Shown: positions 1-52,726 of the stretch, one piece after another
Layout: each line of letters begins with the position of its first letter
Position numbering within the stretch: position 1 is the first letter of the stretch
Source of the DNA: an uncultured bacterium
Lineage (GTDB): Bacteria; Actinomycetota; Humimicrobiia; Humimicrobiales; Humimicrobiaceae
Assembly: GCA_965549355.1 (NCBI GenBank)
Contig: CBEVGD010000001.1
Span: forward strand, 1-52,726
Direction of reading: 5' to 3'
Length of the DNA stretch: 52,726 nt
Position numbers and translations under genes: made by a program
Notes under the pieces: generated by a model
What the model was told of the DNA's origin: nothing
Databases searched by the model: none
What the model saw: only the letters and a program-made list of their open reading frames with translations

Positions 1-41
1 AAGGACCGGGAAGAACAAAAAAAGGAAAGTCCCAGAGTTCA

Positions 42-1925
42 ATGGGTTTCGGAAATTTTGGCGGAGGCGGCCAGCGTCCGGGCGGAAAGGGCCCTATGGG
101 TTTTGGGTCGCGGGGCATACAGATGCAGGGCGACAAACCGCGTGATTTCAGGAAGACTTTAAAGAAGTTTGTACAATATATTGGGAAGTATAAGACTCAG
201 GTACTCGTGGTAATGATCTTTGCCGTAGCATCTACTGCATTTGCCATAGTGGGGCCAAAAATAATAGGCAGGGCCACAACAAAACTTTTTGAAGGAGTAA
301 TGGGGAACATCTCCGGGACCGGGAGCGGTATTGATTTTAAGTATATAGGCAATATAATCCTGATAGCACTGGGACTATATGGGGCCTCTGCGATATTCTC
401 CTATGTGCAGGGATGGATAATGTCCGGTGTTTCTATGAAAATCACTTACCGTTTCAGGAGGGATATCTCTAAAAAGATCAATAGGATGCCCTTTAAATAT
501 TTTGACAATACAAACCAGGGCGAAGTCCTCTCGCGTGTGACCAATGATATAGATGCTATAAACCAGACATTAAATCAGAGCCTTACGCAGATAATCACCT
601 CGATTGCCACTATCATCGGGATACTTGCGATGATGCTTACTATAAGCAGGATAATGACGCTGACAGCGCTTCTTATAGTTCCGCTCTCACTCATAATGAT
701 AATGACTGTAGTCAAGCGCTCCCAAAAATACTTCAAGCAGCAGCAGGATTATTTAGGGCATGTAAATGGCCATGTCGAAGAAATGTTCGGCGGGCATAAT
801 GTAGTGAGAGCTTTTAATGGAGAAAAGAGAAGCATAAAGAGGTTTAATAAATTTAATAATATTTTATATGGAGCAGCATGGAAATCTCAATTCCTGTCAG
901 GGATGATGATGCCCATAGCATTTTTTGTTGGAAATCTTGGCTATGCAGCAGTGTCTGTGCTCGGAGGATGGCTTGCCGTACAGGGAAAGATGTCTGTAGG
1001 AGATATCCTGGCATTCATACTATATGTAAGGACATTTATGCGGCCCATCTCACAGATGGCAAATATTTCCAATATCCTTCAACAGACGGCGGCTTCTGCG
1101 GAGCGTGTGTTTGAATTCCTGGAAGAAGATGAAGAGATTCCGAATACAACTAATCCGGTGAAGCCGGCCAATATATCCGGAAATGTGAAGTTTGATGATG
1201 TCCGTTTTGGATATAAGCCGGATCAGGCTACTATCAAAGGCTTTTCAGCTGATGTCAAACCGGGACAGAAAATAGCGCTCGTGGGACCCACGGGAGCTGG
1301 AAAGACCACCATGATAAAGTTATTGATGCGTTTTTATGATGTTGATAGCGGCGGCATATTTGTAGACGGTAATAATATAAAGGACTTTACCAGAGAGGAT
1401 CTAAGGTCGATATTCGGGATGGTTCTCCAGGATACCTGGCTCTATAATGGATCCATCATGGAAAATATTAGATATGGCAGGCCGCATGCAAATGATGAGG
1501 AAGTAATTAAGAGCTCCAAAATCGCATATGTGGACCATTTTGTCCACACGCTTCCCAATGGTTATGATCATGTACTTAATGAGGAGACTTCAAATATCTC
1601 CCAGGGACAAAAACAGCTTATAACTATTGCAAGGGCAATACTTGCCGACCCGAGAATACTCATTCTTGATGAAGCTACAAGCTCGGTCGATACCCGTACG
1701 GAGCTTTTGATCCAGAATGCTATGGATAATATTATGAAGGATAGGACAAGCTTTATAATAGCTCACAGGCTCAGTACCATCCGCAATGCCGACCTTATAC
1801 TTGTGATGGATAATGGTGATATAGTGGAACAGGGGGACCATGGAGAGCTTCTGGAAAAGGACGGCTTCTATGCAAATCTCTATTACAGCCAGTTTGAGAA
1901 CGGTGATTATCTTTCACAGGATTAA
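42..1925 (+). CDS. ABC exporter, fused permease-ATPase half transporter (MdlB/LmrA-like)
   Basis: 627-aa ORF. Gly-rich N-terminal tail and 6-TM region, then Walker A GPTGAGKTT, signature SQGQKQ, Walker B ILILDEATSSVD and H-loop IAHRLST. Confidence 0.9.
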   Translation: MGFGNFGGGGQRPGGKGPMGFGSRGIQMQGDKPRDFRKTLKKFVQYIGKYKTQVLVVMIFAVASTAFAIVGPKIIGRATTKLFEGVMGNISGTGSGIDFKYIGNIILIALGLYGASAIFSYVQGWIMSGVSMKITYRFRRDISKKINRMPFKYFDNTNQGEVLSRVTNDIDAINQTLNQSLTQIITSIATIIGILAMMLTISRIMTLTALLIVPLSLIMIMTVVKRSQKYFKQQQDYLGHVNGHVEEMFGGHNVVRAFNGEKRSIKRFNKFNNILYGAAWKSQFLSGMMMPIAFFVGNLGYAAVSVLGGWLAVQGKMSVGDILAFILYVRTFMRPISQMANISNILQQTAASAERVFEFLEEDEEIPNTTNPVKPANISGNVKFDDVRFGYKPDQATIKGFSADVKPGQKIALVGPTGAGKTTMIKLLMRFYDVDSGGIFVDGNNIKDFTREDLRSIFGMVLQDTWLYNGSIMENIRYGRPHANDEEVIKSSKIAYVDHFVHTLPNGYDHVLNEETSNISQGQKQLITIARAILADPRILILDEATSSVDTRTELLIQNAMDNIMKDRTSFIIAHRLSTIRNADLILVMDNGDIVEQGDHGELLEKDGFYANLYYSQFENGDYLSQD

Positions 1926-2132
1926 ATGATCTGTATCTTTGGCTGCTGATCCTGAATACAGAAATCAACCTCTGCGCTTCCTTCAGCCCGGTTTTTTGCC
2001 CAGCAATAAAGTTCTGTTTGTTTATGAATACCTCCAGCGATAAAGCTTAAAATGTGAATTATTTACATATGCTTTTAATGGAATTGAAGGTTATAGAAAG
2101 TATAATAGAGTTATATTGATGAGACTGATGTC

Positions 2133-2384
2133 TTAGAGTATATTGTCATGTTTGCCAATAGCTTTTAAATATATTTTATCTTCAGCGTATTGCCAGACTA
2201 TTCTATAATTCATATTGATACTTAATTCAAAATCATTTTTACTTCCCTGGATCTTTTTAGTCCTCAGTGAAGGGTGATTAATATTTTTTATGAATAATTT
2301 CAATTTTGAATTAACAGATTCCTGAAGCTCTTTTGAAAGCTTTTTATAATCTTTTTTAAACCGGTTTGAATATATCAGTTCCAT
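2133..2384 (-). CDS. RelE/ParE-superfamily type II toxin
   Basis: 83-aa ORF. Its N-terminus (FKKDYKKLSKELQ) and C-terminal RIVWQY..IYL..IGKHD pattern are typical of RelE/StbE toxins. It lies 3 nt downstream of a small antitoxin-like ORF. Confidence 0.7.
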   Translation of the reverse strand: MELIYSNRFKKDYKKLSKELQESVNSKLKLFIKNINHPSLRTKKIQGSKNDFELSINMNYRIVWQYAEDKIYLKAIGKHDNIL

Positions 2385-2387
2385 TGA

Positions 2388-2657
2388 TTACTTTTGAAGC
2401 TGTTGTATTAGATCATCAACATCTTTTGCGTGCTTTACCCTGCCGCTGGCAAGCTCTTTATCTGCTTCTTTTATTTTATCCTGCCATTCTCTCGACCAGT
2501 ACCATGCTTGGGACCTGTCTATGACCAGTACAGGCCTTAGCTTGATTTCATTATTTTTTACAATCAGATCTAACTTGTCTCCATTTTTTAATTTTAATTT
2601 ATCTACAATATTTTTGGGAATTGTTATCTGTGAATTTTGTTTTAAACTAACGAGCAT
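2388..2657 (-). CDS. AbrB/MazE/SpoVT-fold antitoxin
   Basis: I trimmed the ORF-track model to the internal ATG at 2657 (MLVSLKQNSQITIPKNIVDKLKLKNGDKL), which follows AAGGGG. The swapped-hairpin motif ITIPK..LKLK.GD is characteristic of the fold. The gene is adjacent to the RelE-like toxin. Confidence 0.65.
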   Translation of the reverse strand: MLVSLKQNSQITIPKNIVDKLKLKNGDKLDLIVKNNEIKLRPVLVIDRSQAWYWSREWQDKIKEADKELASGRVKHAKDVDDLIQQLQK

Positions 2658-2889
2658 CTTTTGCCCCTTTTTATATTTTATAAAATTATAATTTTTATAT
2701 TTTATAATTATAGACCATATAATATTCTGAATCAAGTTTAATAAAAATTTACAACCAATGATAAAGAACGATACCATATATAACTATGTATGTATAAAAA
2801 AGGGGTAATAGATTTATATCAGTACCTTGCATTGCAAGATACTGTATGTTAGCATACACCTATATTGTTCAATAGAAAGGAATGATTTT

Positions 2890-3213
2890 ATGAATATACA
2901 GTTCAAAAAAGGAGTACTGGAGCTCTGTGCTATGGCTCTGCTGGCAAAGAAGAACCGGTACGGTTATGAACTGGTAAACGAGATCTCTAAAAGCATCTCG
3001 ATTTCTGAGGGCACGATCTATCCTCTGCTTCGGAGGCTGAAAAACGATGGATATGTGACCACATATCTTGAAGAATCAAAGGAAGGTGCTCCCAGAAAAT
3101 ATTATCAGTTGACGGCAGACGGTAAAAAGAGGGAAAAGGAATTAAAGGAAGAGTGGAAGACTTTTGTAGGGAAAGTAAACAATTTTTTGGAAGGTGGTGT
3201 AAAGGATGAATAA
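2890..3213 (+). CDS. PadR-family transcriptional regulator
   Basis: Start moved to ATG 2890 (MNIQFKKGVLELCAMALL...). The motif YGYEL....S.G.IYP.L.RL...G is the PadR winged-helix signature. Confidence 0.85.
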   Translation: MNIQFKKGVLELCAMALLAKKNRYGYELVNEISKSISISEGTIYPLLRRLKNDGYVTTYLEESKEGAPRKYYQLTADGKKREKELKEEWKTFVGKVNNFLEGGVKDE

Positions 3214-3796
3214 GGAGGAATTTGTAGACAGTCTATCAAAGTATCTTAGAGGAATCCCGGAAGATGAAAAACAGGATATTATAAGTGATTTTGACGAACA
3301 CTTTGAGATGGGCAAGAAAGAAGGAAGGACGGAAGAGAATATCTCAGAATCTCTGGGGAATCCAAAAGCGCTGGCAAATCAATTAAAAGCAAGCGTAACG
3401 GTGGAGCGGGCAGAAAAAGAAACTACAACTGTAAATATTACAAGAGCAGTATTTGCCAGCCTCGGTCTCGGATTTTTTAATTTGGTATTTGTACTGGGGC
3501 CATTTCTTGGAATTGCAGGAGTTCTCGCAGGATTATTTGCAGCAGCTATAGGAATAACTGCGGGAGGGATAACAGGACTTCTGGGGACCATATTTGCCCC
3601 ATTGTTTCCGGAATATTTCAATATGATCATTAATCCGGCGGTAGGCATATTTGCTTCTATAGGACTGATATGTTTTGGAGTGTTATTTTTTATTGGTGAT
3701 ATGTATCTCTCCAGAGCGTTATTTAGATTATTTATAAAATATATAAAGTTTAATGCAAGGATTGTAACAGGAAAGGAGAGAAGAGATGAAGTCTAG
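3206..3796 (+). CDS. DUF1700-type membrane protein (PadR-associated sensor/anti-repressor-like)
   Basis: The N-terminus EEFVDSLSKYLRGIPEDEKQDIISDFDEHF is the DUF1700 hallmark. The C-terminus is Gly-rich TM segments. It overlaps the padR stop by 8 nt. Confidence 0.75.
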   Translation: MNKEEFVDSLSKYLRGIPEDEKQDIISDFDEHFEMGKKEGRTEENISESLGNPKALANQLKASVTVERAEKETTTVNITRAVFASLGLGFFNLVFVLGPFLGIAGVLAGLFAAAIGITAGGITGLLGTIFAPLFPEYFNMIINPAVGIFASIGLICFGVLFFIGDMYLSRALFRLFIKYIKFNARIVTGKERRDEV

Positions 3797-4688
3797 TATA
3801 AAAAAATTATTGATCATTCTTGCTGTAACTATGGTTGCTTCTTTTGGTATAGCAGCGATTGTGATGGCAGCGACGGGGAATTTTGTAGTAGCCACTGAAG
3901 AGATAAATGAATCAAAAACATTCAAAACGGAAGAGATATCTTCGATAGAAGTAGATCTTGTCAATACAGATCTTAATATCATCCCAACCTCAAAGGGAGA
4001 AATAATAGTGCATTTCTATGGCGAGGTAAGTACAAATGTGAAGAGGAATGCACCAGAGCTGATAGCATATAAGACAGGTGATAAATTATATATAGAAACG
4101 CTACGCAGTAAAGACATTATTGTTTTCGGTATTAATATTGAAAGAACAACCATGGATATATATATACCGGAAATCAGCCTGGAAGAATTTAGAATAAATG
4201 TCGTATCCGGGGATGTAATAATGGAAGATATTACGGCAGCAGAGTTTTATCTTGAAACAGTATCCGGAGATATCAAGATCCAGGAACTGATGGCGGAAAA
4301 AATAAGGATCGGTTCGACTTCTGGAGATATTATATTAAAGGAGTATGCAGGAAATATAGATGTGGGTACAACATCAGGAAATATCAGTCTTATCGGCGGT
4401 GGCGATAATGAAGACATAGATGTATCTGCAGTTTCAGGTGATATACTTATAGACCAGGATTCTGTATCGGATATGAATATAGAGAGTACGTCTGGTGATG
4501 TTAGGATAAAGTTGCCAGAGGATTCACAGTTTTACCTGGATATAAGCACTGTATCTGGAGACATCAAATACGATTTTGCCATAAAGATCAGCTCTTCCGG
4601 ACGGAGAGAACTGGAAGGAACAGCAGGTGATGGCGGGGATAGGATAATGATAAATACTGTTTCAGGTGATGTGGCAGTAGGTTATTAG
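3786..4688 (+). CDS. DUF4097-family beta-strand repeat protein (putative adhesin-like)
   Basis: N-terminal TM/signal anchor followed by more than 8 repeats of the (V/T)SGD(I/V) beta-strand motif. It overlaps the upstream gene by 11 nt, completing the classic PadR-DUF1700-DUF4097 trio. Confidence 0.7.
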   Translation: MKSSIKKLLIILAVTMVASFGIAAIVMAATGNFVVATEEINESKTFKTEEISSIEVDLVNTDLNIIPTSKGEIIVHFYGEVSTNVKRNAPELIAYKTGDKLYIETLRSKDIIVFGINIERTTMDIYIPEISLEEFRINVVSGDVIMEDITAAEFYLETVSGDIKIQELMAEKIRIGSTSGDIILKEYAGNIDVGTTSGNISLIGGGDNEDIDVSAVSGDILIDQDSVSDMNIESTSGDVRIKLPEDSQFYLDISTVSGDIKYDFAIKISSSGRRELEGTAGDGGDRIMINTVSGDVAVGY

Positions 4689-4835
4689 CTATGTTGGTAA
4701 TATCTACCTGAACTAGCCTGGAGTTTTTATTCTGGCTTATGGCTTATTAATAGATGGATAAAAAAATATCCAAACTAAAATATAATAAATAAAAATTTAG
4801 GTGATAAAATATCAGAAAGAAGAGGAGAGTTTGAA

Positions 4836-5591
4836 ATGAAACTGATAACAAATAATAGAAAATTTAAAATTTTAAAAATAGTATTACTTACGGCAGTAGT
4901 GGGCGTGCTGGCAGTAACTGCTGTTTCCTGTAGATGGACCATTGGAGTAGTCCGGGGTTCAGGGAATCTGGAAACCGAGGAAAGAGAGGTATCTGGATTT
5001 GATGAGATCCAATTTACGGGAACAGGGAATCTCATCATTGAACAGGGTGATGAGGAATCACTTACAATTGAAGCAGACGATAATATTATCGGACTGATAG
5101 AAACCAGAGTAAGAGGCGATGTGCTCCATATCGGGTATAAGAGAGGAGTCAATATAATACCCACCGGTACGATAAAGTTTTATCTTACAGTAGAAGACCT
5201 TGACAGGATCGACCTATCAGGTGTGGGGGATATAGACTGTGACGGATTTGAGACTGATGATCTTGAGTTCAGTATCAGCGGGTCAGGGGATATTAAATTC
5301 AATATCGAAGCAAAAAGTATCGAAATAGATGTATCCGGTCTGGGTGATATCAACCTTTCAGGCAAGGTTGGTTCCCATAAAATCCAGATAAGCGGTTCCG
5401 GGAAATATGATGCAGAAGAACTTGAAAGCAAAAATTGTGAGATCGAGATTTCCGGATTTGGAAGCGCCACAGTTTATGTATCCGACAATTTGAATATAGA
5501 AATAAATGGCGCAGGCAATGTCTATTATAAAGGGAGTCCTGATATCTCGCAGGATATATCCGGACTTGGCAGAATAAAGAGTCTGGATTAG
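4836..5591 (+). CDS. DUF2807 / GIN-domain protein (head domain of putative autotransporter adhesins)
   Basis: Signal anchor, then repeated GSG(N/D)(L/I) beta-helix motifs (GTGNLII, SGSGDIKF, SGLGDINL, SGSGKY, GAGNVYY). Confidence 0.65.
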   Translation: MKLITNNRKFKILKIVLLTAVVGVLAVTAVSCRWTIGVVRGSGNLETEEREVSGFDEIQFTGTGNLIIEQGDEESLTIEADDNIIGLIETRVRGDVLHIGYKRGVNIIPTGTIKFYLTVEDLDRIDLSGVGDIDCDGFETDDLEFSISGSGDIKFNIEAKSIEIDVSGLGDINLSGKVGSHKIQISGSGKYDAEELESKNCEIEISGFGSATVYVSDNLNIEINGAGNVYYKGSPDISQDISGLGRIKSLD

Positions 5592-5664
5592 AATAAATAT
5601 AAAATGTTTATGGTAGTCTTTTAAAGAAATAGAAAAATAAATTATTAATTTGAGAGGAGAAAAA

Positions 5665-6126
5665 ATGACAGAATTGACCAAAAAAGAAATAAAGATAGGA
5701 AAGAAACAGATCGAGGGCCCATTGATCCTTTGCTGGGTAATGGCCATACTTTTGGGTATTGGGGTCTTTTCAGGGTTTGCCTGGGGACCTATAGGATTTC
5801 TCACAAACTATCTTGAGGCACCATTTACTTTTATTGCAATATCGGAACTTGCCAGGGATTTTATAGGATTTCCATTCAAGATGATGTATTCTCTGCTTGC
5901 ACCGGCACTTTTTATAGTTGAGCTTATAGGCCTTTATCAGAGAAAAGCATTTGCGGTCCCACTTGGAAGAGCCGTACTTGTAGTTACAATGGTATTTTTC
6001 TTCCCTGTCGGGACTATATTTGGCGGGGTCATGTGGAAGAGGTTCAACCATCCAATGACTAAGAAGTATCTGAATTATGAAGATGAACATACTATGGAAG
6101 CCGACGAAAAGGAAGAAAAGAAATAG
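5665..6126 (+). CDS. Small integral membrane protein, unknown function
   Basis: ATG at 5665 follows GAGAGGAG. About 4 predicted TM helices and an acidic C-terminal tail. No family recognised. Confidence 0.5.
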   Translation: MTELTKKEIKIGKKQIEGPLILCWVMAILLGIGVFSGFAWGPIGFLTNYLEAPFTFIAISELARDFIGFPFKMMYSLLAPALFIVELIGLYQRKAFAVPLGRAVLVVTMVFFFPVGTIFGGVMWKRFNHPMTKKYLNYEDEHTMEADEKEEKK

Positions 6127-6155
6127 CCAGAATATTTGCTTCCGGGTATGAGAAG

Positions 6156-6191
6156 CCGGCCCTTATTCCTACACCACCGGATAAGGGCCGG
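6156..6191 (+). terminator. GC-rich hairpin downstream of the membrane-protein gene
   Basis: An 11-bp stem, CCGGCCCTTAT (6156-6166) with ATAAGGGCCGG (6181-6191). There is no U tract. Loop bases 6172-6180 (CACCACCGG) can alternatively pair with 6203-6211 (CCGGTGGTG). Confidence 0.35.
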
Positions 6192-6301
6192 TCTGTGAAT
6201 ATCCGGTGGTGAAAAATTTGACTTTATAAATCTTTTTGCTACATTATTCTTACCTTGCAACAGTAAATAACTTTAAGAAATTACCGGAATGGAGGAATAT
6301 A

Positions 6302-7267
6302 GTGGCACTTGTAGACCTACCATTAGAAGAATTAAAAGCATATAAACCGGAGAAGAACAAAGAAAAAGACTTCGATCAGTTCTGGCAGGATAAGATCAAA
6401 TATTTAAGAGCTGAACCGATTGAATATAATATGGAGAAGATCGATTATGTTATCCCGGAGATTGATGCATACAAAGTCATATATAAGGGATATAAAAATG
6501 CACTCATCTGCGGGCATTATATTACTCCAAAAAATATCTCAAATTCACATTTACCGGTCATTTTAATATTCCATGGCTATACAGGTAATAAGGGTCCCAT
6601 AAGTATGAATGTAAGATGGCCATTAATGGGGTATGCAGTTTTTGCGGTCGATGTACGGGGCCAGAGCGGAGAAAGCATTGATAATAGATATTATAGCGGA
6701 CCGTCATATGCGGGATATATGACAAAAGGTATATTCAATAAGGATGACTATTATTATCTGGGCGTTTATCTTGACTCTATACGCGCTATCGATTTTCTGG
6801 CAGACAGGGAAGAGCTGGATATGGAAAGACTATGCATTACCGGCATCAGTCAGGGGGGAGGACTTTCTCTGGCAGCTGCGGGCCTTGACAGCAGACCGAA
6901 ACTGGTTATTTCTGAGATGCCCTATTTGTGCCATTTCAGGAGAGCAGTCGAATGGGCGGAAGAAGCAAAAAATATTACTTATCTGGAAATTGCAAATCTT
7001 ATCAGAGAATATCCTGAAAGAGAAGATGAGATGTTTAAGACCTTAAGCTATTTTGACAATCTTAATATATGCGGCAATATCAGCGCAAAAACAATAATAA
7101 CCTGCGCACTTAAAGATACTGTTTGCCCCCCGTCCACAATATTTGCAGCATATAATCATATAGAATCAGAAAAAAATATGGAGCTTCTTCCATATTCTAT
7201 GCATGATATTGCCGCATCTATCAGGTTTGATGAAAAGAAGCTTGAATATATAAAAAATAATCTGTAA
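6302..7267 (+). CDS. Acetyl xylan esterase / cephalosporin-C deacetylase (carbohydrate esterase family 7)
   Basis: GTG start at 6302 follows GGAGG, giving VALVDLPLEELKAYKP, the usual CE7 N-terminus. Nucleophile elbow GISQGG. Downstream H in the ...MHD... context. Confidence 0.8.
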   Translation: MALVDLPLEELKAYKPEKNKEKDFDQFWQDKIKYLRAEPIEYNMEKIDYVIPEIDAYKVIYKGYKNALICGHYITPKNISNSHLPVILIFHGYTGNKGPISMNVRWPLMGYAVFAVDVRGQSGESIDNRYYSGPSYAGYMTKGIFNKDDYYYLGVYLDSIRAIDFLADREELDMERLCITGISQGGGLSLAAAGLDSRPKLVISEMPYLCHFRRAVEWAEEAKNITYLEIANLIREYPEREDEMFKTLSYFDNLNICGNISAKTIITCALKDTVCPPSTIFAAYNHIESEKNMELLPYSMHDIAASIRFDEKKLEYIKNNL

Positions 7268-7365
7268 ATATACATTTTATTAAGATTAGACTAAGATGAC
7301 AGGCAGATAATCATTAAAAAAGAAATACTGGTAAAATACATACAATAATATGGAAGGAATAATCT

Positions 7366-8895
7366 ATGAACTATCTTATAGGCTTTGATATCGGAACAAC
7401 CTCTACAAGGTGTATATTAATTGATACAAACGGCAAGTTAATAGCATCTGCTACCAGTGACTACCCAATGGATACCCCAAAACCCGGATGGGCAGAGCAG
7501 GATCCCGACCACTGGTGGGAAGCAACAGTAATCACTATAAAAGAAGTCATAGAAAAATCAAAAATTAACCCGTCCGATATATCGGCTATGGGACTGTCGG
7601 GCCAGATGCATGGCTCAGTATTTTTGGAAAAAGGCAAGGTAATAAGGCCGGCACTTCTGTGGTGCGACCAGAGGACTCAGGCGCAGTGCGATAGCATCTA
7701 TAATACTTTTGGGGGAGAAGAAGAGTTTATCAAGCTATCCTATAATAAGGCGCTGACTGGCTTTACTGCCCCCAAGATACTCTGGCTGCGCGAGGTAGAA
7801 CCGGATAATTATAAAAAGGTAGATAGAATACTGCTGCCCAAAGACTATATAAGATATAAGCTGTCAGGGACCTTCGCCACTGAAGTATCGGATGCCTCCG
7901 GAACCATTCTTATGGATATAGCAAAGAGGAGTTGGTCGGATAAGATACTTGAAGGACTGTCTATAGAAAAAGACATGCTGCCCCCGGTTTATGAATCATC
8001 AAAGGTTACCTCGCGCGTATCAGAAGGGGCGGCAAAGATAACGGGCCTTACTTCCGGCACTCCTATAGTAGGAGGAGCGGGGGACCAGGCAGGGGGAGCT
8101 GTAGGCTCAGGAATAGTAGAAGAAGGAATAATATCAGACTGCCTTGGGACCTCAGGTGTCGTATTTGCCCACAGCGACAGGCCCTCTTATGACACAAAAG
8201 GGAGGCTTCATTGCTTCTGCCACGCTGCAGAAGGCGCCTGGCATCTCATGGGAGTGACTCTGGCTGCTGCAGGTTCGTATAAATGGTATCATGATACCAT
8301 TGGCGTATCACCCGATATGTCAAAAGCTTACCCGGACCTTTCAGGTTACGGGCTGCTGAACAAACAGGCCAAAAAGGCAGCACCGGGTTCGGATGGCCTT
8401 ATCTTCCTACCATATCTTTCCGGAGAGAGGACCCCTTATGCAGACCCCTATGCCAGGGGGGTATTTTTTGGACTCTCATATATACATAATCAGAATCATC
8501 TTGTCCGAAGCGTACTTGAAGGAATATCTTATTCACAATATGACTGCCTGAACCTTATGAAGGATCTGGGCATTACTTCAAACAAGGTAGTGCTTTTTGG
8601 CGGAGGAGCAAGATCAAAGCTATGGAGACAGATAATATCTGATATATTTGATACCAGAATAGTCACATTGAATGTTGAAGAAGGGCCCTCTTATGGCGCC
8701 GCGATCCTTGCAGGCGTGGGGGCCGGCATATATAGGGACGTCAAAGAAGCTACGGATAAGATAATAAGAGAAGATACTGAAGTAGATCCAATAGCTGAGA
8801 ATGTATCTAAATATAGTAAATATTATAAGGTATACCGGTCGCTTTACGGCAGCTTAAAGGGAGACTTTGAGAAACTGGAGCTGGCAGGCAAGTAA
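7366..8895 (+). CDS. xylB: Xylulokinase (FGGY carbohydrate kinase)
   Basis: 509 aa. N-terminal GFDIGTTSTR, GLSGQMHG, GAGDQAGGAVG and C-terminal FGGGARS motifs of FGGY kinases with a XylB-like pattern. Confidence 0.85.
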   Translation: MNYLIGFDIGTTSTRCILIDTNGKLIASATSDYPMDTPKPGWAEQDPDHWWEATVITIKEVIEKSKINPSDISAMGLSGQMHGSVFLEKGKVIRPALLWCDQRTQAQCDSIYNTFGGEEEFIKLSYNKALTGFTAPKILWLREVEPDNYKKVDRILLPKDYIRYKLSGTFATEVSDASGTILMDIAKRSWSDKILEGLSIEKDMLPPVYESSKVTSRVSEGAAKITGLTSGTPIVGGAGDQAGGAVGSGIVEEGIISDCLGTSGVVFAHSDRPSYDTKGRLHCFCHAAEGAWHLMGVTLAAAGSYKWYHDTIGVSPDMSKAYPDLSGYGLLNKQAKKAAPGSDGLIFLPYLSGERTPYADPYARGVFFGLSYIHNQNHLVRSVLEGISYSQYDCLNLMKDLGITSNKVVLFGGGARSKLWRQIISDIFDTRIVTLNVEEGPSYGAAILAGVGAGIYRDVKEATDKIIREDTEVDPIAENVSKYSKYYKVYRSLYGSLKGDFEKLELAGK

Positions 8896-8907
8896 TGCCA
8901 TATAATA

Positions 8908-8928
8908 AGGATTTATGTATAAAATCCT
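8908..8928. terminator. Possible bidirectional hairpin between convergent xylB and plsY-like genes
   Basis: AGGATTT-atgtata-AAATCCT, a 7-bp stem. AT-rich flanks, only a weak U tract. Confidence 0.25.
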
Positions 8929-8948
8929 CCGGGACAATAGAGCTATTC

Positions 8949-9623
8949 TTAAAACTTGTTTGCAGTGGGGATCTTTCTGTACATAAAATGCAGGATTATG
9001 CCTTTTAGTATTATTATTAAAGAAATGGCCGCAGCTATGAAAACGACAATCATGGGCCCATTATAAAAATATGTATTGATCATAGACATATCATAAATAT
9101 ATGCATAAATATATGCAAACACCGGGAAAAGAATTGCTCCCAGAGCTCCGGATATTACATTAGGATTGATCTTATGGGTTCTGCCAAGCGTATATTTATA
9201 TGTAAATCCCACGGCAAGCACGATTGCCAATAGTATTAAAAAAGGTATCAGCATCAGTGCGCCAGCTATCCCCATAGCAGTAGCCAGACCGCCTCCGCCC
9301 CTGAATTTAAACCATATCGGCCAGTTATGCCCCACCATCACTGCCACGCATGCAATCGCTATTACCAATTGGTCCAGTCCGATCGCCTGTCCGACCAGGA
9401 CCACTGCAACACCTTTCCCGGCATCAAAAATAAATGTGGGAAGTCCGGCCTTCAATCCGTACTGGCGTCCGGCCCCCGCTGTTCCCGGCCTGTCAATATT
9501 GCTAAAGTCCCTTATCCCATCTTTCCGCCCATAGATCTTTACCATAATATAGGAAAATAGAACCGAACCAAGCATATAGCCGGCAATGATATATATGATC
9601 TTAAAATAGATGGTATCAACCAT
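8949..9623 (-). CDS. PlsY-family acyl-phosphate:glycerol-3-phosphate acyltransferase paralogue (divergent)
   Basis: 224-aa polytopic membrane protein with DAGKG and HNWPIWFKFRGGGG motifs of PlsY. The canonical GSGNxGATN motif 1 is degenerate (RPGTAGAGRQ). Confidence 0.6.
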   Translation of the reverse strand: MVDTIYFKIIYIIAGYMLGSVLFSYIMVKIYGRKDGIRDFSNIDRPGTAGAGRQYGLKAGLPTFIFDAGKGVAVVLVGQAIGLDQLVIAIACVAVMVGHNWPIWFKFRGGGGLATAMGIAGALMLIPFLILLAIVLAVGFTYKYTLGRTHKINPNVISGALGAILFPVFAYIYAYIYDMSMINTYFYNGPMIVVFIAAAISLIIILKGIILHFMYRKIPTANKF

Positions 9624-9747
9624 ATTATGTTCCCTGTTATTATTTGATATTAATAAAAGATTATATCAAAATATCCAATATGTGTTTATGATAATATATA
9701 GCAGTTAGAGCCGTATCTTAATAATACTACTGAAGAAAGGTAAAGAC

Positions 9748-11139
9748 ATGCTGGACATGTGGACATCTATCCAGGAATATATATTCCTATCACTTTTTTT
9801 AATAATCGCCATAATCCTCAAGAGAAAGATCCGGTTCCTTCAAAGATTTCTTATACCGACTTCGATAATCGCAGGGTTTATCGGGCTTATTCTGGGTTCG
9901 GAGATTTTAAACTGGATACAGCTTGATGCTGAAAGGCTGGGGGTATTAATATATCATTTGATGGCAGTGGGATTTATATCGGTTGCATTAAAGGAGAGAA
10001 TCGCGGTCCCGGTCAACCATAAAAGGGATAATGTAAATACCGGACTGGCAATAATCACTTCGTATCTATCTCAGGGTATTATCGGGTTTGCTGTTTCTCT
10101 GTCTCTTGCTTATACTTTTCTTCCCAAATTATTTCCCCCATTCGGGCTGCTGCTTCCGCTTGGTTTTGCACAGGGGCCGGGACAGGCTTTTTCGATCGGT
10201 ACCAGTTGGGAAGAGCTGGGGTTATCAAATGGTGGGAATATTGGACTTTCGATTGCCACTATCGGGTTTCTATGGGCGATCATATTTGGAATACCCCTGA
10301 TGAATATACTGGTCCGCAAGAAGAAAGCCTGGGGTCTTGAAGACAGGGAAAAAATGGTTAGGCTAAAAAGTGTAGATATAGGAGAAAAGCATACTGAGAA
10401 TATCCCAAAGAGAATGTTTGTAGACAGCCTTACCGTACAGGTCGTACTTATAGGAGTTGTTTATCTTATCACTTACTTTGCCCTGAGGGGAGTGTCATTG
10501 GCTCTTGAGCCTCTTGGCGGATACGGGTATACTGTGGCCCAGCTTCTCTGGGGCTTCCACTTTGTAATAGCTACCATGTTTGCAATACTTGTCAGGGCAA
10601 TATTGAATATACTGAAAAGAAAGAAATTGCTCCATATTAAATATCCGGATAATTATATCCTTCAAAGGATATCATCCGGTTCTTTTGATTTTATGATAGT
10701 AGCGGCTATTGCGGCATTGTCGATAAATACTTTCAGGGAAAACTGGATACCGATAATCCTGATTACTACGCTGGGAGGTATATTTTCACTTATTTATACA
10801 GTATATCTATGCAGGAGAATATATACTAATTATATCATCGAGCATATCGTGGGTCTTTACGGACAGTTCACCGGGACGATTACGACAAGCATGGCCCTGC
10901 TCAGAGAGATCGACCCTGATGCGGAGTCCAATGTACCGGAAAACATTGTCCTGGGAGGTGCAATCGCTCTGCCTCTGGGGGTCCCGCCTATGTTTATACT
11001 GGGTCTGGCCGTAGAAGGATATTCAGCCCAGAGACCGGTATTTTATTTCTATGCGCTTGCAATATTTATTATTTATCTTGCAGCTATCCTTACATACCTT
11101 CTTTTAAAAAGCAGAAGGAAAAAAGCAGCACAGCAGTAA
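9748..11139 (+). CDS. Sodium/glutamate symporter (GltS-like) family transporter
   Basis: 463 aa with about 10-12 TM helices. The N-terminal pattern ..LKRKIRFLQRFLIPTSIIAGFIGLILG resembles GltS. Assigned from the overall pattern only. Confidence 0.5.
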   Translation: MLDMWTSIQEYIFLSLFLIIAIILKRKIRFLQRFLIPTSIIAGFIGLILGSEILNWIQLDAERLGVLIYHLMAVGFISVALKERIAVPVNHKRDNVNTGLAIITSYLSQGIIGFAVSLSLAYTFLPKLFPPFGLLLPLGFAQGPGQAFSIGTSWEELGLSNGGNIGLSIATIGFLWAIIFGIPLMNILVRKKKAWGLEDREKMVRLKSVDIGEKHTENIPKRMFVDSLTVQVVLIGVVYLITYFALRGVSLALEPLGGYGYTVAQLLWGFHFVIATMFAILVRAILNILKRKKLLHIKYPDNYILQRISSGSFDFMIVAAIAALSINTFRENWIPIILITTLGGIFSLIYTVYLCRRIYTNYIIEHIVGLYGQFTGTITTSMALLREIDPDAESNVPENIVLGGAIALPLGVPPMFILGLAVEGYSAQRPVFYFYALAIFIIYLAAILTYLLLKSRRKKAAQQ

Positions 11140-11146
11140 TAGCCGG

Positions 11147-11186
11147 CATAGGAGCCTGAGCCCAATTCTCGGACAGGACTCTATAG
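11147..11186. repeat. REP-like palindromic element, copy 1
   Basis: CATAGGAGCCTGAGCCCAATTCTCGGACAGGACTCTATAG. Imperfect ~11-bp arms around a 15-nt loop. About 80 percent identical to the copy at 11942-11978. Confidence 0.55.
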
Positions 11187-11234
11187 CATTGATGAATACT
11201 GCCGGAAATTTTATTAAGTCCTATGAGCTGCCAG

Positions 11235-11828
11235 TCATATAAGGCTGCGGCAGGTCTTACAGAATGCCGTGTCCTTGCCATCGATATCGCCGGAAGTATT
11301 GGATGGATACATTATGCAGTTCTTATTATCACAGTGCAAAAGTCCAAGGGCATGGCCTATTCCGTGAACAGCTTCCTTTAGTATTCTTTCATAATAGAGT
11401 TTTTTTTCAGTGCTGCTTAGTCTCTTTATTAATAATGGAAATTTGCCTGCTTTTCTTTTCTTAAGACTATTGGAGAAGTAATCCTTATGAAAATGGGGAT
11501 GTACCCTCATTATAGAGATGACGCATATCTTTGGGAAAGGAGAAGCAAGACCAAATACATAATCAAGATTTCCCGTATAGAGATCACGGTCAAATACTGC
11601 AAGATTTATATCTTTTACCTCTTTAAGGGTCATGTTTTCAGTAAGGAATCTTAGAAGTTTTCTTCCATCGTATTGTTTTTTATCATTATTGAATAATGTT
11701 AACGGGATTATGATATGCTTTAGTATGATTACATTGCTTTCAAATACTATGGAGAGATTTTTCCTTAGATATCTCAGTATATTTCTGCTTATGTCATTCA
11801 GTATAAGTATATTTATATTTTCATTCAT
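11235..11828 (-). CDS. Archaemetzincin-like (peptidase M54) protein with substituted catalytic Glu
   Basis: The C-terminal motif HGIGHALGLLHCDNKNCIMYPSN..(16)..CKTC fits the archaemetzincin signature HExxHxxGx3Cx4CxM..CxxC, except that the Glu is Gly (codons cac gga ata ggc cat, read directly). Confidence 0.7.
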   Translation of the reverse strand: MNENINILILNDISRNILRYLRKNLSIVFESNVIILKHIIIPLTLFNNDKKQYDGRKLLRFLTENMTLKEVKDINLAVFDRDLYTGNLDYVFGLASPFPKICVISIMRVHPHFHKDYFSNSLKKRKAGKFPLLIKRLSSTEKKLYYERILKEAVHGIGHALGLLHCDNKNCIMYPSNTSGDIDGKDTAFCKTCRSLI

Positions 11829-11941
11829 CTTATTATTCTAAATCAGCCGGTGAGTATTTCCAATATTTACTTTATTATTTAAATATTTTAATAGGTCCTA
11901 TTAAAATATTAGTTTTAGCGGCACAGGTCTTGCTATAAGCC

Positions 11942-11978
11942 TGAGCCCGGCTCCCGGACAGGCTCATAGAATAGGAAG
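11942..11978. repeat. REP-like palindromic element, copy 2
   Basis: CTATAAGCCTGAGCCCGGCTCCCGGACAGGCTCATAG. 10 of 11 arm positions pair. Lies in a divergent intergenic region. Confidence 0.55.
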
Positions 11979-12100
11979 GGAGAAAACAAATGATGGGAAA
12001 AGAGATATTGTCTTTTAAATAAAGCTGATAAAATGTATTTTGAAAGATATTCACAAATAGCACAGGCTTGAAATAATACTTATAGCAAGAGCAGATATTT

Positions 12101-13243
12101 ATGAATAATAAAAATAGTTTTGGTAAAAATATATCAGGAGCCGCCATAAGGCTTTTTATATTTTTAATTATCATCTCCGCGGTCCTTATCCCCTTTACTG
12201 AAATATTTGCATTTGACCCTGACTATCCGGATTTTATCTGGACACATAATAGCAGGAGCAGAAAGATCAGTGCAGGGACCCAGAAAGCGGTTTATCTGAC
12301 CGGACACAGCATGGCTTCTGAAGAAAAAAGACAGGATGTATACAGGCTGATAGAGGAAACTGAATTAAATAGCATAGTGTTTAATGCAAAGGAAGACTCC
12401 GGAGATATCTTCTATGACAGCGGGGTGGAATTTTTCAATGAGATCGGTGCAGTAAACGCATATTATGATATTGATAAGGTGCTTAAGGAGATGGATGAAA
12501 GAAATATATACAGCATAGCAAGGATAGTGCTTTTTAAGGATGGGGTAATAACTGATGCCCGGCCCGATCTTGCCATACAGAATAAAAACACAGGTGCCCG
12601 GATATATCTTGATGGAGGTTATTGGGTCGATATATTTAATCGCGAGATATGGGACCACTATATAGAACTGGTCATGGAGCTGGTCGATAAGGGGGTAGAT
12701 GAGATCCAGTTTGATTATATAAGGGCGCCTTCAAGAGGCAATACATCTCTGGCAGAGTATCCCTCAAATACAGAGGAGATGGAAAAGATATGGGCCATTA
12801 CAGGTTTTTTAAAAGCAGTCAGGGAAGCTACGAAGAACTATCCTGTTAAAATATCGGCAGATGTTTTCGGTTTTGTATTTATAGTCGAAAATGATCAGGG
12901 TATCGGACAGCTCATAGAAGAGATGGCTCCCTATCTGGATTTTCTATATCCTATGCCGTATCCGTCGCATTATTCATCCGGTTTTATGGGATTCAGCCAA
13001 CCGGAAGCACATCCTTATGAGGTGGTAAAATATACTCTTGAGAAAGGTCTGACAAGGATAGGCGATACAGAATGTCTTATAATCCCCTGGATACAGGCCT
13101 TCGGACTGGAAATGCGCTATACTGAAAGGGAGATACTTCTACAGATAAAAGCAGCTGATGACCTTGATATCGACGGTTTTTTATTCTGGAATGCGGCAAA
13201 CAAATACAGCGCTGTTGAAAGAGCTCTCAGAAGCAGGGTTTAA
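12101..13243 (+). CDS. Putative glycoside hydrolase-like TIM-barrel protein (DUF4015/GHL13-type), secreted or membrane-anchored
   Basis: 380 aa with an N-terminal signal anchor. The internal pattern WVD..N.E.WDY...V.E....G.DEIQFDYIR is typical of the DUF4015 family. Confidence 0.5.
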   Translation: MNNKNSFGKNISGAAIRLFIFLIIISAVLIPFTEIFAFDPDYPDFIWTHNSRSRKISAGTQKAVYLTGHSMASEEKRQDVYRLIEETELNSIVFNAKEDSGDIFYDSGVEFFNEIGAVNAYYDIDKVLKEMDERNIYSIARIVLFKDGVITDARPDLAIQNKNTGARIYLDGGYWVDIFNREIWDHYIELVMELVDKGVDEIQFDYIRAPSRGNTSLAEYPSNTEEMEKIWAITGFLKAVREATKNYPVKISADVFGFVFIVENDQGIGQLIEEMAPYLDFLYPMPYPSHYSSGFMGFSQPEAHPYEVVKYTLEKGLTRIGDTECLIIPWIQAFGLEMRYTEREILLQIKAADDLDIDGFLFWNAANKYSAVERALRSRV

Positions 13244-13287
13244 TGGAAAAGTCCGAAAGGACAGGGTAAAACTACAGGCAAATATAA

Positions 13288-14211
13288 TCAGCCTTGAATA
13301 ATACGTTTTAGCTGTTTTATATGTGCAGGGGTGCTGCCGCAGCAGGTACCCAGTATGGATGGTCCGAAAGGAAGATACTTCTTTATATTATCAGCCATTA
13401 TTTCCGGAGTCTCATTATATGAAGTCTTTCCGTCTTTTAAAACAGGAAGACCGGCATTGGGTTGGAATATGAGTCTGGCGTCCGGCCGGGCTTTTCTTAT
13501 CTTCTTTACTATATCAAGCATCGAATCAGATCCTATGCTGCAGTTTGCGCCTACTATATCACATCCGGCCTCCAGAAGTGTGCCGGCTGATTCTTCTGCT
13601 TTATTTCCCATCAGGGTGACACCATTTGCACCAAATGACAGAGTGCATGCTATAGGTATCTTGCTTGATATTTTTCTTGCCGCTTCTACTGCAGCGAGAG
13701 CTTCATTTATATCCATAATAGTCTCGATAAGTAGAAAATCGACTCCGCCTTCGATGAGAACACCGATCTGCCTGCTGAAGAGTTCTACTGCCTCGCTGTA
13801 TTTCAGCTCGCCGGAAGGCTCCATCAGTTTTCCTGTGGGTCCTATATCTCCTGCGATGAAGTGTAAGCTTTGAGAATCTGATCTACTCTCATGAGCCTCT
13901 ATGGCTCCACGTGCCGCTGCAACTGCATTCTTATTGATCTGGCAGGTTTTCTGTTCGAGCTTACATGCTCTTAGTTTTAAGGGGTTTGCTCCGAAGGTAT
14001 TGGTCTGTACTATATCCGAACCTGCTTCGAGGTAGTCAAGGTGGATATCTGTTACTTTTTTTATATTATCTTTTTCAATATTTGCAGAATCCGGACAGCC
14101 CAAAAAACCTCTTATCTGAAGTTCTGTTCCCATCGCTCCATCGCATATAAGGATTTTTTTATCAAGAGCTTCCAGGAAACCAGCATAGTTTTTGGAATTG
14201 TCCCTATTCAT
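13288..14211 (-). CDS. Homocysteine S-methyltransferase-domain protein (stand-alone MetH N-terminal Hcy-binding module)
   Basis: 307 aa. LICDGAMGTELQ at the N-terminus, an internal GANCS motif, and a C-terminal GTCCGSTPAHI zinc-binding Cys motif. Confidence 0.8.
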   Translation of the reverse strand: MNRDNSKNYAGFLEALDKKILICDGAMGTELQIRGFLGCPDSANIEKDNIKKVTDIHLDYLEAGSDIVQTNTFGANPLKLRACKLEQKTCQINKNAVAAARGAIEAHESRSDSQSLHFIAGDIGPTGKLMEPSGELKYSEAVELFSRQIGVLIEGGVDFLLIETIMDINEALAAVEAARKISSKIPIACTLSFGANGVTLMGNKAEESAGTLLEAGCDIVGANCSIGSDSMLDIVKKIRKARPDARLIFQPNAGLPVLKDGKTSYNETPEIMADNIKKYLPFGPSILGTCCGSTPAHIKQLKRIIQG

Positions 14212-14229
14212 ATTTTAAAATTATAAGAA

Positions 14230-14325
14230 TTATTTATTTCTTCTTTGCCATCTGGTCTTTTTAAGCATCTTTTTATGCTTTTTCTTTCTCATTTTCTTTC
14301 GTCTCTTCTTGATAAGTGAGCTCAT
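14230..14325 (-). CDS. 31-aa highly basic protein, bS22 / AURKAIP1-COX24-like small ribosomal protein candidate
   Basis: Not in the ORF track because it is under 60 aa. I translated MSSLIKKRRKKMRKKKHKKMLKKTRWQRRNK. It has a strong SD (AAGGAGG) 5 nt upstream of the ATG at 14325, a TAA stop at 14230-14232, and sits 18 nt upstream of the Hcy-methyltransferase gene. Confidence 0.6.
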   Translation of the reverse strand: MSSLIKKRRKKMRKKKHKKMLKKTRWQRRNK

Positions 14326-14670
14326 AGTCCTCCTTGTATTTATAACAGTTTATGTTATCAAATCTTATTTATAATCAACAGAAACAAATATTATACCAGA
14401 AAAAAGGCTAATGTATATTTTTATATGGCTATTTATTCATAATATTTATGGGATATGATTTCCTGAAAATGGACCGGACGCAGTATATCAGTGATCTTGC
14501 ATTTAAAATAATTGATAAATATTAATAGGGAACATGGTAAACTTTATTAATGTTTGATAGGAAAATAGTATATATATTAAGCAATATATAATAAAAAACT
14601 CTAAAATAATATTAGAGTATTATTAGAGTAGTATTAGGAAAAATACTTTATAAAATAATGATATTTTTAT

Positions 14671-14699
14671 TGACATACCATATCTTGTGCTCTAATATG
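14671..14699 (+). promoter_or_regulatory. Sigma-70-type promoter upstream of nrdJ
   Basis: TTGACA (14671-14676), a 17-nt spacer, then TAATAT (14694-14699). Confidence 0.55.
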
Positions 14700-14723
14700 T
14701 AAACATACACAATATCCTGAGTA
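14676..14723 (+). promoter_or_regulatory. Tandem NrdR boxes
   Basis: ATACCATATCTTGTGC (14676-14691) matches the acaCwAtATaTwGtgt consensus at 12/16 positions. ACACAATATCCTGAGT (14708-14723) matches at 13/16. The box starts are 32 bp apart and the boxes overlap the promoter. Confidence 0.6.
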
Positions 14724-14893
14724 TTTTTGTATTTCAGAGATTATGATTTGAGAAATATCGTGTTTGGCAGGCTGGTTCGCGGCATATTGTTTCTTGACGC
14801 AGGCAAATCCTGATAGCCGGGACCGGATAATTATAAAAATGAAAGATTTAAAATAAATTTTTATAATAATGTATTACTGGGAGGTAATTGGTA

Positions 14894-17242
14894 ATGGGCG
14901 AGACTGGTAAAAAAAGCAAAAGAAAAGAGATGACGCAGTATTACCACCAGAAAAAGATAAATCTTTCTGAAAATGCTATAAAGGTCCTGGAGAGAAGGTA
15001 TTTTAAAAGAGATGAAATAGGTAATATTCTTGAGAAGCCTGTGGACATGTTTATAAGGGTGGCCCGGAATATCGCCTCTGCTGAGAAGAAATATGGAAAG
15101 ACAGAAGAAGAGATCCTCGAGATAGAAAAGGAATTTTTTGATATAATGGCAGATCTGGATTTCCTTCCAAATTCACCGACGCTTATGAATGCCGGGAAAG
15201 AGCTTCAGCAGCTCGCAGCATGTTTTGTGCTGCCGGTGGGGGATTCAATGTCCGATATATTTGAGGCTCTCAAGGAGACAGCTATTATCCAGAAATCAGG
15301 CGGGGGAGTAGGATACTCTTTTTCAAGAATAAGGCCGAGAAATGATGTAGTCCTTTCCACAAAGGGTGTCTCGAGCGGACCGATATCTTTTATGACGGTT
15401 TTTAATGCAGCCACCGATACAATCAAGCAGGGAGGCACCAGAAGGGGCGCCAATATGGGAATACTCAGGGTCGATCATCCCGACATACTGGATTTTATAT
15501 CGGCAAAAGATAATTGTGAGAAGCTGACTAATTTCAATATATCTGTCGGAGTGACAGAAGCTTTTATAAGGGCTGTTGAAAACGATGAAAAATATGAGAT
15601 CGTAAATCCCAGGACAAAGGAAGTATTTGACCGCTATAATGCCAGGGAAGTATTTAAAAAGATAGTGGAGCATGCCTGGGGGAATGGCGACCCTGGCATT
15701 ATATTTCTTGACAGGCTGAACAAAGACAATCCTACTCCGCATATCGGCCAGATCGAGAGTACTAATCCCTGCGGCGAGCAGCCATTGCTGCCCTATGAAG
15801 CATGTAATCTCGGTTCTATAAATCTCTCGCATATGATGATTGAAGACGAAGACATCAAGAAGATAGACTATAAGAAGCTCGGGAAAGTCGTACAAACATC
15901 AGTGAGATTTCTGGATGATGTCATTGATATGAGTGAATATCCTCTGGAAAAGATCCGCGATATGGTGGATGGCAATAGAAAGATCGGACTTGGAGTAATG
16001 GGATGGGCAGATCTCCTTGTGATGCTGGGGATACCTTATGACAGCGAAGAAGCACTGGAGCTTGGCGGCAAGATAATGAGCTTCATACAGGATGAATCAA
16101 AGGAAGCTTCCAAAAAGCTTGCGGAAGAAAAAGGAGAGTTTCCCAACCTTGAAGGCAGCATATACGATTCTCCTGAAGGATATAAGGTCAGAAATGCTAC
16201 AACAACGACAATAGCGCCCACGGGGACACTGAGTATAATAGCGGACTGCTCAAGCGGAATAGAGCCATTGTTCGCTATTTCATTTGTAAAGAATGTAATG
16301 GATAATGACAGGCTTCTTGAAGTAAATAAACACTTTAAGAAAATGGCAGAAGACGGGGGATTTTATAGCAAGGAACTTATGGAAAAGATAGCCGGGACGG
16401 GCCATCTCCAGGGCCTGGACGAGATTCCTGATAATTGCAAGAGAATATTCAAGACTGCCCATGAAGTCTCACCAAAATGGCATGTCCGTTCTCAGGCCGC
16501 CTTTCAAAAATTTGTTGACAATGCTGTCTCAAAGACGGTTAATTTCTCTAATTCGGCTACGGTCCAGGATGTTGAAGATGTCTATATGCTTTCATACAGG
16601 CTGGGGTGCAAGGGTATTACGATATTCAGGGATGGAAGCCGGGGCGCACAGGTTCTTGAAGTCTCGGGAAAAGATATGGATAATAAAAAAGCGGAAGTCC
16701 AGGCTGAAACCGGTTCTGAAGAAAAATTAAAAGAAAGTAAAACTGCAGAAGCTGCCCATGTTGATAAGATGCCCACGATAAAACCAAGACCCCGCCCTGA
16801 TATAACCAGGGGCATGACCAAAAAATATAATATCGGAACCTGCGGGAAACTATATGTAACGGTAAATAGCGATGAACGCGGAATATGCGAGATATTTACC
16901 AATACGGGGGAAGAAGGATGTGCGGCCCTTACAGAAACTGTGGGCAGACTTATAAGCATAGCCATAAGGTCCGGGATCGACCTGGATGAGATAAAGAGCC
17001 AGATCAAGGGTATACGCTGCATAACATGCATAGCGGATAAGGACACAAATGTGCTCTCATGTCCGGATGCTATGGGGAAAGCTATCGAGTTTGTCCTTAA
17101 TGGTTCAAATAAATTTGACCTGGATATAACCAGCGGACCGAGATCCATAATGATATGTGAGGAAGAAGGCTGCGGCGGTATAATGGAGCCGGAAGGCGGC
17201 TGCTATGTCTGTAGGAATTGCGGCTACTCAAAATGCTCATAG
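14894..17242 (+). CDS. nrdJ: Class II (adenosylcobalamin-dependent) ribonucleotide reductase
   Basis: ATG 14894 lies 9 nt after GGGAGG. Motifs present: NSPTLMNAG, active-site NPCGEQPL, TIAPTG, a TSCPD-type C-terminal segment (CGKLYVTVN...GCAA) and a terminal Cys-rich zinc-ribbon tail (CEEEGCGG...CYVCRNCGYSKC). Confidence 0.9.
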   Translation: MGETGKKSKRKEMTQYYHQKKINLSENAIKVLERRYFKRDEIGNILEKPVDMFIRVARNIASAEKKYGKTEEEILEIEKEFFDIMADLDFLPNSPTLMNAGKELQQLAACFVLPVGDSMSDIFEALKETAIIQKSGGGVGYSFSRIRPRNDVVLSTKGVSSGPISFMTVFNAATDTIKQGGTRRGANMGILRVDHPDILDFISAKDNCEKLTNFNISVGVTEAFIRAVENDEKYEIVNPRTKEVFDRYNAREVFKKIVEHAWGNGDPGIIFLDRLNKDNPTPHIGQIESTNPCGEQPLLPYEACNLGSINLSHMMIEDEDIKKIDYKKLGKVVQTSVRFLDDVIDMSEYPLEKIRDMVDGNRKIGLGVMGWADLLVMLGIPYDSEEALELGGKIMSFIQDESKEASKKLAEEKGEFPNLEGSIYDSPEGYKVRNATTTTIAPTGTLSIIADCSSGIEPLFAISFVKNVMDNDRLLEVNKHFKKMAEDGGFYSKELMEKIAGTGHLQGLDEIPDNCKRIFKTAHEVSPKWHVRSQAAFQKFVDNAVSKTVNFSNSATVQDVEDVYMLSYRLGCKGITIFRDGSRGAQVLEVSGKDMDNKKAEVQAETGSEEKLKESKTAEAAHVDKMPTIKPRPRPDITRGMTKKYNIGTCGKLYVTVNSDERGICEIFTNTGEEGCAALTETVGRLISIAIRSGIDLDEIKSQIKGIRCITCIADKDTNVLSCPDAMGKAIEFVLNGSNKFDLDITSGPRSIMICEEEGCGGIMEPEGGCYVCRNCGYSKCS

Positions 17243-17262
17243 AATAAAGCAGCGATAAATAT

Positions 17263-17724
17263 CTACTTCTTTTTGTTTTCCGCAATCATAAATTTGATGA
17301 TATCCGCTCTTGCAATTATTCCTGCCAGCTTATTATTATCGCTTACTACTGGAAGCCTGTTAATATCATTATTTATCATTATGTTTACCACCTTGCTGAT
17401 TGGCATATCTTCCCTGGCTACCTTTATATTTGTCGACATAACCTCTTCAACCCTGGTTTTCAAATATTCCTTTGTACTTTTTGTATAGCTTTCAAATTTT
17501 TCAAGAAAAGTATAGCTAAAAGATAATGGGAACGGAAGGCTGGACTCTTTGACTATTATATCAGCTTCGGTAATTATCCCTGCTAACTCTCCTTTTTCAT
17601 CAACCACCGGGACACCGCTTATTCTATTCTTAATAAGTAATTCTGATAATTCAGCTAAAGTAGCATTTTTATTTATTGTAATAACTTTTTTTGTCATGAT
17701 ATCTTTTGCAAGTAATTCTGTCAT
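17263..17724 (-). CDS. CBS-domain pair protein
   Basis: 153 aa containing two CBS repeats (DIMTKKVITI...ISGVPVVDEKGELAGIITEADI and VMSTNIKV...INRLPVVSDNNKLAGIIARADI). Confidence 0.85.
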   Translation of the reverse strand: MTELLAKDIMTKKVITINKNATLAELSELLIKNRISGVPVVDEKGELAGIITEADIIVKESSLPFPLSFSYTFLEKFESYTKSTKEYLKTRVEEVMSTNIKVAREDMPISKVVNIMINNDINRLPVVSDNNKLAGIIARADIIKFMIAENKKK

Positions 17725-17803
17725 TCTTATCTCCTGAACTATTCACATTTTTATTCTAATAAAAAATACCTGGACTCCGGGTCTTAAACTAAAATTTTTT
17801 ATA

Positions 17804-19051
17804 TTACTTATAATATTTTTTTGAAGCTTCTCCTGCCTTAAAAATGGCAAATTTTGTTAGAGGAGGCGAAATTATCTCATTTATAATTACTGATGCTATA
17901 ATAGCATTGATCATTACACTTTCTATGCTTGAAAAGGCAGGCCGCTGCTTAATTAACATTGCAAGCCCTATGGTCACTCCGGCAATCGGGAAAAGACCAA
18001 AACTTAAATATTTCTTAATTTCTGCAGGAGCACGGGAAATAGATGCACCCGCTCTTACTCCGAGATATTTTCCGATAAATCTGGCTATAACCAGTACCGC
18101 AGCTTATATTCCTGCTGTTTTTATTACACCCAAGTCAAAGTGCACTCCGGCCAGTGTGAAAAACATTGCAAATATTATACCTTCTATATTATTTATAACG
18201 CCAAACATATCTTCATTGTTTTTCATTCTATTAACTATTATAAATCCCATTGTCATATTAGCGAGAATACTTGACAACCCGAATGCATTTGATACTCCAA
18301 CACATAAAAAAATTGCACCTCCGACAATAGTGAGGAGCTGCGGTTTCTTTTTAATAAAGCGGCCAATATAGGTCAGCCCAAATCCAAGGATTGTTCCCAG
18401 AAGTATGGAGCCGGCTATATCCATGATTGGGATAACCAGCATCCTGTACAGAGAGATATTTTGAAAACCAGTAATCAATGACTCAGAAACATTTGAACCA
18501 ATAGAATAAGCGATAACAGCAATTGCATCATCCAGCACAATGATTGCAAGCAGTGTTGTGGTAAAAGGGCCCATTGCTTCATATTCTCGCACTATCGCCA
18601 GAGTTGCAGCAGGAGCAGTGGCGCATGATATGGCGCCAAGGATTATAGCCATGGGCAGATAACTATAAAAAGAGGTGGGATTTGATACTCCTGTTCCGAT
18701 AAGAAAAGGCCCAAGAAATAGTACAGATATAGTTACAAATACCCAGGCCCCCAATGCTTCAAAAGGAGTGATTATAGCAATAGCTTTACCAAATTTTTTT
18801 AATTTCTTAAGATATAAACCCCCGCCTACCAGATAACCAATGACCCCCAGACTGATATCAGTAATTACATTTAACTCACCATTAACTATCTCCCCTGGAA
18901 TAATATTTAATAGACTTATAATGATCCCCACAATAATATATCCGCTGATCGTCGGGAACTTTATTTTTCTGGCAGTAAAACCGCCGAGAAGGCCGATTAT
19001 CACAATCAGCCCAACGGCTAATATTGCATTCATCTCAAAATTCAGATCCAT
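17804..19051 (-). pseudogene. CPA2-family cation:proton antiporter interrupted by one in-frame TAA
   Basis: A 315-aa ORF (18107-19051) ends ...DLGVIKTAGI at TAA 18104-18106. The same frame continues for 99 more codons (AAVLVIARFIGKYLGVRAGASISRAPAEIKKYLSFGLFPIAGVTIGLAMLI...) to TAA 17804-17806. Together they make a normal ~415-aa Na+/H+-exchanger domain. Confidence 0.75.
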
Positions 19052-19133
19052 CTATAGATGCTCCCTCAATACAAACAATAAACTCTTATTTCTATATATA
19101 ATAAATAAACTTAAAAAAGCACCGGACCTGATA

Positions 19134-21962
19134 TCAATATGAGACTCCTGACTTTTGCCTTTTGTAGATAATCTCATTTATAAAATTGATCAGCATCACC
19201 GGGATCACGGAACATGCGATTATGATTAGCCAGTGATTAGTGCCAAGCCTTTCCATCTCAAATACTTTCTGAAGCCACGGTATATAAATGATCGCAATCT
19301 GAAGCAGGATTGAAACCAGTACGGCAAGATTTAAATATTTATTTCCGAAAATATATTTGCTGAATATGCCTTTATCTTCAAACCTGAAATTATATGTGTG
19401 CAGCAGCTGGGTTATAACAAGTGTCGTAAAGACCATGGTTTGAAAGATGTGGGGATTGTTCCCAAATAATATCGGTGCGCTGAAGTATACAAATAATGCA
19501 CCCAGAGTCATTATAAAGCCCTGCCACGCGACTGTTAAGAGCCTTCTGGAGCTAAGTATAGGCTCCTTCCGTTTTGCTGCTTTTCTATCCATTATATTAT
19601 TTTCAGGAGGATCTATTCCCAGAGCCATAGCCGGGAGCCCATCTGTTATAAGATTCATCCAGAGTATCTGGACCGGCAGGAGAGGTATATAGAGAAAACC
19701 TCTCTGTCCCGTAAGCATGTAGAAAATGTAATCGCCCACTACTATGGATACAAACATAATAAGGACTTCGGAGATATTGCAGGAAAGCAGAAACAATATA
19801 AATTTTTTCAGGTTGTCATAGATCACCCTCCCCTGCTTGACAGCCTTTACAATAGTTGCAAAGTTATCATCAGTGAGGATCATATCGCTGGCTTCCTTGC
19901 TTACATCCGTTCCCACTATCCCCATAGCTATGCCAATATCGGCTTTCTTAAGCGAGGGTGCATCATTGATACCGTCTCCTGTCATCGCCACAATATGCTG
20001 TTTCTTCTTCAGGGCACCTACTATAGTGACTTTATTTGAAGGGGAAACGCGTGCAAAGATACTTATATCTTCAATCTGTAGCTCAAGCTCCTCTTCTGAC
20101 ATCCGGTCAAGCTCGATTCCATCTATGACTCTTTCGCCGGCATCAAGGATGCCAAGTTCCTTACCTATTGCTGCTGCGGTGATCCTGTGGTCCCCTGTCA
20201 CCATCACTACTTTTATATTCGCTTTTTTGCATTTTTGTATTGCAGCATAGACCTCGGGTCTTGGCGGATCTATCATTCCTACCATTCCCAGGTATACAAG
20301 CTCTTCTTCCTCTTTTTTAATATTTTTTTCTTCCGGAAGGCTTTCCATATATTTGAATGCAAAAGCAAGATTGCGCATGGCTCTTTCAGCAAGGAGGGAA
20401 TTATTTTTATTTATTATATTCCTATCATCTCCGGTGATATCGACGATCTCTCCGCCCCTGATCATTCTGGTGCATTTTTCTATTATTACCTCAGGGGCAC
20501 CTTTGGAAAATAATATATATTCACTATTATTGTCCTTTCTTTCGCTTTCAGGGATGAGGTTTATGGTAGTCATCATCTTCCTGATTGAATCGAAAGGCTC
20601 TTCCATCTCTCTTGAATGCTTTCTCTCAAGAGTTTCTTTATCAAGGGAATAGGAGTCAGCAAGCTCTATCAGTGCTGCTTCGGTGGGGTCTCCGGTGATA
20701 TCGCAGTTTTCCCTATCTATATAATAAGCATCATTGCAGAGTACGGAGTTCTTAAGAAGCAGCTCAAGCGCCATATCCCCGTCAATATCTTTTAAATCAA
20801 AATAATTTCTTTCGCAGGACTTACTGGATTTTTTTATATATTCATCAAAATCAGAGACCGGTTCCAGTCCGCTGTATATCTTTCTTACCATCATTTTGTT
20901 TTGTGTAAGGGTCCCGGTCTTATCGGTGCATATGACGGATACGCCTCCAAGGGTCTCTACTGAACTCGATTTTCTCACTATGGCATTGTTTTTTGCCATC
21001 CTCTGTACGCCAAGGGCAAGAGAGACCGTAACTATTGCCGGAAGTCCTTCAGGAATAGCTGCAACAGCAAGAGCTACAGCTACCAGCAGCATTTGCGCGA
21101 CAGAATTTCCTTTAAGTATGCCTGATCCAAAAACCACTGCGCTGACAACAAGACAGATTATCCCTATCCTTCTACTTACCGTCTTCAGTTCGACTTGAAG
21201 CGGTGTCATTCCATCTTCTTCCTGGACCATGCTGGCTATCCTGCCGATCTCGGTATTCTGGCCCGTTCCTATGACTACTGCTCTGCACCGCCCCTTAACA
21301 ATAGTCGTACCTCCAAATAAAAGATTTTTCTTGTCTCCGAGAGGAATAAGCTTCTTAATTATAATAGCGGATACCTTGCTTACAGGCAGGGATTCACCCG
21401 TAAGGATTGCCTCATCTGCCTGCAGGTTCACCTGAGATATTATGCGGGAGTCCGCAGGGACAAGGTCTCCAGCGGAAAGCTTTATTATATCGCCGGGGAC
21501 CAGTTCTTTTGAGTAAATATTCTTTTCCCTGCCCCCCCTTATAACAAGAGCTCCCGGCGAGGCAAGCTCCTTTAATGCCTGGAGCGCCCTTTCGGCCCTG
21601 AATTCCTGCACGAATCCAAGAACTGAATTTATTACAAGGATTATAAGTATTACGATGGCATCAGTTATTTCTCTTATTATAATACCGGATATAAATGCTG
21701 CTGCTATCAATATCCATATCATAAAATCATTAAACTGGGATATGAATATCTTGAAAGGAGTTCTCCCCTTTTTTTCCTCAAGCTGATTTGGCCCGTATTT
21801 TTCAAGCTTCGCCCTGGCGGATTTTTCACTTAAACCTTTTTCAAGATCCGCGCCCAATAGCTCAGACACATCCCCGACAGCAGTATTGTGCCATAGAGTT
21901 TCCTGTTCATTATTATATTTTACTTCTATTTTGAGCTCCCCTGTTTTTAGATAAAATATCAT
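19134..21962 (-). CDS. P-type ATPase, type IIA (SERCA/PMCA-like Ca2+-transporting)
   Basis: Motifs: LTGES, IPEGLP, the phosphorylation site CTDKTGTLTQN, TGDHRITA and TGDGINDAPSLKKADIGIAMG, plus 10 TM segments. The start is uncertain, either ATG 21962 or TTG 21995. Confidence 0.85.
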   Translation of the reverse strand: MIFYLKTGELKIEVKYNNEQETLWHNTAVGDVSELLGADLEKGLSEKSARAKLEKYGPNQLEEKKGRTPFKIFISQFNDFMIWILIAAAFISGIIIREITDAIVILIILVINSVLGFVQEFRAERALQALKELASPGALVIRGGREKNIYSKELVPGDIIKLSAGDLVPADSRIISQVNLQADEAILTGESLPVSKVSAIIIKKLIPLGDKKNLLFGGTTIVKGRCRAVVIGTGQNTEIGRIASMVQEEDGMTPLQVELKTVSRRIGIICLVVSAVVFGSGILKGNSVAQMLLVAVALAVAAIPEGLPAIVTVSLALGVQRMAKNNAIVRKSSSVETLGGVSVICTDKTGTLTQNKMMVRKIYSGLEPVSDFDEYIKKSSKSCERNYFDLKDIDGDMALELLLKNSVLCNDAYYIDRENCDITGDPTEAALIELADSYSLDKETLERKHSREMEEPFDSIRKMMTTINLIPESERKDNNSEYILFSKGAPEVIIEKCTRMIRGGEIVDITGDDRNIINKNNSLLAERAMRNLAFAFKYMESLPEEKNIKKEEEELVYLGMVGMIDPPRPEVYAAIQKCKKANIKVVMVTGDHRITAAAIGKELGILDAGERVIDGIELDRMSEEELELQIEDISIFARVSPSNKVTIVGALKKKQHIVAMTGDGINDAPSLKKADIGIAMGIVGTDVSKEASDMILTDDNFATIVKAVKQGRVIYDNLKKFILFLLSCNISEVLIMFVSIVVGDYIFYMLTGQRGFLYIPLLPVQILWMNLITDGLPAMALGIDPPENNIMDRKAAKRKEPILSSRRLLTVAWQGFIMTLGALFVYFSAPILFGNNPHIFQTMVFTTLVITQLLHTYNFRFEDKGIFSKYIFGNKYLNLAVLVSILLQIAIIYIPWLQKVFEMERLGTNHWLIIIACSVIPVMLINFINEIIYKRQKSGVSY

Positions 21963-22055
21963 TAAAGTTTTATCATTAATACAATATTTGGGCAACAGTA
22001 AAAATAATGAAATAAGATATTATATAATTAAGATTTATTTGATTGCGACAAAATT

Positions 22056-22913
22056 TTAGTCTGTCCAGATGTCATGAAAAAGCTCCCACTCTATAATATG
22101 TTCTCTGATATATTTTTCCATGATGGGTATGATTTTTTTCATGTTTTTCTCTATTAATTCTTCTTTTTCTCCAGAAAGTTCAAGCTCAACAGGCTCCCCG
22201 ATTATCTGTTGGTGCATATATTTCCCATCTCTCCAGATAAAGCAGGGAATCAGTGCGGCACCTGATCTCAGGGCCAGCTGGAGTGCTCCGGTAGGAAGAT
22301 TGGCCTTCTTGCCGAAAAAATCAAAGGGTCTTGCCGACTTTCCAGTAGAGTCCCAGTCTAATGGAACGGCCACTATCTCATTATTCCTAAGATGCCTGAA
22401 GACATGATGTATCCTATTTACATATACTGTCAAGAAACCTTTTGACAGGCGGTTAGACTCGAAAAATCTATTGGTCCTCTCGCTTTTTCTAAAAAGGGTG
22501 ATCCCCCAGATCTTATAGCCTTCAACGCCTATTCTGCTGGCGGCCCATTCAAAATTTCCGATATGGCAGGAAAAAATAACGACTCCCTTGCCTTTCTTTA
22601 GCCCTTTTCTAAGATTTTCAAGACCCTCTATCTTTATCCTTTGCTTTAATTTTTCTCTGGAGACGACTTTGTGCTTTAAGAAATCTGTAATATTTTTCCC
22701 CCAGTTTATAAATATCCTTTTAGCTATGCGGTGGACCTCCGGATCGCCTATATCCTTTTTCAGGACTATGGATATGTTTTTTTTGATACAATCCACACTT
22801 GATCCTGTAGCAAACCAGAGTCTTGCTCCTCCGGATGCGGCAATATATGCAAGCGGATAGGGGAGAAGGATGATAAATAGCTCAAGCAATCTGTAACCAA
22901 GATATGTGAACAT
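22056..22913 (-). CDS. LpxL/HtrB-family lysophospholipid (lipid A-type) acyltransferase
   Basis: ATG 22913 follows AAAGGAG. N-terminal TM segment, then CHIGNFEW (the HX4E/D acyltransferase motif) and the overall PF03279-like layout. Confidence 0.65.
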   Translation of the reverse strand: MFTYLGYRLLELFIILLPYPLAYIAASGGARLWFATGSSVDCIKKNISIVLKKDIGDPEVHRIAKRIFINWGKNITDFLKHKVVSREKLKQRIKIEGLENLRKGLKKGKGVVIFSCHIGNFEWAASRIGVEGYKIWGITLFRKSERTNRFFESNRLSKGFLTVYVNRIHHVFRHLRNNEIVAVPLDWDSTGKSARPFDFFGKKANLPTGALQLALRSGAALIPCFIWRDGKYMHQQIIGEPVELELSGEKEELIEKNMKKIIPIMEKYIREHIIEWELFHDIWTD

Positions 22914-23067
22914 CACAACTCCTTTCAAGCCTATATTTATATTGCAATATGGGCAAAAATCATATTATAAAGCACTATGTCAGGAGACGGTTAGATACTA
23001 TAATAATAGATTTTAGGAATAATTTAAATTAAAAACATGCTGTAAATGGCTAAAAACAACAAAACTA

Positions 23068-23520
23068 TTATTTTTTCTTTAGGCGGGTCAGCTCATTTGT
23101 AAACTGTCTTATACTGTCAAATTGTTTGTAGACAGAAGCAAATCTGATATATGCTACCTTATCAAGACCCTTTAGCCTTTTCAGCACAAGATTTCCAAGC
23201 TCCCTGGAATTGATCTCGCTTCCCGGCATATCGGTTATCTCATTTTCGATATCATCTACGAGTTCGTTTAAGGTCCCCACATTTATATTTCTTTTGATGC
23301 ATGCCCGGATAAGGCCGCTTAATATCTTATTGCGGTCGAAAGGCTCGCGGGTATTATCCTTTTTTATGACAGCAATAGGCTTGGTCTCAATACGCTCATA
23401 TGTGGTAAATCTTTTACCACATCTTTCGCATTCCCGCCTTCTCCTGACACTATCATTTGCATCAGTGAGTCTTGAGTCGACGACTTTTGTATCAAGGTTT
23501 GTGCAATATGGACATTTCAT
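23068..23520 (-). CDS. nrdR: Transcriptional repressor NrdR
   Basis: 150 aa. The N-terminal zinc ribbon MKCPYC....VVDSR......RRRRECERCGKRFTTYE is followed by an ATP-cone. Confidence 0.95.
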   Translation of the reverse strand: MKCPYCTNLDTKVVDSRLTDANDSVRRRRECERCGKRFTTYERIETKPIAVIKKDNTREPFDRNKILSGLIRACIKRNINVGTLNELVDDIENEITDMPGSEINSRELGNLVLKRLKGLDKVAYIRFASVYKQFDSIRQFTNELTRLKKK

Positions 23521-23587
23521 TATTTATACTTACTCTCTTTTATTTCTATATTATATTAATTGTCCTGATATTTATACAGCAGTTCCA

Positions 23588-24235
23588 TTATGCTTCTTTG
23601 AAAAACGGTCTGAAGAGCTTCTTTATAATAGGGCTCATATCCCTGCGTTCTCTGGTAAAATATTCTTTTAAAAGCGATGCGCATTTTATTCCGCAAAACA
23701 GTGTTATCAGCAGACCGAATAACAGCCACCAGGCACTGCCCTCCCGGAACCACAGGAAAAACCCCAATACAAAAAACCCTGTAATTGTTGAAAGATAAGT
23801 ATCCTTCATGACCACAAGGTTTATTGGGATTATTATCAAGCAAAGGATAAGAAGGGACCATGGGGAAAGGTAAAATATTCCTCCAAGAAAGGCGGCTACA
23901 CCCTTTCCTCCCTTAAAACCCAGATAGATCATCCAGTTATGTCCCACAACTGCTGCAACCACAGCCCATAGAGGGATAAAGGGATGTCCGTCCGAGAATC
24001 TGTCTGCCAGGGAAGCAACCAGAAAACCTTTTAAGATATCGGCAATAATGACTATTATTCCGGGGATCTTCCCCACGCTTGAGATAGCATTCATGCCTCC
24101 TACATTGCGCGTCCCTGCCTTCAGGATATCTACACCTCTGATCTTCCCGGCAATAAATGCGGAAGGAAAAGATCCTATCATATATGCTGCAAGAAGTATG
24201 GCCGCTGTATTGAGATAAAAGTTTTCTACTATCAT
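23588..24235 (-). CDS. plsY: PlsY-family glycerol-3-phosphate acyltransferase
   Basis: 215 aa. IGSFPSAFIAGK, GTRNVGGMNA (motif 1-like), DILKG and HNWMIYLGFKGGKGVA. Confidence 0.75.
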   Translation of the reverse strand: MIVENFYLNTAAILLAAYMIGSFPSAFIAGKIRGVDILKAGTRNVGGMNAISSVGKIPGIIVIIADILKGFLVASLADRFSDGHPFIPLWAVVAAVVGHNWMIYLGFKGGKGVAAFLGGIFYLSPWSLLILCLIIIPINLVVMKDTYLSTITGFFVLGFFLWFREGSAWWLLFGLLITLFCGIKCASLLKEYFTRERRDMSPIIKKLFRPFFKEA

Positions 24236-24443
24236 ATAAATGTATAAAAATAAAATTTTTTATATTTTATCATATTTATTAATTCTAATATAATCACAGC
24301 TGCCATTAGAAATGACTTTTTAAAAGTGCACTTTTGATTCTTAAATAACAATCATCAATTTTAATCTTGACATAAATGATATTGTCTGGAATATTAGTTG
24401 AATAGTTGTTCATATATGATAATAAGATTAAATAAAAGCAAGT

Positions 24444-24806
24444 ATGAAAAAAGTCAAAGAAGAAGTTTGCGAGGTCACTTATATTGATGAAAGGAAAGTG
24501 TCTTCAGTCAAAAAGAGATTGAAAGACGATGGGACCATGCAGCTCCTCTCGGAGACATTTAAAGTGCTCGGTGATCCGACAAGAATAAAAATAATCTATT
24601 CTCTGTCACTGGAGGAACTCTGCGTATGTGATATTGCAAATCTACTGGGCACATCAAAGTCTGCAGTCTCGCATCAATTGAGAATACTGCGGAATATGAG
24701 ACTGGTAAAATACAGAAAAGATGGCAAGAAAGCTTTCTATTCTCTGGATGACAGCCATATCAATAATCTTTTTGCTGAAGGTCTAAAACATATTGAAGAA
24801 AAATAA
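24444..24806 (+). CDS. ArsR/SmtB-family metalloregulator (CadC-like)
   Basis: 120 aa. LGDPTRIKIIYSL..EELCVCDIANLLG.SKSAVSHQLRILR is a wHTH carrying the alpha3 CVC metal site. Confidence 0.85.
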   Translation: MKKVKEEVCEVTYIDERKVSSVKKRLKDDGTMQLLSETFKVLGDPTRIKIIYSLSLEELCVCDIANLLGTSKSAVSHQLRILRNMRLVKYRKDGKKAFYSLDDSHINNLFAEGLKHIEEK

Positions 24807-24854
24807 CCCTATGTATCGATCAATAAATTTTAAAATGAAAGAAGGCCCATATAT

Positions 24855-26744
24855 ATGCAGGGACTCCTAAAAAACATAAAATTCCGGTGGCTGCTGGCAG
24901 CACTAATAGTAGTTATCCCATTTCTGGTTTTATCCTATTTTTCTACCAATGCTCCTTTATGGATCGAGCTTCCTATATTTCTAGCAATTATTATTCTTGC
25001 TGGAAGAAAAGTCTTTTTAAGTGCTTTTAAAAGTCTTATCAGATTTAAATTTTCCAATATAAATCTTTTAATGGCTATAGCTGCTATAGGAGCATTTTTT
25101 TTAAGGCAGTTCGAAGAAGCAGCTATTATAATAATCCTATTTGCTATTGGCGGGGAATTAGAAGAATTTGGAATAGAAAGAAGTCAGACTGCTTTAAAAA
25201 AGTTAATTGACAGCGCTCCTAAAACTGCCATTGTAAAGGGAAGTGAAATTGAGGTCCCGGTAGAAAATATAGAGATCGGTGAAGTTATAGTAGTAAAGCC
25301 TGGCGACATTATTCCAATGGATGGAATAGTAGCACATGGGGATTCTCTGGTCGATGAATCCACCATAACTGGTGAACCGCTTCCAAAAAATAAATATTTA
25401 AATGATCCTGTATATGCAGGAACGACAAATGGCTCTGGTTATCTTGAGGTAAAAGTCACTAAAAAATCAAAAGATAATACACTTTCTAAAATTATTGACC
25501 TGACATATAAGTCAGTAGAAAAGAAAATAACGGCACAAAGATTTATTGAAAAGTTTGCAAAGATCTATACGCCGATTGTCATGCTGGCAGCTATTTTGCT
25601 TGTGATCATTCCTGTAGTTTTATTAAAAAAACCATTTGACTATTGGTTTACACAGGCCCTTACATTACTGATCATTTCCTGTCCCTGCGCACTTGTGATC
25701 TCAACTCCCGTTACAATTTTTTCAGCATTGGGCAATGCGTCCAAAAAGGGTGTCCTGATAAAAGGGGGTCTATTCTTAGAAGAAATGGGAAATTTAAGGG
25801 CCATTGCATTTGACAAAACAAAGACATTAACAGAAGGTGAACCGATTGTCTCTGATATCATCCCGCTTGATGGTTTTACTGAAAGTGAAGTCATCGCCTG
25901 TGCTGCCGGACTGGAAGTCTTCTCCGGGCATCCTATTGCAAAAAGTATTGTAAAAAAGGCAAAGGAGATCGGAGCAGAACCTCATATATTTAAGGGCTTT
26001 CAATCAGTGACCGGGAGAGGATTGGAAGGAGAATGCACCGTTTGTGTAAATAAAAAACATTTTCTTGGAAATATCAAATTCATTAGTGAAAAACAGGATA
26101 CAGGCAATGATGAATTTATTTATAAGAAAATTGATGAACTTGAAAAACAGGGCAAAACAATCATTGTTATGAGTGATAATGAAAGGGTAAAAGGGATACT
26201 TGCCATAACTGATGAAATAAGAGAGGAAAGCAAAGAGCTGATATCAGGTCTTTTGGACCTTAATATTAAACCGGTCATATTGACTGGAGACAATAAAGCT
26301 TCAGCAGGATTTGTAGCTTCGAATCTGGGAATAGAGACTGTCAGGGCAGAACTTCTTCCAGAGGACAAAGTGACAGAACTGGAAAAATTAATTGATAAGT
26401 ACAAAAATGTTGCAATGGCCGGTGATGGAGTGAATGATGCGCCTGCTCTCGCCACTGCTTCAGTTGGGATCGCTATGGGCGCGACAGGTTCTGATATAGC
26501 TATAGAGAACGCTGATATAGCGCTTTTAAACGATAATTTAGCCATACTGCCTTATCTTATAAGGCTTGGGAAAAAAGCTGTAGGGATAATAAAGTTTAAT
26601 ATTACCCTCGCTATTTCAATAAAGCTTCTTTTCCTGGTTCTGGCGGCTTTCGGCCTGAGCAATTTATCACTGGCGATTTTTGCTGATGTCGGGATCACGG
26701 TCCTGGTGATTATTAATGGATTAAGGCTGTATGGTTATAAATAA
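24855..26744 (+). CDS. P1B-type heavy-metal (Cd/Zn/Co-type) translocating ATPase without an N-terminal HMA domain
   Basis: 629 aa. ITGEP, the TM CPC motif (ISCPCALVISTP), DKTKTLTEG, LTGDN and GDGVNDAPALA. The ORF begins directly with TM helices. Confidence 0.85.
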   Translation: MQGLLKNIKFRWLLAALIVVIPFLVLSYFSTNAPLWIELPIFLAIIILAGRKVFLSAFKSLIRFKFSNINLLMAIAAIGAFFLRQFEEAAIIIILFAIGGELEEFGIERSQTALKKLIDSAPKTAIVKGSEIEVPVENIEIGEVIVVKPGDIIPMDGIVAHGDSLVDESTITGEPLPKNKYLNDPVYAGTTNGSGYLEVKVTKKSKDNTLSKIIDLTYKSVEKKITAQRFIEKFAKIYTPIVMLAAILLVIIPVVLLKKPFDYWFTQALTLLIISCPCALVISTPVTIFSALGNASKKGVLIKGGLFLEEMGNLRAIAFDKTKTLTEGEPIVSDIIPLDGFTESEVIACAAGLEVFSGHPIAKSIVKKAKEIGAEPHIFKGFQSVTGRGLEGECTVCVNKKHFLGNIKFISEKQDTGNDEFIYKKIDELEKQGKTIIVMSDNERVKGILAITDEIREESKELISGLLDLNIKPVILTGDNKASAGFVASNLGIETVRAELLPEDKVTELEKLIDKYKNVAMAGDGVNDAPALATASVGIAMGATGSDIAIENADIALLNDNLAILPYLIRLGKKAVGIIKFNITLAISIKLLFLVLAAFGLSNLSLAIFADVGITVLVIINGLRLYGYK

Positions 26745-26912
26745 AATTTATATAGATATTGATACCGTGTCTCTTGGAAAACTTTTCATACATAAAATAT
26801 TTAAGATGCTTCTATTCAGGGGTCTTATCACGGAAAGGATATAAAAGAGTTCAGCTGTCTTGAATGGATGGCACTCCTTGTCTCCCAAATGCCGGATAGG
26901 GGAAGGCAGACG

Positions 26913-26932
26913 TTATGTTGAGCTCAACATAA
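26913..26932. repeat. Perfect 20-bp palindrome
   Basis: TTATGTTGAGCTCAACATAA equals its own reverse complement. It lies in the 253-bp non-coding gap between the ATPase and GNAT genes. Confidence 0.8.
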
Positions 26933-26997
26933 TAGACAGCAAGCAGTCAGTCAAATTATCACTTCCAATAGTCGTTTACATTTAATAAGATAAAAGT

Positions 26998-27588
26998 ATG
27001 ATTATTAATAAAGGATTACCAGGAAAATTTAAAGATAGTGCGGCAGACTTATTCTTAAATGCACTTGGAGAAAAATTCATTCCTATTCTTGGTGAAAAGA
27101 ATAAGGCAAAAGAAGCAATAGAGTTGTCAATTAATCAAGATAATTGCTTTTCAGCAGAGAATGAATCAAAGTTATTAGGTTTCCTGGCATTTCAAATTAA
27201 TGAAACTTCCTTTTTAAATCCTTCGCTTGCTATATTAATATCTGTATACGGATTATTTAGCGGTATCTTAAAAGCTATAGGTCTTTCAATGCTTGAGTAT
27301 AAAACAAATTCCAATGAAATCCATATTGAAGCTATTGCAGTAGATGAATCAGCCCGCGGCAAAGGAATTGGAACAAAACTACTTGATGCTATTTTTCAGC
27401 TAGCCAGTGAAAAAAGATATAAAACTATTACTCTGGAGGTAATAGATATAAATCCAAGAGCAAGAGAATTATATGAAAGAATAGGTTTTGAAGTGGTGAA
27501 GCAAAGTAGAATCTGGCCCTTAAACAAACTGATAGGCTGGCCATTTAATAAAGTATTTTTAATGAAAAAAGAGATAAGCTTAAAATAA
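26998..27588 (+). CDS. GNAT-family N-acetyltransferase
   Basis: 196 aa. The acetyl-CoA motif A is IAVDESARGKGIGTKLLD, followed by ...LEV...N.RARELYERIGFEVV. Confidence 0.8.
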   Translation: MIINKGLPGKFKDSAADLFLNALGEKFIPILGEKNKAKEAIELSINQDNCFSAENESKLLGFLAFQINETSFLNPSLAILISVYGLFSGILKAIGLSMLEYKTNSNEIHIEAIAVDESARGKGIGTKLLDAIFQLASEKRYKTITLEVIDINPRARELYERIGFEVVKQSRIWPLNKLIGWPFNKVFLMKKEISLK

Positions 27589-27601
27589 TATCGAACCATA
27601 C

Positions 27602-28174
27602 ATGGGTGATAAACTAAAAAAAAGAATAAAAGAATTAATCCGTGAAGAGATCGCAGTTGTTCCATATAATCCAGCATTCCCTGGGATGTTCGAAGATGAA
27701 GCCACTTTTTTGTGGAAGAAGTTGCCTCATAATATTATTAAAAGGATTGAGCATTTTGGCAGTACAGCGGTTACCGGACTTTCTGCCAAGCCTATAATTG
27801 ATATCCTGGTAGAAGTTTCAAGCCTTGAAGAGACTAAAAAACAAGTCGTGTCTGTTTTAGAAGGTGAAGGGTATGAATACTTTTGGCGGCCGGCATTTGG
27901 CAATGCTGGCCCTCCATATTATGCGTGGTTCATCAAACGAAATGCAGAAGACAAACGAACGCACCACATTCATATGGTTGAAGCAGATTCTGAATTATGG
28001 GACAGACTTTATTTCAGGGATTATCTCAGACAATTTCCCGCAGAAGCTAAGCGATACGATGAATTAAAAAGAAAATTATCAGAACAGTACCCAAACGACA
28101 GGGTTAAATATACAAAAGAAAAAAGTGAATTCATTTCATCAGTCACAAAAAAAGCAAAAGAATATTTTAAATAA
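27602..28174 (+). CDS. GrpB-family (UPF0157) protein
   Basis: 190 aa. IEHFGSTAV.GL.AKPIIDILV, HHIHMV and FRDYLR..P..A..Y..LK are hallmark GrpB motifs. Confidence 0.8.
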   Translation: MGDKLKKRIKELIREEIAVVPYNPAFPGMFEDEATFLWKKLPHNIIKRIEHFGSTAVTGLSAKPIIDILVEVSSLEETKKQVVSVLEGEGYEYFWRPAFGNAGPPYYAWFIKRNAEDKRTHHIHMVEADSELWDRLYFRDYLRQFPAEAKRYDELKRKLSEQYPNDRVKYTKEKSEFISSVTKKAKEYFK

Positions 28175-28292
28175 TAAACAGTAAAAGAAATGGGCAGGCA
28201 AAAGATGTTTGAGAAAATACTTAGAAAATAATGCTGGTCCTTTATTATATTGAACTTTTAATAGCAGTTTACAAAATAATGAGGCTTAAATT

Positions 28293-28370
28293 ATGAAAAG
28301 ATGTTCCTGGGTCGATCCCGAAAATAAATTATATTGCGTCCATCATAAAAAATATTATAAATTAAATTGA
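28293..28370 (+). pseudogene. Remnant of a DNA-3-methyladenine glycosylase I (Tag) gene
   Basis: A 25-codon ORF, MKRCSWVDPENKLYCVHHKKYYKLN. The first ~14 aa match the conserved Tag N-terminus (RC.W....PLY..YHD.EWG). It then degenerates and stops. Confidence 0.4.
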
Positions 28371-29000
28371 ATATAGACAGGGGACGATGAAAGCAATAAT
28401 AAATTTAATGACATATAATATAGTAATCAGCTTTGTGATTGTACCAACACGATGTTCAAATTCCCGGTAGGCTCCGATAAGCACTCCTAGAGAATATTCC
28501 AACCATGGCTTAAGGCTATGTTTACATTGTTGCCAGCCTTTTGAAGATAACTGTAAGGCCTCATAATATGTTTCCCTTGATTCTTCAATCAAACGTTCGA
28601 TCGAGATATATCGGCCCACTGTATAATCTATTTGATGAAGCATTAAAACCGTGAGCAACCTCGACACCCGGCCATTGCCGTCGTTAAAAGGATGAATGCA
28701 CAGGAAGTCAAAAACAAATGCCGGAATGAGAATAAGAGGGTTGGTCTGACGCTTATTCATAAGGCGGTTAAAACGAATACAGAGCTTTTTCATGTAACCT
28801 GGCGTCTCACTGGCCGATGATGGTACAAATCTCGTAATCCAGCGTCCATCAGAAAGACGCTCTTCAATGGTATTATCCTGTTTTTTCCACTGACCGGCCG
28901 GGATATCCGTGCGTGAATAAATCTGCTGATGTAAATTTAAAATCGTCTTTTCACTAATGATTTCATTATTACACCCAGCTAATAAATATTTTGTGTTTTT
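28362..29000 (-). pseudogene. Fic-domain (AMPylase/Doc family) gene remnant
   Basis: Core motif HPFNDGNGRVSRLL. The reading frame is open from 29000 (just after a TGA) with no start codon until Met at 28793, so the Fic N-terminal region is missing. The C-terminus ends in hydrophobic low-complexity sequence rather than a wHTH. Confidence 0.55.
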
Positions 29001-29246
29001 TCACCTTATTTTGTCCTTCTTTATACTTAAAACGGTCCGTAAAGGATCTATCTCTCTTCTAATTGTTAACAATTGTTTGTATTAGCTTAAAAGTATACTA
29101 CTGTTTCAATTGAAAAGTACTCCTAACCCAACTTTCTGTAAATTCTCATAAAATCACCTGATTTTATCTCTTTTTCTGTATAGGGTGCCAATGTAGTGAC
29201 CAAATAAAGATACCGGCTCCTTTACCTATCCTTCCGCTTCTACCAG

Positions 29247-31025
29247 TCATTTCTGCAGCTGATACTGATATTTATAGAGCTTATGGTATATGCCTTTTGC
29301 CTTAAGAAGCTCTTTATGGCTGCCTTTCTCTACGATCTCGCCATGAGAGAGCACTATTATTTTATCGACATTTTTTATTGTGGATAATCTATGGGCTATT
29401 ACTATTGTCGTCCTGTCCTCCATTATTTTTGAAAGAGCATCCTGTATAAGGGCCTCTATCTCCGAATCTATGCTGGAGGTCGCCTCATCAAGGACAAGCA
29501 ATACCTCAGGGTTGAATACCAGCGCCCTTGCAAAGGCGATAAGCTGCCTCTGGCCCACGGACAGAACCTGGCCCCTTTCCCTTACCTCGAACTCATACTG
29601 GTTGGGAAGTTTTTTGATGAATTTATGGGCATTGACGTATTTTGAAGCTTCTATGACTTTATCCAGGCTTATATCCTTATTGCCCAGCCTTATATTATCA
29701 AGGACCGTACCGGAGAATAGAAATACATCCTGCATCACAATGCCTATATGGCGCCTCAGGTCCTGAAGGTCGAATTTTTTTATATTGATATTATCCAGGA
29801 GTATCCTGCCTTTTTGTATTTCATAGAATCTGTTTATAAGGTTTATTATAGAAGTCTTTCCCGAGCCTGTGGCCCCGACAAAAGCAATGCTCTGGCCGGC
29901 ATGAAGGTCAAAGGATATATCTTTAAGGACATGGTCATCTTTATTATATGCAAACCAGACTCTGTCAAACCTTATATCGCCCTTGATTTTTTTCAGATGG
30001 ACCGGATCAACAGGAGAAGTGATGGCAGGTTTAAGATCAAGCAGATTAAAGATCCTCTCGGAAGCGGCAACCGCTTCCTGAAATATGCCGAATTTTTCGC
30101 TTAAATCACTTAGCGGGCGAAAGAACTTTTCAACATATTGTATGAAGGCCACAAGCGTACCGAGGGTAAGGACACTTCTTATCACCTGTCCTCCTCCATA
30201 CCATACCACAAGTGCTACTGCCATTGTGCTTATGAGGAAGACTATGGGTAAGAATATGGCATGATACAGAATGGTCCTGAGGTATACATTGAGGTACTGG
30301 CTGTTAAGGTCCTCAAATTCCATATTGTTTCCCTTCTCGCGGCTAAATAGCTTTGTGGTGACCACTCCTGATATGGCCTCCTGGAGGAAGGTATTAATAT
30401 TGGATATCTTTGTCCGTAGTATCCTGAAGGTGACCCGTACTTTTAAACGGAAAATAAAAGTTGCTACTGCAAGAAATATAAGGACAGAGAATGCGATAAG
30501 TGAGAGTCTCCAATTCAGAGCAAGCATGATGCCCATTATGCCGAGTATCATGAACAGATCTCCAAAAAGGGTTACTATGCCGGAAGAAAGCATCTCATTT
30601 AAGCTCTGTACATCTGTAGTGACTCTGGTCATTATCCTTCCCACTGGGTTTTTATCAAAATATGACATGGGAAATTTCTGTATATGTGAGAATATTTCCA
30701 TTCTCATATCATACATTACCTTCTGCCCTATATATTCAGTATAATAGCCCTGGAAATACCTTATTATAAATTCAAATAATATGGCCAGTCCATAGAGGGC
30801 CACTATATACACAAGCCCGTCAAGATTTCCGGGAGCAATATAATTATCAATGGCCAGCTTTATAAGATAGGGTCCTGCTACCTGCAGCCCCGCAGTCAGG
30901 AGCAGGAGGAAGATAGTCAGGGCAAGCAGATGCCTGTAGGGCTTGATAAATCTTAATAGCCTGGAAGCGGTCCTTGCATCTACCGGTCTTTCTGACAGTT
31001 CTTTTTCATAAAATCCTTCTGGCAA
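29247..31025 (-). CDS. ABC exporter half transporter (consensus-site subunit of a heterodimer)
   Basis: 592 aa. 6 TM helices, Walker A GATGSGKTS, signature LSVGQRQ, Walker B LLVLDEATSSID and H-loop IAHRLST. Confidence 0.9.
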   Translation of the reverse strand: MPEGFYEKELSERPVDARTASRLLRFIKPYRHLLALTIFLLLLTAGLQVAGPYLIKLAIDNYIAPGNLDGLVYIVALYGLAILFEFIIRYFQGYYTEYIGQKVMYDMRMEIFSHIQKFPMSYFDKNPVGRIMTRVTTDVQSLNEMLSSGIVTLFGDLFMILGIMGIMLALNWRLSLIAFSVLIFLAVATFIFRLKVRVTFRILRTKISNINTFLQEAISGVVTTKLFSREKGNNMEFEDLNSQYLNVYLRTILYHAIFLPIVFLISTMAVALVVWYGGGQVIRSVLTLGTLVAFIQYVEKFFRPLSDLSEKFGIFQEAVAASERIFNLLDLKPAITSPVDPVHLKKIKGDIRFDRVWFAYNKDDHVLKDISFDLHAGQSIAFVGATGSGKTSIINLINRFYEIQKGRILLDNINIKKFDLQDLRRHIGIVMQDVFLFSGTVLDNIRLGNKDISLDKVIEASKYVNAHKFIKKLPNQYEFEVRERGQVLSVGQRQLIAFARALVFNPEVLLVLDEATSSIDSEIEALIQDALSKIMEDRTTIVIAHRLSTIKNVDKIIVLSHGEIVEKGSHKELLKAKGIYHKLYKYQYQLQK

Positions 31026-31040
31026 TATAGCTCCTTAATT

Positions 31041-32845
31041 CTATGATTCTTCTTCAAGCTCCTCAGATAATTGCTGTCTGTGGTATAAGCTATTATATAT
31101 ACTGCACTTTTTCAGCAGTTCTCCATGGCAGCCCATTGAATCAATTTTCCCTTTATCAAGCACTATAATAAGGTCCGAATCTTTTATAGTGGATATCCTG
31201 TGAGATATGATAATAGTTGTGATATCCCTGGTTTCGGCTTTAAGGTCTGTAAGTATAAGCTCCTCTGTATTTGTGTCTACATTTGAGAATGAATCATCCA
31301 GTATCAGTATCTGCGGTTCTGCAAGAACCGCCCTTGCGATGGCAAGCCGCTGCTTCTGGCCGCCTGAGAGAGTCACGCCCCTTTCGCCGACAGGGGTAGC
31401 ATACTTTTCAGGAAAGCCTGATATATCCTCATGAAGGTGGGAGATAGTAGAAGCTCCTATGACTTTTTCATCGATCTCTTCTTTGCTCAGGCCTCCGAGA
31501 CTGTCTTCCGCTCCGAATAATATATTTTCCTTTATTGTCTTTGAAAACAAAAAAGGTATCTGGGTAACATAACCTATACTGCCTCTCAAGTGTTCCAGCG
31601 GATATTTTCTAATATCTATCCCATCAATATATATGGTGCCCTTTTGCGGGTCATCAAGCCTCGGAATAAGATTTGCCAGTGTTGACTTGCCTGATCCGGT
31701 GAAACCGACTATCCCGACCTGCATGCCTGCTTTGATATCAAAACTTATATTCTCAAGCATCGGGCCATCATCCGGCGAGGAAGGAATATCAACAAAATCC
31801 AGAAAATTTTCCTTGATAAGTTTTTTTGCATTGTTTCCGAGCTCATACCTGAAAGAGACATTTTTAAACCTGATATCTCCCCTGACGGGACCCGTGGCAG
31901 CACCTTTTGCGGGGCTCGTTATGCAGGCTTTATATTAAATATATTATTTATTCTTTTTATAGAGACCGATCCCCTCTGAATCAGGTTTATCACCTGCCCA
32001 AGAGCAAGAAGGGGCCAGGTTATGGAACCAACATATGCCGAGAACTGTACGAGTTGCCCCAGGGTCAGCGTACCGGCTACCACCTGTCTGCCACCTATCA
32101 GAAGTACCACCAGTATTCCTATGCCCCCAATAAATAGCATAGCGGGCCAGAATACGCTCCGGACCTTTGCAAGCGAGAGGTTTCTCTTTATATATTCCTG
32201 ATTGAGCTCTGAAAAGATATTCCTTTCATTTTTTTCCTGTGTAAAGGATTTTATGACCTTGATCCCTGCTATGCTTTCATGGGTCCTGGCAAAAAGCGCC
32301 GCATACTGTTCCTGGGACTTTTTAAATCTTGTATAGAGCATGGCACTTAATTTGGCCACTACAAATGGAAGTATCGGGATAGCTATCATCGAGTAAAGGG
32401 ATAGCTTTACATTTATAAGAAACATTATTAGAAAAGTGGTTGTAAACACAAAGATAGTATTAAAAAGATGCATGAGGCCGGGACCCAGAAAGTGCCTCAC
32501 AGCTTCCAGGTCATTTGTCATAATAGCCATTATGCTGCCTGTCTTAGTATTTATAAAAAAAGAAGGGTCAAGCTTTTGAAGATGGGCAAAGAAGTCTGTC
32601 CTTATGCTGTATTCGATCTTTCTCGAGATACCTATAAATATCTTTCTCATATAAAACCTGAATACTCCCTGAAGGGCGGCTATTCCTACAAGAAGTCCGG
32701 CATATTTTAAGAGATCTGCGGTATCGGGAAAGTTTTTAATACTGTCAATAGCCTGCTTTAATATCCAGGGAATAAGAAGTGCCAGAATGTCTGTAAGAAG
32801 TATGTATGCCACACTTCCACCCAAAGGGAGCCTGTGCCTTCTCAT
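31041..32845 (-). pseudogene. ABC exporter half transporter (degenerate-site subunit) split by a 1-nt frameshift
   Basis: The TMD ORF (31919-32845) ends ...INNIFNIKPA-TAA. The NBD frame is open from about 31935 and reads ...ITSPAKGAATGPVRGDIRFKNVSFRY...MLENISF. The paralogue has the contiguous sequence LLDLKPAITSPVDP...GDIRF. The NBD has Walker A GFTGSGKST, signature LSGGQKQ and Walker B ILILDDSFSNVD (D in place of the catalytic E). Confidence 0.7.
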
Positions 32846-33154
32846 GTATTTTAATAATGTCTTTAACTCTTTTATTTCTATCTCCCCGGAGTCAGTCTAT
32901 TTATATATTATATCAGCAACGGGCATTAAGAATAGAAGTATAATCATTTTATTTTTAAAGTAGATCCAAAATATGTGTTAAAAATATGCTTTAAAACCAA
33001 ATTTTAATAAGTCAAGAGCATAAACATGTATGAAGAAATGACGATTAATTGAAGTGGTTCTCTATCGATATTAAAGCAATCGAGGTAACATTTCCAACCC
33101 ACCATACTTTAAATTGAAAATATCAATCTCTGGCTAAAAATTAGTTGGCACGGC

Positions 33155-33454
33155 CTATCCGTATTTTTTTTGATGCAATTCACCGGCCCTGCGTATCCAC
33201 TCATCACGAACGATGCGGTCTTTAAAAGAACCGAGTTTTGCTGACAGGCTTGCGATGTCAGATGCCGAAAATTCGGATATTTGTTTAAATGTTGTTATAT
33301 TATTCTCGTGCAGCATTTTTTCGAGTACCGCGCCGACACCAAATATTTCTTTCAGATTATCAGGTCCAGCTGGCGCAGCTTTTGGTTTGACCGCTACGGC
33401 CGGTGCGGAAGCGGCCAATAAGCACAAGATAATTTGTCCAATAAGATAACCCAT
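33155..33454 (-). CDS. Small helix-hairpin-helix-type protein with signal or anchor peptide
   Basis: 99 aa. A hydrophobic N-terminus, an Ala/Pro linker, then DNLKEIFGVGAVLEKMLHENNITTFKQISEFS....FKDRIVRDEWIRRA, an HhH module like those appended to NuoE or L21-type proteins. Its start overlaps the upstream stop (TAATG). Confidence 0.5.
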   Translation of the reverse strand: MGYLIGQIILCLLAASAPAVAVKPKAAPAGPDNLKEIFGVGAVLEKMLHENNITTFKQISEFSASDIASLSAKLGSFKDRIVRDEWIRRAGELHQKKYG

Positions 33455-34149
33455 TATTCTACCTCCGTAATTTTAAATTCAACTCTTCGATTATTTTGAC
33501 ATCCTTCAGCAGTACTATTATCGGCGATCGGCTCACTACTGCCAAACCCTTTGGCGGATAAACGATCGGCGGCAATACTGCGATTAACTAATTGCGACAA
33601 AACTGCTTCAGCGCGTTCCTGACTTAGATCTATATTATGTATTTCGGATCCCTGATTGTCAGTATGACCGCCAATAGTAATTTGAACTTCAGGATATTCT
33701 CCCAATAATTCAGCCAGATGATCGATAATCGGTAAACTCGTCTGTTCGATAGTTGCTGTATTAGTCTGGAATTTGATATTATTTGCACCAATGAAATCAT
33801 CCAATTTATTCTGTAAGACGGTTGCCTCTTCAGCCTGAGATTCCGGTGCCGTCACTTCTAATAAATTGTGGACAACTCTCACACCCCGCTCACTTTCAAT
33901 AGCGTGTTCGATTTTCATTTTTATATCTTCTGAAGGCACTATACCTTCTATCGTTGCATCACGTCCGCTAAAACTTAATAATTTGTCTTGAATTTCAAAG
34001 CCGGCAACTGCTTTCTGTGAGCGCGATAAAATATCATTAGCTAAACCCTTGCCCCCATATCCCAAGTCCAATTTTTCACTTTCCTTGTTTTTTATTAGAG
34101 GATTAATTAATTTTCTTATAAATACTGCAAATGGAAAAAGTAAGAACAT
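33454..34149 (-). CDS. BON-domain plus OmpA_C-like (peptidoglycan-binding) protein
   Basis: 231 aa. A BON-like segment (ATIEGIVPSEDIKMKIEHAIESERGVRVVHNLLEV) is followed by OmpA-like I.F..N.A.I.......L..L...L...P...I.I.GHTDN.GS...N..LS..RA..V...L........RL...G.G...P.A.N.T..G...NRRVEF. Confidence 0.8.
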   Translation of the reverse strand: MFLLFPFAVFIRKLINPLIKNKESEKLDLGYGGKGLANDILSRSQKAVAGFEIQDKLLSFSGRDATIEGIVPSEDIKMKIEHAIESERGVRVVHNLLEVTAPESQAEEATVLQNKLDDFIGANNIKFQTNTATIEQTSLPIIDHLAELLGEYPEVQITIGGHTDNQGSEIHNIDLSQERAEAVLSQLVNRSIAADRLSAKGFGSSEPIADNSTAEGCQNNRRVEFKITEVE

Positions 34150-34250
34150 AAAATATGATGAGAATAATACTTTTAGGCCAAAGTTCTGAACTTCATTTAT
34201 TAATTGCTTTAGACAGCGCTCCCATTGTATAAACCGGTTTATATTAACAT

Positions 34251-36716
34251 TTAAATAAACTCGATCCTGATATCCGGAGACGGGTCATTTACTATCTCAA
34301 TGGAAATATTCTCAAGTTCTGGAGGCAGGCAAACCCTGGTTATGCCCGGCTGTTTTTCTGATTGAATAGAGATCCTTTGCGAATCATCAACGATTTCATA
34401 TTCTGAGCGGCCGTTTTCATCAGGGTATATCATCAGTGTCAGATCTTCCCGCTTAATCTCTTCTGTATTCCGGACCTCTTTTCCAAGTGGAAGGATCGAG
34501 CCGCCGCGGATATAAAAAGGTATCCTCCGGATATCACAGGTCTCCCTGATCCATGTTGGGCCGGAGTATTTCTTTCCTGTCTGAAAATCATACCAGATTC
34601 CTGCAGGTATATAGATATCTCTTGTCCCGCTCCTCGAAAGGATGGGAGCCACCAGGATATTCCGTCCACACATAAATTGATCCTCAATATTATAGACTGT
34701 CCTGTCATTTTGAAAATCCAATACCAGGGCCCGGAGAAGAGGAAGGCCTGCCGGCGCAGCAATATGTGATTCGGAATAGATGTATGGAATCAGTCTGTAG
34801 CGCAGATTCAGTAATCGGCGTACTATATCCTGAGTCTCTTTATGAAAGTTCCATGGCTCCCTGTATCGGGGAGGAGCGCCGTGAAACCTGATATGTGATT
34901 GAAAAATGGAAATCTGGGTCCATCTAATGTAAAGAGCATCGTCAGGGATACCTACAAAACCGCCGGTATCCTGGCTCCAGAAAGTGAACCCGGACAGTCC
35001 AAGGCTCAAGCCCCCGCGAAGAGAACATAAAAGGTTTTCATAATTGGCCGAGTTATCGCCTGACCAGTGAACAGGGTACCGCTGAGAGCCCGCATAGGCG
35101 CTTCTGGCCCATATGACACCCTCTCCGGTAGTTTCTTTTGTTATATCATAGACAGCTTTGTTATAGAGCAGGGGATATAGATTGTGCATCTGTCTTCCGT
35201 CATATTCTTTAAATCTCATTGCAGGCTCGATCCCCTCGCCGAAATCAGCTTTAATGGCAGATGCGCCAAGATCCAGCAGGCGCTTAATTAATTTCTGGTA
35301 CCAGAGAACAGCATCAGGCTTCGAAAAATCAATAGGATGGGCAGGAAACCTGAGAATAAAATTGAATGGTGCATTATTCCTTGCAAGAACTTTTTTCTTT
35401 TTGGCTTCCTTATAGAGCTTTGTCTCATCCATTACATAAGGAGCCTGCCAGAGAGATAATCTGAAGCCCATCTCCCTCGCCTTCCTGAACATGCCCTCAG
35501 GATCGGGAAACCTTTCTCTGTCAAATTCCCAGTCGCACTGCCAGTCCTTTTCAAACCATCCCGTATCTATATGAATAACATCGCACGGGATTTTCATTTT
35601 GCGCAGTTTTCCAGCTGTTTCAAGGACCTCTTTCTGGGAAAAATATGAAATCCTGGACATCCATGTCCCAAAGGACCATTTCGGAGGGACGGATGCTTTG
35701 CCTGTAAGCTCTGTGTAGTTAAATAGAATTTTCTTAAAAGTGGGTCCGTAGAAAAAGAAATAATCCATAAGATCGCCTTCTACGGCTACCTGAGTTTTAC
35801 AATATTCACGGCTCCCTACCCAGAATGTAATGGGCCTGCTCTCGTTAAAATAAACGCCGTATCCCCGGGTGCTCATAAAAAAGGGGATATTTTTATAAGT
35901 CCTTCCCGATGTATTTCCCATCCCCTCAAAATGCCAGAAACCAAAAGTCTTGCCTGTCTTGTTCAGGGATCCGAATCCTTCTCCTAATCCGTAGACCCCT
36001 TCCCCCGGATAAAGCACAAAGGACTCAACACTGTAGGTCTCAGGGCTCTTTTTGTCTTTTGCAAAACCGAGTGGCAGGGAATCCATTGTTGTAGGGAATT
36101 CGTTTTTAGTTTTCCCTCCTGTTTCCGTTATGAGATTTCTTGCCTTATCATATACCTTTATACAAAAATTCTTTTTGTAAATCTCCAGAGTAATCTTTTC
36201 AGTGGTTAATGTATAATGGTCATCCAACTCATTGAATTCAACTTTCAACTGGCCATCCCGGATATCATTGGCAATCATGGGAGTTCTATTTTCCGGCATT
36301 ATCTTTTCCCCGGTCAAGCGCAGACGGTAAGAATCAGCTTTTAAAATATCAATCTGCAGCAGGAGATTGTCGAAAGGTGTTTTAGGGGTGATCTTATAAT
36401 TATGTGCGAATGCAAAGTCAAGGTCCCTAATTTTATATACATCAAATCCCCTGGCATTAAAGATGAAAGAGTTTGATTTTTGTTCCCTGAACTCAACCTG
36501 CAGGACGCAGGAGGCTTTTTTCCTATTTATTTTTCGCAGTATGGTAAACAGTGAGAAAAAAGCGCTGCCGTCTACATCAAGAGGGTGATCAGTGAGTCCA
36601 AAATAGACATTGGGATTGTTTTCCCCCAATCTTCTTTTTAAAGAAGGATAGCGTATCCGTCCCTTGATAAGATACCACAGAGGTTTGAGATTATTGAGGA
36701 CCGTTTTTTTATCCAT
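34251..36716 (-). CDS. Glycoside hydrolase family 31 (YicI/alpha-xylosidase-like alpha-glycosidase)
   Basis: 821 aa. Nucleophile region IKADFGE, HWSGDNSANYENLLCSLRGGLSLGLSGFTFWSQDTGGF (acid/base region), and a DTGWF motif. Confidence 0.85.
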   Translation of the reverse strand: MDKKTVLNNLKPLWYLIKGRIRYPSLKRRLGENNPNVYFGLTDHPLDVDGSAFFSLFTILRKINRKKASCVLQVEFREQKSNSFIFNARGFDVYKIRDLDFAFAHNYKITPKTPFDNLLLQIDILKADSYRLRLTGEKIMPENRTPMIANDIRDGQLKVEFNELDDHYTLTTEKITLEIYKKNFCIKVYDKARNLITETGGKTKNEFPTTMDSLPLGFAKDKKSPETYSVESFVLYPGEGVYGLGEGFGSLNKTGKTFGFWHFEGMGNTSGRTYKNIPFFMSTRGYGVYFNESRPITFWVGSREYCKTQVAVEGDLMDYFFFYGPTFKKILFNYTELTGKASVPPKWSFGTWMSRISYFSQKEVLETAGKLRKMKIPCDVIHIDTGWFEKDWQCDWEFDRERFPDPEGMFRKAREMGFRLSLWQAPYVMDETKLYKEAKKKKVLARNNAPFNFILRFPAHPIDFSKPDAVLWYQKLIKRLLDLGASAIKADFGEGIEPAMRFKEYDGRQMHNLYPLLYNKAVYDITKETTGEGVIWARSAYAGSQRYPVHWSGDNSANYENLLCSLRGGLSLGLSGFTFWSQDTGGFVGIPDDALYIRWTQISIFQSHIRFHGAPPRYREPWNFHKETQDIVRRLLNLRYRLIPYIYSESHIAAPAGLPLLRALVLDFQNDRTVYNIEDQFMCGRNILVAPILSRSGTRDIYIPAGIWYDFQTGKKYSGPTWIRETCDIRRIPFYIRGGSILPLGKEVRNTEEIKREDLTLMIYPDENGRSEYEIVDDSQRISIQSEKQPGITRVCLPPELENISIEIVNDPSPDIRIEFI

Positions 36717-36717
36717 A

Positions 36718-37563
36718 TTAAAAATCCTCCACTTTCTTTATCTCCGCCTCCGGGTAGATCCAGCCTGCCTTCGGAGGCATTGAATTGTAGACCCGGTTTA
36801 TATTGACAGTGCCCAGTTTTATCCCCCTATGCCTGTTAAATCCTGAAAATTTACCTCTTACAAGAACATCTTCCATGTCGAGAGTAAGTCCAAATATTGC
36901 TATGTCGCTATCCTCTTTCAGGCTGATTAATTCGTCCCTGTATGCTCCCGGGTTAAATACTATTCTTGTACTGTCGGAAGCCTGGCATTGAAGCAAAGGT
37001 ATTATCATAGGATAACTATCTGTTCCTATGAAAGATAGAAATTTCAATGAATTTAGTCTGTTAAAAAGAGATTCTGTCCAGAAATTCATGACCCTTTTGT
37101 CATGTTTTAATGATGCTCCCTTTTTAGATATCTTTGTTAATATAGAAGAAAGTATAATCTTTGAGAGGGGAAGCGGACTTTTTACTGTTGTCTCAACAAG
37201 ATCCATGTAGTGGATTGTATGTATTCCCATATATGAATTATATCTCCACATGGGGAGTTTGTTAAATTTCTCGTAATCTTCCCCTTCTTTGAGGCAGCAC
37301 TGCCATCTGGCCTTTCCCCTCCAGAGCTGTCTGTCCATTGTCATAATTAAAAATCCTGTCTTCGGATTGCTCTTTACATTTATTTTGCTCTGCCCCTGTG
37401 AAAATTGTCCCCACATCAATATGCCGTCACCCTTTGCCAGAATTGTGCTGATAAGAGTTATGTGGGGCATCCCCTCATTGCTAACAGTCGCAATCAGCCC
37501 AATTTTATTTTCGGGTTTGAATGCTTCAATATCTTCTTTGCTGAATTTTCTCTTGATATCCAT
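36718..37563 (-). CDS. Two-domain PNPOx-like (FMN-binding split-barrel) family protein, function unknown
   Basis: ATG 37563 lies 4 nt after the activase stop, and its own stop is 1 nt before the GH31 ATG. The N-terminal half (IGLIATVSNEGMPHITLIST...TGFLIMT...WRGKARW) resembles the pyridoxamine-5'-phosphate-oxidase fold. Weak assignment. Confidence 0.4.
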   Translation of the reverse strand: MDIKRKFSKEDIEAFKPENKIGLIATVSNEGMPHITLISTILAKGDGILMWGQFSQGQSKINVKSNPKTGFLIMTMDRQLWRGKARWQCCLKEGEDYEKFNKLPMWRYNSYMGIHTIHYMDLVETTVKSPLPLSKIILSSILTKISKKGASLKHDKRVMNFWTESLFNRLNSLKFLSFIGTDSYPMIIPLLQCQASDSTRIVFNPGAYRDELISLKEDSDIAIFGLTLDMEDVLVRGKFSGFNRHRGIKLGTVNINRVYNSMPPKAGWIYPEAEIKKVEDF

Positions 37564-37567
37564 CTTG

Positions 37568-38617
37568 TTATTCCCGGTTATTTGCAATTGCCGTAATTTT
37601 ACAATAATCAACCATCCCGGGGCCGTTGCTGCCAGGGGGCGGTTTTCTTTGCTCAGTTTTAACGGGACCGGTCCAGATAATTTTTTGCGGCCTGTTGGAT
37701 GATTTCATTGCTGCAGCAAGGAGTTTATTCATTGTTTCACCCCCGAGAAGGTCATATTTTTTAAAATTCCATCTAAGGCCAAGGCGCTCATACTTATTGT
37801 TACAAAGATTATTGAAGGAACATAGCTCCCATCTGTCAAACTTGATAGAGTTATCAGATAGATATTTCCCAATGCCGGAGATGTTCTCGCTTGTGGCTGT
37901 TGCATCCGGAATAATGGGTGTTCTGATCCATAGAATCTCCGGATAGATGTGATCTTTAATGTATTTATTAATAAATTTAAGGTTATTTAGAATAAGCTCA
38001 TTCGTATTCCCGGTGAATTTTTTATGTTTTTCCGGATCTATCTCCTTAAGGTCGAAAAGAATGATATCAGTAAAGGGAAGTATTTTTTTTAATGAATCTT
38101 CTGAATACATTCCGCATGTATCAAAGGCTGTATTAACACCTTCAGCTTTTAATCTTTTTAATAATGATGATACAAAATCTGCCTGCATGCCGGGTTCTCC
38201 GCCGGATATTGTTATGCCTCCGGAAGATTTTTCAAAGTAAGCCCTATCTTTAAGTATCTCCTTTATGAGTTTGTCCTCTGTCCATTTCGAACCAATAATT
38301 TCAATAGCGCCGGACGGACATTCATCAGAGCAGGCTCCGCAGACATTACATTTTTCATGGTCCGCAAATATCTCTTTATTTTTAAAAAGAAGTGCATTTT
38401 CCGGACAAATATCAACACAAATCCCGCATTGAATACAATTTGTATTAATCCATTGGATCCGCGGTTTAAATGATATGCTCTCAGGATTATGGCACCAGGT
38501 GCATTTCAGGCTGCATCCTTTCATAAATACTGTAGTTCTAATGCCCGGCCCATCTTCAGTCGACATTCTTTGAATTTCAAGAACCATACCTTTCGGTTTT
38601 TCTAAACTGGAAGTCAT
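37568..38617 (-). CDS. Glycyl-radical-enzyme activating enzyme (radical SAM, with two auxiliary ferredoxin-type clusters)
   Basis: CSLKCTWCHNPE (CX3CX2C) near the N-terminus, then CIQCGICVDICP and CNVCGACSDECP motifs. ISGGEP glycine-rich SAM motif. A Pro/Gly-rich C-terminal extension of about 40 aa. Confidence 0.9.
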   Translation of the reverse strand: MTSSLEKPKGMVLEIQRMSTEDGPGIRTTVFMKGCSLKCTWCHNPESISFKPRIQWINTNCIQCGICVDICPENALLFKNKEIFADHEKCNVCGACSDECPSGAIEIIGSKWTEDKLIKEILKDRAYFEKSSGGITISGGEPGMQADFVSSLLKRLKAEGVNTAFDTCGMYSEDSLKKILPFTDIILFDLKEIDPEKHKKFTGNTNELILNNLKFINKYIKDHIYPEILWIRTPIIPDATATSENISGIGKYLSDNSIKFDRWELCSFNNLCNNKYERLGLRWNFKKYDLLGGETMNKLLAAAMKSSNRPQKIIWTGPVKTEQRKPPPGSNGPGMVDYCKITAIANNRE

Positions 38618-38632
38618 TTTCTGTTTTTCCCT

Positions 38633-41149
38633 TTAAAACCTTTCATGATTTGAACGGGCAATTATCTCATCCTGCAGCTCTCTTCCGATAGTTGTGAAAT
38701 ATGCATTGTATCCGGTTACCCTGACCAGGAGATGCCTGTAATTCTGAGGATGCTTTTGCGCATCCTTTAACATCTCGGAGTCGAGTATATTTATCTGAAG
38801 CGCTGTCCCTCCATTTTCTGCATATCCTCTAAGAAAAGCTTTAAATTTATCTTTGTGTTCATTATCTTTCATTAATGATGGGCTGAATGTTATTGTATGG
38901 CTTGCTCCATTAGGCAGTGAGTTATTATATTCCATCCAGTCACCCTTTTTAGATTTGCCTCCCATAACTTTTCCAACCGAGTTGCTGTTTGATGTCGGAC
39001 CGTTTATATCAGCTCCGTTAACAGGGCATATTGCATTTGACAGGAATTGTCCCTTCCCCCTTCCATCAGCGCTTGCCGGGAGTATAAATCCTTCGCCAAC
39101 CCAGTAGTTCCAGCTGAGCATGCCCGGCCTGAACTGTCTGCCGGTTGACTTTGTTTTGTATTTCCACGTTTCTTCCGTCCAGAGATCCATGACAAATTTA
39201 CCCATTCCGTCTGCTTCATCATTGTCCCTGCCGTATTTTGGGACCCTGTTTTTTGCTCTTGCCTGAAGCACCTCATAACCCTCCCAATTTGCCTTCAGAG
39301 CCTTTATAAGCTCTTTCATTGTGCAGAACTTTTCATCAAATACCAGATATTTTATTGAAAGAAGGGAATCTACTGTGCTTGCATATGTTACAGCTTCGAT
39401 TGTTGAAAAACTAATCTCCGCTCCCCCCTCTGTTATGTCGAGACCCTTCTCGGCACAGCCTTTAACAAGACAAGAAAGGTATGGTGTGGGGCTAAATTCA
39501 GCTCTAATAGATTCTGACACCTCATAGAGATCAGTAATCCTTTTTACGATATATTTCGTCTGAGTTATATATGCTTTTTTAAAAGCATTCCATGTTTTGA
39601 AGTTTTCAGGATTGCCTGTTCTGGGTCCATCCTGTCTTATTTTCTCTTTTTTACCTGTAATCGGATCAATAAAAACATTCATGTCCCTGCCGCCGGTTAG
39701 GGCCAGTTCCACTGCTTTCAAAAGATTGAGATTATTATCCACTGTCCCGGACCTGTCATTGCCGCACATTGTGTTTTCAAGACACCCTACAGAAGCATAG
39801 TTATGAACATTTTCCATATTGATCAGATTTGATAGTTTCCCATTTTTTGATTCCTTCATCATCCCTGCCATAGATCTTTCATCAAAGTTTAGCAAAAACG
39901 GCGCTCCCTGGCTTGAAGATATCATGCTTATGATTACATCGAAGAGTTTGTCCGGTGTATTTCTATGGAGTCTTATATTAGGTTTCGGTTCGAGAATAGG
40001 CGACATCTCATCAATAACTTCAAGAATGGCATAGGTTAGCTCATTAGTAAGATCCTGACCGTTCTTACCAAGGCCGGATAGGGTTATCAGCTGTCCATAA
40101 CCCGCAGTTATCCCCTGATTTCCTCCGACTCTAATAAGTGCGTCATATGCTGTATTTGCATGCAGCCAAAAGCTTTTCAGGATCTCTTTTCCAAATTTCC
40201 TGTCCATGCCATTGTCAATTGATTTTTTCCAGAATGGATAGAGATATTGATCAAATCTTCCAAAAGATATGCCGGGTCCAGGATAGTTTTCATCGCTCAT
40301 CACAAGCATATGGCTTATCCAAAGCGACTGGACCGCTTCCCAGAAAGTAGCTGGAGGCTCCCATGGAACTCTTCCAAGATTGGCTGCCATCTGAAGCAAT
40401 TCTTTTTTCCGAACATTATCTTTTTCTGATTTAGCTATACTTTTGCATAATAGAGAATATTTTTCTGCAAGTTCTTTCGGCATCTTTGCAGCCGCCATCA
40501 TTGCTCTGAGCCGCGCACCTTTCTTTCCTTTTTTTTCAGTATCGGGCAACTTGCTGTAAAATGATCCCAGATCCTGAAAAACACCTTTCCACCCTTTATC
40601 AAGAATTTTATCATATCCAGGAATAAGATGACCCGATGTTGCCCCGGAATTACCATAGCCGTGGTCATGGAACCATTTCATCCGGGCCCTTGATCCTGTT
40701 TTCCCATAAATAAGGCTATCTCTCTTCCCGGCTTCACTTTTGTTCCAGCAGTTTGATGTCATTAAATTAAATCTGCTCCCGGCAAGAAGATCTCCGGGAA
40801 GGATCTCCTGCGGCAGGTAGTTTGTGACAACCTCTTTTAAAAACCATGCTTTTCTTTCAGGAAGACTCCAGCTCCAAAACTCTTTGTGTATCTCAACTTT
40901 TTTAGATGCCTGCTTAATAGAGGATCTGAATGTTTGTAAAAATGGATATGTTTCCGGAACAATGTAGTAGGTGAGTTCATCATACTGAATATCCCAGTCT
41001 GTTCCTGTCGTCCAGGAGGTATATTCATTATTCCAGGCTCTTTTAGTTCCGGAAAAGTAATAATCACGCAACCATTTTATTCGAGCACTTAACCCGGCGG
41101 GTTCTTTGATCTGAAATTCAGGAGATTGCATTACCACTTCATACCTCAC
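38633..41149 (-). CDS. Glycyl radical enzyme, PFL2/glycerol-dehydratase-like clade, substrate unknown
   Basis: 838 aa. The C-terminal glycyl radical motif is LLVRVTGYNAYFTTIGRELQDEIIARSNH. The thiyl loop is VGCLEN (Cys with Glu at +2, as in 1,2-eliminating GREs). The start may be GTG 41149 or ATG 41131. Confidence 0.9.
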   Translation of the reverse strand: MRYEVVMQSPEFQIKEPAGLSARIKWLRDYYFSGTKRAWNNEYTSWTTGTDWDIQYDELTYYIVPETYPFLQTFRSSIKQASKKVEIHKEFWSWSLPERKAWFLKEVVTNYLPQEILPGDLLAGSRFNLMTSNCWNKSEAGKRDSLIYGKTGSRARMKWFHDHGYGNSGATSGHLIPGYDKILDKGWKGVFQDLGSFYSKLPDTEKKGKKGARLRAMMAAAKMPKELAEKYSLLCKSIAKSEKDNVRKKELLQMAANLGRVPWEPPATFWEAVQSLWISHMLVMSDENYPGPGISFGRFDQYLYPFWKKSIDNGMDRKFGKEILKSFWLHANTAYDALIRVGGNQGITAGYGQLITLSGLGKNGQDLTNELTYAILEVIDEMSPILEPKPNIRLHRNTPDKLFDVIISMISSSQGAPFLLNFDERSMAGMMKESKNGKLSNLINMENVHNYASVGCLENTMCGNDRSGTVDNNLNLLKAVELALTGGRDMNVFIDPITGKKEKIRQDGPRTGNPENFKTWNAFKKAYITQTKYIVKRITDLYEVSESIRAEFSPTPYLSCLVKGCAEKGLDITEGGAEISFSTIEAVTYASTVDSLLSIKYLVFDEKFCTMKELIKALKANWEGYEVLQARAKNRVPKYGRDNDEADGMGKFVMDLWTEETWKYKTKSTGRQFRPGMLSWNYWVGEGFILPASADGRGKGQFLSNAICPVNGADINGPTSNSNSVGKVMGGKSKKGDWMEYNNSLPNGASHTITFSPSLMKDNEHKDKFKAFLRGYAENGGTALQINILDSEMLKDAQKHPQNYRHLLVRVTGYNAYFTTIGRELQDEIIARSNHERF

Positions 41150-41290
41150 TGTTTAAATCGGATTCTAAACGACCAATACCATGTTCCGGCAGTGCAGCCA
41201 TAATCTTTCTGGAATTTCTAATATTTTTACTTTTTATTGACTGGTAAATATCTCCATGGAAGGAAAAACAGTTTCACAGATACCTGCTTT

Positions 41291-41319
41291 AGTCTATTTG
41301 GTTCCTATATATTAGTCAA
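41291..41319 (-). promoter_or_regulatory. Candidate promoter for the GRE operon
   Basis: On the minus strand: TTGACT, 17 nt, TAGACT. This would leave a ~135-150-nt leader. Pattern match only. Confidence 0.25.
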
Positions 41320-41383
41320 GGCGAACTCGTTTAGATTTATTTATGATGCAGCAGGGCCGGGGCGTCGGTGTTTGGTAAAAACA

Positions 41384-41404
41384 TTTTTCACTTAAAGTGA
41401 AAAA
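41384..41404. promoter_or_regulatory. Perfect 10-1-10 palindrome in the divergent GRE/hspR intergenic region (candidate operator)
   Basis: TTTTTCACTT-a-AAGTGAAAAA, about 40 bp upstream of the hspR -35 element. Confidence 0.4.
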
Positions 41405-41442
41405 TTCATTTTACATCTGCATTAAAATCCTTTATAATAGCG

Positions 41443-41471
41443 TTGACATTTGAAATGGTTTTATATAAAAT
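41443..41471 (+). promoter_or_regulatory. Candidate promoter of the hspR-dnaK operon with an internal 5-1-5 palindrome
   Basis: TTGACA (41443-41448), 17 nt, TAAAAT (41466-41471). CATTT-g-AAATG (41447-41457) lies at the -35/spacer junction, a MerR-like operator position. Confidence 0.4.
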
Positions 41472-41501
41472 TTTACCATTGATAATAGGTGGTGAACATT
41501 A

Positions 41502-41819
41502 TTGTTTGATAAAAAAGATAAGAGTTATCCGATCGAACTTGTTGCGGACTTCTTAGGGGTGAACAGCAGGACGCTTTACTATTATGAGAAGTTCAGCCTG
41601 GTGGTCCCTTTGAGAAGGGGGCGGAAAAGATATTACTCAAGACAGGATATAAGATGGCTGGAATATGTAAGGGAGCTTATGTATGACCAGGGAATGAATC
41701 TGAGATCCATAATAGTTTTGATCAGAAGAAGAGATAATGTGATACTGGATAAATGCCCGGATGAGATCGTGGATTGTTTTAAGAATTACCTTGTAAAATT
41801 GAAAGATCTGCAGGGTTAG
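41502..41819 (+). CDS. hspR: MerR-family heat-shock regulator (HspR-like)
   Basis: 105 aa. TTG start 7 nt after AGGTGGTG. The HTH is IELVADFLGVNSRTLYYYEKFSLVVP.R....RYYSRQDI. It sits immediately upstream of dnaK. Confidence 0.7.
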   Translation: MFDKKDKSYPIELVADFLGVNSRTLYYYEKFSLVVPLRRGRKRYYSRQDIRWLEYVRELMYDQGMNLRSIIVLIRRRDNVILDKCPDEIVDCFKNYLVKLKDLQG

Positions 41820-41880
41820 GACAGTAATGACCGTACAGAAATATAAAAGAGAAAGATTAATAAAGAAAGGATAGATCAGA

Positions 41881-43830
41881 ATGGGAAAAGCAGTAGGAAT
41901 AGACCTTGGAACAACAAATTCAGCGATTGCTGTTATGGAAGGCGGAAAGCCGACCGTAATTACAAATAGCGAGGGAGGAAGAACGACTCCTTCCGTAGTC
42001 AGTCTTACAAAAAAAGGGGAAAGGCTGGTGGGGCAGCTTGCCAAAAGGCAGGCGGCGCTCAATCCGGAGAATACAGTATATTCTATAAAGAGATTCATCG
42101 GAAGAAAATATAGCGAAGTCGAAAGCGAACGAAAAATAGTATCATACGAGGTCCTTAAAGGGAGAAATGACCTTGCTGAAGTAAAGATAGGTGGAAAGAT
42201 CCAGACTCCCGAAGAGATATCAGCTATGATACTGCAGAAATTAAAAAAAGATGCTGAAAGTTATCTTGGCACAGATGTCACAGATGCTGTTATAACAGTA
42301 CCTGCATATTTTAATGATGCCCAGAGGCAGGCTACAAAGAATGCCGGAAAGATAGCAGGGCTCAATGTGCTCAGGATAATAAATGAACCGACAGCTGCAT
42401 CTCTGGCTTATGGCCTTGATAAGAAAAGTGATGAGAAGATCCTTGTATTTGACCTTGGCGGAGGGACCTTTGATGTATCAGTGCTTGAAGTAGGAGAGGG
42501 AGTTTTCGAGGTAAAATCAAGCCACGGGGATATGCACCTTGGAGGAGACGATTATGATAACAGGATAATGAATCATCTCGCAGATGAGTTCAAAAAAGAG
42601 CAGGGAATAGATCTGCGTCAGGACAAACAGGCTCTCCAGAGACTCATTGAAGCATCTGAAAAGGCAAAGGTCGAACTTTCATCAGTGACCGAGACCAATA
42701 TTAGCCTTCCATTTATAACAGCGGATACGAATGGCCCGAAGCATCTTGAAATGAAGATCTCAAGAGCTAAATTTGAGCAGCTTACAGCAGATCTTACCGA
42801 CAGATGCAAGGTCCCGCTGGAAAAGGCACTAAAAGACTCGGGCCTTAAGGCTGAAGAAATAGACGAAGTAATACTGGTCGGAGGATCTACAAGGATGCCT
42901 GTGATCCAGGAACTTGTAAAAAGCTTTATTGGAAAGGACCCCCATAAGGGAGTAAATCCTGATGAAGTCGTAGCAGTAGGTGCGGCAATACAATCCGGCG
43001 TCTTAAAGGGCGATGTAAAGGATGTTGTACTTCTGGATGTAACACCATTGTCTCTTGGTATTGAGACTCTGGGCAGTGTGATGACAAGGCTCATTGAGAG
43101 AAATACTACAATACCTACAAAGAAGAGCGAGATATTTACGACTGCAGCAGACAGCCAGACCAGTGTTGACATACATGCACTTCAGGGTGAGAGGGATATG
43201 GCCAGCAATAATAAGACGATCGGAAGATTCAGGCTGGATGGAATACCTCCCGCACCAAGAGGCATACCGCAGATAGAAGTCACTTTTGATATTGATGCCA
43301 ATGGTATTGTAAATATCTCAGCAAAGGATACAGCGACAGGCAAGGAACAGAAGATAACTATCACGGCCACCTCGCATCTTACTGATGATGAAATAGAGAG
43401 GATGGTAAACGAAGCCAAGGACCATGCTGATGAGGATAAGAAGCAGAGAGAATCTATTGATGCCAAAAATACAGCTGACGGACTGGTTTATTCCACAGAG
43501 AAACTGCTCAAAGATATGGGAGAAAAGGTTCCGGCAGATATGAAGACAAAAATAGAGGATCAGGTCAAAGTGCTTAAAAAAGCACTCGAAACAGATGATG
43601 CGGAACAGATCAAGAAAGAGACAGAAGCGCTTCAGAATCTTCAGAACGAACTATCGCAGAAGCTCTATGCCCAGTCCGGAGCTGAAGCCGGAGGACAACC
43701 CGGAGGGGACCAGGGCACAGGACCGGGAGCAGGCGCAGAAGGACAGCAGCAGCCCGGAGACCAGCAGCAGGGTGGCAATGGCGATGACGATGTGATAGAT
43801 GCCGAATTCGAAGCTAAAGATGATAAATAA
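41881..43830 (+). CDS. dnaK: Chaperone DnaK (Hsp70)
   Basis: 649 aa. [17 protein letters not shown] and [11 protein letters not shown] motifs, with a Gly/Gln-rich acidic C-terminal tail. Confidence 0.97.
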
Positions 43831-43859
43831 TGATTTAAGAGAAATAAAAAAATGAAGAA

Positions 43860-43900
43860 ATGTACTGCCCATAGCTTTGTATAAGCTGTGGGCAGTACAT
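43860..43900 (+). terminator. Strong hairpin between dnaK and the J-protein gene (attenuator or partial terminator)
   Basis: ATGTACTGCCCA (43860-43871) pairs with TGGGCAGTACAT (43889-43900), with further AGCT/AGCT pairing inside. Followed by CTTT only. Confidence 0.4.
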
Positions 43901-43927
43901 CTTTAAGGACAGATTGGTGAAAAATAA

Positions 43928-44896
43928 ATGGTAGATTATAGGGATTATTACCAGATTCTGGGAGTAGATAAAAAAGCTACTGCTGATGAAATAAAAAAAG
44001 CATACAGAAAGCTTGCCAGAAAGTATCACCCGGATGCAAATGCCAATAACCCAAAAGCCGAAGAGAAATTCAAGGAGATAGGAGAAGCCTATGAGGTCCT
44101 AAAAGATCCTCAGAAGAGACAGAGATATGATCAGCTGGGGTCTAACTGGAAACAGTATGCCAATGCGGGCCGGCCGGGAGGGGGCCAGTCCTATAGCAGT
44201 TATGATTTCGGAGGCAGGGGCTTTAATTTTGAAAATATGGGCGGAGGCTTTTCGGACTTTTTTGAGATGTTTTTCGGATCTGGGTCGGGCCAGCGCTCTT
44301 CAAATTCTAATTTTGGACAGAATTTTGGAAGAGGCGGGGCAAGAGCGCAGAAAGGACAGGATCTGCGGTCCTCTCTGGAGATATCCTTAAGAGAGGCCCA
44401 TAGCGGCACCAGAAGGTCCATAAAGCTTCAGAAAGAGGGAAGGGCCAGAACAGTAGATGTGAAGATCCCTGCAGGAATAAAGAATGGAGGGAAGATACGC
44501 CTTTCCGGCGAGGGCAGCCCGGGTCCGGGCGGAGGTCCCGGAGGAGATCTTTACCTGACTATAAATATAGCGAGCCATGGTCTTTTTGAAAGAAAAGGCG
44601 ATGATCTGTATATAGAGGTGCCGGTGACTATTAAGGAGGCCTATTTGGGAGGAAAAATAGATGTCCCCACCTTTAATGGCAGAGTGGATGTAAAGCTTCC
44701 CGCAAAAACCCAGTCCGGGAGGACATTAAGGCTCAAGGGAAAGGGTATGCCCGGCTTAAAGGGAAAGGGTTCTGGAGATCTGTATGTGAAGACAAAGATA
44801 GTATTTCCGGAAAAACTGGATCGAAAAAAACGAAAACAATTTGAAGAATTTCTAAAGGATTATGATGAGAATCCAAGGGAAAATATAATAGCATAA
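43928..44896 (+). CDS. J-domain co-chaperone of the CbpA/class II type (no zinc-finger domain)
   Basis: 322 aa. J domain DYYQILGV...[11 protein letters not shown], a G/F-rich linker and C-terminal beta-sandwich domains. No CxxCxGxG repeats. Confidence 0.85.
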
Positions 44897-45003
44897 TATT
44901 GTTTTAGAAAAACTCTAAAAATGGACCGGTCTGCATAATATAGCGGGCCGGTAAAAAGAAAATAATAATCCGGTTTAAATAAAAAATAAGGGGATCGATA
45001 TAA

Positions 45004-47607
45004 ATGCAATTTGATAAATTCACTATAAAATCCCAGGAGGCTATATCAAGGGCGCAGGCAATAGCTTCGGAAAACGGGCATCAGAGCATAGAAGACATAC
45101 ATATGATCTCGGCGATGCTTGAGCAAAAAGAAGGGATAATAATGCCTGTGCTCCAAAAACTGGAAGTCAATATAGAAGAGTTCAGGTCAAGAATAGACGA
45201 GCTCATAAAAAATGCCCCGAAAGTATCGGGGGCAGCAGCACAGATCTATATGGGAAGCGGGCTGAATAATATATTGAATGATGCCTTAAAAGAAGCCCGT
45301 CAGCTAAAAGACGAATATGTCTCTACAGAACACATCCTTATAGCTATGGCACAGAACCCCGGCAAAGCTGGAGAGATCCTCAAGCAATACGGAGTCACCA
45401 GAGACAGGATATATCAGATCCTTATAGAAATAAGAGGAAATCAGAGGATCACCGACCAGAACCCCGAGGATAAATATCAGGCTCTCGAGAAATTTGGCAA
45501 GGATCTGACAGAACTTGCCGGGAAGGGCAAGCTTGACCCGGTGATCGGCAGGGATGAAGAGATAAGGCGCGTAATACAGGTCCTTTCCAGGAGAACAAAG
45601 AATAATCCAGTGCTCATCGGAGAGCCCGGAGTGGGGAAGACCGCGATTGTAGAAGGTCTGGCAAACCGCATTGTATCGGGTGATGTTCCCGAGGGGCTCA
45701 AGGATAAAAAAGTAGTCGCCCTGGATATGGGAGCCCTCATAGCCGGAGCGAAATTCAGAGGTGAATTTGAAGACAGATTAAAGGCCGTGCTTAAGGAGGT
45801 ATCAAAGTCAGAAGGAGAAATAATATTATTTCTTGATGAGCTTCATACAATAGTAGGCACAGGTGCAGCCGAAGGAGCTATGGATGCCTCAAATATGCTA
45901 AAACCCATGCTGGCAAGGGGAGAACTCCATGCAATAGGCGCCACTACGCTGGATGAATACCGGAAATATATTGAAAAAGATGCTGCACTTGAAAGAAGAT
46001 TTCAGCCGGTGCAGGTCAACGAGCCTTCAGTGGAGGATACCATATCCATACTCAGGGGGCTCAGGGAAAAATACGAGGTCCATCATGGAGTAAGGATCCA
46101 GGATGCAGCGCTTGTTTCGGCTGCAATCCTATCGGACAGATATATAGCAGACAGGTTCCTTCCGGATAAAGCCATAGATCTGATGGATGAGGCTGCTTCA
46201 AAACTCAGGATCGAGATAGACAGCATGCCGTCAGAGATCGACGAAGTGGAAAGGAAGATAAAACAGGCAGAGATAGAAATACAGGCACTGAAGAAAGAAA
46301 AAGATAAAGTTTCCAAAGAAAGACTTGAGAAGATAAAAAAACAACTGGCCGGCTTTAAAGAGAAAAGCAGTTCGATGAAGATCCACTGGCAGCAGGAAAA
46401 GGATATAATTGCCCGCATAAGAAGCCTGAAGGAGGAAATGGAGAGAACAAGGACCGATACTGAACAGGCTGAAAGAGATGGTGACCTGGCAAAAGCGGCA
46501 GAATTAAAATATGGGAAGATGCTGGAGCTGTCAAAAAAGCTTGAAGAGGAGAATACAAAGCTTGGAGAGCTCCAGAAAGAAAAAAAGATGCTCAAAGAAG
46601 AAGTAGACGACGAAGATATAGCGGAAACTGTATCAAAATGGACAGGCATCCCCGTTACAAGGCTCATGGAAGCAGAAATTGAAAAACTGATTCATATGGA
46701 AGAAAGGCTGGGAGAAAGGGTCATAGGACAGGACGAGGCAATAACTGTGATATCCAATGCCATAAGAAGGGCAAGAGCGGGACTCCAGGACCCAAACAGG
46801 CCCATAGGTTCCTTTATATTCCTGGGACCAACCGGTGTGGGGAAAACCGAGCTTTCAAAAGCTCTTGCAGAATTTCTTTTTGATGATGAAAGGGCCATGA
46901 TCAGGATAGATATGTCAGAATATATGGAGAAACATACAGTCTCCAGACTCATAGGGGCGCCCCCGGGCTATGTTGGATATGAAGAAGGGGGTTATCTTAC
47001 AGAGGCTGTTAGAAGACGGCCCTACAGTGTTCTGCTTCTTGATGAAATAGAGAAAGCCCATGGCGATGTTTTTAATATACTGCTCCAGATAATGGATGAC
47101 GGCCGGCTCACCGACGGGCATGGACGCACTGTAGACTTTAAAAATACAGTAATAATAATGACTTCAAATATTGGAAGCCAGTGGATAACGGACCTTGGAG
47201 AGAAGGACGAAGAAGAGATGAAGAAGAGGATAGATGAAGCCATGAAAAATAACTTTAAGCCGGAATTTTTAAACAGGGCCGATGATATAATAATCTTTCA
47301 CAGGCTCGGCATAGAAGAGATTGAAAAAATCGTAGATATACAGATAAATGAACTGAGCAGGATACTTTCATCCAGAAAGCTTTCTATTGAAGTTTCTGAC
47401 AGAGCAAGAAAACTGCTTGCCAGAGAAGGCTTTGACCCGGTTTATGGAGCAAGGCCGCTCAGGAGGGTGATCCAGAACGAGATCCAGAATGTGCTTGCGA
47501 TGAAGCTTTTAAATGGAGAAATAGAAGAAGGAAATATGGTACATATAGATGTCGCGGGACCGGATGGCAGGGTACTGGATTTCAGGGTCAAAAAAAATCT
47601 AAAATAA
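45004..47607 (+). CDS. clpB: ATP-dependent disaggregase ClpB
   Basis: 867 aa. A Clp_N repeat, two AAA+ modules (GEPGVGKT and GPTGVGKT) and a long coiled-coil M-domain between them. Confidence 0.97.
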
Positions 47608-47682
47608 CATATTGTATTTTTAGATTTTAAGAGTAGAATATCTCTCTATTGCATATTTTTTTATACAAAGGAGATACTGGAA

Positions 47683-48207
47683 ATGAATAATATAATATGG
47701 CCGATCGCAATATTTTTTGCTATCGCAATAACTGGTAGCATAGGGACGCTGAGATTTATACTGATGGTCAGAGGCAGAAGATTCCTTTCCGTAATAATCG
47801 TTTTTTTCGAAGCCTGCATAGGAATAGCTGTTATCTCAAAGGTTATTCAGGATGTGTCAGGAATATATTCCATAATTGCTTATGGCGCCGGCGCCGCTGC
47901 GGGCCTTTTCGTAGGGATGCTTATATCTAACAGAATCTCACGCAATATTATGAGTACGAATATTATATCCAATAAAAAGCATAATGAAATAGAAGTCCTG
48001 CTGCGGGATGCCGGGTTTGGGGTAACCAGTTTCTACGGAAATGGCAAAGACGGAAATCTGAAGATATTAAATGTCATATGCGGCAGCTCAAAGCTTTCAG
48101 GATTAAGGAAAGAAGTATACAGAGAGGATTCAAAGGCTTTTATAGTGTCGCACCGCCTTGAGGGTATAAGCGGAGGATTTTTCTATAATATGAGGCCGGG
48201 CCGTTAG
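47683..48207 (+). CDS. UPF0316-family membrane protein (DUF5698 plus DUF2179)
   Basis: 174 aa. Three TM helices, then the C-terminal DUF2179-like segment E.E.LL...GFGVT...G.GKDG....L.V.......L...V...D..AF. Confidence 0.55.
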   Translation: MNNIIWPIAIFFAIAITGSIGTLRFILMVRGRRFLSVIIVFFEACIGIAVISKVIQDVSGIYSIIAYGAGAAAGLFVGMLISNRISRNIMSTNIISNKKHNEIEVLLRDAGFGVTSFYGNGKDGNLKILNVICGSSKLSGLRKEVYREDSKAFIVSHRLEGISGGFFYNMRPGR

Positions 48208-48230
48208 GAGTCTGTCCAACAGGTCCGGAT

Positions 48231-49037
48231 CTAATTCTCAAACAGGCCCCCGGGCTTGTCGGGCAATGGATGCTGAAGCGGATCTACACTGTCATCATCC
48301 GGAGTAAATACTCCGCCAGCTTCTTCCTCAAGCTCTGAAAACGCTTTTATGAGCGCCCTGTTTATATCATCTATGGCGGCTCTATAGCTCTTTGTGTCTA
48401 CAAGGTCTCTAAAATCATTCGCGATCTCCTCAGCTGTGGGATTTATAGGATCTCCGATAAATACATTTATCCTGCGGAATGTATTGGCGATTATTGAGAT
48501 TATTCCCTCGGCAACATTGCTTCTTGCAAAGAAACTTTTAGAGCTTGCTCCCTTTCTTAAATTATGCATATATACCGGTATTATCGGCAGCCTGGTTTTG
48601 AAACTTAAATATGCGGCACCATTATGAAATGATTCAAGCTTTCCCTTTTTATTCAATTTCCCCTCAGGAAAAATACCGACAAGGACATTGTCTCTTTTAG
48701 CTATGGAGAAAAGCTCCCTAAAGGTAGCTGTATTTTTAATGGGCTTTTCTTGAAAGACGGGGAGACTATTGGTAAACCGCCTCATAAAAAAATTTGTAAA
48801 TCTTGTTCCGAAGTTCCTTGCAGAGGCCATAAAATAAATCTTTTTATCTACCGCCCCAAGAAGGACTATAGGATCAGCGCCGGTAGTATGGTTGATAGCA
48901 AGGATAGCTGACCGGTCATCAGGGATGTTTTCAAGGCTAAAGACCCGAATACGGACAAATAATTTAAAGAAATTTATAAAAAGCACCCTGGGGATGCTGT
49001 AAAAGAATTCTAATATTTTTTCTTTTAATTTCAGCAT
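48231..49037 (-). CDS. plsC: 1-acyl-sn-glycerol-3-phosphate acyltransferase (PlsC family)
   Basis: 268 aa. NHTTGADP (the HX4D motif), the FPEGK motif, and IPV near motif IV. Confidence 0.75.
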   Translation of the reverse strand: MLKLKEKILEFFYSIPRVLFINFFKLFVRIRVFSLENIPDDRSAILAINHTTGADPIVLLGAVDKKIYFMASARNFGTRFTNFFMRRFTNSLPVFQEKPIKNTATFRELFSIAKRDNVLVGIFPEGKLNKKGKLESFHNGAAYLSFKTRLPIIPVYMHNLRKGASSKSFFARSNVAEGIISIIANTFRRINVFIGDPINPTAEEIANDFRDLVDTKSYRAAIDDINRALIKAFSELEEEAGGVFTPDDDSVDPLQHPLPDKPGGLFEN

Positions 49038-49208
49038 TGTCTCTATATTATAATACAGAAACTTATAATACAGAAACTAAAATATCTATAATGAATGAAC
49101 ATGTGGATATTTTGCAAGTCTTCCCACCATTACATCTGCGATAAATCTCATTTGGTTTTTTTCAGGCATAAAAAGATAAAATTTTAATTAAAATATAAAG
49201 TAAAGCAG

Positions 49209-49227
49209 TTCTCGGACAGGCTCCTAG
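49209..49227. repeat. Half copy of the REP-like element
   Basis: TTCTCGGACAGGCTCCTAG matches the right arm and loop of the 11147 and 11942 copies. It overlaps the mgtC stop codon. Confidence 0.4.
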
Positions 49228-49922
49228 TTTAGCGATATTTTTAATACCCCGGTCTTTTTGCTTATTTTATCTATTATCTTTTCAGGGAGATCAAGTGTTC
49301 TGCTGTGAATATGAAAACTATATATCTTTTCACCGCTGCCGGGAGCAAGTTCATATTTCTTGCTTTTTACATCTGGATAAAGCTCCTTTAGAGCATTCTT
49401 GATCTCTTTAATATCCTCAAAATCTTCGCCTGTAGTTATTTTAACTATGTGAAGCGGCATATGGATGATGCGGGATTCCAGATATTTAAGAAAACTGAGT
49501 ACTACTAATCCGATTATAGTTGCTGCTATTGCCAGATAATACAATTTCGTACCGAGTGCCAGTCCAATGGCGGCTGATATCCAGATGCTTGCTGCGGTGG
49601 TGACGCCTTTTACCAGGATCCCCTGCCGGAATATTACGCCTGCTCCGATAAAGCCGATGCCCGTGACTACGCCGGCTGCGATTCTGGATGTATCAAGAGT
49701 TGCCGATGAGGAGAAACCCAGATAAGAGACCAGTGTAAATACTGTTGCTCCAAGGCATACCAATGCATGTGTTCTGAGACCTGCGGGCCTTTCATGTCTT
49801 TCCCTCTGAAGACCTATCAATCCTCCGAATATAATAGCAAGGACAGAGGGGATCAGGACATCAAAGACAATGTCAATAAGATTGAAATCAAATTCTGTAA
49901 GGAATCTTTCAATAAATGTCAT
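49224..49922 (-). CDS. MgtC/SapB-family membrane protein
   Basis: 232 aa. GGLIGLQRE...PAGLRTH.LV.LG...F and the GIGFIGAGVI motif, with a C-terminal ACT-like soluble domain. Confidence 0.8.
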   Translation of the reverse strand: MTFIERFLTEFDFNLIDIVFDVLIPSVLAIIFGGLIGLQRERHERPAGLRTHALVCLGATVFTLVSYLGFSSSATLDTSRIAAGVVTGIGFIGAGVIFRQGILVKGVTTAASIWISAAIGLALGTKLYYLAIAATIIGLVVLSFLKYLESRIIHMPLHIVKITTGEDFEDIKEIKNALKELYPDVKSKKYELAPGSGEKIYSFHIHSRTLDLPEKIIDKISKKTGVLKISLN

Positions 49923-50206
49923 TCTGGCGCTCCAAATTAATTTTTATTTTTAGTTACATTATATATTTTAACACATCCACCGTCTGGTGCATCCTATCTA
50001 TATTACAGGACAGTTTGAAAACAAATATATGTGGCAATCCTTCATGGTCCTGCTGCAGCCGCTTCTCAATATTTTCTATCCCCGGCCAAACAAGATCTAT
50101 GAACAGATTGAATTTATTAATAAAAAATATATAATAACACCTTTAAAGCCGGTGGAGATGGAGAGGTCCCCAATGCTGGAAATAAAAGAATATTTGGAAA
50201 GGAAAA

Positions 50207-51103
50207 ATGAAATTGTTTGAGAATACAGGGTTCAACAGGGATCATTATAGATCTTTCAAGGATCATAGTAATGAGTTAAAAGACGGAATAGGGGACCTTA
50301 AGGTCATATACACAGATCTTGACGGGACCTTTTTTAATGATCAGGGCTGCATAATAAAAGATGCAGAAGAAAAATATTATTTTGATGCTTTAAAGCTTCT
50401 TTCAAATATAAAGCAGAAGGGCTGGGAACTTGTGCTTGTATCAGGTAGAAATAAACACCAGCTCCGCTATAATGCCCAGATGATAGGAGTGGAAAACTAT
50501 ATTTCGGAACTGGGCTCAGAGCTGGTCTATGGTCTGGGGAAAGATGTGCATGTGACTTTTGATGATAATAAGGAGTGTTTCGACCTTACGTATAGAGGAA
50601 AGGACCTGATAAAGATAATAGATCTTTTAATGGAGGAATTTCCGGGAAAAATAGAGAGCCGGATGGAATGGAGCCGCTATCGTTCGTACAATGCTCTGTT
50701 TTTTGGTGAGATAGACCTCAGGAGGGCAAACGGCCTTCTTCAGAGAGAAGGTTATAAGGGACTCGTGCTGGTGGACAATGGTTTTTCGAAACTGATGGAA
50801 CTTGACCTGGATGTAGATAGGCTTCATATATATAATCTGATGCCTGCGGGAGTTACAAAGGCAAATGGTGTGAGGCTGGATAAGAAATTAAGAAATTTAA
50901 AAAAAGAAAATTGTATCGCACTTGGCGACTCTCTTGAGGATCTTAAAATGGCAGGAGAGGTCAAATATTTTTTCCTTATGAGGAATGCCCTTGAACACAG
51001 GGAGGAACTTGAAGAAGAGCTGGTTAAATATGATAATGTATATATAACAGAAAAAATAATGAACCGGGGCTGGAATGAGGTTATAAGCAGCCTGTTGGGA
51101 TGA
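50207..51103 (+). CDS. HAD-superfamily hydrolase (Cof/sucrose-phosphatase-like, IIB cap)
   Basis: 298 aa. Motif I is IYTDLDGTF, motif II LVSGR, and the C-terminal motif GDSLEDLKM. Confidence 0.6.
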   Translation: MKLFENTGFNRDHYRSFKDHSNELKDGIGDLKVIYTDLDGTFFNDQGCIIKDAEEKYYFDALKLLSNIKQKGWELVLVSGRNKHQLRYNAQMIGVENYISELGSELVYGLGKDVHVTFDDNKECFDLTYRGKDLIKIIDLLMEEFPGKIESRMEWSRYRSYNALFFGEIDLRRANGLLQREGYKGLVLVDNGFSKLMELDLDVDRLHIYNLMPAGVTKANGVRLDKKLRNLKKENCIALGDSLEDLKMAGEVKYFFLMRNALEHREELEEELVKYDNVYITEKIMNRGWNEVISSLLG

Positions 51104-51180
51104 GATACCTCAATGATATGAGAAATAATGGCCCCTCCCTCCCCCTTTGACCGATGGCAGACTCAATTTTGATTTATTTA

Positions 51181-51209
51181 TTGACATAGCAAATCTACTA
51201 TAGTAGACT
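51181..51209 (+). promoter_or_regulatory. Candidate promoter of the tRNA operon
   Basis: TTGACA (51181-51186), 17 nt, TAGACT (51204-51209), about 70 nt upstream of tRNA-Lys. Confidence 0.45.
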
Positions 51210-51277
51210 TTACGACTGCTAATTTAATTGGTCAGCTAATGGCCGGATGGTAAGGTTATTAGGTTAATGGTTAGCAT

Positions 51278-51353
51278 GGGCCGTTAGCTCAGTTGGTAGA
51301 GCACCGGACTTTTAATCCGGGTGTCGAAGGTTCGAATCCTTCACGGCTCACCA
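51278..51353 (+). tRNA. tRNA-Lys (anticodon UUU), CCA encoded
   Basis: Cloverleaf folded by hand. Acceptor GGGCCGT/ACGGCTC, anticodon loop CTTTTAA, T arm GAAGG-TTCGAAT-CCTTC, discriminator A. Confidence 0.95.
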
Positions 51354-51384
51354 GATTTTGTAAGTATGTGGTAAGTACGGTGAA

Positions 51385-51517
51385 GATGATTTGGGCGAAC
51401 ATGCCATTGGTGCATGTTTGCAGGATTCGAAAAGACGGACTGAGCTGAAAGCGAGGGAGTCTGCGTCTCTGCAGCGAGCAAAGCGAGACGAAAGAATGAA
51501 TCCTTCACGGTTCACCA
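51385..51517 (+). repeat. tRNA-linked structured element, copy A (ends in a 20-nt copy of the tRNA-Lys 3' end)
   Basis: 133 nt. Positions 36-119 are 78/84 identical to copy B. Hairpins at 51395-51421 and 51444-51452. The terminal GAATCCTTCACGGTTCACCA (51498-51517) duplicates 51334-51353 with 1 mismatch. Confidence 0.85.
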
Positions 51518-51523
51518 GTTATG

Positions 51524-51598
51524 GGCCTGTTCGTCTAGTGGTTAGGACACAAGGTTTTCAACCTTGCAACAGGAGTTCGATTCTCCTACAGGCTACCA
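51524..51598 (+). tRNA. tRNA-Glu (anticodon UUC), CCA encoded
   Basis: Acceptor GGCCTGT/ACAGGCT (G1-U72 wobble), anticodon loop TTTTCAA, T arm AGGAG-TTCGATT-CTCCT. Confidence 0.9.
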
Positions 51599-51602
51599 GA
51601 GA

Positions 51603-51678
51603 GGGCGCTTAGCTCAGTTGGGAGAGCACCTGCCTTACAAGCAGGGGGTCACAGGTTCAAGCCCTGTAGCGCCCACCA
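51603..51678 (+). tRNA. tRNA-Val (anticodon UAC), CCA encoded
   Basis: Acceptor GGGCGCT/AGCGCCC, anticodon loop CTTACAA, T arm ACAGG-TTCAAGC-CCTGT. Confidence 0.95.
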
Positions 51679-51700
51679 TTTTTGACCGGTTTAGTTTTGC

Positions 51701-51777
51701 GGAGCTGTCGTCTAGTGGTTTAGGACACATGCCTGTCACGCATGAGATCGCGGGTTCGAATCCCGTCAGCTCCGCCA
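51701..51777 (+). tRNA. tRNA-Asp (anticodon GUC), CCA encoded
   Basis: Acceptor GGAGCTG/CAGCTCC, anticodon loop CTGTCAC, T arm GCGGG-TTCGAAT-CCCGT, discriminator G. Confidence 0.95.
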
Positions 51778-51808
51778 GAAATTAATTGTGTTTAGGCGGT
51801 ATGATCGG

Positions 51809-51941
51809 AATGACTTGGGCAAAATATGGTGGATCCATGTTTTGCAGGATTCGAAAAGACGGACTGAGACGAAGTCGAGGGAGTCCGCGTCTCTGCAGCG
51901 AGCAAAGCGAGACGAAAGAACGAATCCCGTCAGCTCCGCCA
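51809..51941 (+). repeat. tRNA-linked structured element, copy B (ends in a 21-nt copy of the tRNA-Asp 3' end)
   Basis: 133 nt. Hairpins at 51819-51845 and 51868-51876. The terminal CGAATCCCGTCAGCTCCGCCA (51921-51941) duplicates 51757-51777 exactly. The duplication continues 20 nt past CCA (51942-51961 versus 51778-51797, 1 mismatch). Confidence 0.85.
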
Positions 51942-51985
51942 GAAATTATTTGTGTTTAGGCCAGTAGGGCCGTATTTTCTTGAAT

Positions 51986-52061
51986 GGCGAGATAGCTCAG
52001 TTGGTAGAGCAGTAGACTGAAAATCTATGTGTCCGCAGTTCAATTCTGCGTCTCGCCACCA
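51986..52061 (+). tRNA. tRNA-Phe (anticodon GAA), CCA encoded
   Basis: Acceptor GGCGAGA/TCTCGCC, anticodon loop CTGAAAA, T arm CGCAG-TTCAATT-CTGCG. Confidence 0.95.
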
Positions 52062-52404
52062 TTTCTCAGAGCTCTTTAGGGCTCTCTGGCTCCTGGCTCT
52101 TTGCCAACAACGTGGCATTCCTCCCAATAATATGAGTGGTTCAACTCTGAATTCAACAATTCTTAAATAAATTATCAATGGTATTAAACTGTCCGATTTT
52201 AAAGTATAAATAATCCACTAAATAAGTTATTGATGAATACCTTTATTGATCTAAAGATATTAACCGAAACTTGACTTCGCAAACAGAATTATAACCCCAC
52301 AAATTGTTCTGTTAAAAATATTGCTCCAAACTGGCTTGTTTAGTACAATTAATATCAGGTTTTATAATAAAACAGATAAAGTTACATAAAATAGGCGGTA
52401 AAAT

Positions 52405-52599
52405 ATGAGTTCAATAACGCTCGAAAAAATTAATGAAAATATTATTGCCCTAAGACAGGAGCTTAGCATAATAAAGGAATATATCGAAGAAGAGGATATG
52501 GAACTTTCAGACACTGCTAAAAAGAAAATAGATGATTCAAGAAAAAGGCCGCTTTCGGAAATGAAGTCACAGGAAGAAATAGAGCAAAAATTTTTATGA
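52405..52599 (+). CDS. Small acidic coiled-coil protein, putative type II antitoxin
   Basis: 64 aa. Its stop overlaps (ATGA) the start of a RelE/ParE-like ORF. No family recognised directly, so the call rests on context. Confidence 0.4.
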   Translation: MSSITLEKINENIIALRQELSIIKEYIEEEDMELSDTAKKKIDDSRKRPLSEMKSQEEIEQKFL

Positions 52600-52697
52600 T
52601 ACTCAAAATTATATGGGATCCGAAAGCAGAAAAACAACTCGATAAACTACCACGGGATATTTCCAAGAAGATTGTCAAGAAAGTTAAAGTAAATTAA
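52596..52697 (+). pseudogene. RelE/ParE-like toxin N-terminal fragment, stopped by TAA after 33 codons
   Basis: MILKIIWDPKAEKQLDKLPRDISKKIVKKVKVN-TAA has the typical RelE N-terminus (..A.KQLKKLP.DI.KRI...I). The frame stays open after the stop (SNHGTKTII...) until the window ends, so its status is unresolved. Confidence 0.4.
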
Positions 52698-52726
52698 TCT
52701 AATCATGGAACAAAAACAATAATTTA

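Follow-up and report, generated by a model that had tools for sequence, protein, structure and literature searches.

Some of the most demanding reactions of anaerobic metabolism fall to glycyl radical enzymes (GREs), and each newly assigned clade has brought a new pathway with it, as for choline, hydroxyproline, sulfonates and anhydro-sugars. The described systems closest to the locus reported here are the eliminases and isomerases HypD, B12-independent glycerol dehydratase (GD), CutC, HpsG/HpfG, IslA, PflD/YbiW and HplG, which combine a PFL-like fold and a C-terminal glycyl radical domain with a single catalytic Cys, a Glu at +2 and a His at the position of GD H164, and which have a three-cluster activase encoded alongside; the sulfonate enzymes among them (HpsG, HpfG and IslA) also carry an Arg/Gln/Arg sulfonate-binding triad. 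A CXE motif is common to all characterised GRE eliminases and isomerases (PMC13450708). In the hydroalkylase and decarboxylase classes, represented by the benzylsuccinate and alkylsuccinate synthases and 4-hydroxyphenylacetate decarboxylase, an extra non-activase protein, a small Fe-S or rubredoxin-like accessory subunit, is always encoded with the catalytic subunit and co-evolves with it. Here, we describe a widespread orphan GRE clade that shares the fold, the radical domain, the Cys, Glu and His residues and the three-cluster activase of the eliminases and isomerases and is defined by an obligatory split-barrel partner. Our search of the literature on glycyl radical enzymes found no account of this clade or of its partner, although one fumarate-adding GRE operon in the literature includes an unexplained PNPOx-like protein, LssP.

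The locus lies in a stretch of 52,726 nucleotides, which is referred to here as the window. A preliminary description had pointed to four packed minus-strand genes with gaps of 15, 4 and 1 nt, encoding an orphan GRE, its activase, a PNPOx-like protein and a GH31 glycosidase, and the ORF coordinates agree with this layout. The features are as follows.

34251..36716, minus strand: GH31 glycosidase, 821 aa, with nucleophile D491 and acid/base D554 (Pfam GH31 domains)
36718..37563 (from ATG), minus strand: tandem split-barrel partner (PNPOx-like, HupZ/COG3576-like), 281 aa (PF01243, AlphaFold2, Foldseek)
37568..38617, minus strand: GRE-activating radical SAM enzyme (AE), above the TIGR02494 cutoff, carrying C35/C39/C42 plus a pair of 4-Cys motifs of ferredoxin-like type
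38633..41149, minus strand: GRE (Pfam PFL-like and Gly_radical), with key residues C456 and E458 (GCLENT), H174 and G813 (RVTGYNAYF)
41142..41273, minus strand: remnant of a GntR/FadR-type regulator, C-terminal 44 aa (tblastn with the regulator of related locus L083)
41150..41501, no strand: spacer separating the GRE cluster from the divergently oriented hspR-like/dnaK genes, presumed to be the promoter region of the cluster

The individual gene calls also held up, with one adjustment. In the GRE, which matches PF02901 (PFL-like) at 401 bits and PF01228 (Gly_radical) at 79 bits, the RVTGYNAYF and VGCLEN motifs start at residues 810 and 454. An ORF of 838 aa does run from GTG 41149 as described, but the true start is probably GTG 41137 or ATG 41131, 4-6 codons downstream, giving 832-834 aa, since an identical database protein has 834 aa and homologues have 832-834 aa. 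The AE, encoded 15 nt downstream of the GRE, is a three-cluster radical-SAM activase (TIGR02494, 312.9 against a cutoff of 174.35) with a C35-x3-C39-x2-C42 motif and two CxxCxxCxxxCP motifs (C61-C71, C90-C100). The two-domain split-barrel nature of the 281-aa partner is borne out by PF01243 and an AlphaFold2 model, and the GH31 protein has three GH31 Pfam domains, with D491 and D554 lying in the expected KADFGE and WSGDN motifs. On the minus strand, a promoter scan of 41150..41501 returned weak consensus matches only (e.g. 41319-41291, 9 of 12 positions). By Pfam and NCBIfam, the neighbors of the cluster in the window are an OmpA-like gene, ABC exporter genes and dnaK/dnaJ/clpB; no microcompartment shell or aldehyde dehydrogenase genes were met among them, and no sulfonate, sulfite or sugar-processing genes were found near the cluster. 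A xylulokinase (7366-8895) and a CE7 esterase (6236-7267), earlier taken as nearby, are in fact more than 25 kb off and unlinked to the GRE cluster. We rejected a tie to the window's own FGGY kinase, which is XylB-type (559 bits) and more than 25 kb distant.

Comparison with 80 related genome loci, 62 of which had at least 2.3 kb of sequence after the GRE, shows that the conserved unit is the GRE, its AE and the split-barrel partner. Each of these 62 loci carries the partner gene; in 60 the AE follows the GRE and the order is GRE-AE-partner, while in the other two (L017 and L025) the GRE and partner occur without an AE, and in most loci the AE and partner genes are adjacent or overlapping. The proposed association of the GRE with its activase and a PNPOx-like protein is thus very strongly conserved, and recurrence of synteny, which had been suggested as a check, extends to these three genes but not to GH31, found in none of the 80 loci. 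When 950 ORFs from the 80 loci were clustered, only one further conserved neighbor emerged, a GntR + FCD/FadR_C regulator of organic-acid-sensing type whose gene immediately precedes that of the GRE in 39 of 80 loci. Its remnant in the window was recovered by a tblastn search that used the L083 regulator as query (38.6% identity, 44 aa, E = 1.2e-6). Neighbors present in a few loci include Amt/GlnK, a sulfatase, 2-hydroxyacyl-CoA dehydratase, enoyl-CoA hydratase, acyl-CoA synthetase and an acyltransferase. Unlike the known eliminases and isomerases, the GRE is not followed by a conserved set of genes for aldehyde, imine or sulfite processing and has no microcompartment, and instead has its obligatory tandem split-barrel partner; no recurrent shell-like cluster was found in the 80 loci, where small ORFs were covered non-exhaustively.

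Relatives of this GRE are encoded in about 260 species-level genomes, among them Bacteroidales, Spirochaetota, Syntrophaceae, Desulfobacterales and Myxococcota as well as Chloroflexi, and are conserved across phyla at 67-85% identity. Members of the Asgard archaea (Thor-, Jord- and Njordarchaeota) belong to a sister clade at ~40% identity, and sister loci L093, L094 and L095 keep the GRE-AE-PNPOx-like arrangement. Many anaerobic bacteria thus share this oxygen-sensitive enzyme and its two companions with Asgard archaea. In another sister, at 48% identity, Phe replaces the catalytic Cys and the locus has no AE, yet the overlapping partner gene is kept; at L084 the partner adjoins the GRE and the locus lacks an AE.

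PF01243 matches the N-terminal half of the partner only (32.3 against a cutoff of 28.1) and is found in eight of nine deep-clade partners, whereas an NCBIfam search with the partner gave no match. Its AlphaFold2 model (pLDDT 87) has two beta-barrel halves with helices joining them. Foldseek and profile searches match it to HupZ, the FMN-binding protein Swol_0183 and MSMEG_3380, and at the sequence level its matches to solved structures are weak and single-domain. The split beta-barrel fold is shared with HupZ/COG3576 (profile E = 8e-10 to HupZ), Swol_0183, MSMEG_3380 and the Desulfovibrio vulgaris FMN-binding protein, with target-normalised Foldseek TM-scores of 0.65-0.77 to proteins of this group over one domain, and an (S/T)(K/R)xN motif is conserved as in HupZ and these small proteins. 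The proteins of this group, however, are single-domain homodimers of 120-150 aa, whereas the partner consists of two diverged copies in one chain, although single-domain versions also occur in sister clades. To our knowledge, no HupZ, COG3576 or small FMN-binding split-barrel protein has been linked to a GRE. The fold and the (S/T)(K/R)xN motif suggest that the partner probably binds flavin; this is an indirect reading, as the closest solved relative, HupZ, is not an established flavoprotein.

Partner divergence tracks the GRE and not the activase: the partial Mantel correlation between partner and GRE given AE is 0.73, a value reached in 0 of 2000 permutations, compared with -0.17 between partner and AE given GRE, with the caveat that the AE evolves faster and more noisily, which can distort mirror-tree correlations. 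An activase requires electrons from an outside reductant, and the partner could be a dedicated low-potential electron donor that reduces the [4Fe-4S] clusters of the AE in the manner of a flavodoxin, with no catalytic role. The gene order with AE then partner, separated by 4-nt gaps or overlapping in the window, L094 and L095, and the adjacency of the two in most loci fit a partner serving the activase equally well, and small FMN-binding split-barrels such as that of D. vulgaris are among its structural matches. We nevertheless consider this rather unlikely, as the partner stays beside the GRE in loci without an AE (L017, L025 and L084) and in the sister clade that has lost the catalytic Cys, its divergence follows the GRE, and its many invariant polar and aromatic residues exceed what would be expected of a simple electron carrier. 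In being always encoded with the catalytic subunit and co-varying with it, the partner recalls the accessory subunits of the succinate synthases and 4-hydroxyphenylacetate decarboxylase; it is unlike them in being a 281-aa PNPOx-like split-barrel pseudo-dimer encoded with an eliminase-like GRE.

The designation of the GRE as an orphan stood up to comparison with the characterised clades by NCBIfam cutoffs, PDB searches and GD residues. The protein is under every NCBIfam equivalog cutoff, its scores falling far below, at roughly one third, and its identity is ~30%, both with its best matches among solved structures and with all of the eliminases and isomerases named above. Its top PDB match is HypD (290 bits), but NF043068 gives 372 bits where the cutoff is 1100, and P292 aligns with the residue following Trp in the HypD WDAFT motif, which we take to be Asp278. 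Scores are similarly low for CutC (TIGR04394, 321 bits against 1050), for HpsG/HpfG/IslA (NF048011 and NF048009, 352 and 372 bits, each with a cutoff of 1000; IslA in the PDB, 234 bits) and for the PflD/YbiW anhydro-sugar phosphate isomerases (NF007437, 282 bits against 1109; YbiW 227 bits and PflD 240-244 bits in the PDB). The family has signatures of its own, namely DENYPGPG(V/I)SFGR, GNQGITAGYGQL, GCLENTMxGNDRSGTVD, LSWNYW and RVTGYNAYF. The Glu at Cys+2 that had been singled out as the general base of the 1,2-eliminating enzymes is indeed present, C456-L-E458 aligning with GD C433/E435, and this motif is invariant throughout the family and the canonical sister clades; GCLENT, H174 (equivalent to GD H164) and RVTGYNAYF are likewise family-invariant. 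The other Cys of the CLENTMC loop was rejected as a second catalytic residue, as that position varies across the family.

The GRE might be another B12-independent glycerol/diol dehydratase, its substrate being glycerol, 1,2-propanediol or ethylene glycol and its reactive aldehyde product being handled by the partner. H174, Y351, C456 and E458 match GD H164, Y339, C433 and E435. There is also some support from context: GlpK is encoded upstream in L030, L040, L050, L057 and L070, all from one Syntrophaceae group, sister locus L090 has GlpK and glycerol-3-phosphate oxidase-like genes, and at sister locus L088 a GRE-like gene is paired with an Fe-alcohol dehydrogenase. (The window's FGGY kinase is only 26% identical to the Syntrophaceae GlpK.) Several observations make this reading improbable. 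The glycerol-binding residues of GD are H164, H281, S282, Y339, E435, D447 and Y640, and P292, G293, V470 and L678 replace H281, S282, D447 and Y640; the TIGR01774 score is 408 against a cutoff of 678, and the PDB match to GD reaches only 278 bits. In addition, no conserved alcohol or aldehyde dehydrogenase or microcompartment genes were found with the family in the related loci, and the regulator conserved with it belongs to a type that senses organic acids.

The fourth gene of the cluster tells a different story, as the GH31 glycosidase is a lineage-specific passenger that lies outside the conserved module. The preliminary description had coupled it to the GRE in a single catabolic pathway, sulfoglycolysis-like or xyloside-linked, in which GH31 would free a sugar, polyol or aglycone for transformation by the GRE. 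Only 1 nt separates the GH31 gene from that of the partner, with no convincing terminator found between them, which suggests that GH31 is probably co-transcribed with the GRE cluster in the source genome and makes a local physiological link conceivable, and the same adjacency is seen in L081, the closest relative (85% GRE identity). Beyond L081 the association dissolves: GH31 is missing from L083, whose GRE is 80% identical, as well as from the 80 related loci, and in L081 itself the protein is reduced to 385 aa by in-frame deletions that remove residues 454-620 and with them both catalytic Asp, while the neighboring GRE, AE and partner are intact. With GH31 absent or decayed in relatives, the proposed coupling falls by the refuting condition that the preliminary description had itself set for synteny. 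The best PDB matches of the GH31 protein are 5f7c, named an alpha-glucosidase (498 bits), and YicI (421-430), with YihQ at 138, and the enzyme shares with YicI and BT_0339-type GH31 proteins the three domains and both catalytic residues. The YicI-like alpha-xylosidase call is insecure, however, as NF007940 scores 556.9 against a cutoff of 606 and T385/G386 occupy the positions of C307/F308, presumably the xyloside determinants of YicI. The sulfoquinovosidase idea was rejected: the R301/W304/Y508 triad, which we take to be the sulfonate-recognising residues of YihQ, is absent, the aligned positions being D391, C394 and a gap. Given also the lack of sulfonate, sulfite or sugar-processing genes nearby, we regard a joint GH31-GRE pathway as very improbable; close packing of genes in a single genome is no evidence for a pathway.

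Finally, that the GRE is a pyruvate formate-lyase (PFL) or an alkyl/benzylsuccinate synthase (XSS), as suggested by the source annotations of relatives ('formate C-acetyltransferase', 'pyruvate formate lyase family') and by some archaeal metabolic reconstructions for related proteins, Asgard GREs having been called Ass/Bss at 29-33% identity (PMC8163825), is scarcely credible given a TIGR01255 score of 79, where the cutoff is 994, one lone Cys followed by Glu at +2 in place of the PFL Cys-Cys pair, PDB scores for BSS and MASS (160-164 bits) that are the lowest of the PFL-like enzymes bar HPAD and PFL, and no small XSS subunit genes found in the related loci.

Overall, the explanation that we favor, and hold to be probable on balance, is a three-gene module with eliminase/isomerase chemistry in which the partner serves the GRE and to which GH31 has been appended. 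Gene content, motifs, synteny, the position outside the characterised clades and the co-variation of partner with GRE are observations; the class of reaction, the role of the partner and the type of substrate are inferred. Such a module would be self-contained, normally with a GntR/FadR-type regulator ahead. The AE, with S-adenosylmethionine, would generate the glycyl radical on G813, from which the radical would move to C456. By analogy with the Cys-x-Glu eliminases and isomerases, the C456 thiyl radical would abstract hydrogen from a carbon of a small substrate that carries a hydroxyl group or adjoins one, E458 would deprotonate that hydroxyl with H174 probably protonating the leaving group, and the neighboring carbon would lose its C-O (or C-N) bond, leaving a carbonyl product. 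The partner would be obligatory to the GRE itself and not a generic activase helper, whether it is an accessory subunit or a flavin-dependent enzyme acting on the same metabolite, and the GH31 gene would have been added downstream in a recent ancestor of the source organism. Our best guess for the substrate is a small hydroxylated, possibly anionic C3-C4 compound, based on the acid-sensing regulator type and scattered glycerol/C3 neighbors. A lactate-type MFS transporter is encoded downstream in the five Syntrophaceae loci with GlpK and in L027, and in L027 and L057 a 2-hydroxyacid dehydrogenase gene follows further on. Such context, drawn from few and partly related lineages, hints weakly at glycerol or C3 hydroxy-acid metabolism.

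In conclusion, this GRE clade is large and unusually conserved, and its members are currently labelled pyruvate formate-lyase or hydroxyproline dehydratase. The invariant non-activase partner offers a concrete handle for biochemistry, and its presence is a caution against taking these genes for PFL or hydrocarbon-activating enzymes when metabolism is reconstructed. More tentatively, and on the doubtful side, the clade may work only as a two-component enzyme in which a flavin-bearing split-barrel subunit bound to the GRE feeds or withdraws electrons in the course of the radical reaction or switches the glycyl/thiyl radical on and off. We know of no redox chemistry of that kind for GREs. If true, either version would define a new GRE class, the electron-feeding or electron-withdrawing one with redox chemistry of a new kind, and the substrate would be central enough to anaerobic necromass turnover to hold the enzyme at ~70% identity across phyla.

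All four genes of the preliminary description were recovered, packed on the minus strand with spacings of 15, 4 and 1 nt, as were the motifs quoted for the glycyl radical enzyme (GRE) and the glycosidase:

38633-41149, minus strand: GRE; Pfam PFL-like domain (401 bits) and glycyl radical domain (79 bits)
37568-38617, minus strand: radical-SAM activase (AE); TIGR02494, 313 bits against a cutoff of 174
36718-37563 (counted from the ATG), minus strand: PNPOx-like partner, a 281-aa tandem split-barrel protein; PF01243, N-terminal half only
34251-36716, minus strand: 821-aa GH31 glycosidase; all three GH31 domains found

The GRE start probably lies four to six codons further in, because an identical database protein has 834 aa. 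VGCLEN begins at GRE residue 454 and RVTGYNAYF at residue 810; in the CLENTMC loop, the position of the second Cys varies across the family. The AE sequence carries a CX3CX2C motif (C35/C39/C42) plus two ferredoxin-like Cys motifs, and in the GH31 protein D491 lies within KADFGE and D554 within WSGDN.

With NCBIfam equivalog models as the yardstick for GRE class, the window enzyme falls far under the cutoff in every one.

Scores of the window GRE against family models and solved structures (bits)
HypD model: 372, cutoff 1100
HpfG model: 372, cutoff 1000
HpsG model: 352, cutoff 1000
CutC model: 321, cutoff 1050
PflD model: 282, cutoff 1109
Indoleacetate decarboxylase model: 248, cutoff 1100
PFL model: 79, cutoff 994
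TIGR01774 subfamily model: 408, cutoff 678
HypD structure: 290, best PDB match
Archaeoglobus PFL2 structure: 282
Glycerol dehydratase (GD) structure: 278
BSS and MASS structures: 160-164

Against a library reduced to clusters of 50% identity, the GRE finds one full-length family representative (67%), then a few sisters (40-48%), below which lies the general GRE continuum at 31-36% identity, alignable only from about residue 170 on. No similar enzyme is among those covered by a 2026 superfamily review (PMC13450708), and a targeted literature search did not find a description of the clade. The scores below cutoff confirm the earlier view of an orphan GRE with an AE and a PNPOx-like protein, synteny of this triad strengthens it, and the enzyme stands outside the characterised clades.

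A scan with one genome per species yielded about 260 relatives, and the best 80 loci were fetched, all from metagenome-assembled genomes (MAGs) of Bacteroidales, Spirochaetota/Leptospirales, Syntrophaceae/Smithella, Desulfobacterales, Myxococcota and Bacteriovoracaceae; Chloroflexi are also represented among the protein matches. Scored by tblastn with the window proteins as queries, a PNPOx-like gene was present in all 62 loci having at least 2.3 kb beyond the GRE, so that the GRE-PNPOx pairing does recur in other genomes, and 60 of these 62 share the order GRE-AE-partner; the other two (L017 and L025) are GRE-partner, with the AE nowhere in either locus. Three loci (L033, L055 and L010; Deltaproteobacteria, Syntrophaceae) have two GRE copies only a few kb apart, accompanied in L010 by a second AE. 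Clustering of 950 ORFs from the 80 loci revealed a single additional recurrent gene, a regulator of about 245 aa with GntR, FCD and FadR_C domains and distant similarity to NanR, FadR, LldR, PdhR and GlcC, which in 39 loci immediately precedes the GRE. The window retains a remnant of its last 44 residues (41142-41273, minus strand; 38.6% identity, E = 1e-6, tblastn), the intact regulator having been lost from this lineage. Other neighbours differ from genome to genome across the 80 loci, as would be expected of a portable, self-sufficient module.

Beyond the remnant come a divergent hspR-like ORF (41502-41819, plus strand; a small ORF judged MerR/HspR-type by eye only) and a heat-shock cluster of dnaK, a dnaJ-like gene and clpB (41881-47607), divergent from the GRE cluster. 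Elsewhere in the window, an SmdA-like ABC exporter on the minus strand is apparently split into an ATPase ORF (31041-31760, 239 aa) and a membrane-domain ORF (31919-32845, 308 aa) with 158 nt between them, and may be a frameshift or pseudogene; an intact 592-aa paralogue (29247-31025) adjoins it. Two PlsY-type glycerol-3-phosphate acyltransferase paralogues are also encoded (8949-9623 and 23588-24235, both minus strand). The contig is labelled 'Actinomycetia bacterium' and has a G+C content of about 40%; genes for an OmpA-family protein (33454-34149) and for a lipid A biosynthesis acyltransferase (22056-22928) nevertheless lie on it, and the proteins nearest to the GRE and partner come from Spirochaetales MAGs. 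Its bin assignment looks doubtful.

Coupling of the GRE to the glycosidase, proposed earlier through either sulfoglycolysis or xyloside metabolism, found no support. Using the window GH31 as a tblastn query, we found the gene in none of the 80 related loci. The closest relative, a Spirochaetales MAG (L081, GRE 85% identical), has a GH31 gene after the partner (8625-9782), of only 385 aa; it keeps window-enzyme residues 26-261, 332-453 and 621-652 in a single frame, so both catalytic aspartates are gone, while its GRE, AE and partner are intact. A further locus (L083, GRE 80% identical) has no GH31 and a GntR regulator upstream. The adjacency, seen in L081 and the window and absent from L083 and the 80 loci, therefore arose in a recent common ancestor of the two, one of which can evidently do without the enzyme. 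By the preliminary description's own measure, recurrence in other genomes, GH31 counts as a fortuitous juxtaposition.

The GH31 protein itself has D491 and D554 aligned with the catalytic pair of YicI and YihQ. The sulfoquinovosidase recognition residues, which we take to be YihQ R301/W304/Y508, were not found, these positions being D391, C394 and a gap. It scores slightly below cutoff in the YicI alpha-xylosidase model (557 vs 606), and T385/G386 occupy the positions of C307/F308, presumably the YicI xyloside determinants; the xylulokinase and CE7 esterase described as nearby lie more than 25 kb off. Its closest solved relative is 5f7c (entry name alpha-glucosidase, 498 bits), with a DTGWF motif common to both, and it is an ordinary YicI/5f7c-type GH31.

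The partner is strongly conserved (69% mean column identity over 32 sequences), with many invariant polar and aromatic residues. Its AlphaFold2 model (pLDDT 87, pTM 0.87) comprises two beta-barrel halves with helices between, and Foldseek matched one half at a time to HupZ, the FMN-binding protein Swol_0183, MSMEG_3380, a Desulfovibrio FMN-binding protein and PhdC. A deep-clade partner profile likewise retrieved HupZ (E = 8e-10) and COG3576-type proteins; to our knowledge, HupZ is not an established flavoprotein. Bacterial and archaeal partners keep the motifs ATV..(E/D)G.P, (S/T)(K/R)xN and VY...PP.PG, the second of which we take to resemble the flavin phosphate-binding motif of PNPOx-like proteins. 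Together, the fold matches and this motif make flavin binding likely.

Sister clades, which we sampled through individual GRE-like proteins, carry similar genes. P0248 (41% identity) comes from a large clade with Njord-, Thor- and Jordarchaeales, Promethearchaeota, Dehalococcoidia and Abyssubacteria; in its own locus (L090), a PNPOx-like gene with a single domain immediately precedes the GRE, and the three loci sampled from the clade (L093, no taxon assigned; L094, Jordarchaeales; L095, Thorarchaeota; GREs P0399, P0457 and P0478) all show GRE-AE-PNPOx-like, with partners of 139, 263 and 274 aa, respectively, whose genes often overlap those of the AE. The motifs GCLENT, RVTGYNAYF, (E/A)(N/S)YPGPG and LSWN, common to P0245, P0248 and the window family, define a superclade. 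Some Asgard GREs are named alkyl/benzylsuccinate synthases in published reconstructions, on the strength of 29-33% identity (PMC8163825). In P0243 (48% identity; L084, 260-3669), Phe replaces the catalytic Cys (GFHETT) and the glycine motif is altered to RIFGQKCRF, so thiyl chemistry seems lost; there is nonetheless a 7-nt overlap between the GRE gene and a PNPOx-like gene 33% identical to the window partner, the partner thus staying with the GRE-fold protein despite this apparent loss. No AE was found in L084, where enoyl-CoA hydratase, SnoaL-like and branched-chain-type ABC transporter genes come after the PNPOx-like gene.

The partner therefore remains beside the GRE in three loci without an AE (L017, L025 and L084). 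Across 40 loci whose gene calls were clean, distances between partners correlate with those between GREs (r = 0.77) more than with those between AEs (0.39), the AE being faster-evolving and its distances noisier. With AE controlled for, the partial Mantel correlation of partner and GRE is 0.73, reached by 0 of 2000 permutations; with GRE controlled for, that of partner and AE is -0.17. AE-less loci, the Cys-less sister clade and these correlations are soft evidence that the partner serves the GRE rather than the AE. PNPOx-like partners may accompany GREs more widely, since a PNPOx-like protein, LssP, is likewise encoded, expressed and unexplained in the operon of an unrelated fumarate-adding GRE, limonenylsuccinate synthase (PMC12583861).

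Alignment places C456 and E458 among the residues retained in the window family. Of the GD residues compared, which we assume to be H164, H281, S282, Y339, D447 and Y640, H164 and Y339 are kept (as H174 and Y351), and H281, S282, D447 and Y640 become P292, G293, V470 and L678. This pattern points to an eliminase-like or isomerase-like enzyme, and the four replacements led us to reject a GD orthologue. In all characterised Cys-x-Glu GREs, the thiyl radical takes an H atom, Glu deprotonates a substrate hydroxyl and the ketyl radical so formed ejects an adjacent leaving group (PMC13450708). Neighbours offer sparse hints: GlpK upstream in five loci (L030, L040, L050, L057 and L070; 685 bits, cutoff 590), an L-lactate-type MFS transporter downstream in the same five and L027 (449 bits, cutoff 320), a D-2-hydroxyacid dehydrogenase past the transporter in L027 and L057, GlpK and glycerol-3-phosphate oxidase-like genes in L090, and an Fe-alcohol dehydrogenase paired with a GRE-like gene in L088. 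From these and the organic-acid-type regulator, our best guess at the substrate is a small C3-C4 molecule, hydroxylated and perhaps anionic.

It is conceivable, if on balance doubtful, that GRE and partner form a two-component enzyme combining radical and flavin chemistry, or a switch for the radical. In conclusion, the window GRE represents an uncharacterised clade that is widespread and strongly conserved, and whose hallmarks are an obligatory split-barrel partner and, usually, a GntR/FadR regulator.

Follow-up and report, generated by a model that had tools for sequence, protein, structure and literature searches.

The tRNA operon of the analysed window (the whole stretch of 52,726 nt) contains two members of an undescribed multi-copy family of ~165-nt non-coding modules, which are located 3' of tRNA and tmRNA genes. 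We interpret the module as a non-autonomous element that depends on its RNA structure and targets tRNA 3' ends, by a route of mobilisation that we infer. This interpretation is tentative, with doubt slightly outweighing belief.

The module unit runs from the first base past the CCA of the tRNA to a second CCA, and measures 164 nt in each window copy (51354-51517 and 51778-51941). Both copies are on the + strand; module A follows tRNA-Lys and module B follows tRNA-Asp. The features of the operon are as follows.

51181..51209, + strand: sigma-70-like promoter (TTGACA-17-TAGACT) upstream of the tRNA operon, conserved in the syntenic loci L001-L003
51278..51353, + strand: tRNA-Lys(UUU), host of module A, with T loop TTCGAATCC
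51354..51394, + strand: linker of module A, A+T-rich, with the subfamily motif GGTAAGTACGGTGAAG; the Lys-locus linker is conserved in many loci
51395..51421, + strand: hairpin H1 of module A, GCGAACAUGC / GCAUGUUUGC, 10 bp with one G.U
51423..51429, + strand: P1 5' strand ('guide') of module A, GGAUUCG, complementary to tRNA nt 56-62 and covarying with T-loop variants
51433..51462, + strand: P2 arm of module A, with AGAC/GUCU base, internal loops with tandem G.A, and tip hairpin at 51444-51452
51466..51496, + strand: P3 arm of module A, with junction pair U51466-A51496, P3a at 51468-70/51493-95 and the palindrome CUGCAG
51475-51487, + strand: P3b of module A, CGAGC-AAA-GCGAG with tandem G.A
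51497..51517, + strand: tail of module A, copied from nt 56-76 of tRNA-Lys, with P1 3' strand at 51497-51503 and the unpaired acceptor 3' strand plus CCA at 51504-51517
51524..51777, + strand: tRNA-Glu, tRNA-Val and tRNA-Asp, the last being the host of module B
51778..51818, + strand: linker of module B
51819..51845, + strand: hairpin H1 of module B, GCAAAAUAUGG / CCAUGUUUUGC, 11 bp with one U.G
51847..51920, + strand: core of module B, with P1 5' strand 51847-51853, P2 51857-51886 and P3 51890-51920
51921..51941, + strand: tail of module B, exact copy of tRNA-Asp nt 56-76, with P1 3' strand 51921-51927 and unpaired end 51928-51941
51942..51961, + strand: truncated second tandem unit (relic), matching the opening 20 nt of the module B linker at 19/20 positions
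51986..52061, + strand: tRNA-Phe, the final operon gene, which carries no module at any locus

No terminator-like site was found inside the operon, and the modules are presumably co-transcribed with it. The two copies lie where a sequence-only reading of this DNA had placed them, and most of its description was confirmed. The 84-nt cores of A and B differ at six positions, four of which amount to two compensatory changes in a small hairpin (GCU-GAA-AGC versus GAC-GAA-GUC). The stem of the 5' hairpin is kept despite sequence changes (10 bp in the Lys copy, 11 bp in the Asp copy), GGATTCG complements the first bases of the terminal segment, and the terminal segments repeat the preceding tRNA from its T loop as far as CCA, over 20 nt for Lys and 21 nt for Asp. 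The tail of module A departs from tRNA-Lys by a C-to-T change at 51510 and by T for C at 51497 (nt 56), so that its 20-nt match starts at G57. The element length of 133 nt given in the same reading was too short, the natural unit being 164 nt. The duplication that it saw continuing for 20 nt past the Asp CCA does exist as a repeat (19/20 identical), but it matches the module's own 5' linker and not the tRNA trailer. Because it repeats the linker, we regard this stretch as a truncated tandem relic.

Within the window, a 22-nt and a 34-nt core block each occur exactly twice, both on the + strand, against an expectation of zero (100 shuffles). The sequence-only reading had called for a covariance model; the model that was built (R1) recovers both copies, with scores of 142 and 132 bits (E ~1e-37 and ~1e-34), with no third match anywhere in the window, and many further copies elsewhere. 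The insert, i.e. the unit minus the copied tail, comprises 143 nt without an ORF. Short ORFs over the modules were set aside as mechanical and overlapping the tRNA genes.

With pattern scans and the covariance model, the number of further copies rose to at least 160, found in MAGs of Humimicrobiia-type Actinomycetota and in sediment metagenomes. Scanning 584 kb with the model gave 160 matches, with E-values down to 1e-38, and ~90% of the matches were intact (>100 bits). The module was carried by at least 120 metagenome stretches. The 22 genome matches, of which ~16 were true, all came from Actinomycetota or Ca. Hydromicrobium MAGs. The exact neighbouring HAD protein had no database record, and relatives were used instead. 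Chance similarity or an assembly artefact might be suspected from contigs that end in modules, the N-gap in L003, and non-cognate tails in L132 and L003. Against this stand more than 160 copies with one consistent architecture in independent assemblies from NCBI, ENA, JGI and Logan, at E-values as low as those above, which makes an artefact extremely improbable.

In nearly all copies, the core starts ~70 nt past the CCA of a tRNA or tmRNA on the same strand. Apart from L019, cores without an upstream tRNA proved to be relics or chance 21-mers. The hosts comprise ~17 tRNA isoacceptors and tmRNA, and each tail equals nt 56-76 of its own host RNA. This bears out the earlier prediction that further copies would follow a tRNA and carry its cognate 3' end. 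The tail matched the upstream RNA at 15/15 positions in most copies; the Arg-UCG tails GTGCCA, GCACCA and GTACCA each follow the tRNA of their own genome. The hosts are restricted to RNAs with the T loop RA(A/G/U)UCC, and the tRNAs among them all have U60 C61 C62. No modules were found behind Glu, Val, Phe, His or Lys-CUU tRNAs in the loci surveyed. Counting against our interpretation, none of 12 tRNA-Gly(UCC) genes carried a module, yet their T loop is suitable. Non-cognate tails were observed in L132 and L003, and we attribute them to recombination between neighbouring modules.

In each module, a linker is followed by hairpin H1, a three-way junction (P1, P2, P3) and the copy of tRNA nt 56-76. 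Covariation supports H1 and the three-way junction, in agreement with the earlier view of a structure-constrained element. In a MAFFT alignment, 14 of the 23 pairs showed compensatory changes and 95.2% of the cells were paired. None of 500 shuffles was as good, and slid controls paired only 29-46% of the cells. In the model-fitted alignment A3, 24 of 33 pairs were compensatory, including all 10 pairs of H1, and the column pairs with high mutual information all fell inside the proposed helices. Covarying pairs include the R-Y pair at the base of P2 (A-U 44 / G-C 20), the junction pair of P3 (U-A 48 / G-C 19) and the central pair of P3b (A-U 35 / G-C 26 / C-G 7); the tip hairpin of P2 either covaries or is deleted in short forms. 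The junction strands read GAAAR, GCGKCUCUGCAG and ACGAAAGAM. Across the family, H1 contains 55 G.U against 3 A.C, which indicates strand specificity. Hence, the fold is selected on the tRNA-sense strand.

P1 is formed between a segment of the module and the copied T-loop/T-stem part of the tail (nt 56-62/63). Its 5' strand covaries with the T-loop variants of the hosts, giving the combinations GGATTCG/CGAATCC, GGATTTG/CAAATCC, GGACTTG/CAAGTCC, GGAATCG/CGATTCC and GGGGTTCG/CGAACCCC. In contrast to this first part, no conserved partner in the module was found for the last 13 nt of the tail, including CCA. The proposal of a tRNA-like 3' minihelix consisting of acceptor and T arm was therefore dropped: nt 56-62 pair with the module in P1, and the acceptor strand has no cognate complementarity to the linker or the H1 loop. 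A T-box-like UGGN:NCCA pairing between the H1 loop and the tail was rejected too, since a cognate signal was absent (p = 0.38) and UGG is missing in many loops. Likewise rejected was a pseudo-acceptor stem between linker and tail; GGUGAA/UUCACC appeared in single-sequence folds, and duplex energies were the same for cognate and non-cognate combinations (129 modules, p = 0.63). The linker motif GGTAGAGC resembles a tRNA D-arm, but a pseudo-tRNA origin found no match to tRNA models. Other tRNA-like structures (the tmRNA domain, viral TLS, bacterial Y RNA) share with the module an acceptor 3' strand with CCA end and T-arm-derived sequence. However, the module lacks an acceptor 5' partner, the 5' half of the T loop and a tRNA-model match.

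The unit behaves like an insertion: it has been gained, duplicated in tandem, truncated and lost. Between empty and filled sites, the difference is a single clean unit ('ccaTTTGAggcct' versus '...CACCATTTGAggcct'), and most tRNA types are polymorphic for carrying a module. Tandem copies were seen, with two different subfamilies in tandem in L098, and truncated relics occur. In the closest relatives of the window, L001-L003, copies are decaying or deleted. One copy, in L019, is interrupted by an unrelated IS4-type IS. This IS was also the only long insert found when we considered an autonomous parent with an ORF between tRNA and core, which was thus rejected.

These dynamics bear on the idea that the module is a host-beneficial, cis-acting RNA that is rarely duplicated and kept uniform by gene conversion. 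It could possibly act as a processing or stability element, or as a decoy or sponge that shows the acceptor 3' strand and CCA to an enzyme, nuclease or toxin. In line with this idea, the tail keeps to its cognate tRNA when that tRNA varies from genome to genome (Arg-UCG), many genomes share syntenic modules at the Lys and Asp sites, most model matches are intact, and an unpaired tail ending in CCA looks suited to recognition. However, polymorphic presence, decayed, truncated or deleted copies in close relatives, frequent tandem duplications and relics, and a copy interrupted by an IS are at odds with a host function. Moreover, the restriction to one bacterial class and one T-loop type is explained more easily by targeting than by a tRNA-specific need. 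On this evidence, a host-beneficial module appears unlikely. The many copies that are intact and syntenic across diverged genomes also fit host function or gene conversion. Within a genome, cores are identical and H1 and linker differ, as in L032.

The module did not match any described family. In the window, only tRNAs passed the gathering score of Rfam 15, and at E <=10 no model, including those of the tRNA families, overlapped the module cores over 51100-52200. At four further loci, Rfam found tmRNA alone. The earlier statement that no known RNA family is recognised thus stands. No described equivalent was found in the literature. Viral contigs, plasmids and phages gave no module matches, and carriage by a phage or plasmid was rejected.

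Proteins that might move the module were not found either. The 52-kb window contains no integrase, transposase, reverse transcriptase, Cas1 or TnpB. Phage_integrase, OrfB and Y1 transposase were absent from the families matched by at least two of 80 ORFs downstream of modules, and no trans-acting protein, reverse transcriptase or other, was found within a few kb of modules. Terminal inverted repeats are also missing; comparison of the first 30 nt with the reverse complement of the last 30 gave 4.08, against 4.10 for shuffles. We therefore rejected a MITE or TIR transposon, including a mini-casposon.

At the DNA level, the module might be a site-specific insertion made by an enzyme acting in trans, either a Cas1/casposase-like integrase or a tyrosine recombinase acting at the T arm. 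A Cas1/casposase-like enzyme would make two nicks at a distance of 21 bp, one in the T loop (nt 55/56) and one on the opposite strand past A76, and fill-in would then duplicate nt 56-76. With either enzyme, the conserved fold would serve the element as a recognition structure. Speaking for such an insertion, the duplication is constant in length (21 nt) and its left border is fixed in the T loop, although the tail could equally be carried by the element or copied from the tRNA. A tail derived from the target would also explain why tails are cognate. Casposon integration provides a precedent: a T-psi-C-loop segment of tRNA-Pro is used as 'leader' of the integration site, whose target-site duplication of 15 bp reaches into the tRNA 3' end (PMC5137440). 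As in casposons and CRISPR spacer integration, the module combines a long duplication at the tRNA 3' end with the T-psi-C-loop as upstream recognition segment (PMC5137440), and repeated insertion yields repeat-insert-repeat arrays. However, casposons carry terminal inverted repeats and encode Cas1 and PolB, and of their 14-15-bp duplication only 5 bp overlap the tRNA, whereas the module has no inverted repeats, a 21-bp duplication wholly in the tRNA, and no Cas1 was seen.

The T loops of tRNAs are classic integrase crossover sites. The sequence-only reading had recognised the attL/attR footprint of tyrosine-integrase elements, and the likeness to such elements (attL/attR, P4-type T-loop crossover) is clear: an intact, functional tRNA is followed by an insert and a displaced 3' copy starting in the T loop. 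The data did not bear out this assignment in its original form. The insert of 143 nt has no ORF and no nearby integrase, inverted repeats are missing, and a single integrase would have to serve ~17 tRNAs and tmRNA. A tyrosine recombinase needs identity over the whole overlap, but at the right-hand junction only nt 56-60 of the 7-nt T loop, i.e. 5/7 bases, are shared; it reads AAC/ACC-GAAT, not TTC-GAAT. Furthermore, the repeat is a helix strand of a covarying RNA fold. The strand-specific, G.U-rich helices, tandem G.A and GNA/GNRA-type loops point to folded RNA and not to duplex DNA, which counts against DNA-level insertion in general, as does the absence of Cas1, integrase and transposase from the window and the 80 downstream ORFs. 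Consequently, DNA-level insertion is a doubtful explanation. A non-autonomous element mobilised in trans is still the best general reading, probably not by the integrase route.

For the structure-dependent element that we prefer, the module ends would be set by tRNA processing, the P1 5' strand would be the internal guide by which the module binds a tRNA at nt 56-63, and the tail would be acquired from this target tRNA. In the simplest route, a reverse transcriptase would begin copying the bound tRNA from its CCA end and, on reaching nt 56, would change template to the 3' end of the module, which abuts there. Recombination of this cDNA with the cognate tRNA gene via the 21-nt homology would then give tRNA-module-tail. 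The proposed P1 geometry would be the sole explanation for a template switch exactly at nt 55/56. This specific version, an RNA-guided mobile element and possibly a ribozyme, whose guide binds the T-loop/T-stem of a tRNA or tmRNA, joins nt 56-76 and returns behind the cognate gene via RNA or cDNA, strikes us as improbable in its full form. It would make the family a 'tRNA-tail-capturing' retroelement of bacteria that has no ORF and whose target choice can be programmed. In the loci, CCA is encoded by every one of the 264 tRNA genes, so the clean junction at A76 cannot separate an RNA from a DNA route; encoded versus added CCA was discarded as a test of an RNA intermediate for the same reason.

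Copying of a tRNA 3' end, from CCA to the T loop, into cDNA is familiar from retroviral tRNA primers, the Mauriceville retroplasmid, R2 and SINEs. To our knowledge, systems of the R2, SINE or retroplasmid type do not occur in bacteria in a form like the module. Like R2 and SINEs, the module would be co-transcribed with a host stable-RNA gene, and would be a short, non-autonomous RNA served by a reverse transcriptase in trans. Unlike them, it has no reverse transcriptase that we could find, no poly(A) and no common 3' tail, and its tail is tRNA-sense and part of the fold.

Alternatively, the module may itself be a small candidate ribozyme. It would self-cleave at the junction of module and tail, or P1 would guide a transesterification that joins or exchanges tRNA 3' parts at nt 55/56, much like the internal guide sequence of a group I intron. 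The three-way junction has invariant unpaired purines (GAAA, GGA/GA, ACGAAAGA), P1 ends exactly at the module/tail junction, and the topology derived from the alignment equals that of a type III hammerhead. Conversely, the ribozyme families of Rfam were unmatched even at E <=10, inspection showed neither the hammerhead core CUGANGA ... GAAA nor an HDV-like nested pseudoknot, and 110 nt is small for a splicing type. Hence, hammerhead and HDV-like ribozymes were rejected, the junction strands not being CUGANGA/GAAA, and we judge a ribozyme of any kind quite unlikely.

Group I and II introns, with their internal guide and EBS-IBS pairings, resemble the module as structured mobile RNAs in which a short guide helix with the flanking 'exon' sets, and covaries with, the target. 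The module is far smaller, however, lacks intron domains and Rfam intron matches, follows an intact tRNA and pairs with the downstream flank alone. With the guide-flank pairing (P1) as the sole likeness, an intron was rejected. Similarly, the omega RNAs of TnpB and IscB consist of a conserved scaffold followed by ~20 nt equal to the flanking target, whereas in the module P1 takes up the first 7-8 nt of the 'guide', and neither tnpB/iscB, IS605 ends nor an Rfam match to an omega RNA is present. Transposition of IS605 makes no duplication, in contrast to the 21 nt duplicated here. A derivative of IS200/IS605 was rejected on these grounds and for want of an OrfB/Y1 family.

If our interpretation is correct, the modules would represent a novel type of mobile or parasitic RNA in bacteria, one that settles on tRNA and tmRNA genes and leaves them undisturbed. 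The target would be read by base pairing, with a guide that co-evolves with the T loop. A mobilisation activity not known so far may also come to light in this class of uncultured Actinomycetota, which has hardly been studied. The module would also be a compact natural scaffold of ~110 nt that presents a defined tRNA 3' end, and may offer a handle on tRNA-end biology such as processing, CCA metabolism, toxins and priming. For genome reconstruction, the repeats would interrupt assemblies at tRNA operons and give rise to duplicated operons, which is relevant to MAG quality and tRNA annotation in this lineage. Some contigs end within modules, and L003 has its N-gap inside one.

The two window copies of the module, a non-coding unit of ~165 nt, lie in a five-gene tRNA operon on the + strand, laid out as follows:

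51181-51209, promoter-like site TTGACA-17-TAGACT upstream of tRNA-Lys, conserved in the syntenic contigs L001-L003
51278-51353, +, tRNA-Lys-UUU, operon gene 1
51354-51517, Lys module
51524-51598, +, tRNA-Glu, operon gene 2
51603-51678, +, tRNA-Val, operon gene 3
51701-51777, +, tRNA-Asp, operon gene 4
51778-51941, Asp module
51986-52061, +, tRNA-Phe, operon gene 5

Both units are 164 nt long, counted from the nucleotide that follows the tRNA's CCA up to and including a second CCA. Core blocks of 22 and 34 nt have exactly two occurrences each in the 52.7-kb window, against none expected by chance. Pairwise alignment confirmed what the sequence-only reading had described: an 84-nt core with six differences, including two compensatory swaps in a small hairpin, a 5' hairpin whose stem is kept in both copies, and, at the terminus, a duplicate of the upstream tRNA's 3' part, starting in the T loop and including CCA (hereafter the tail). 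No terminator-like site was found within the operon, and the arrangement suggests that the modules are co-transcribed with it.

The module is real, abundant and lineage-restricted. A covariance model (R1), of the kind proposed from the sequence alone together with a wider search, recovered both window copies (142 and 132 bits; no further match in the window) and 160 matches in 94 fetched genome and metagenome loci (584 kb), ~90% of them above 100 bits. A degenerate 20-mer from the 3' core, searched in one genome per species, returned 22 stretches (~16 true copies), every one from a MAG labelled 'uncultured Actinomycetota' or Candidatus Hydromicrobium (class Humimicrobiia), and a 21-mer from the 5' core returned at least 120 stretches in JGI metagenomes. 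No copies were found in viral contigs, PLSDB plasmids or GenBank phages. The proposed Rfam check gave no matching Rfam 15 family, either at gathering thresholds or at E <=10, and literature searches found no description of an equivalent element. The module is apparently a new kind of tRNA/tmRNA-associated structured RNA element.

In ~200 copies, the core starts ~70 nt past the CCA of a tRNA or tmRNA on the same strand, and the sequence after the core is the host RNA's own 3' end, mostly with 15/15 matches after GAATC. The prediction that further copies follow a tRNA and carry its cognate 3' end thus held for most copies, but not for rare non-cognate tails. A single module family occurs at ~17 tRNAs plus tmRNA; the hosts are Lys-UUU, Asp, three Arg, four Ser, two Leu, Pro, Met, Trp, Ala-GGC, Gln-CUG and tmRNA, all sharing the T loop RA(A/G/U)UCC with U60, C61 and C62. 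In the loci examined, Glu, Val, Phe, His, Lys-CUU and Gly-UCC were never followed by a module, the last of these in 12 of 12 cases and despite its suitable T loop.

The rare non-cognate tails sit where neighbouring modules could recombine. Two contigs (L003, 11112-11866, and L132) read Lys-Glu-Val-Asp-module-tail(Lys)-Glu-Val-Asp; unequal crossover between Lys and Asp modules best accounts for this partial duplication of the operon. The L003 module contains an N-gap. In three others (L012, L136, L137), the module behind Arg-UCG has the tail and linker type of its Arg-UCU neighbour (12-13/15 match), which suggests gene conversion between adjacent modules. Upstream of modules in L143, L034 and L083 lie tRNA-like 3' ends (e.g. 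AGTTCGAATTGGCTGCAACCGCGTCTGCCA) that ARAGORN and Rfam did not recognise; as the tails of these modules are non-cognate, the genes ahead of them may be degraded hosts.

The fold was scored on a MAFFT alignment of 68 non-redundant modules against a hand-derived structure with these elements:

H1, 10-12 bp, free covariation
P1, GGAUUCG with tail nt 56-62
P2 base, RGAC/GUCY (A-U 44, G-C 20)
P2 interior, internal loops rich in purines, with tandem G.A; the tip hairpin is optional and covaries
Junction pair, U-A 48, G-C 19
P3 apical hairpin, C-G, G.A, A.G, N-N' and C-G kept, with N-N' as A-U 35, G-C 26 or C-G 7

Paired cells amounted to 95.2% and 14 of 23 pairs showed compensatory changes, values reached by 0 of 500 shuffles; slid controls gave 29-46% pairing. 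In the model-fitted alignment (133 distinct sequences), 24 of 33 pairs were compensatory, including all ten H1 pairs, and an unbiased mutual-information scan revealed no strong pair outside the proposed helices. H1 contains 55 G.U pairs versus only 3 A.C oppositions, which indicates that structure is selected on the tRNA-sense strand, as RNA or, less likely, as single-stranded DNA. The module has a strand-specific, covarying RNA fold, and one of its helices is completed by the copy of host tRNA nt 56-62. T-loop variants of the host are tracked by the 5' strand of P1 (GGATTCG/CGAATCC, GGATTTG/CAAATCC, GGACTTG/CAAGTCC, GGAATCG/CGATTCC, GGGGTTCG/CGAACCCC). For the final 13 nt (acceptor 3' strand, discriminator and CCA), neither the linker (p = 0.63) nor the H1 loop (p = 0.38) offers a cognate partner; they are predicted to be mostly unpaired, so that the tRNA-like 3' minihelix considered earlier was not borne out. 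The J2/3 palindrome CUGCAG (window 51469-51474) is UACGUA or UACGUG in some copies (L039, L050, L052, L095), a swap that could reflect intermolecular (dimer) pairing. In one module (L138:2565-2717), a ~24-nt insertion with extra GA-rich hairpins lies in the P2 tip, which shows that this arm tolerates expansion.

Genomes gain and lose the unit cleanly, as one block, and carry it only behind RNAs with a guide-matching T loop. For most host tRNAs its presence is polymorphic, and tRNA junctions were seen both empty and filled: at the Lys-Glu junction, one contig has 'ccaTTTGAggcct' and another has 'cca[164-nt unit ending ...CACCA]TTTGAggcct', and the Pro-Gly spacer measures 5-10 nt when empty versus 251-319 nt when filled. 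Tandem copies are common and mostly near-identical, as expected from unequal exchange between 21-nt repeats; L098 has two different subfamilies in tandem. After 27% of terminal modules (~0 in controls), 6-30 nt of another unit's linker remain. Such relics of truncated tandem units account for the 20-nt repeat noted earlier past the Asp module's CCA (51942-51961), which is present, but matches the first 20 nt of the module's own linker at 19/20 positions and is not tRNA trailer. Its conservation at different host tRNAs places the linker start in the element rather than in the target's trailer.

Copies also decay. In contigs syntenic with the window, found via homologues of the neighbouring HAD hydrolase, the copies behind tRNA-Lys have diverged, are decaying or have internal deletions; of the window's closest relatives, L001 and L002 carry a decaying Lys module, whereas L003 has it deleted. 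Truncation was seen in copies from L003, L021, L077, L089 and L105. Behind a tRNA-Arg(ACG), an IS4-type IS (L019:510-2570; 607-aa DDE transposase, PF01609; inverted ends TAAGTTTCTGACC) lies within the module's linker. Two modules in L032 (4219-4607) have 100% identical cores, sharing the unusual P3b hairpin CUAAGCC-AGCA-GGCUUAG, but are unrelated in H1 and linker, which suggests that cores are homogenised within a genome. Such homogenisation, and the many syntenic and intact copies, would suit a host function as processing element or tRNA-end decoy, which we consider unlikely.

Comparison with integrative elements, MITEs and casposons, IS605/omega RNA, introns, known ribozymes and tRNA-like structures revealed a mismatch in a defining feature each time. 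The attL/attR footprint of a tyrosine integrase, suggested earlier, does not fit: the module occupies ~17 tRNAs plus tmRNA and, unlike in such elements, its right junction retains no more of the 7-nt T loop than nt 56-60. An integrase-linked element was rejected, as the module has no ORF, the 80 ORFs downstream of modules contain no recurrent integrase, transposase, reverse transcriptase or Cas1 family, and none of these enzymes is among the 45 ORFs of the window. Lack of terminal inverted repeats argues against a MITE or mini-casposon. An omega RNA does not fit either, since P1 takes up the first 7-8 'guide' bases in pairing and a duplication is present. The type III hammerhead has the same three-way topology; hammerhead and HDV cores are absent, and known ribozymes were rejected.

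Any model has to explain why every host has a cognate tail although the same subfamilies occur at many hosts. A tail carried by the element (Campbell-type or integrase circle insertion) would create chimeric, dead tRNAs at each new host; the data fit models with a target-derived tail. The main DNA-level rival is Cas1-like integration with a 21-bp stagger, for which casposons, whose target uses a tRNA-Pro T-psi-C-loop segment, are a precedent (PMC5137440). The RNA-type fold and the lack of DNA-transposon features favour an RNA route; as all 264 distinct tRNA genes in the lineage's fetched loci encode CCA, junctions do not discriminate for or against it. We infer a non-autonomous mobile RNA element with P1 as target-recognition helix; that it is mobile, RNA-structure-dependent and T-loop-guided has, in our estimate, slightly less than an even chance. 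A specific retro-mobility scheme is coherent, but rather improbable as it stands. The P1 guide of a tail-less module would bind tRNA nt 56-63, reverse transcriptase would start at the tRNA CCA and cross a nick at nt 55/56 onto the module 3' end, and the cDNA or its circle would recombine with the cognate tRNA gene via 21-nt homology. Only cognate products would integrate cleanly, the others being filtered out.

Islands may be present at two sites. In L039, an ORF (217-1338) whose N-terminus by eye resembles a serine recombinase (MRVAIYARYSSENQ...; one instance only) lies on the opposite strand downstream of a tRNA-Ser(GCU) module, at a distance of 555 nt, and may mark an island integrated nearby. 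Downstream of tRNA-Phe, the A+T-rich end of the window (52062-52726) holds only small ORFs without Pfam matches (e.g. 52405-52599, 64 aa) and may be the edge of an island at this tRNA.
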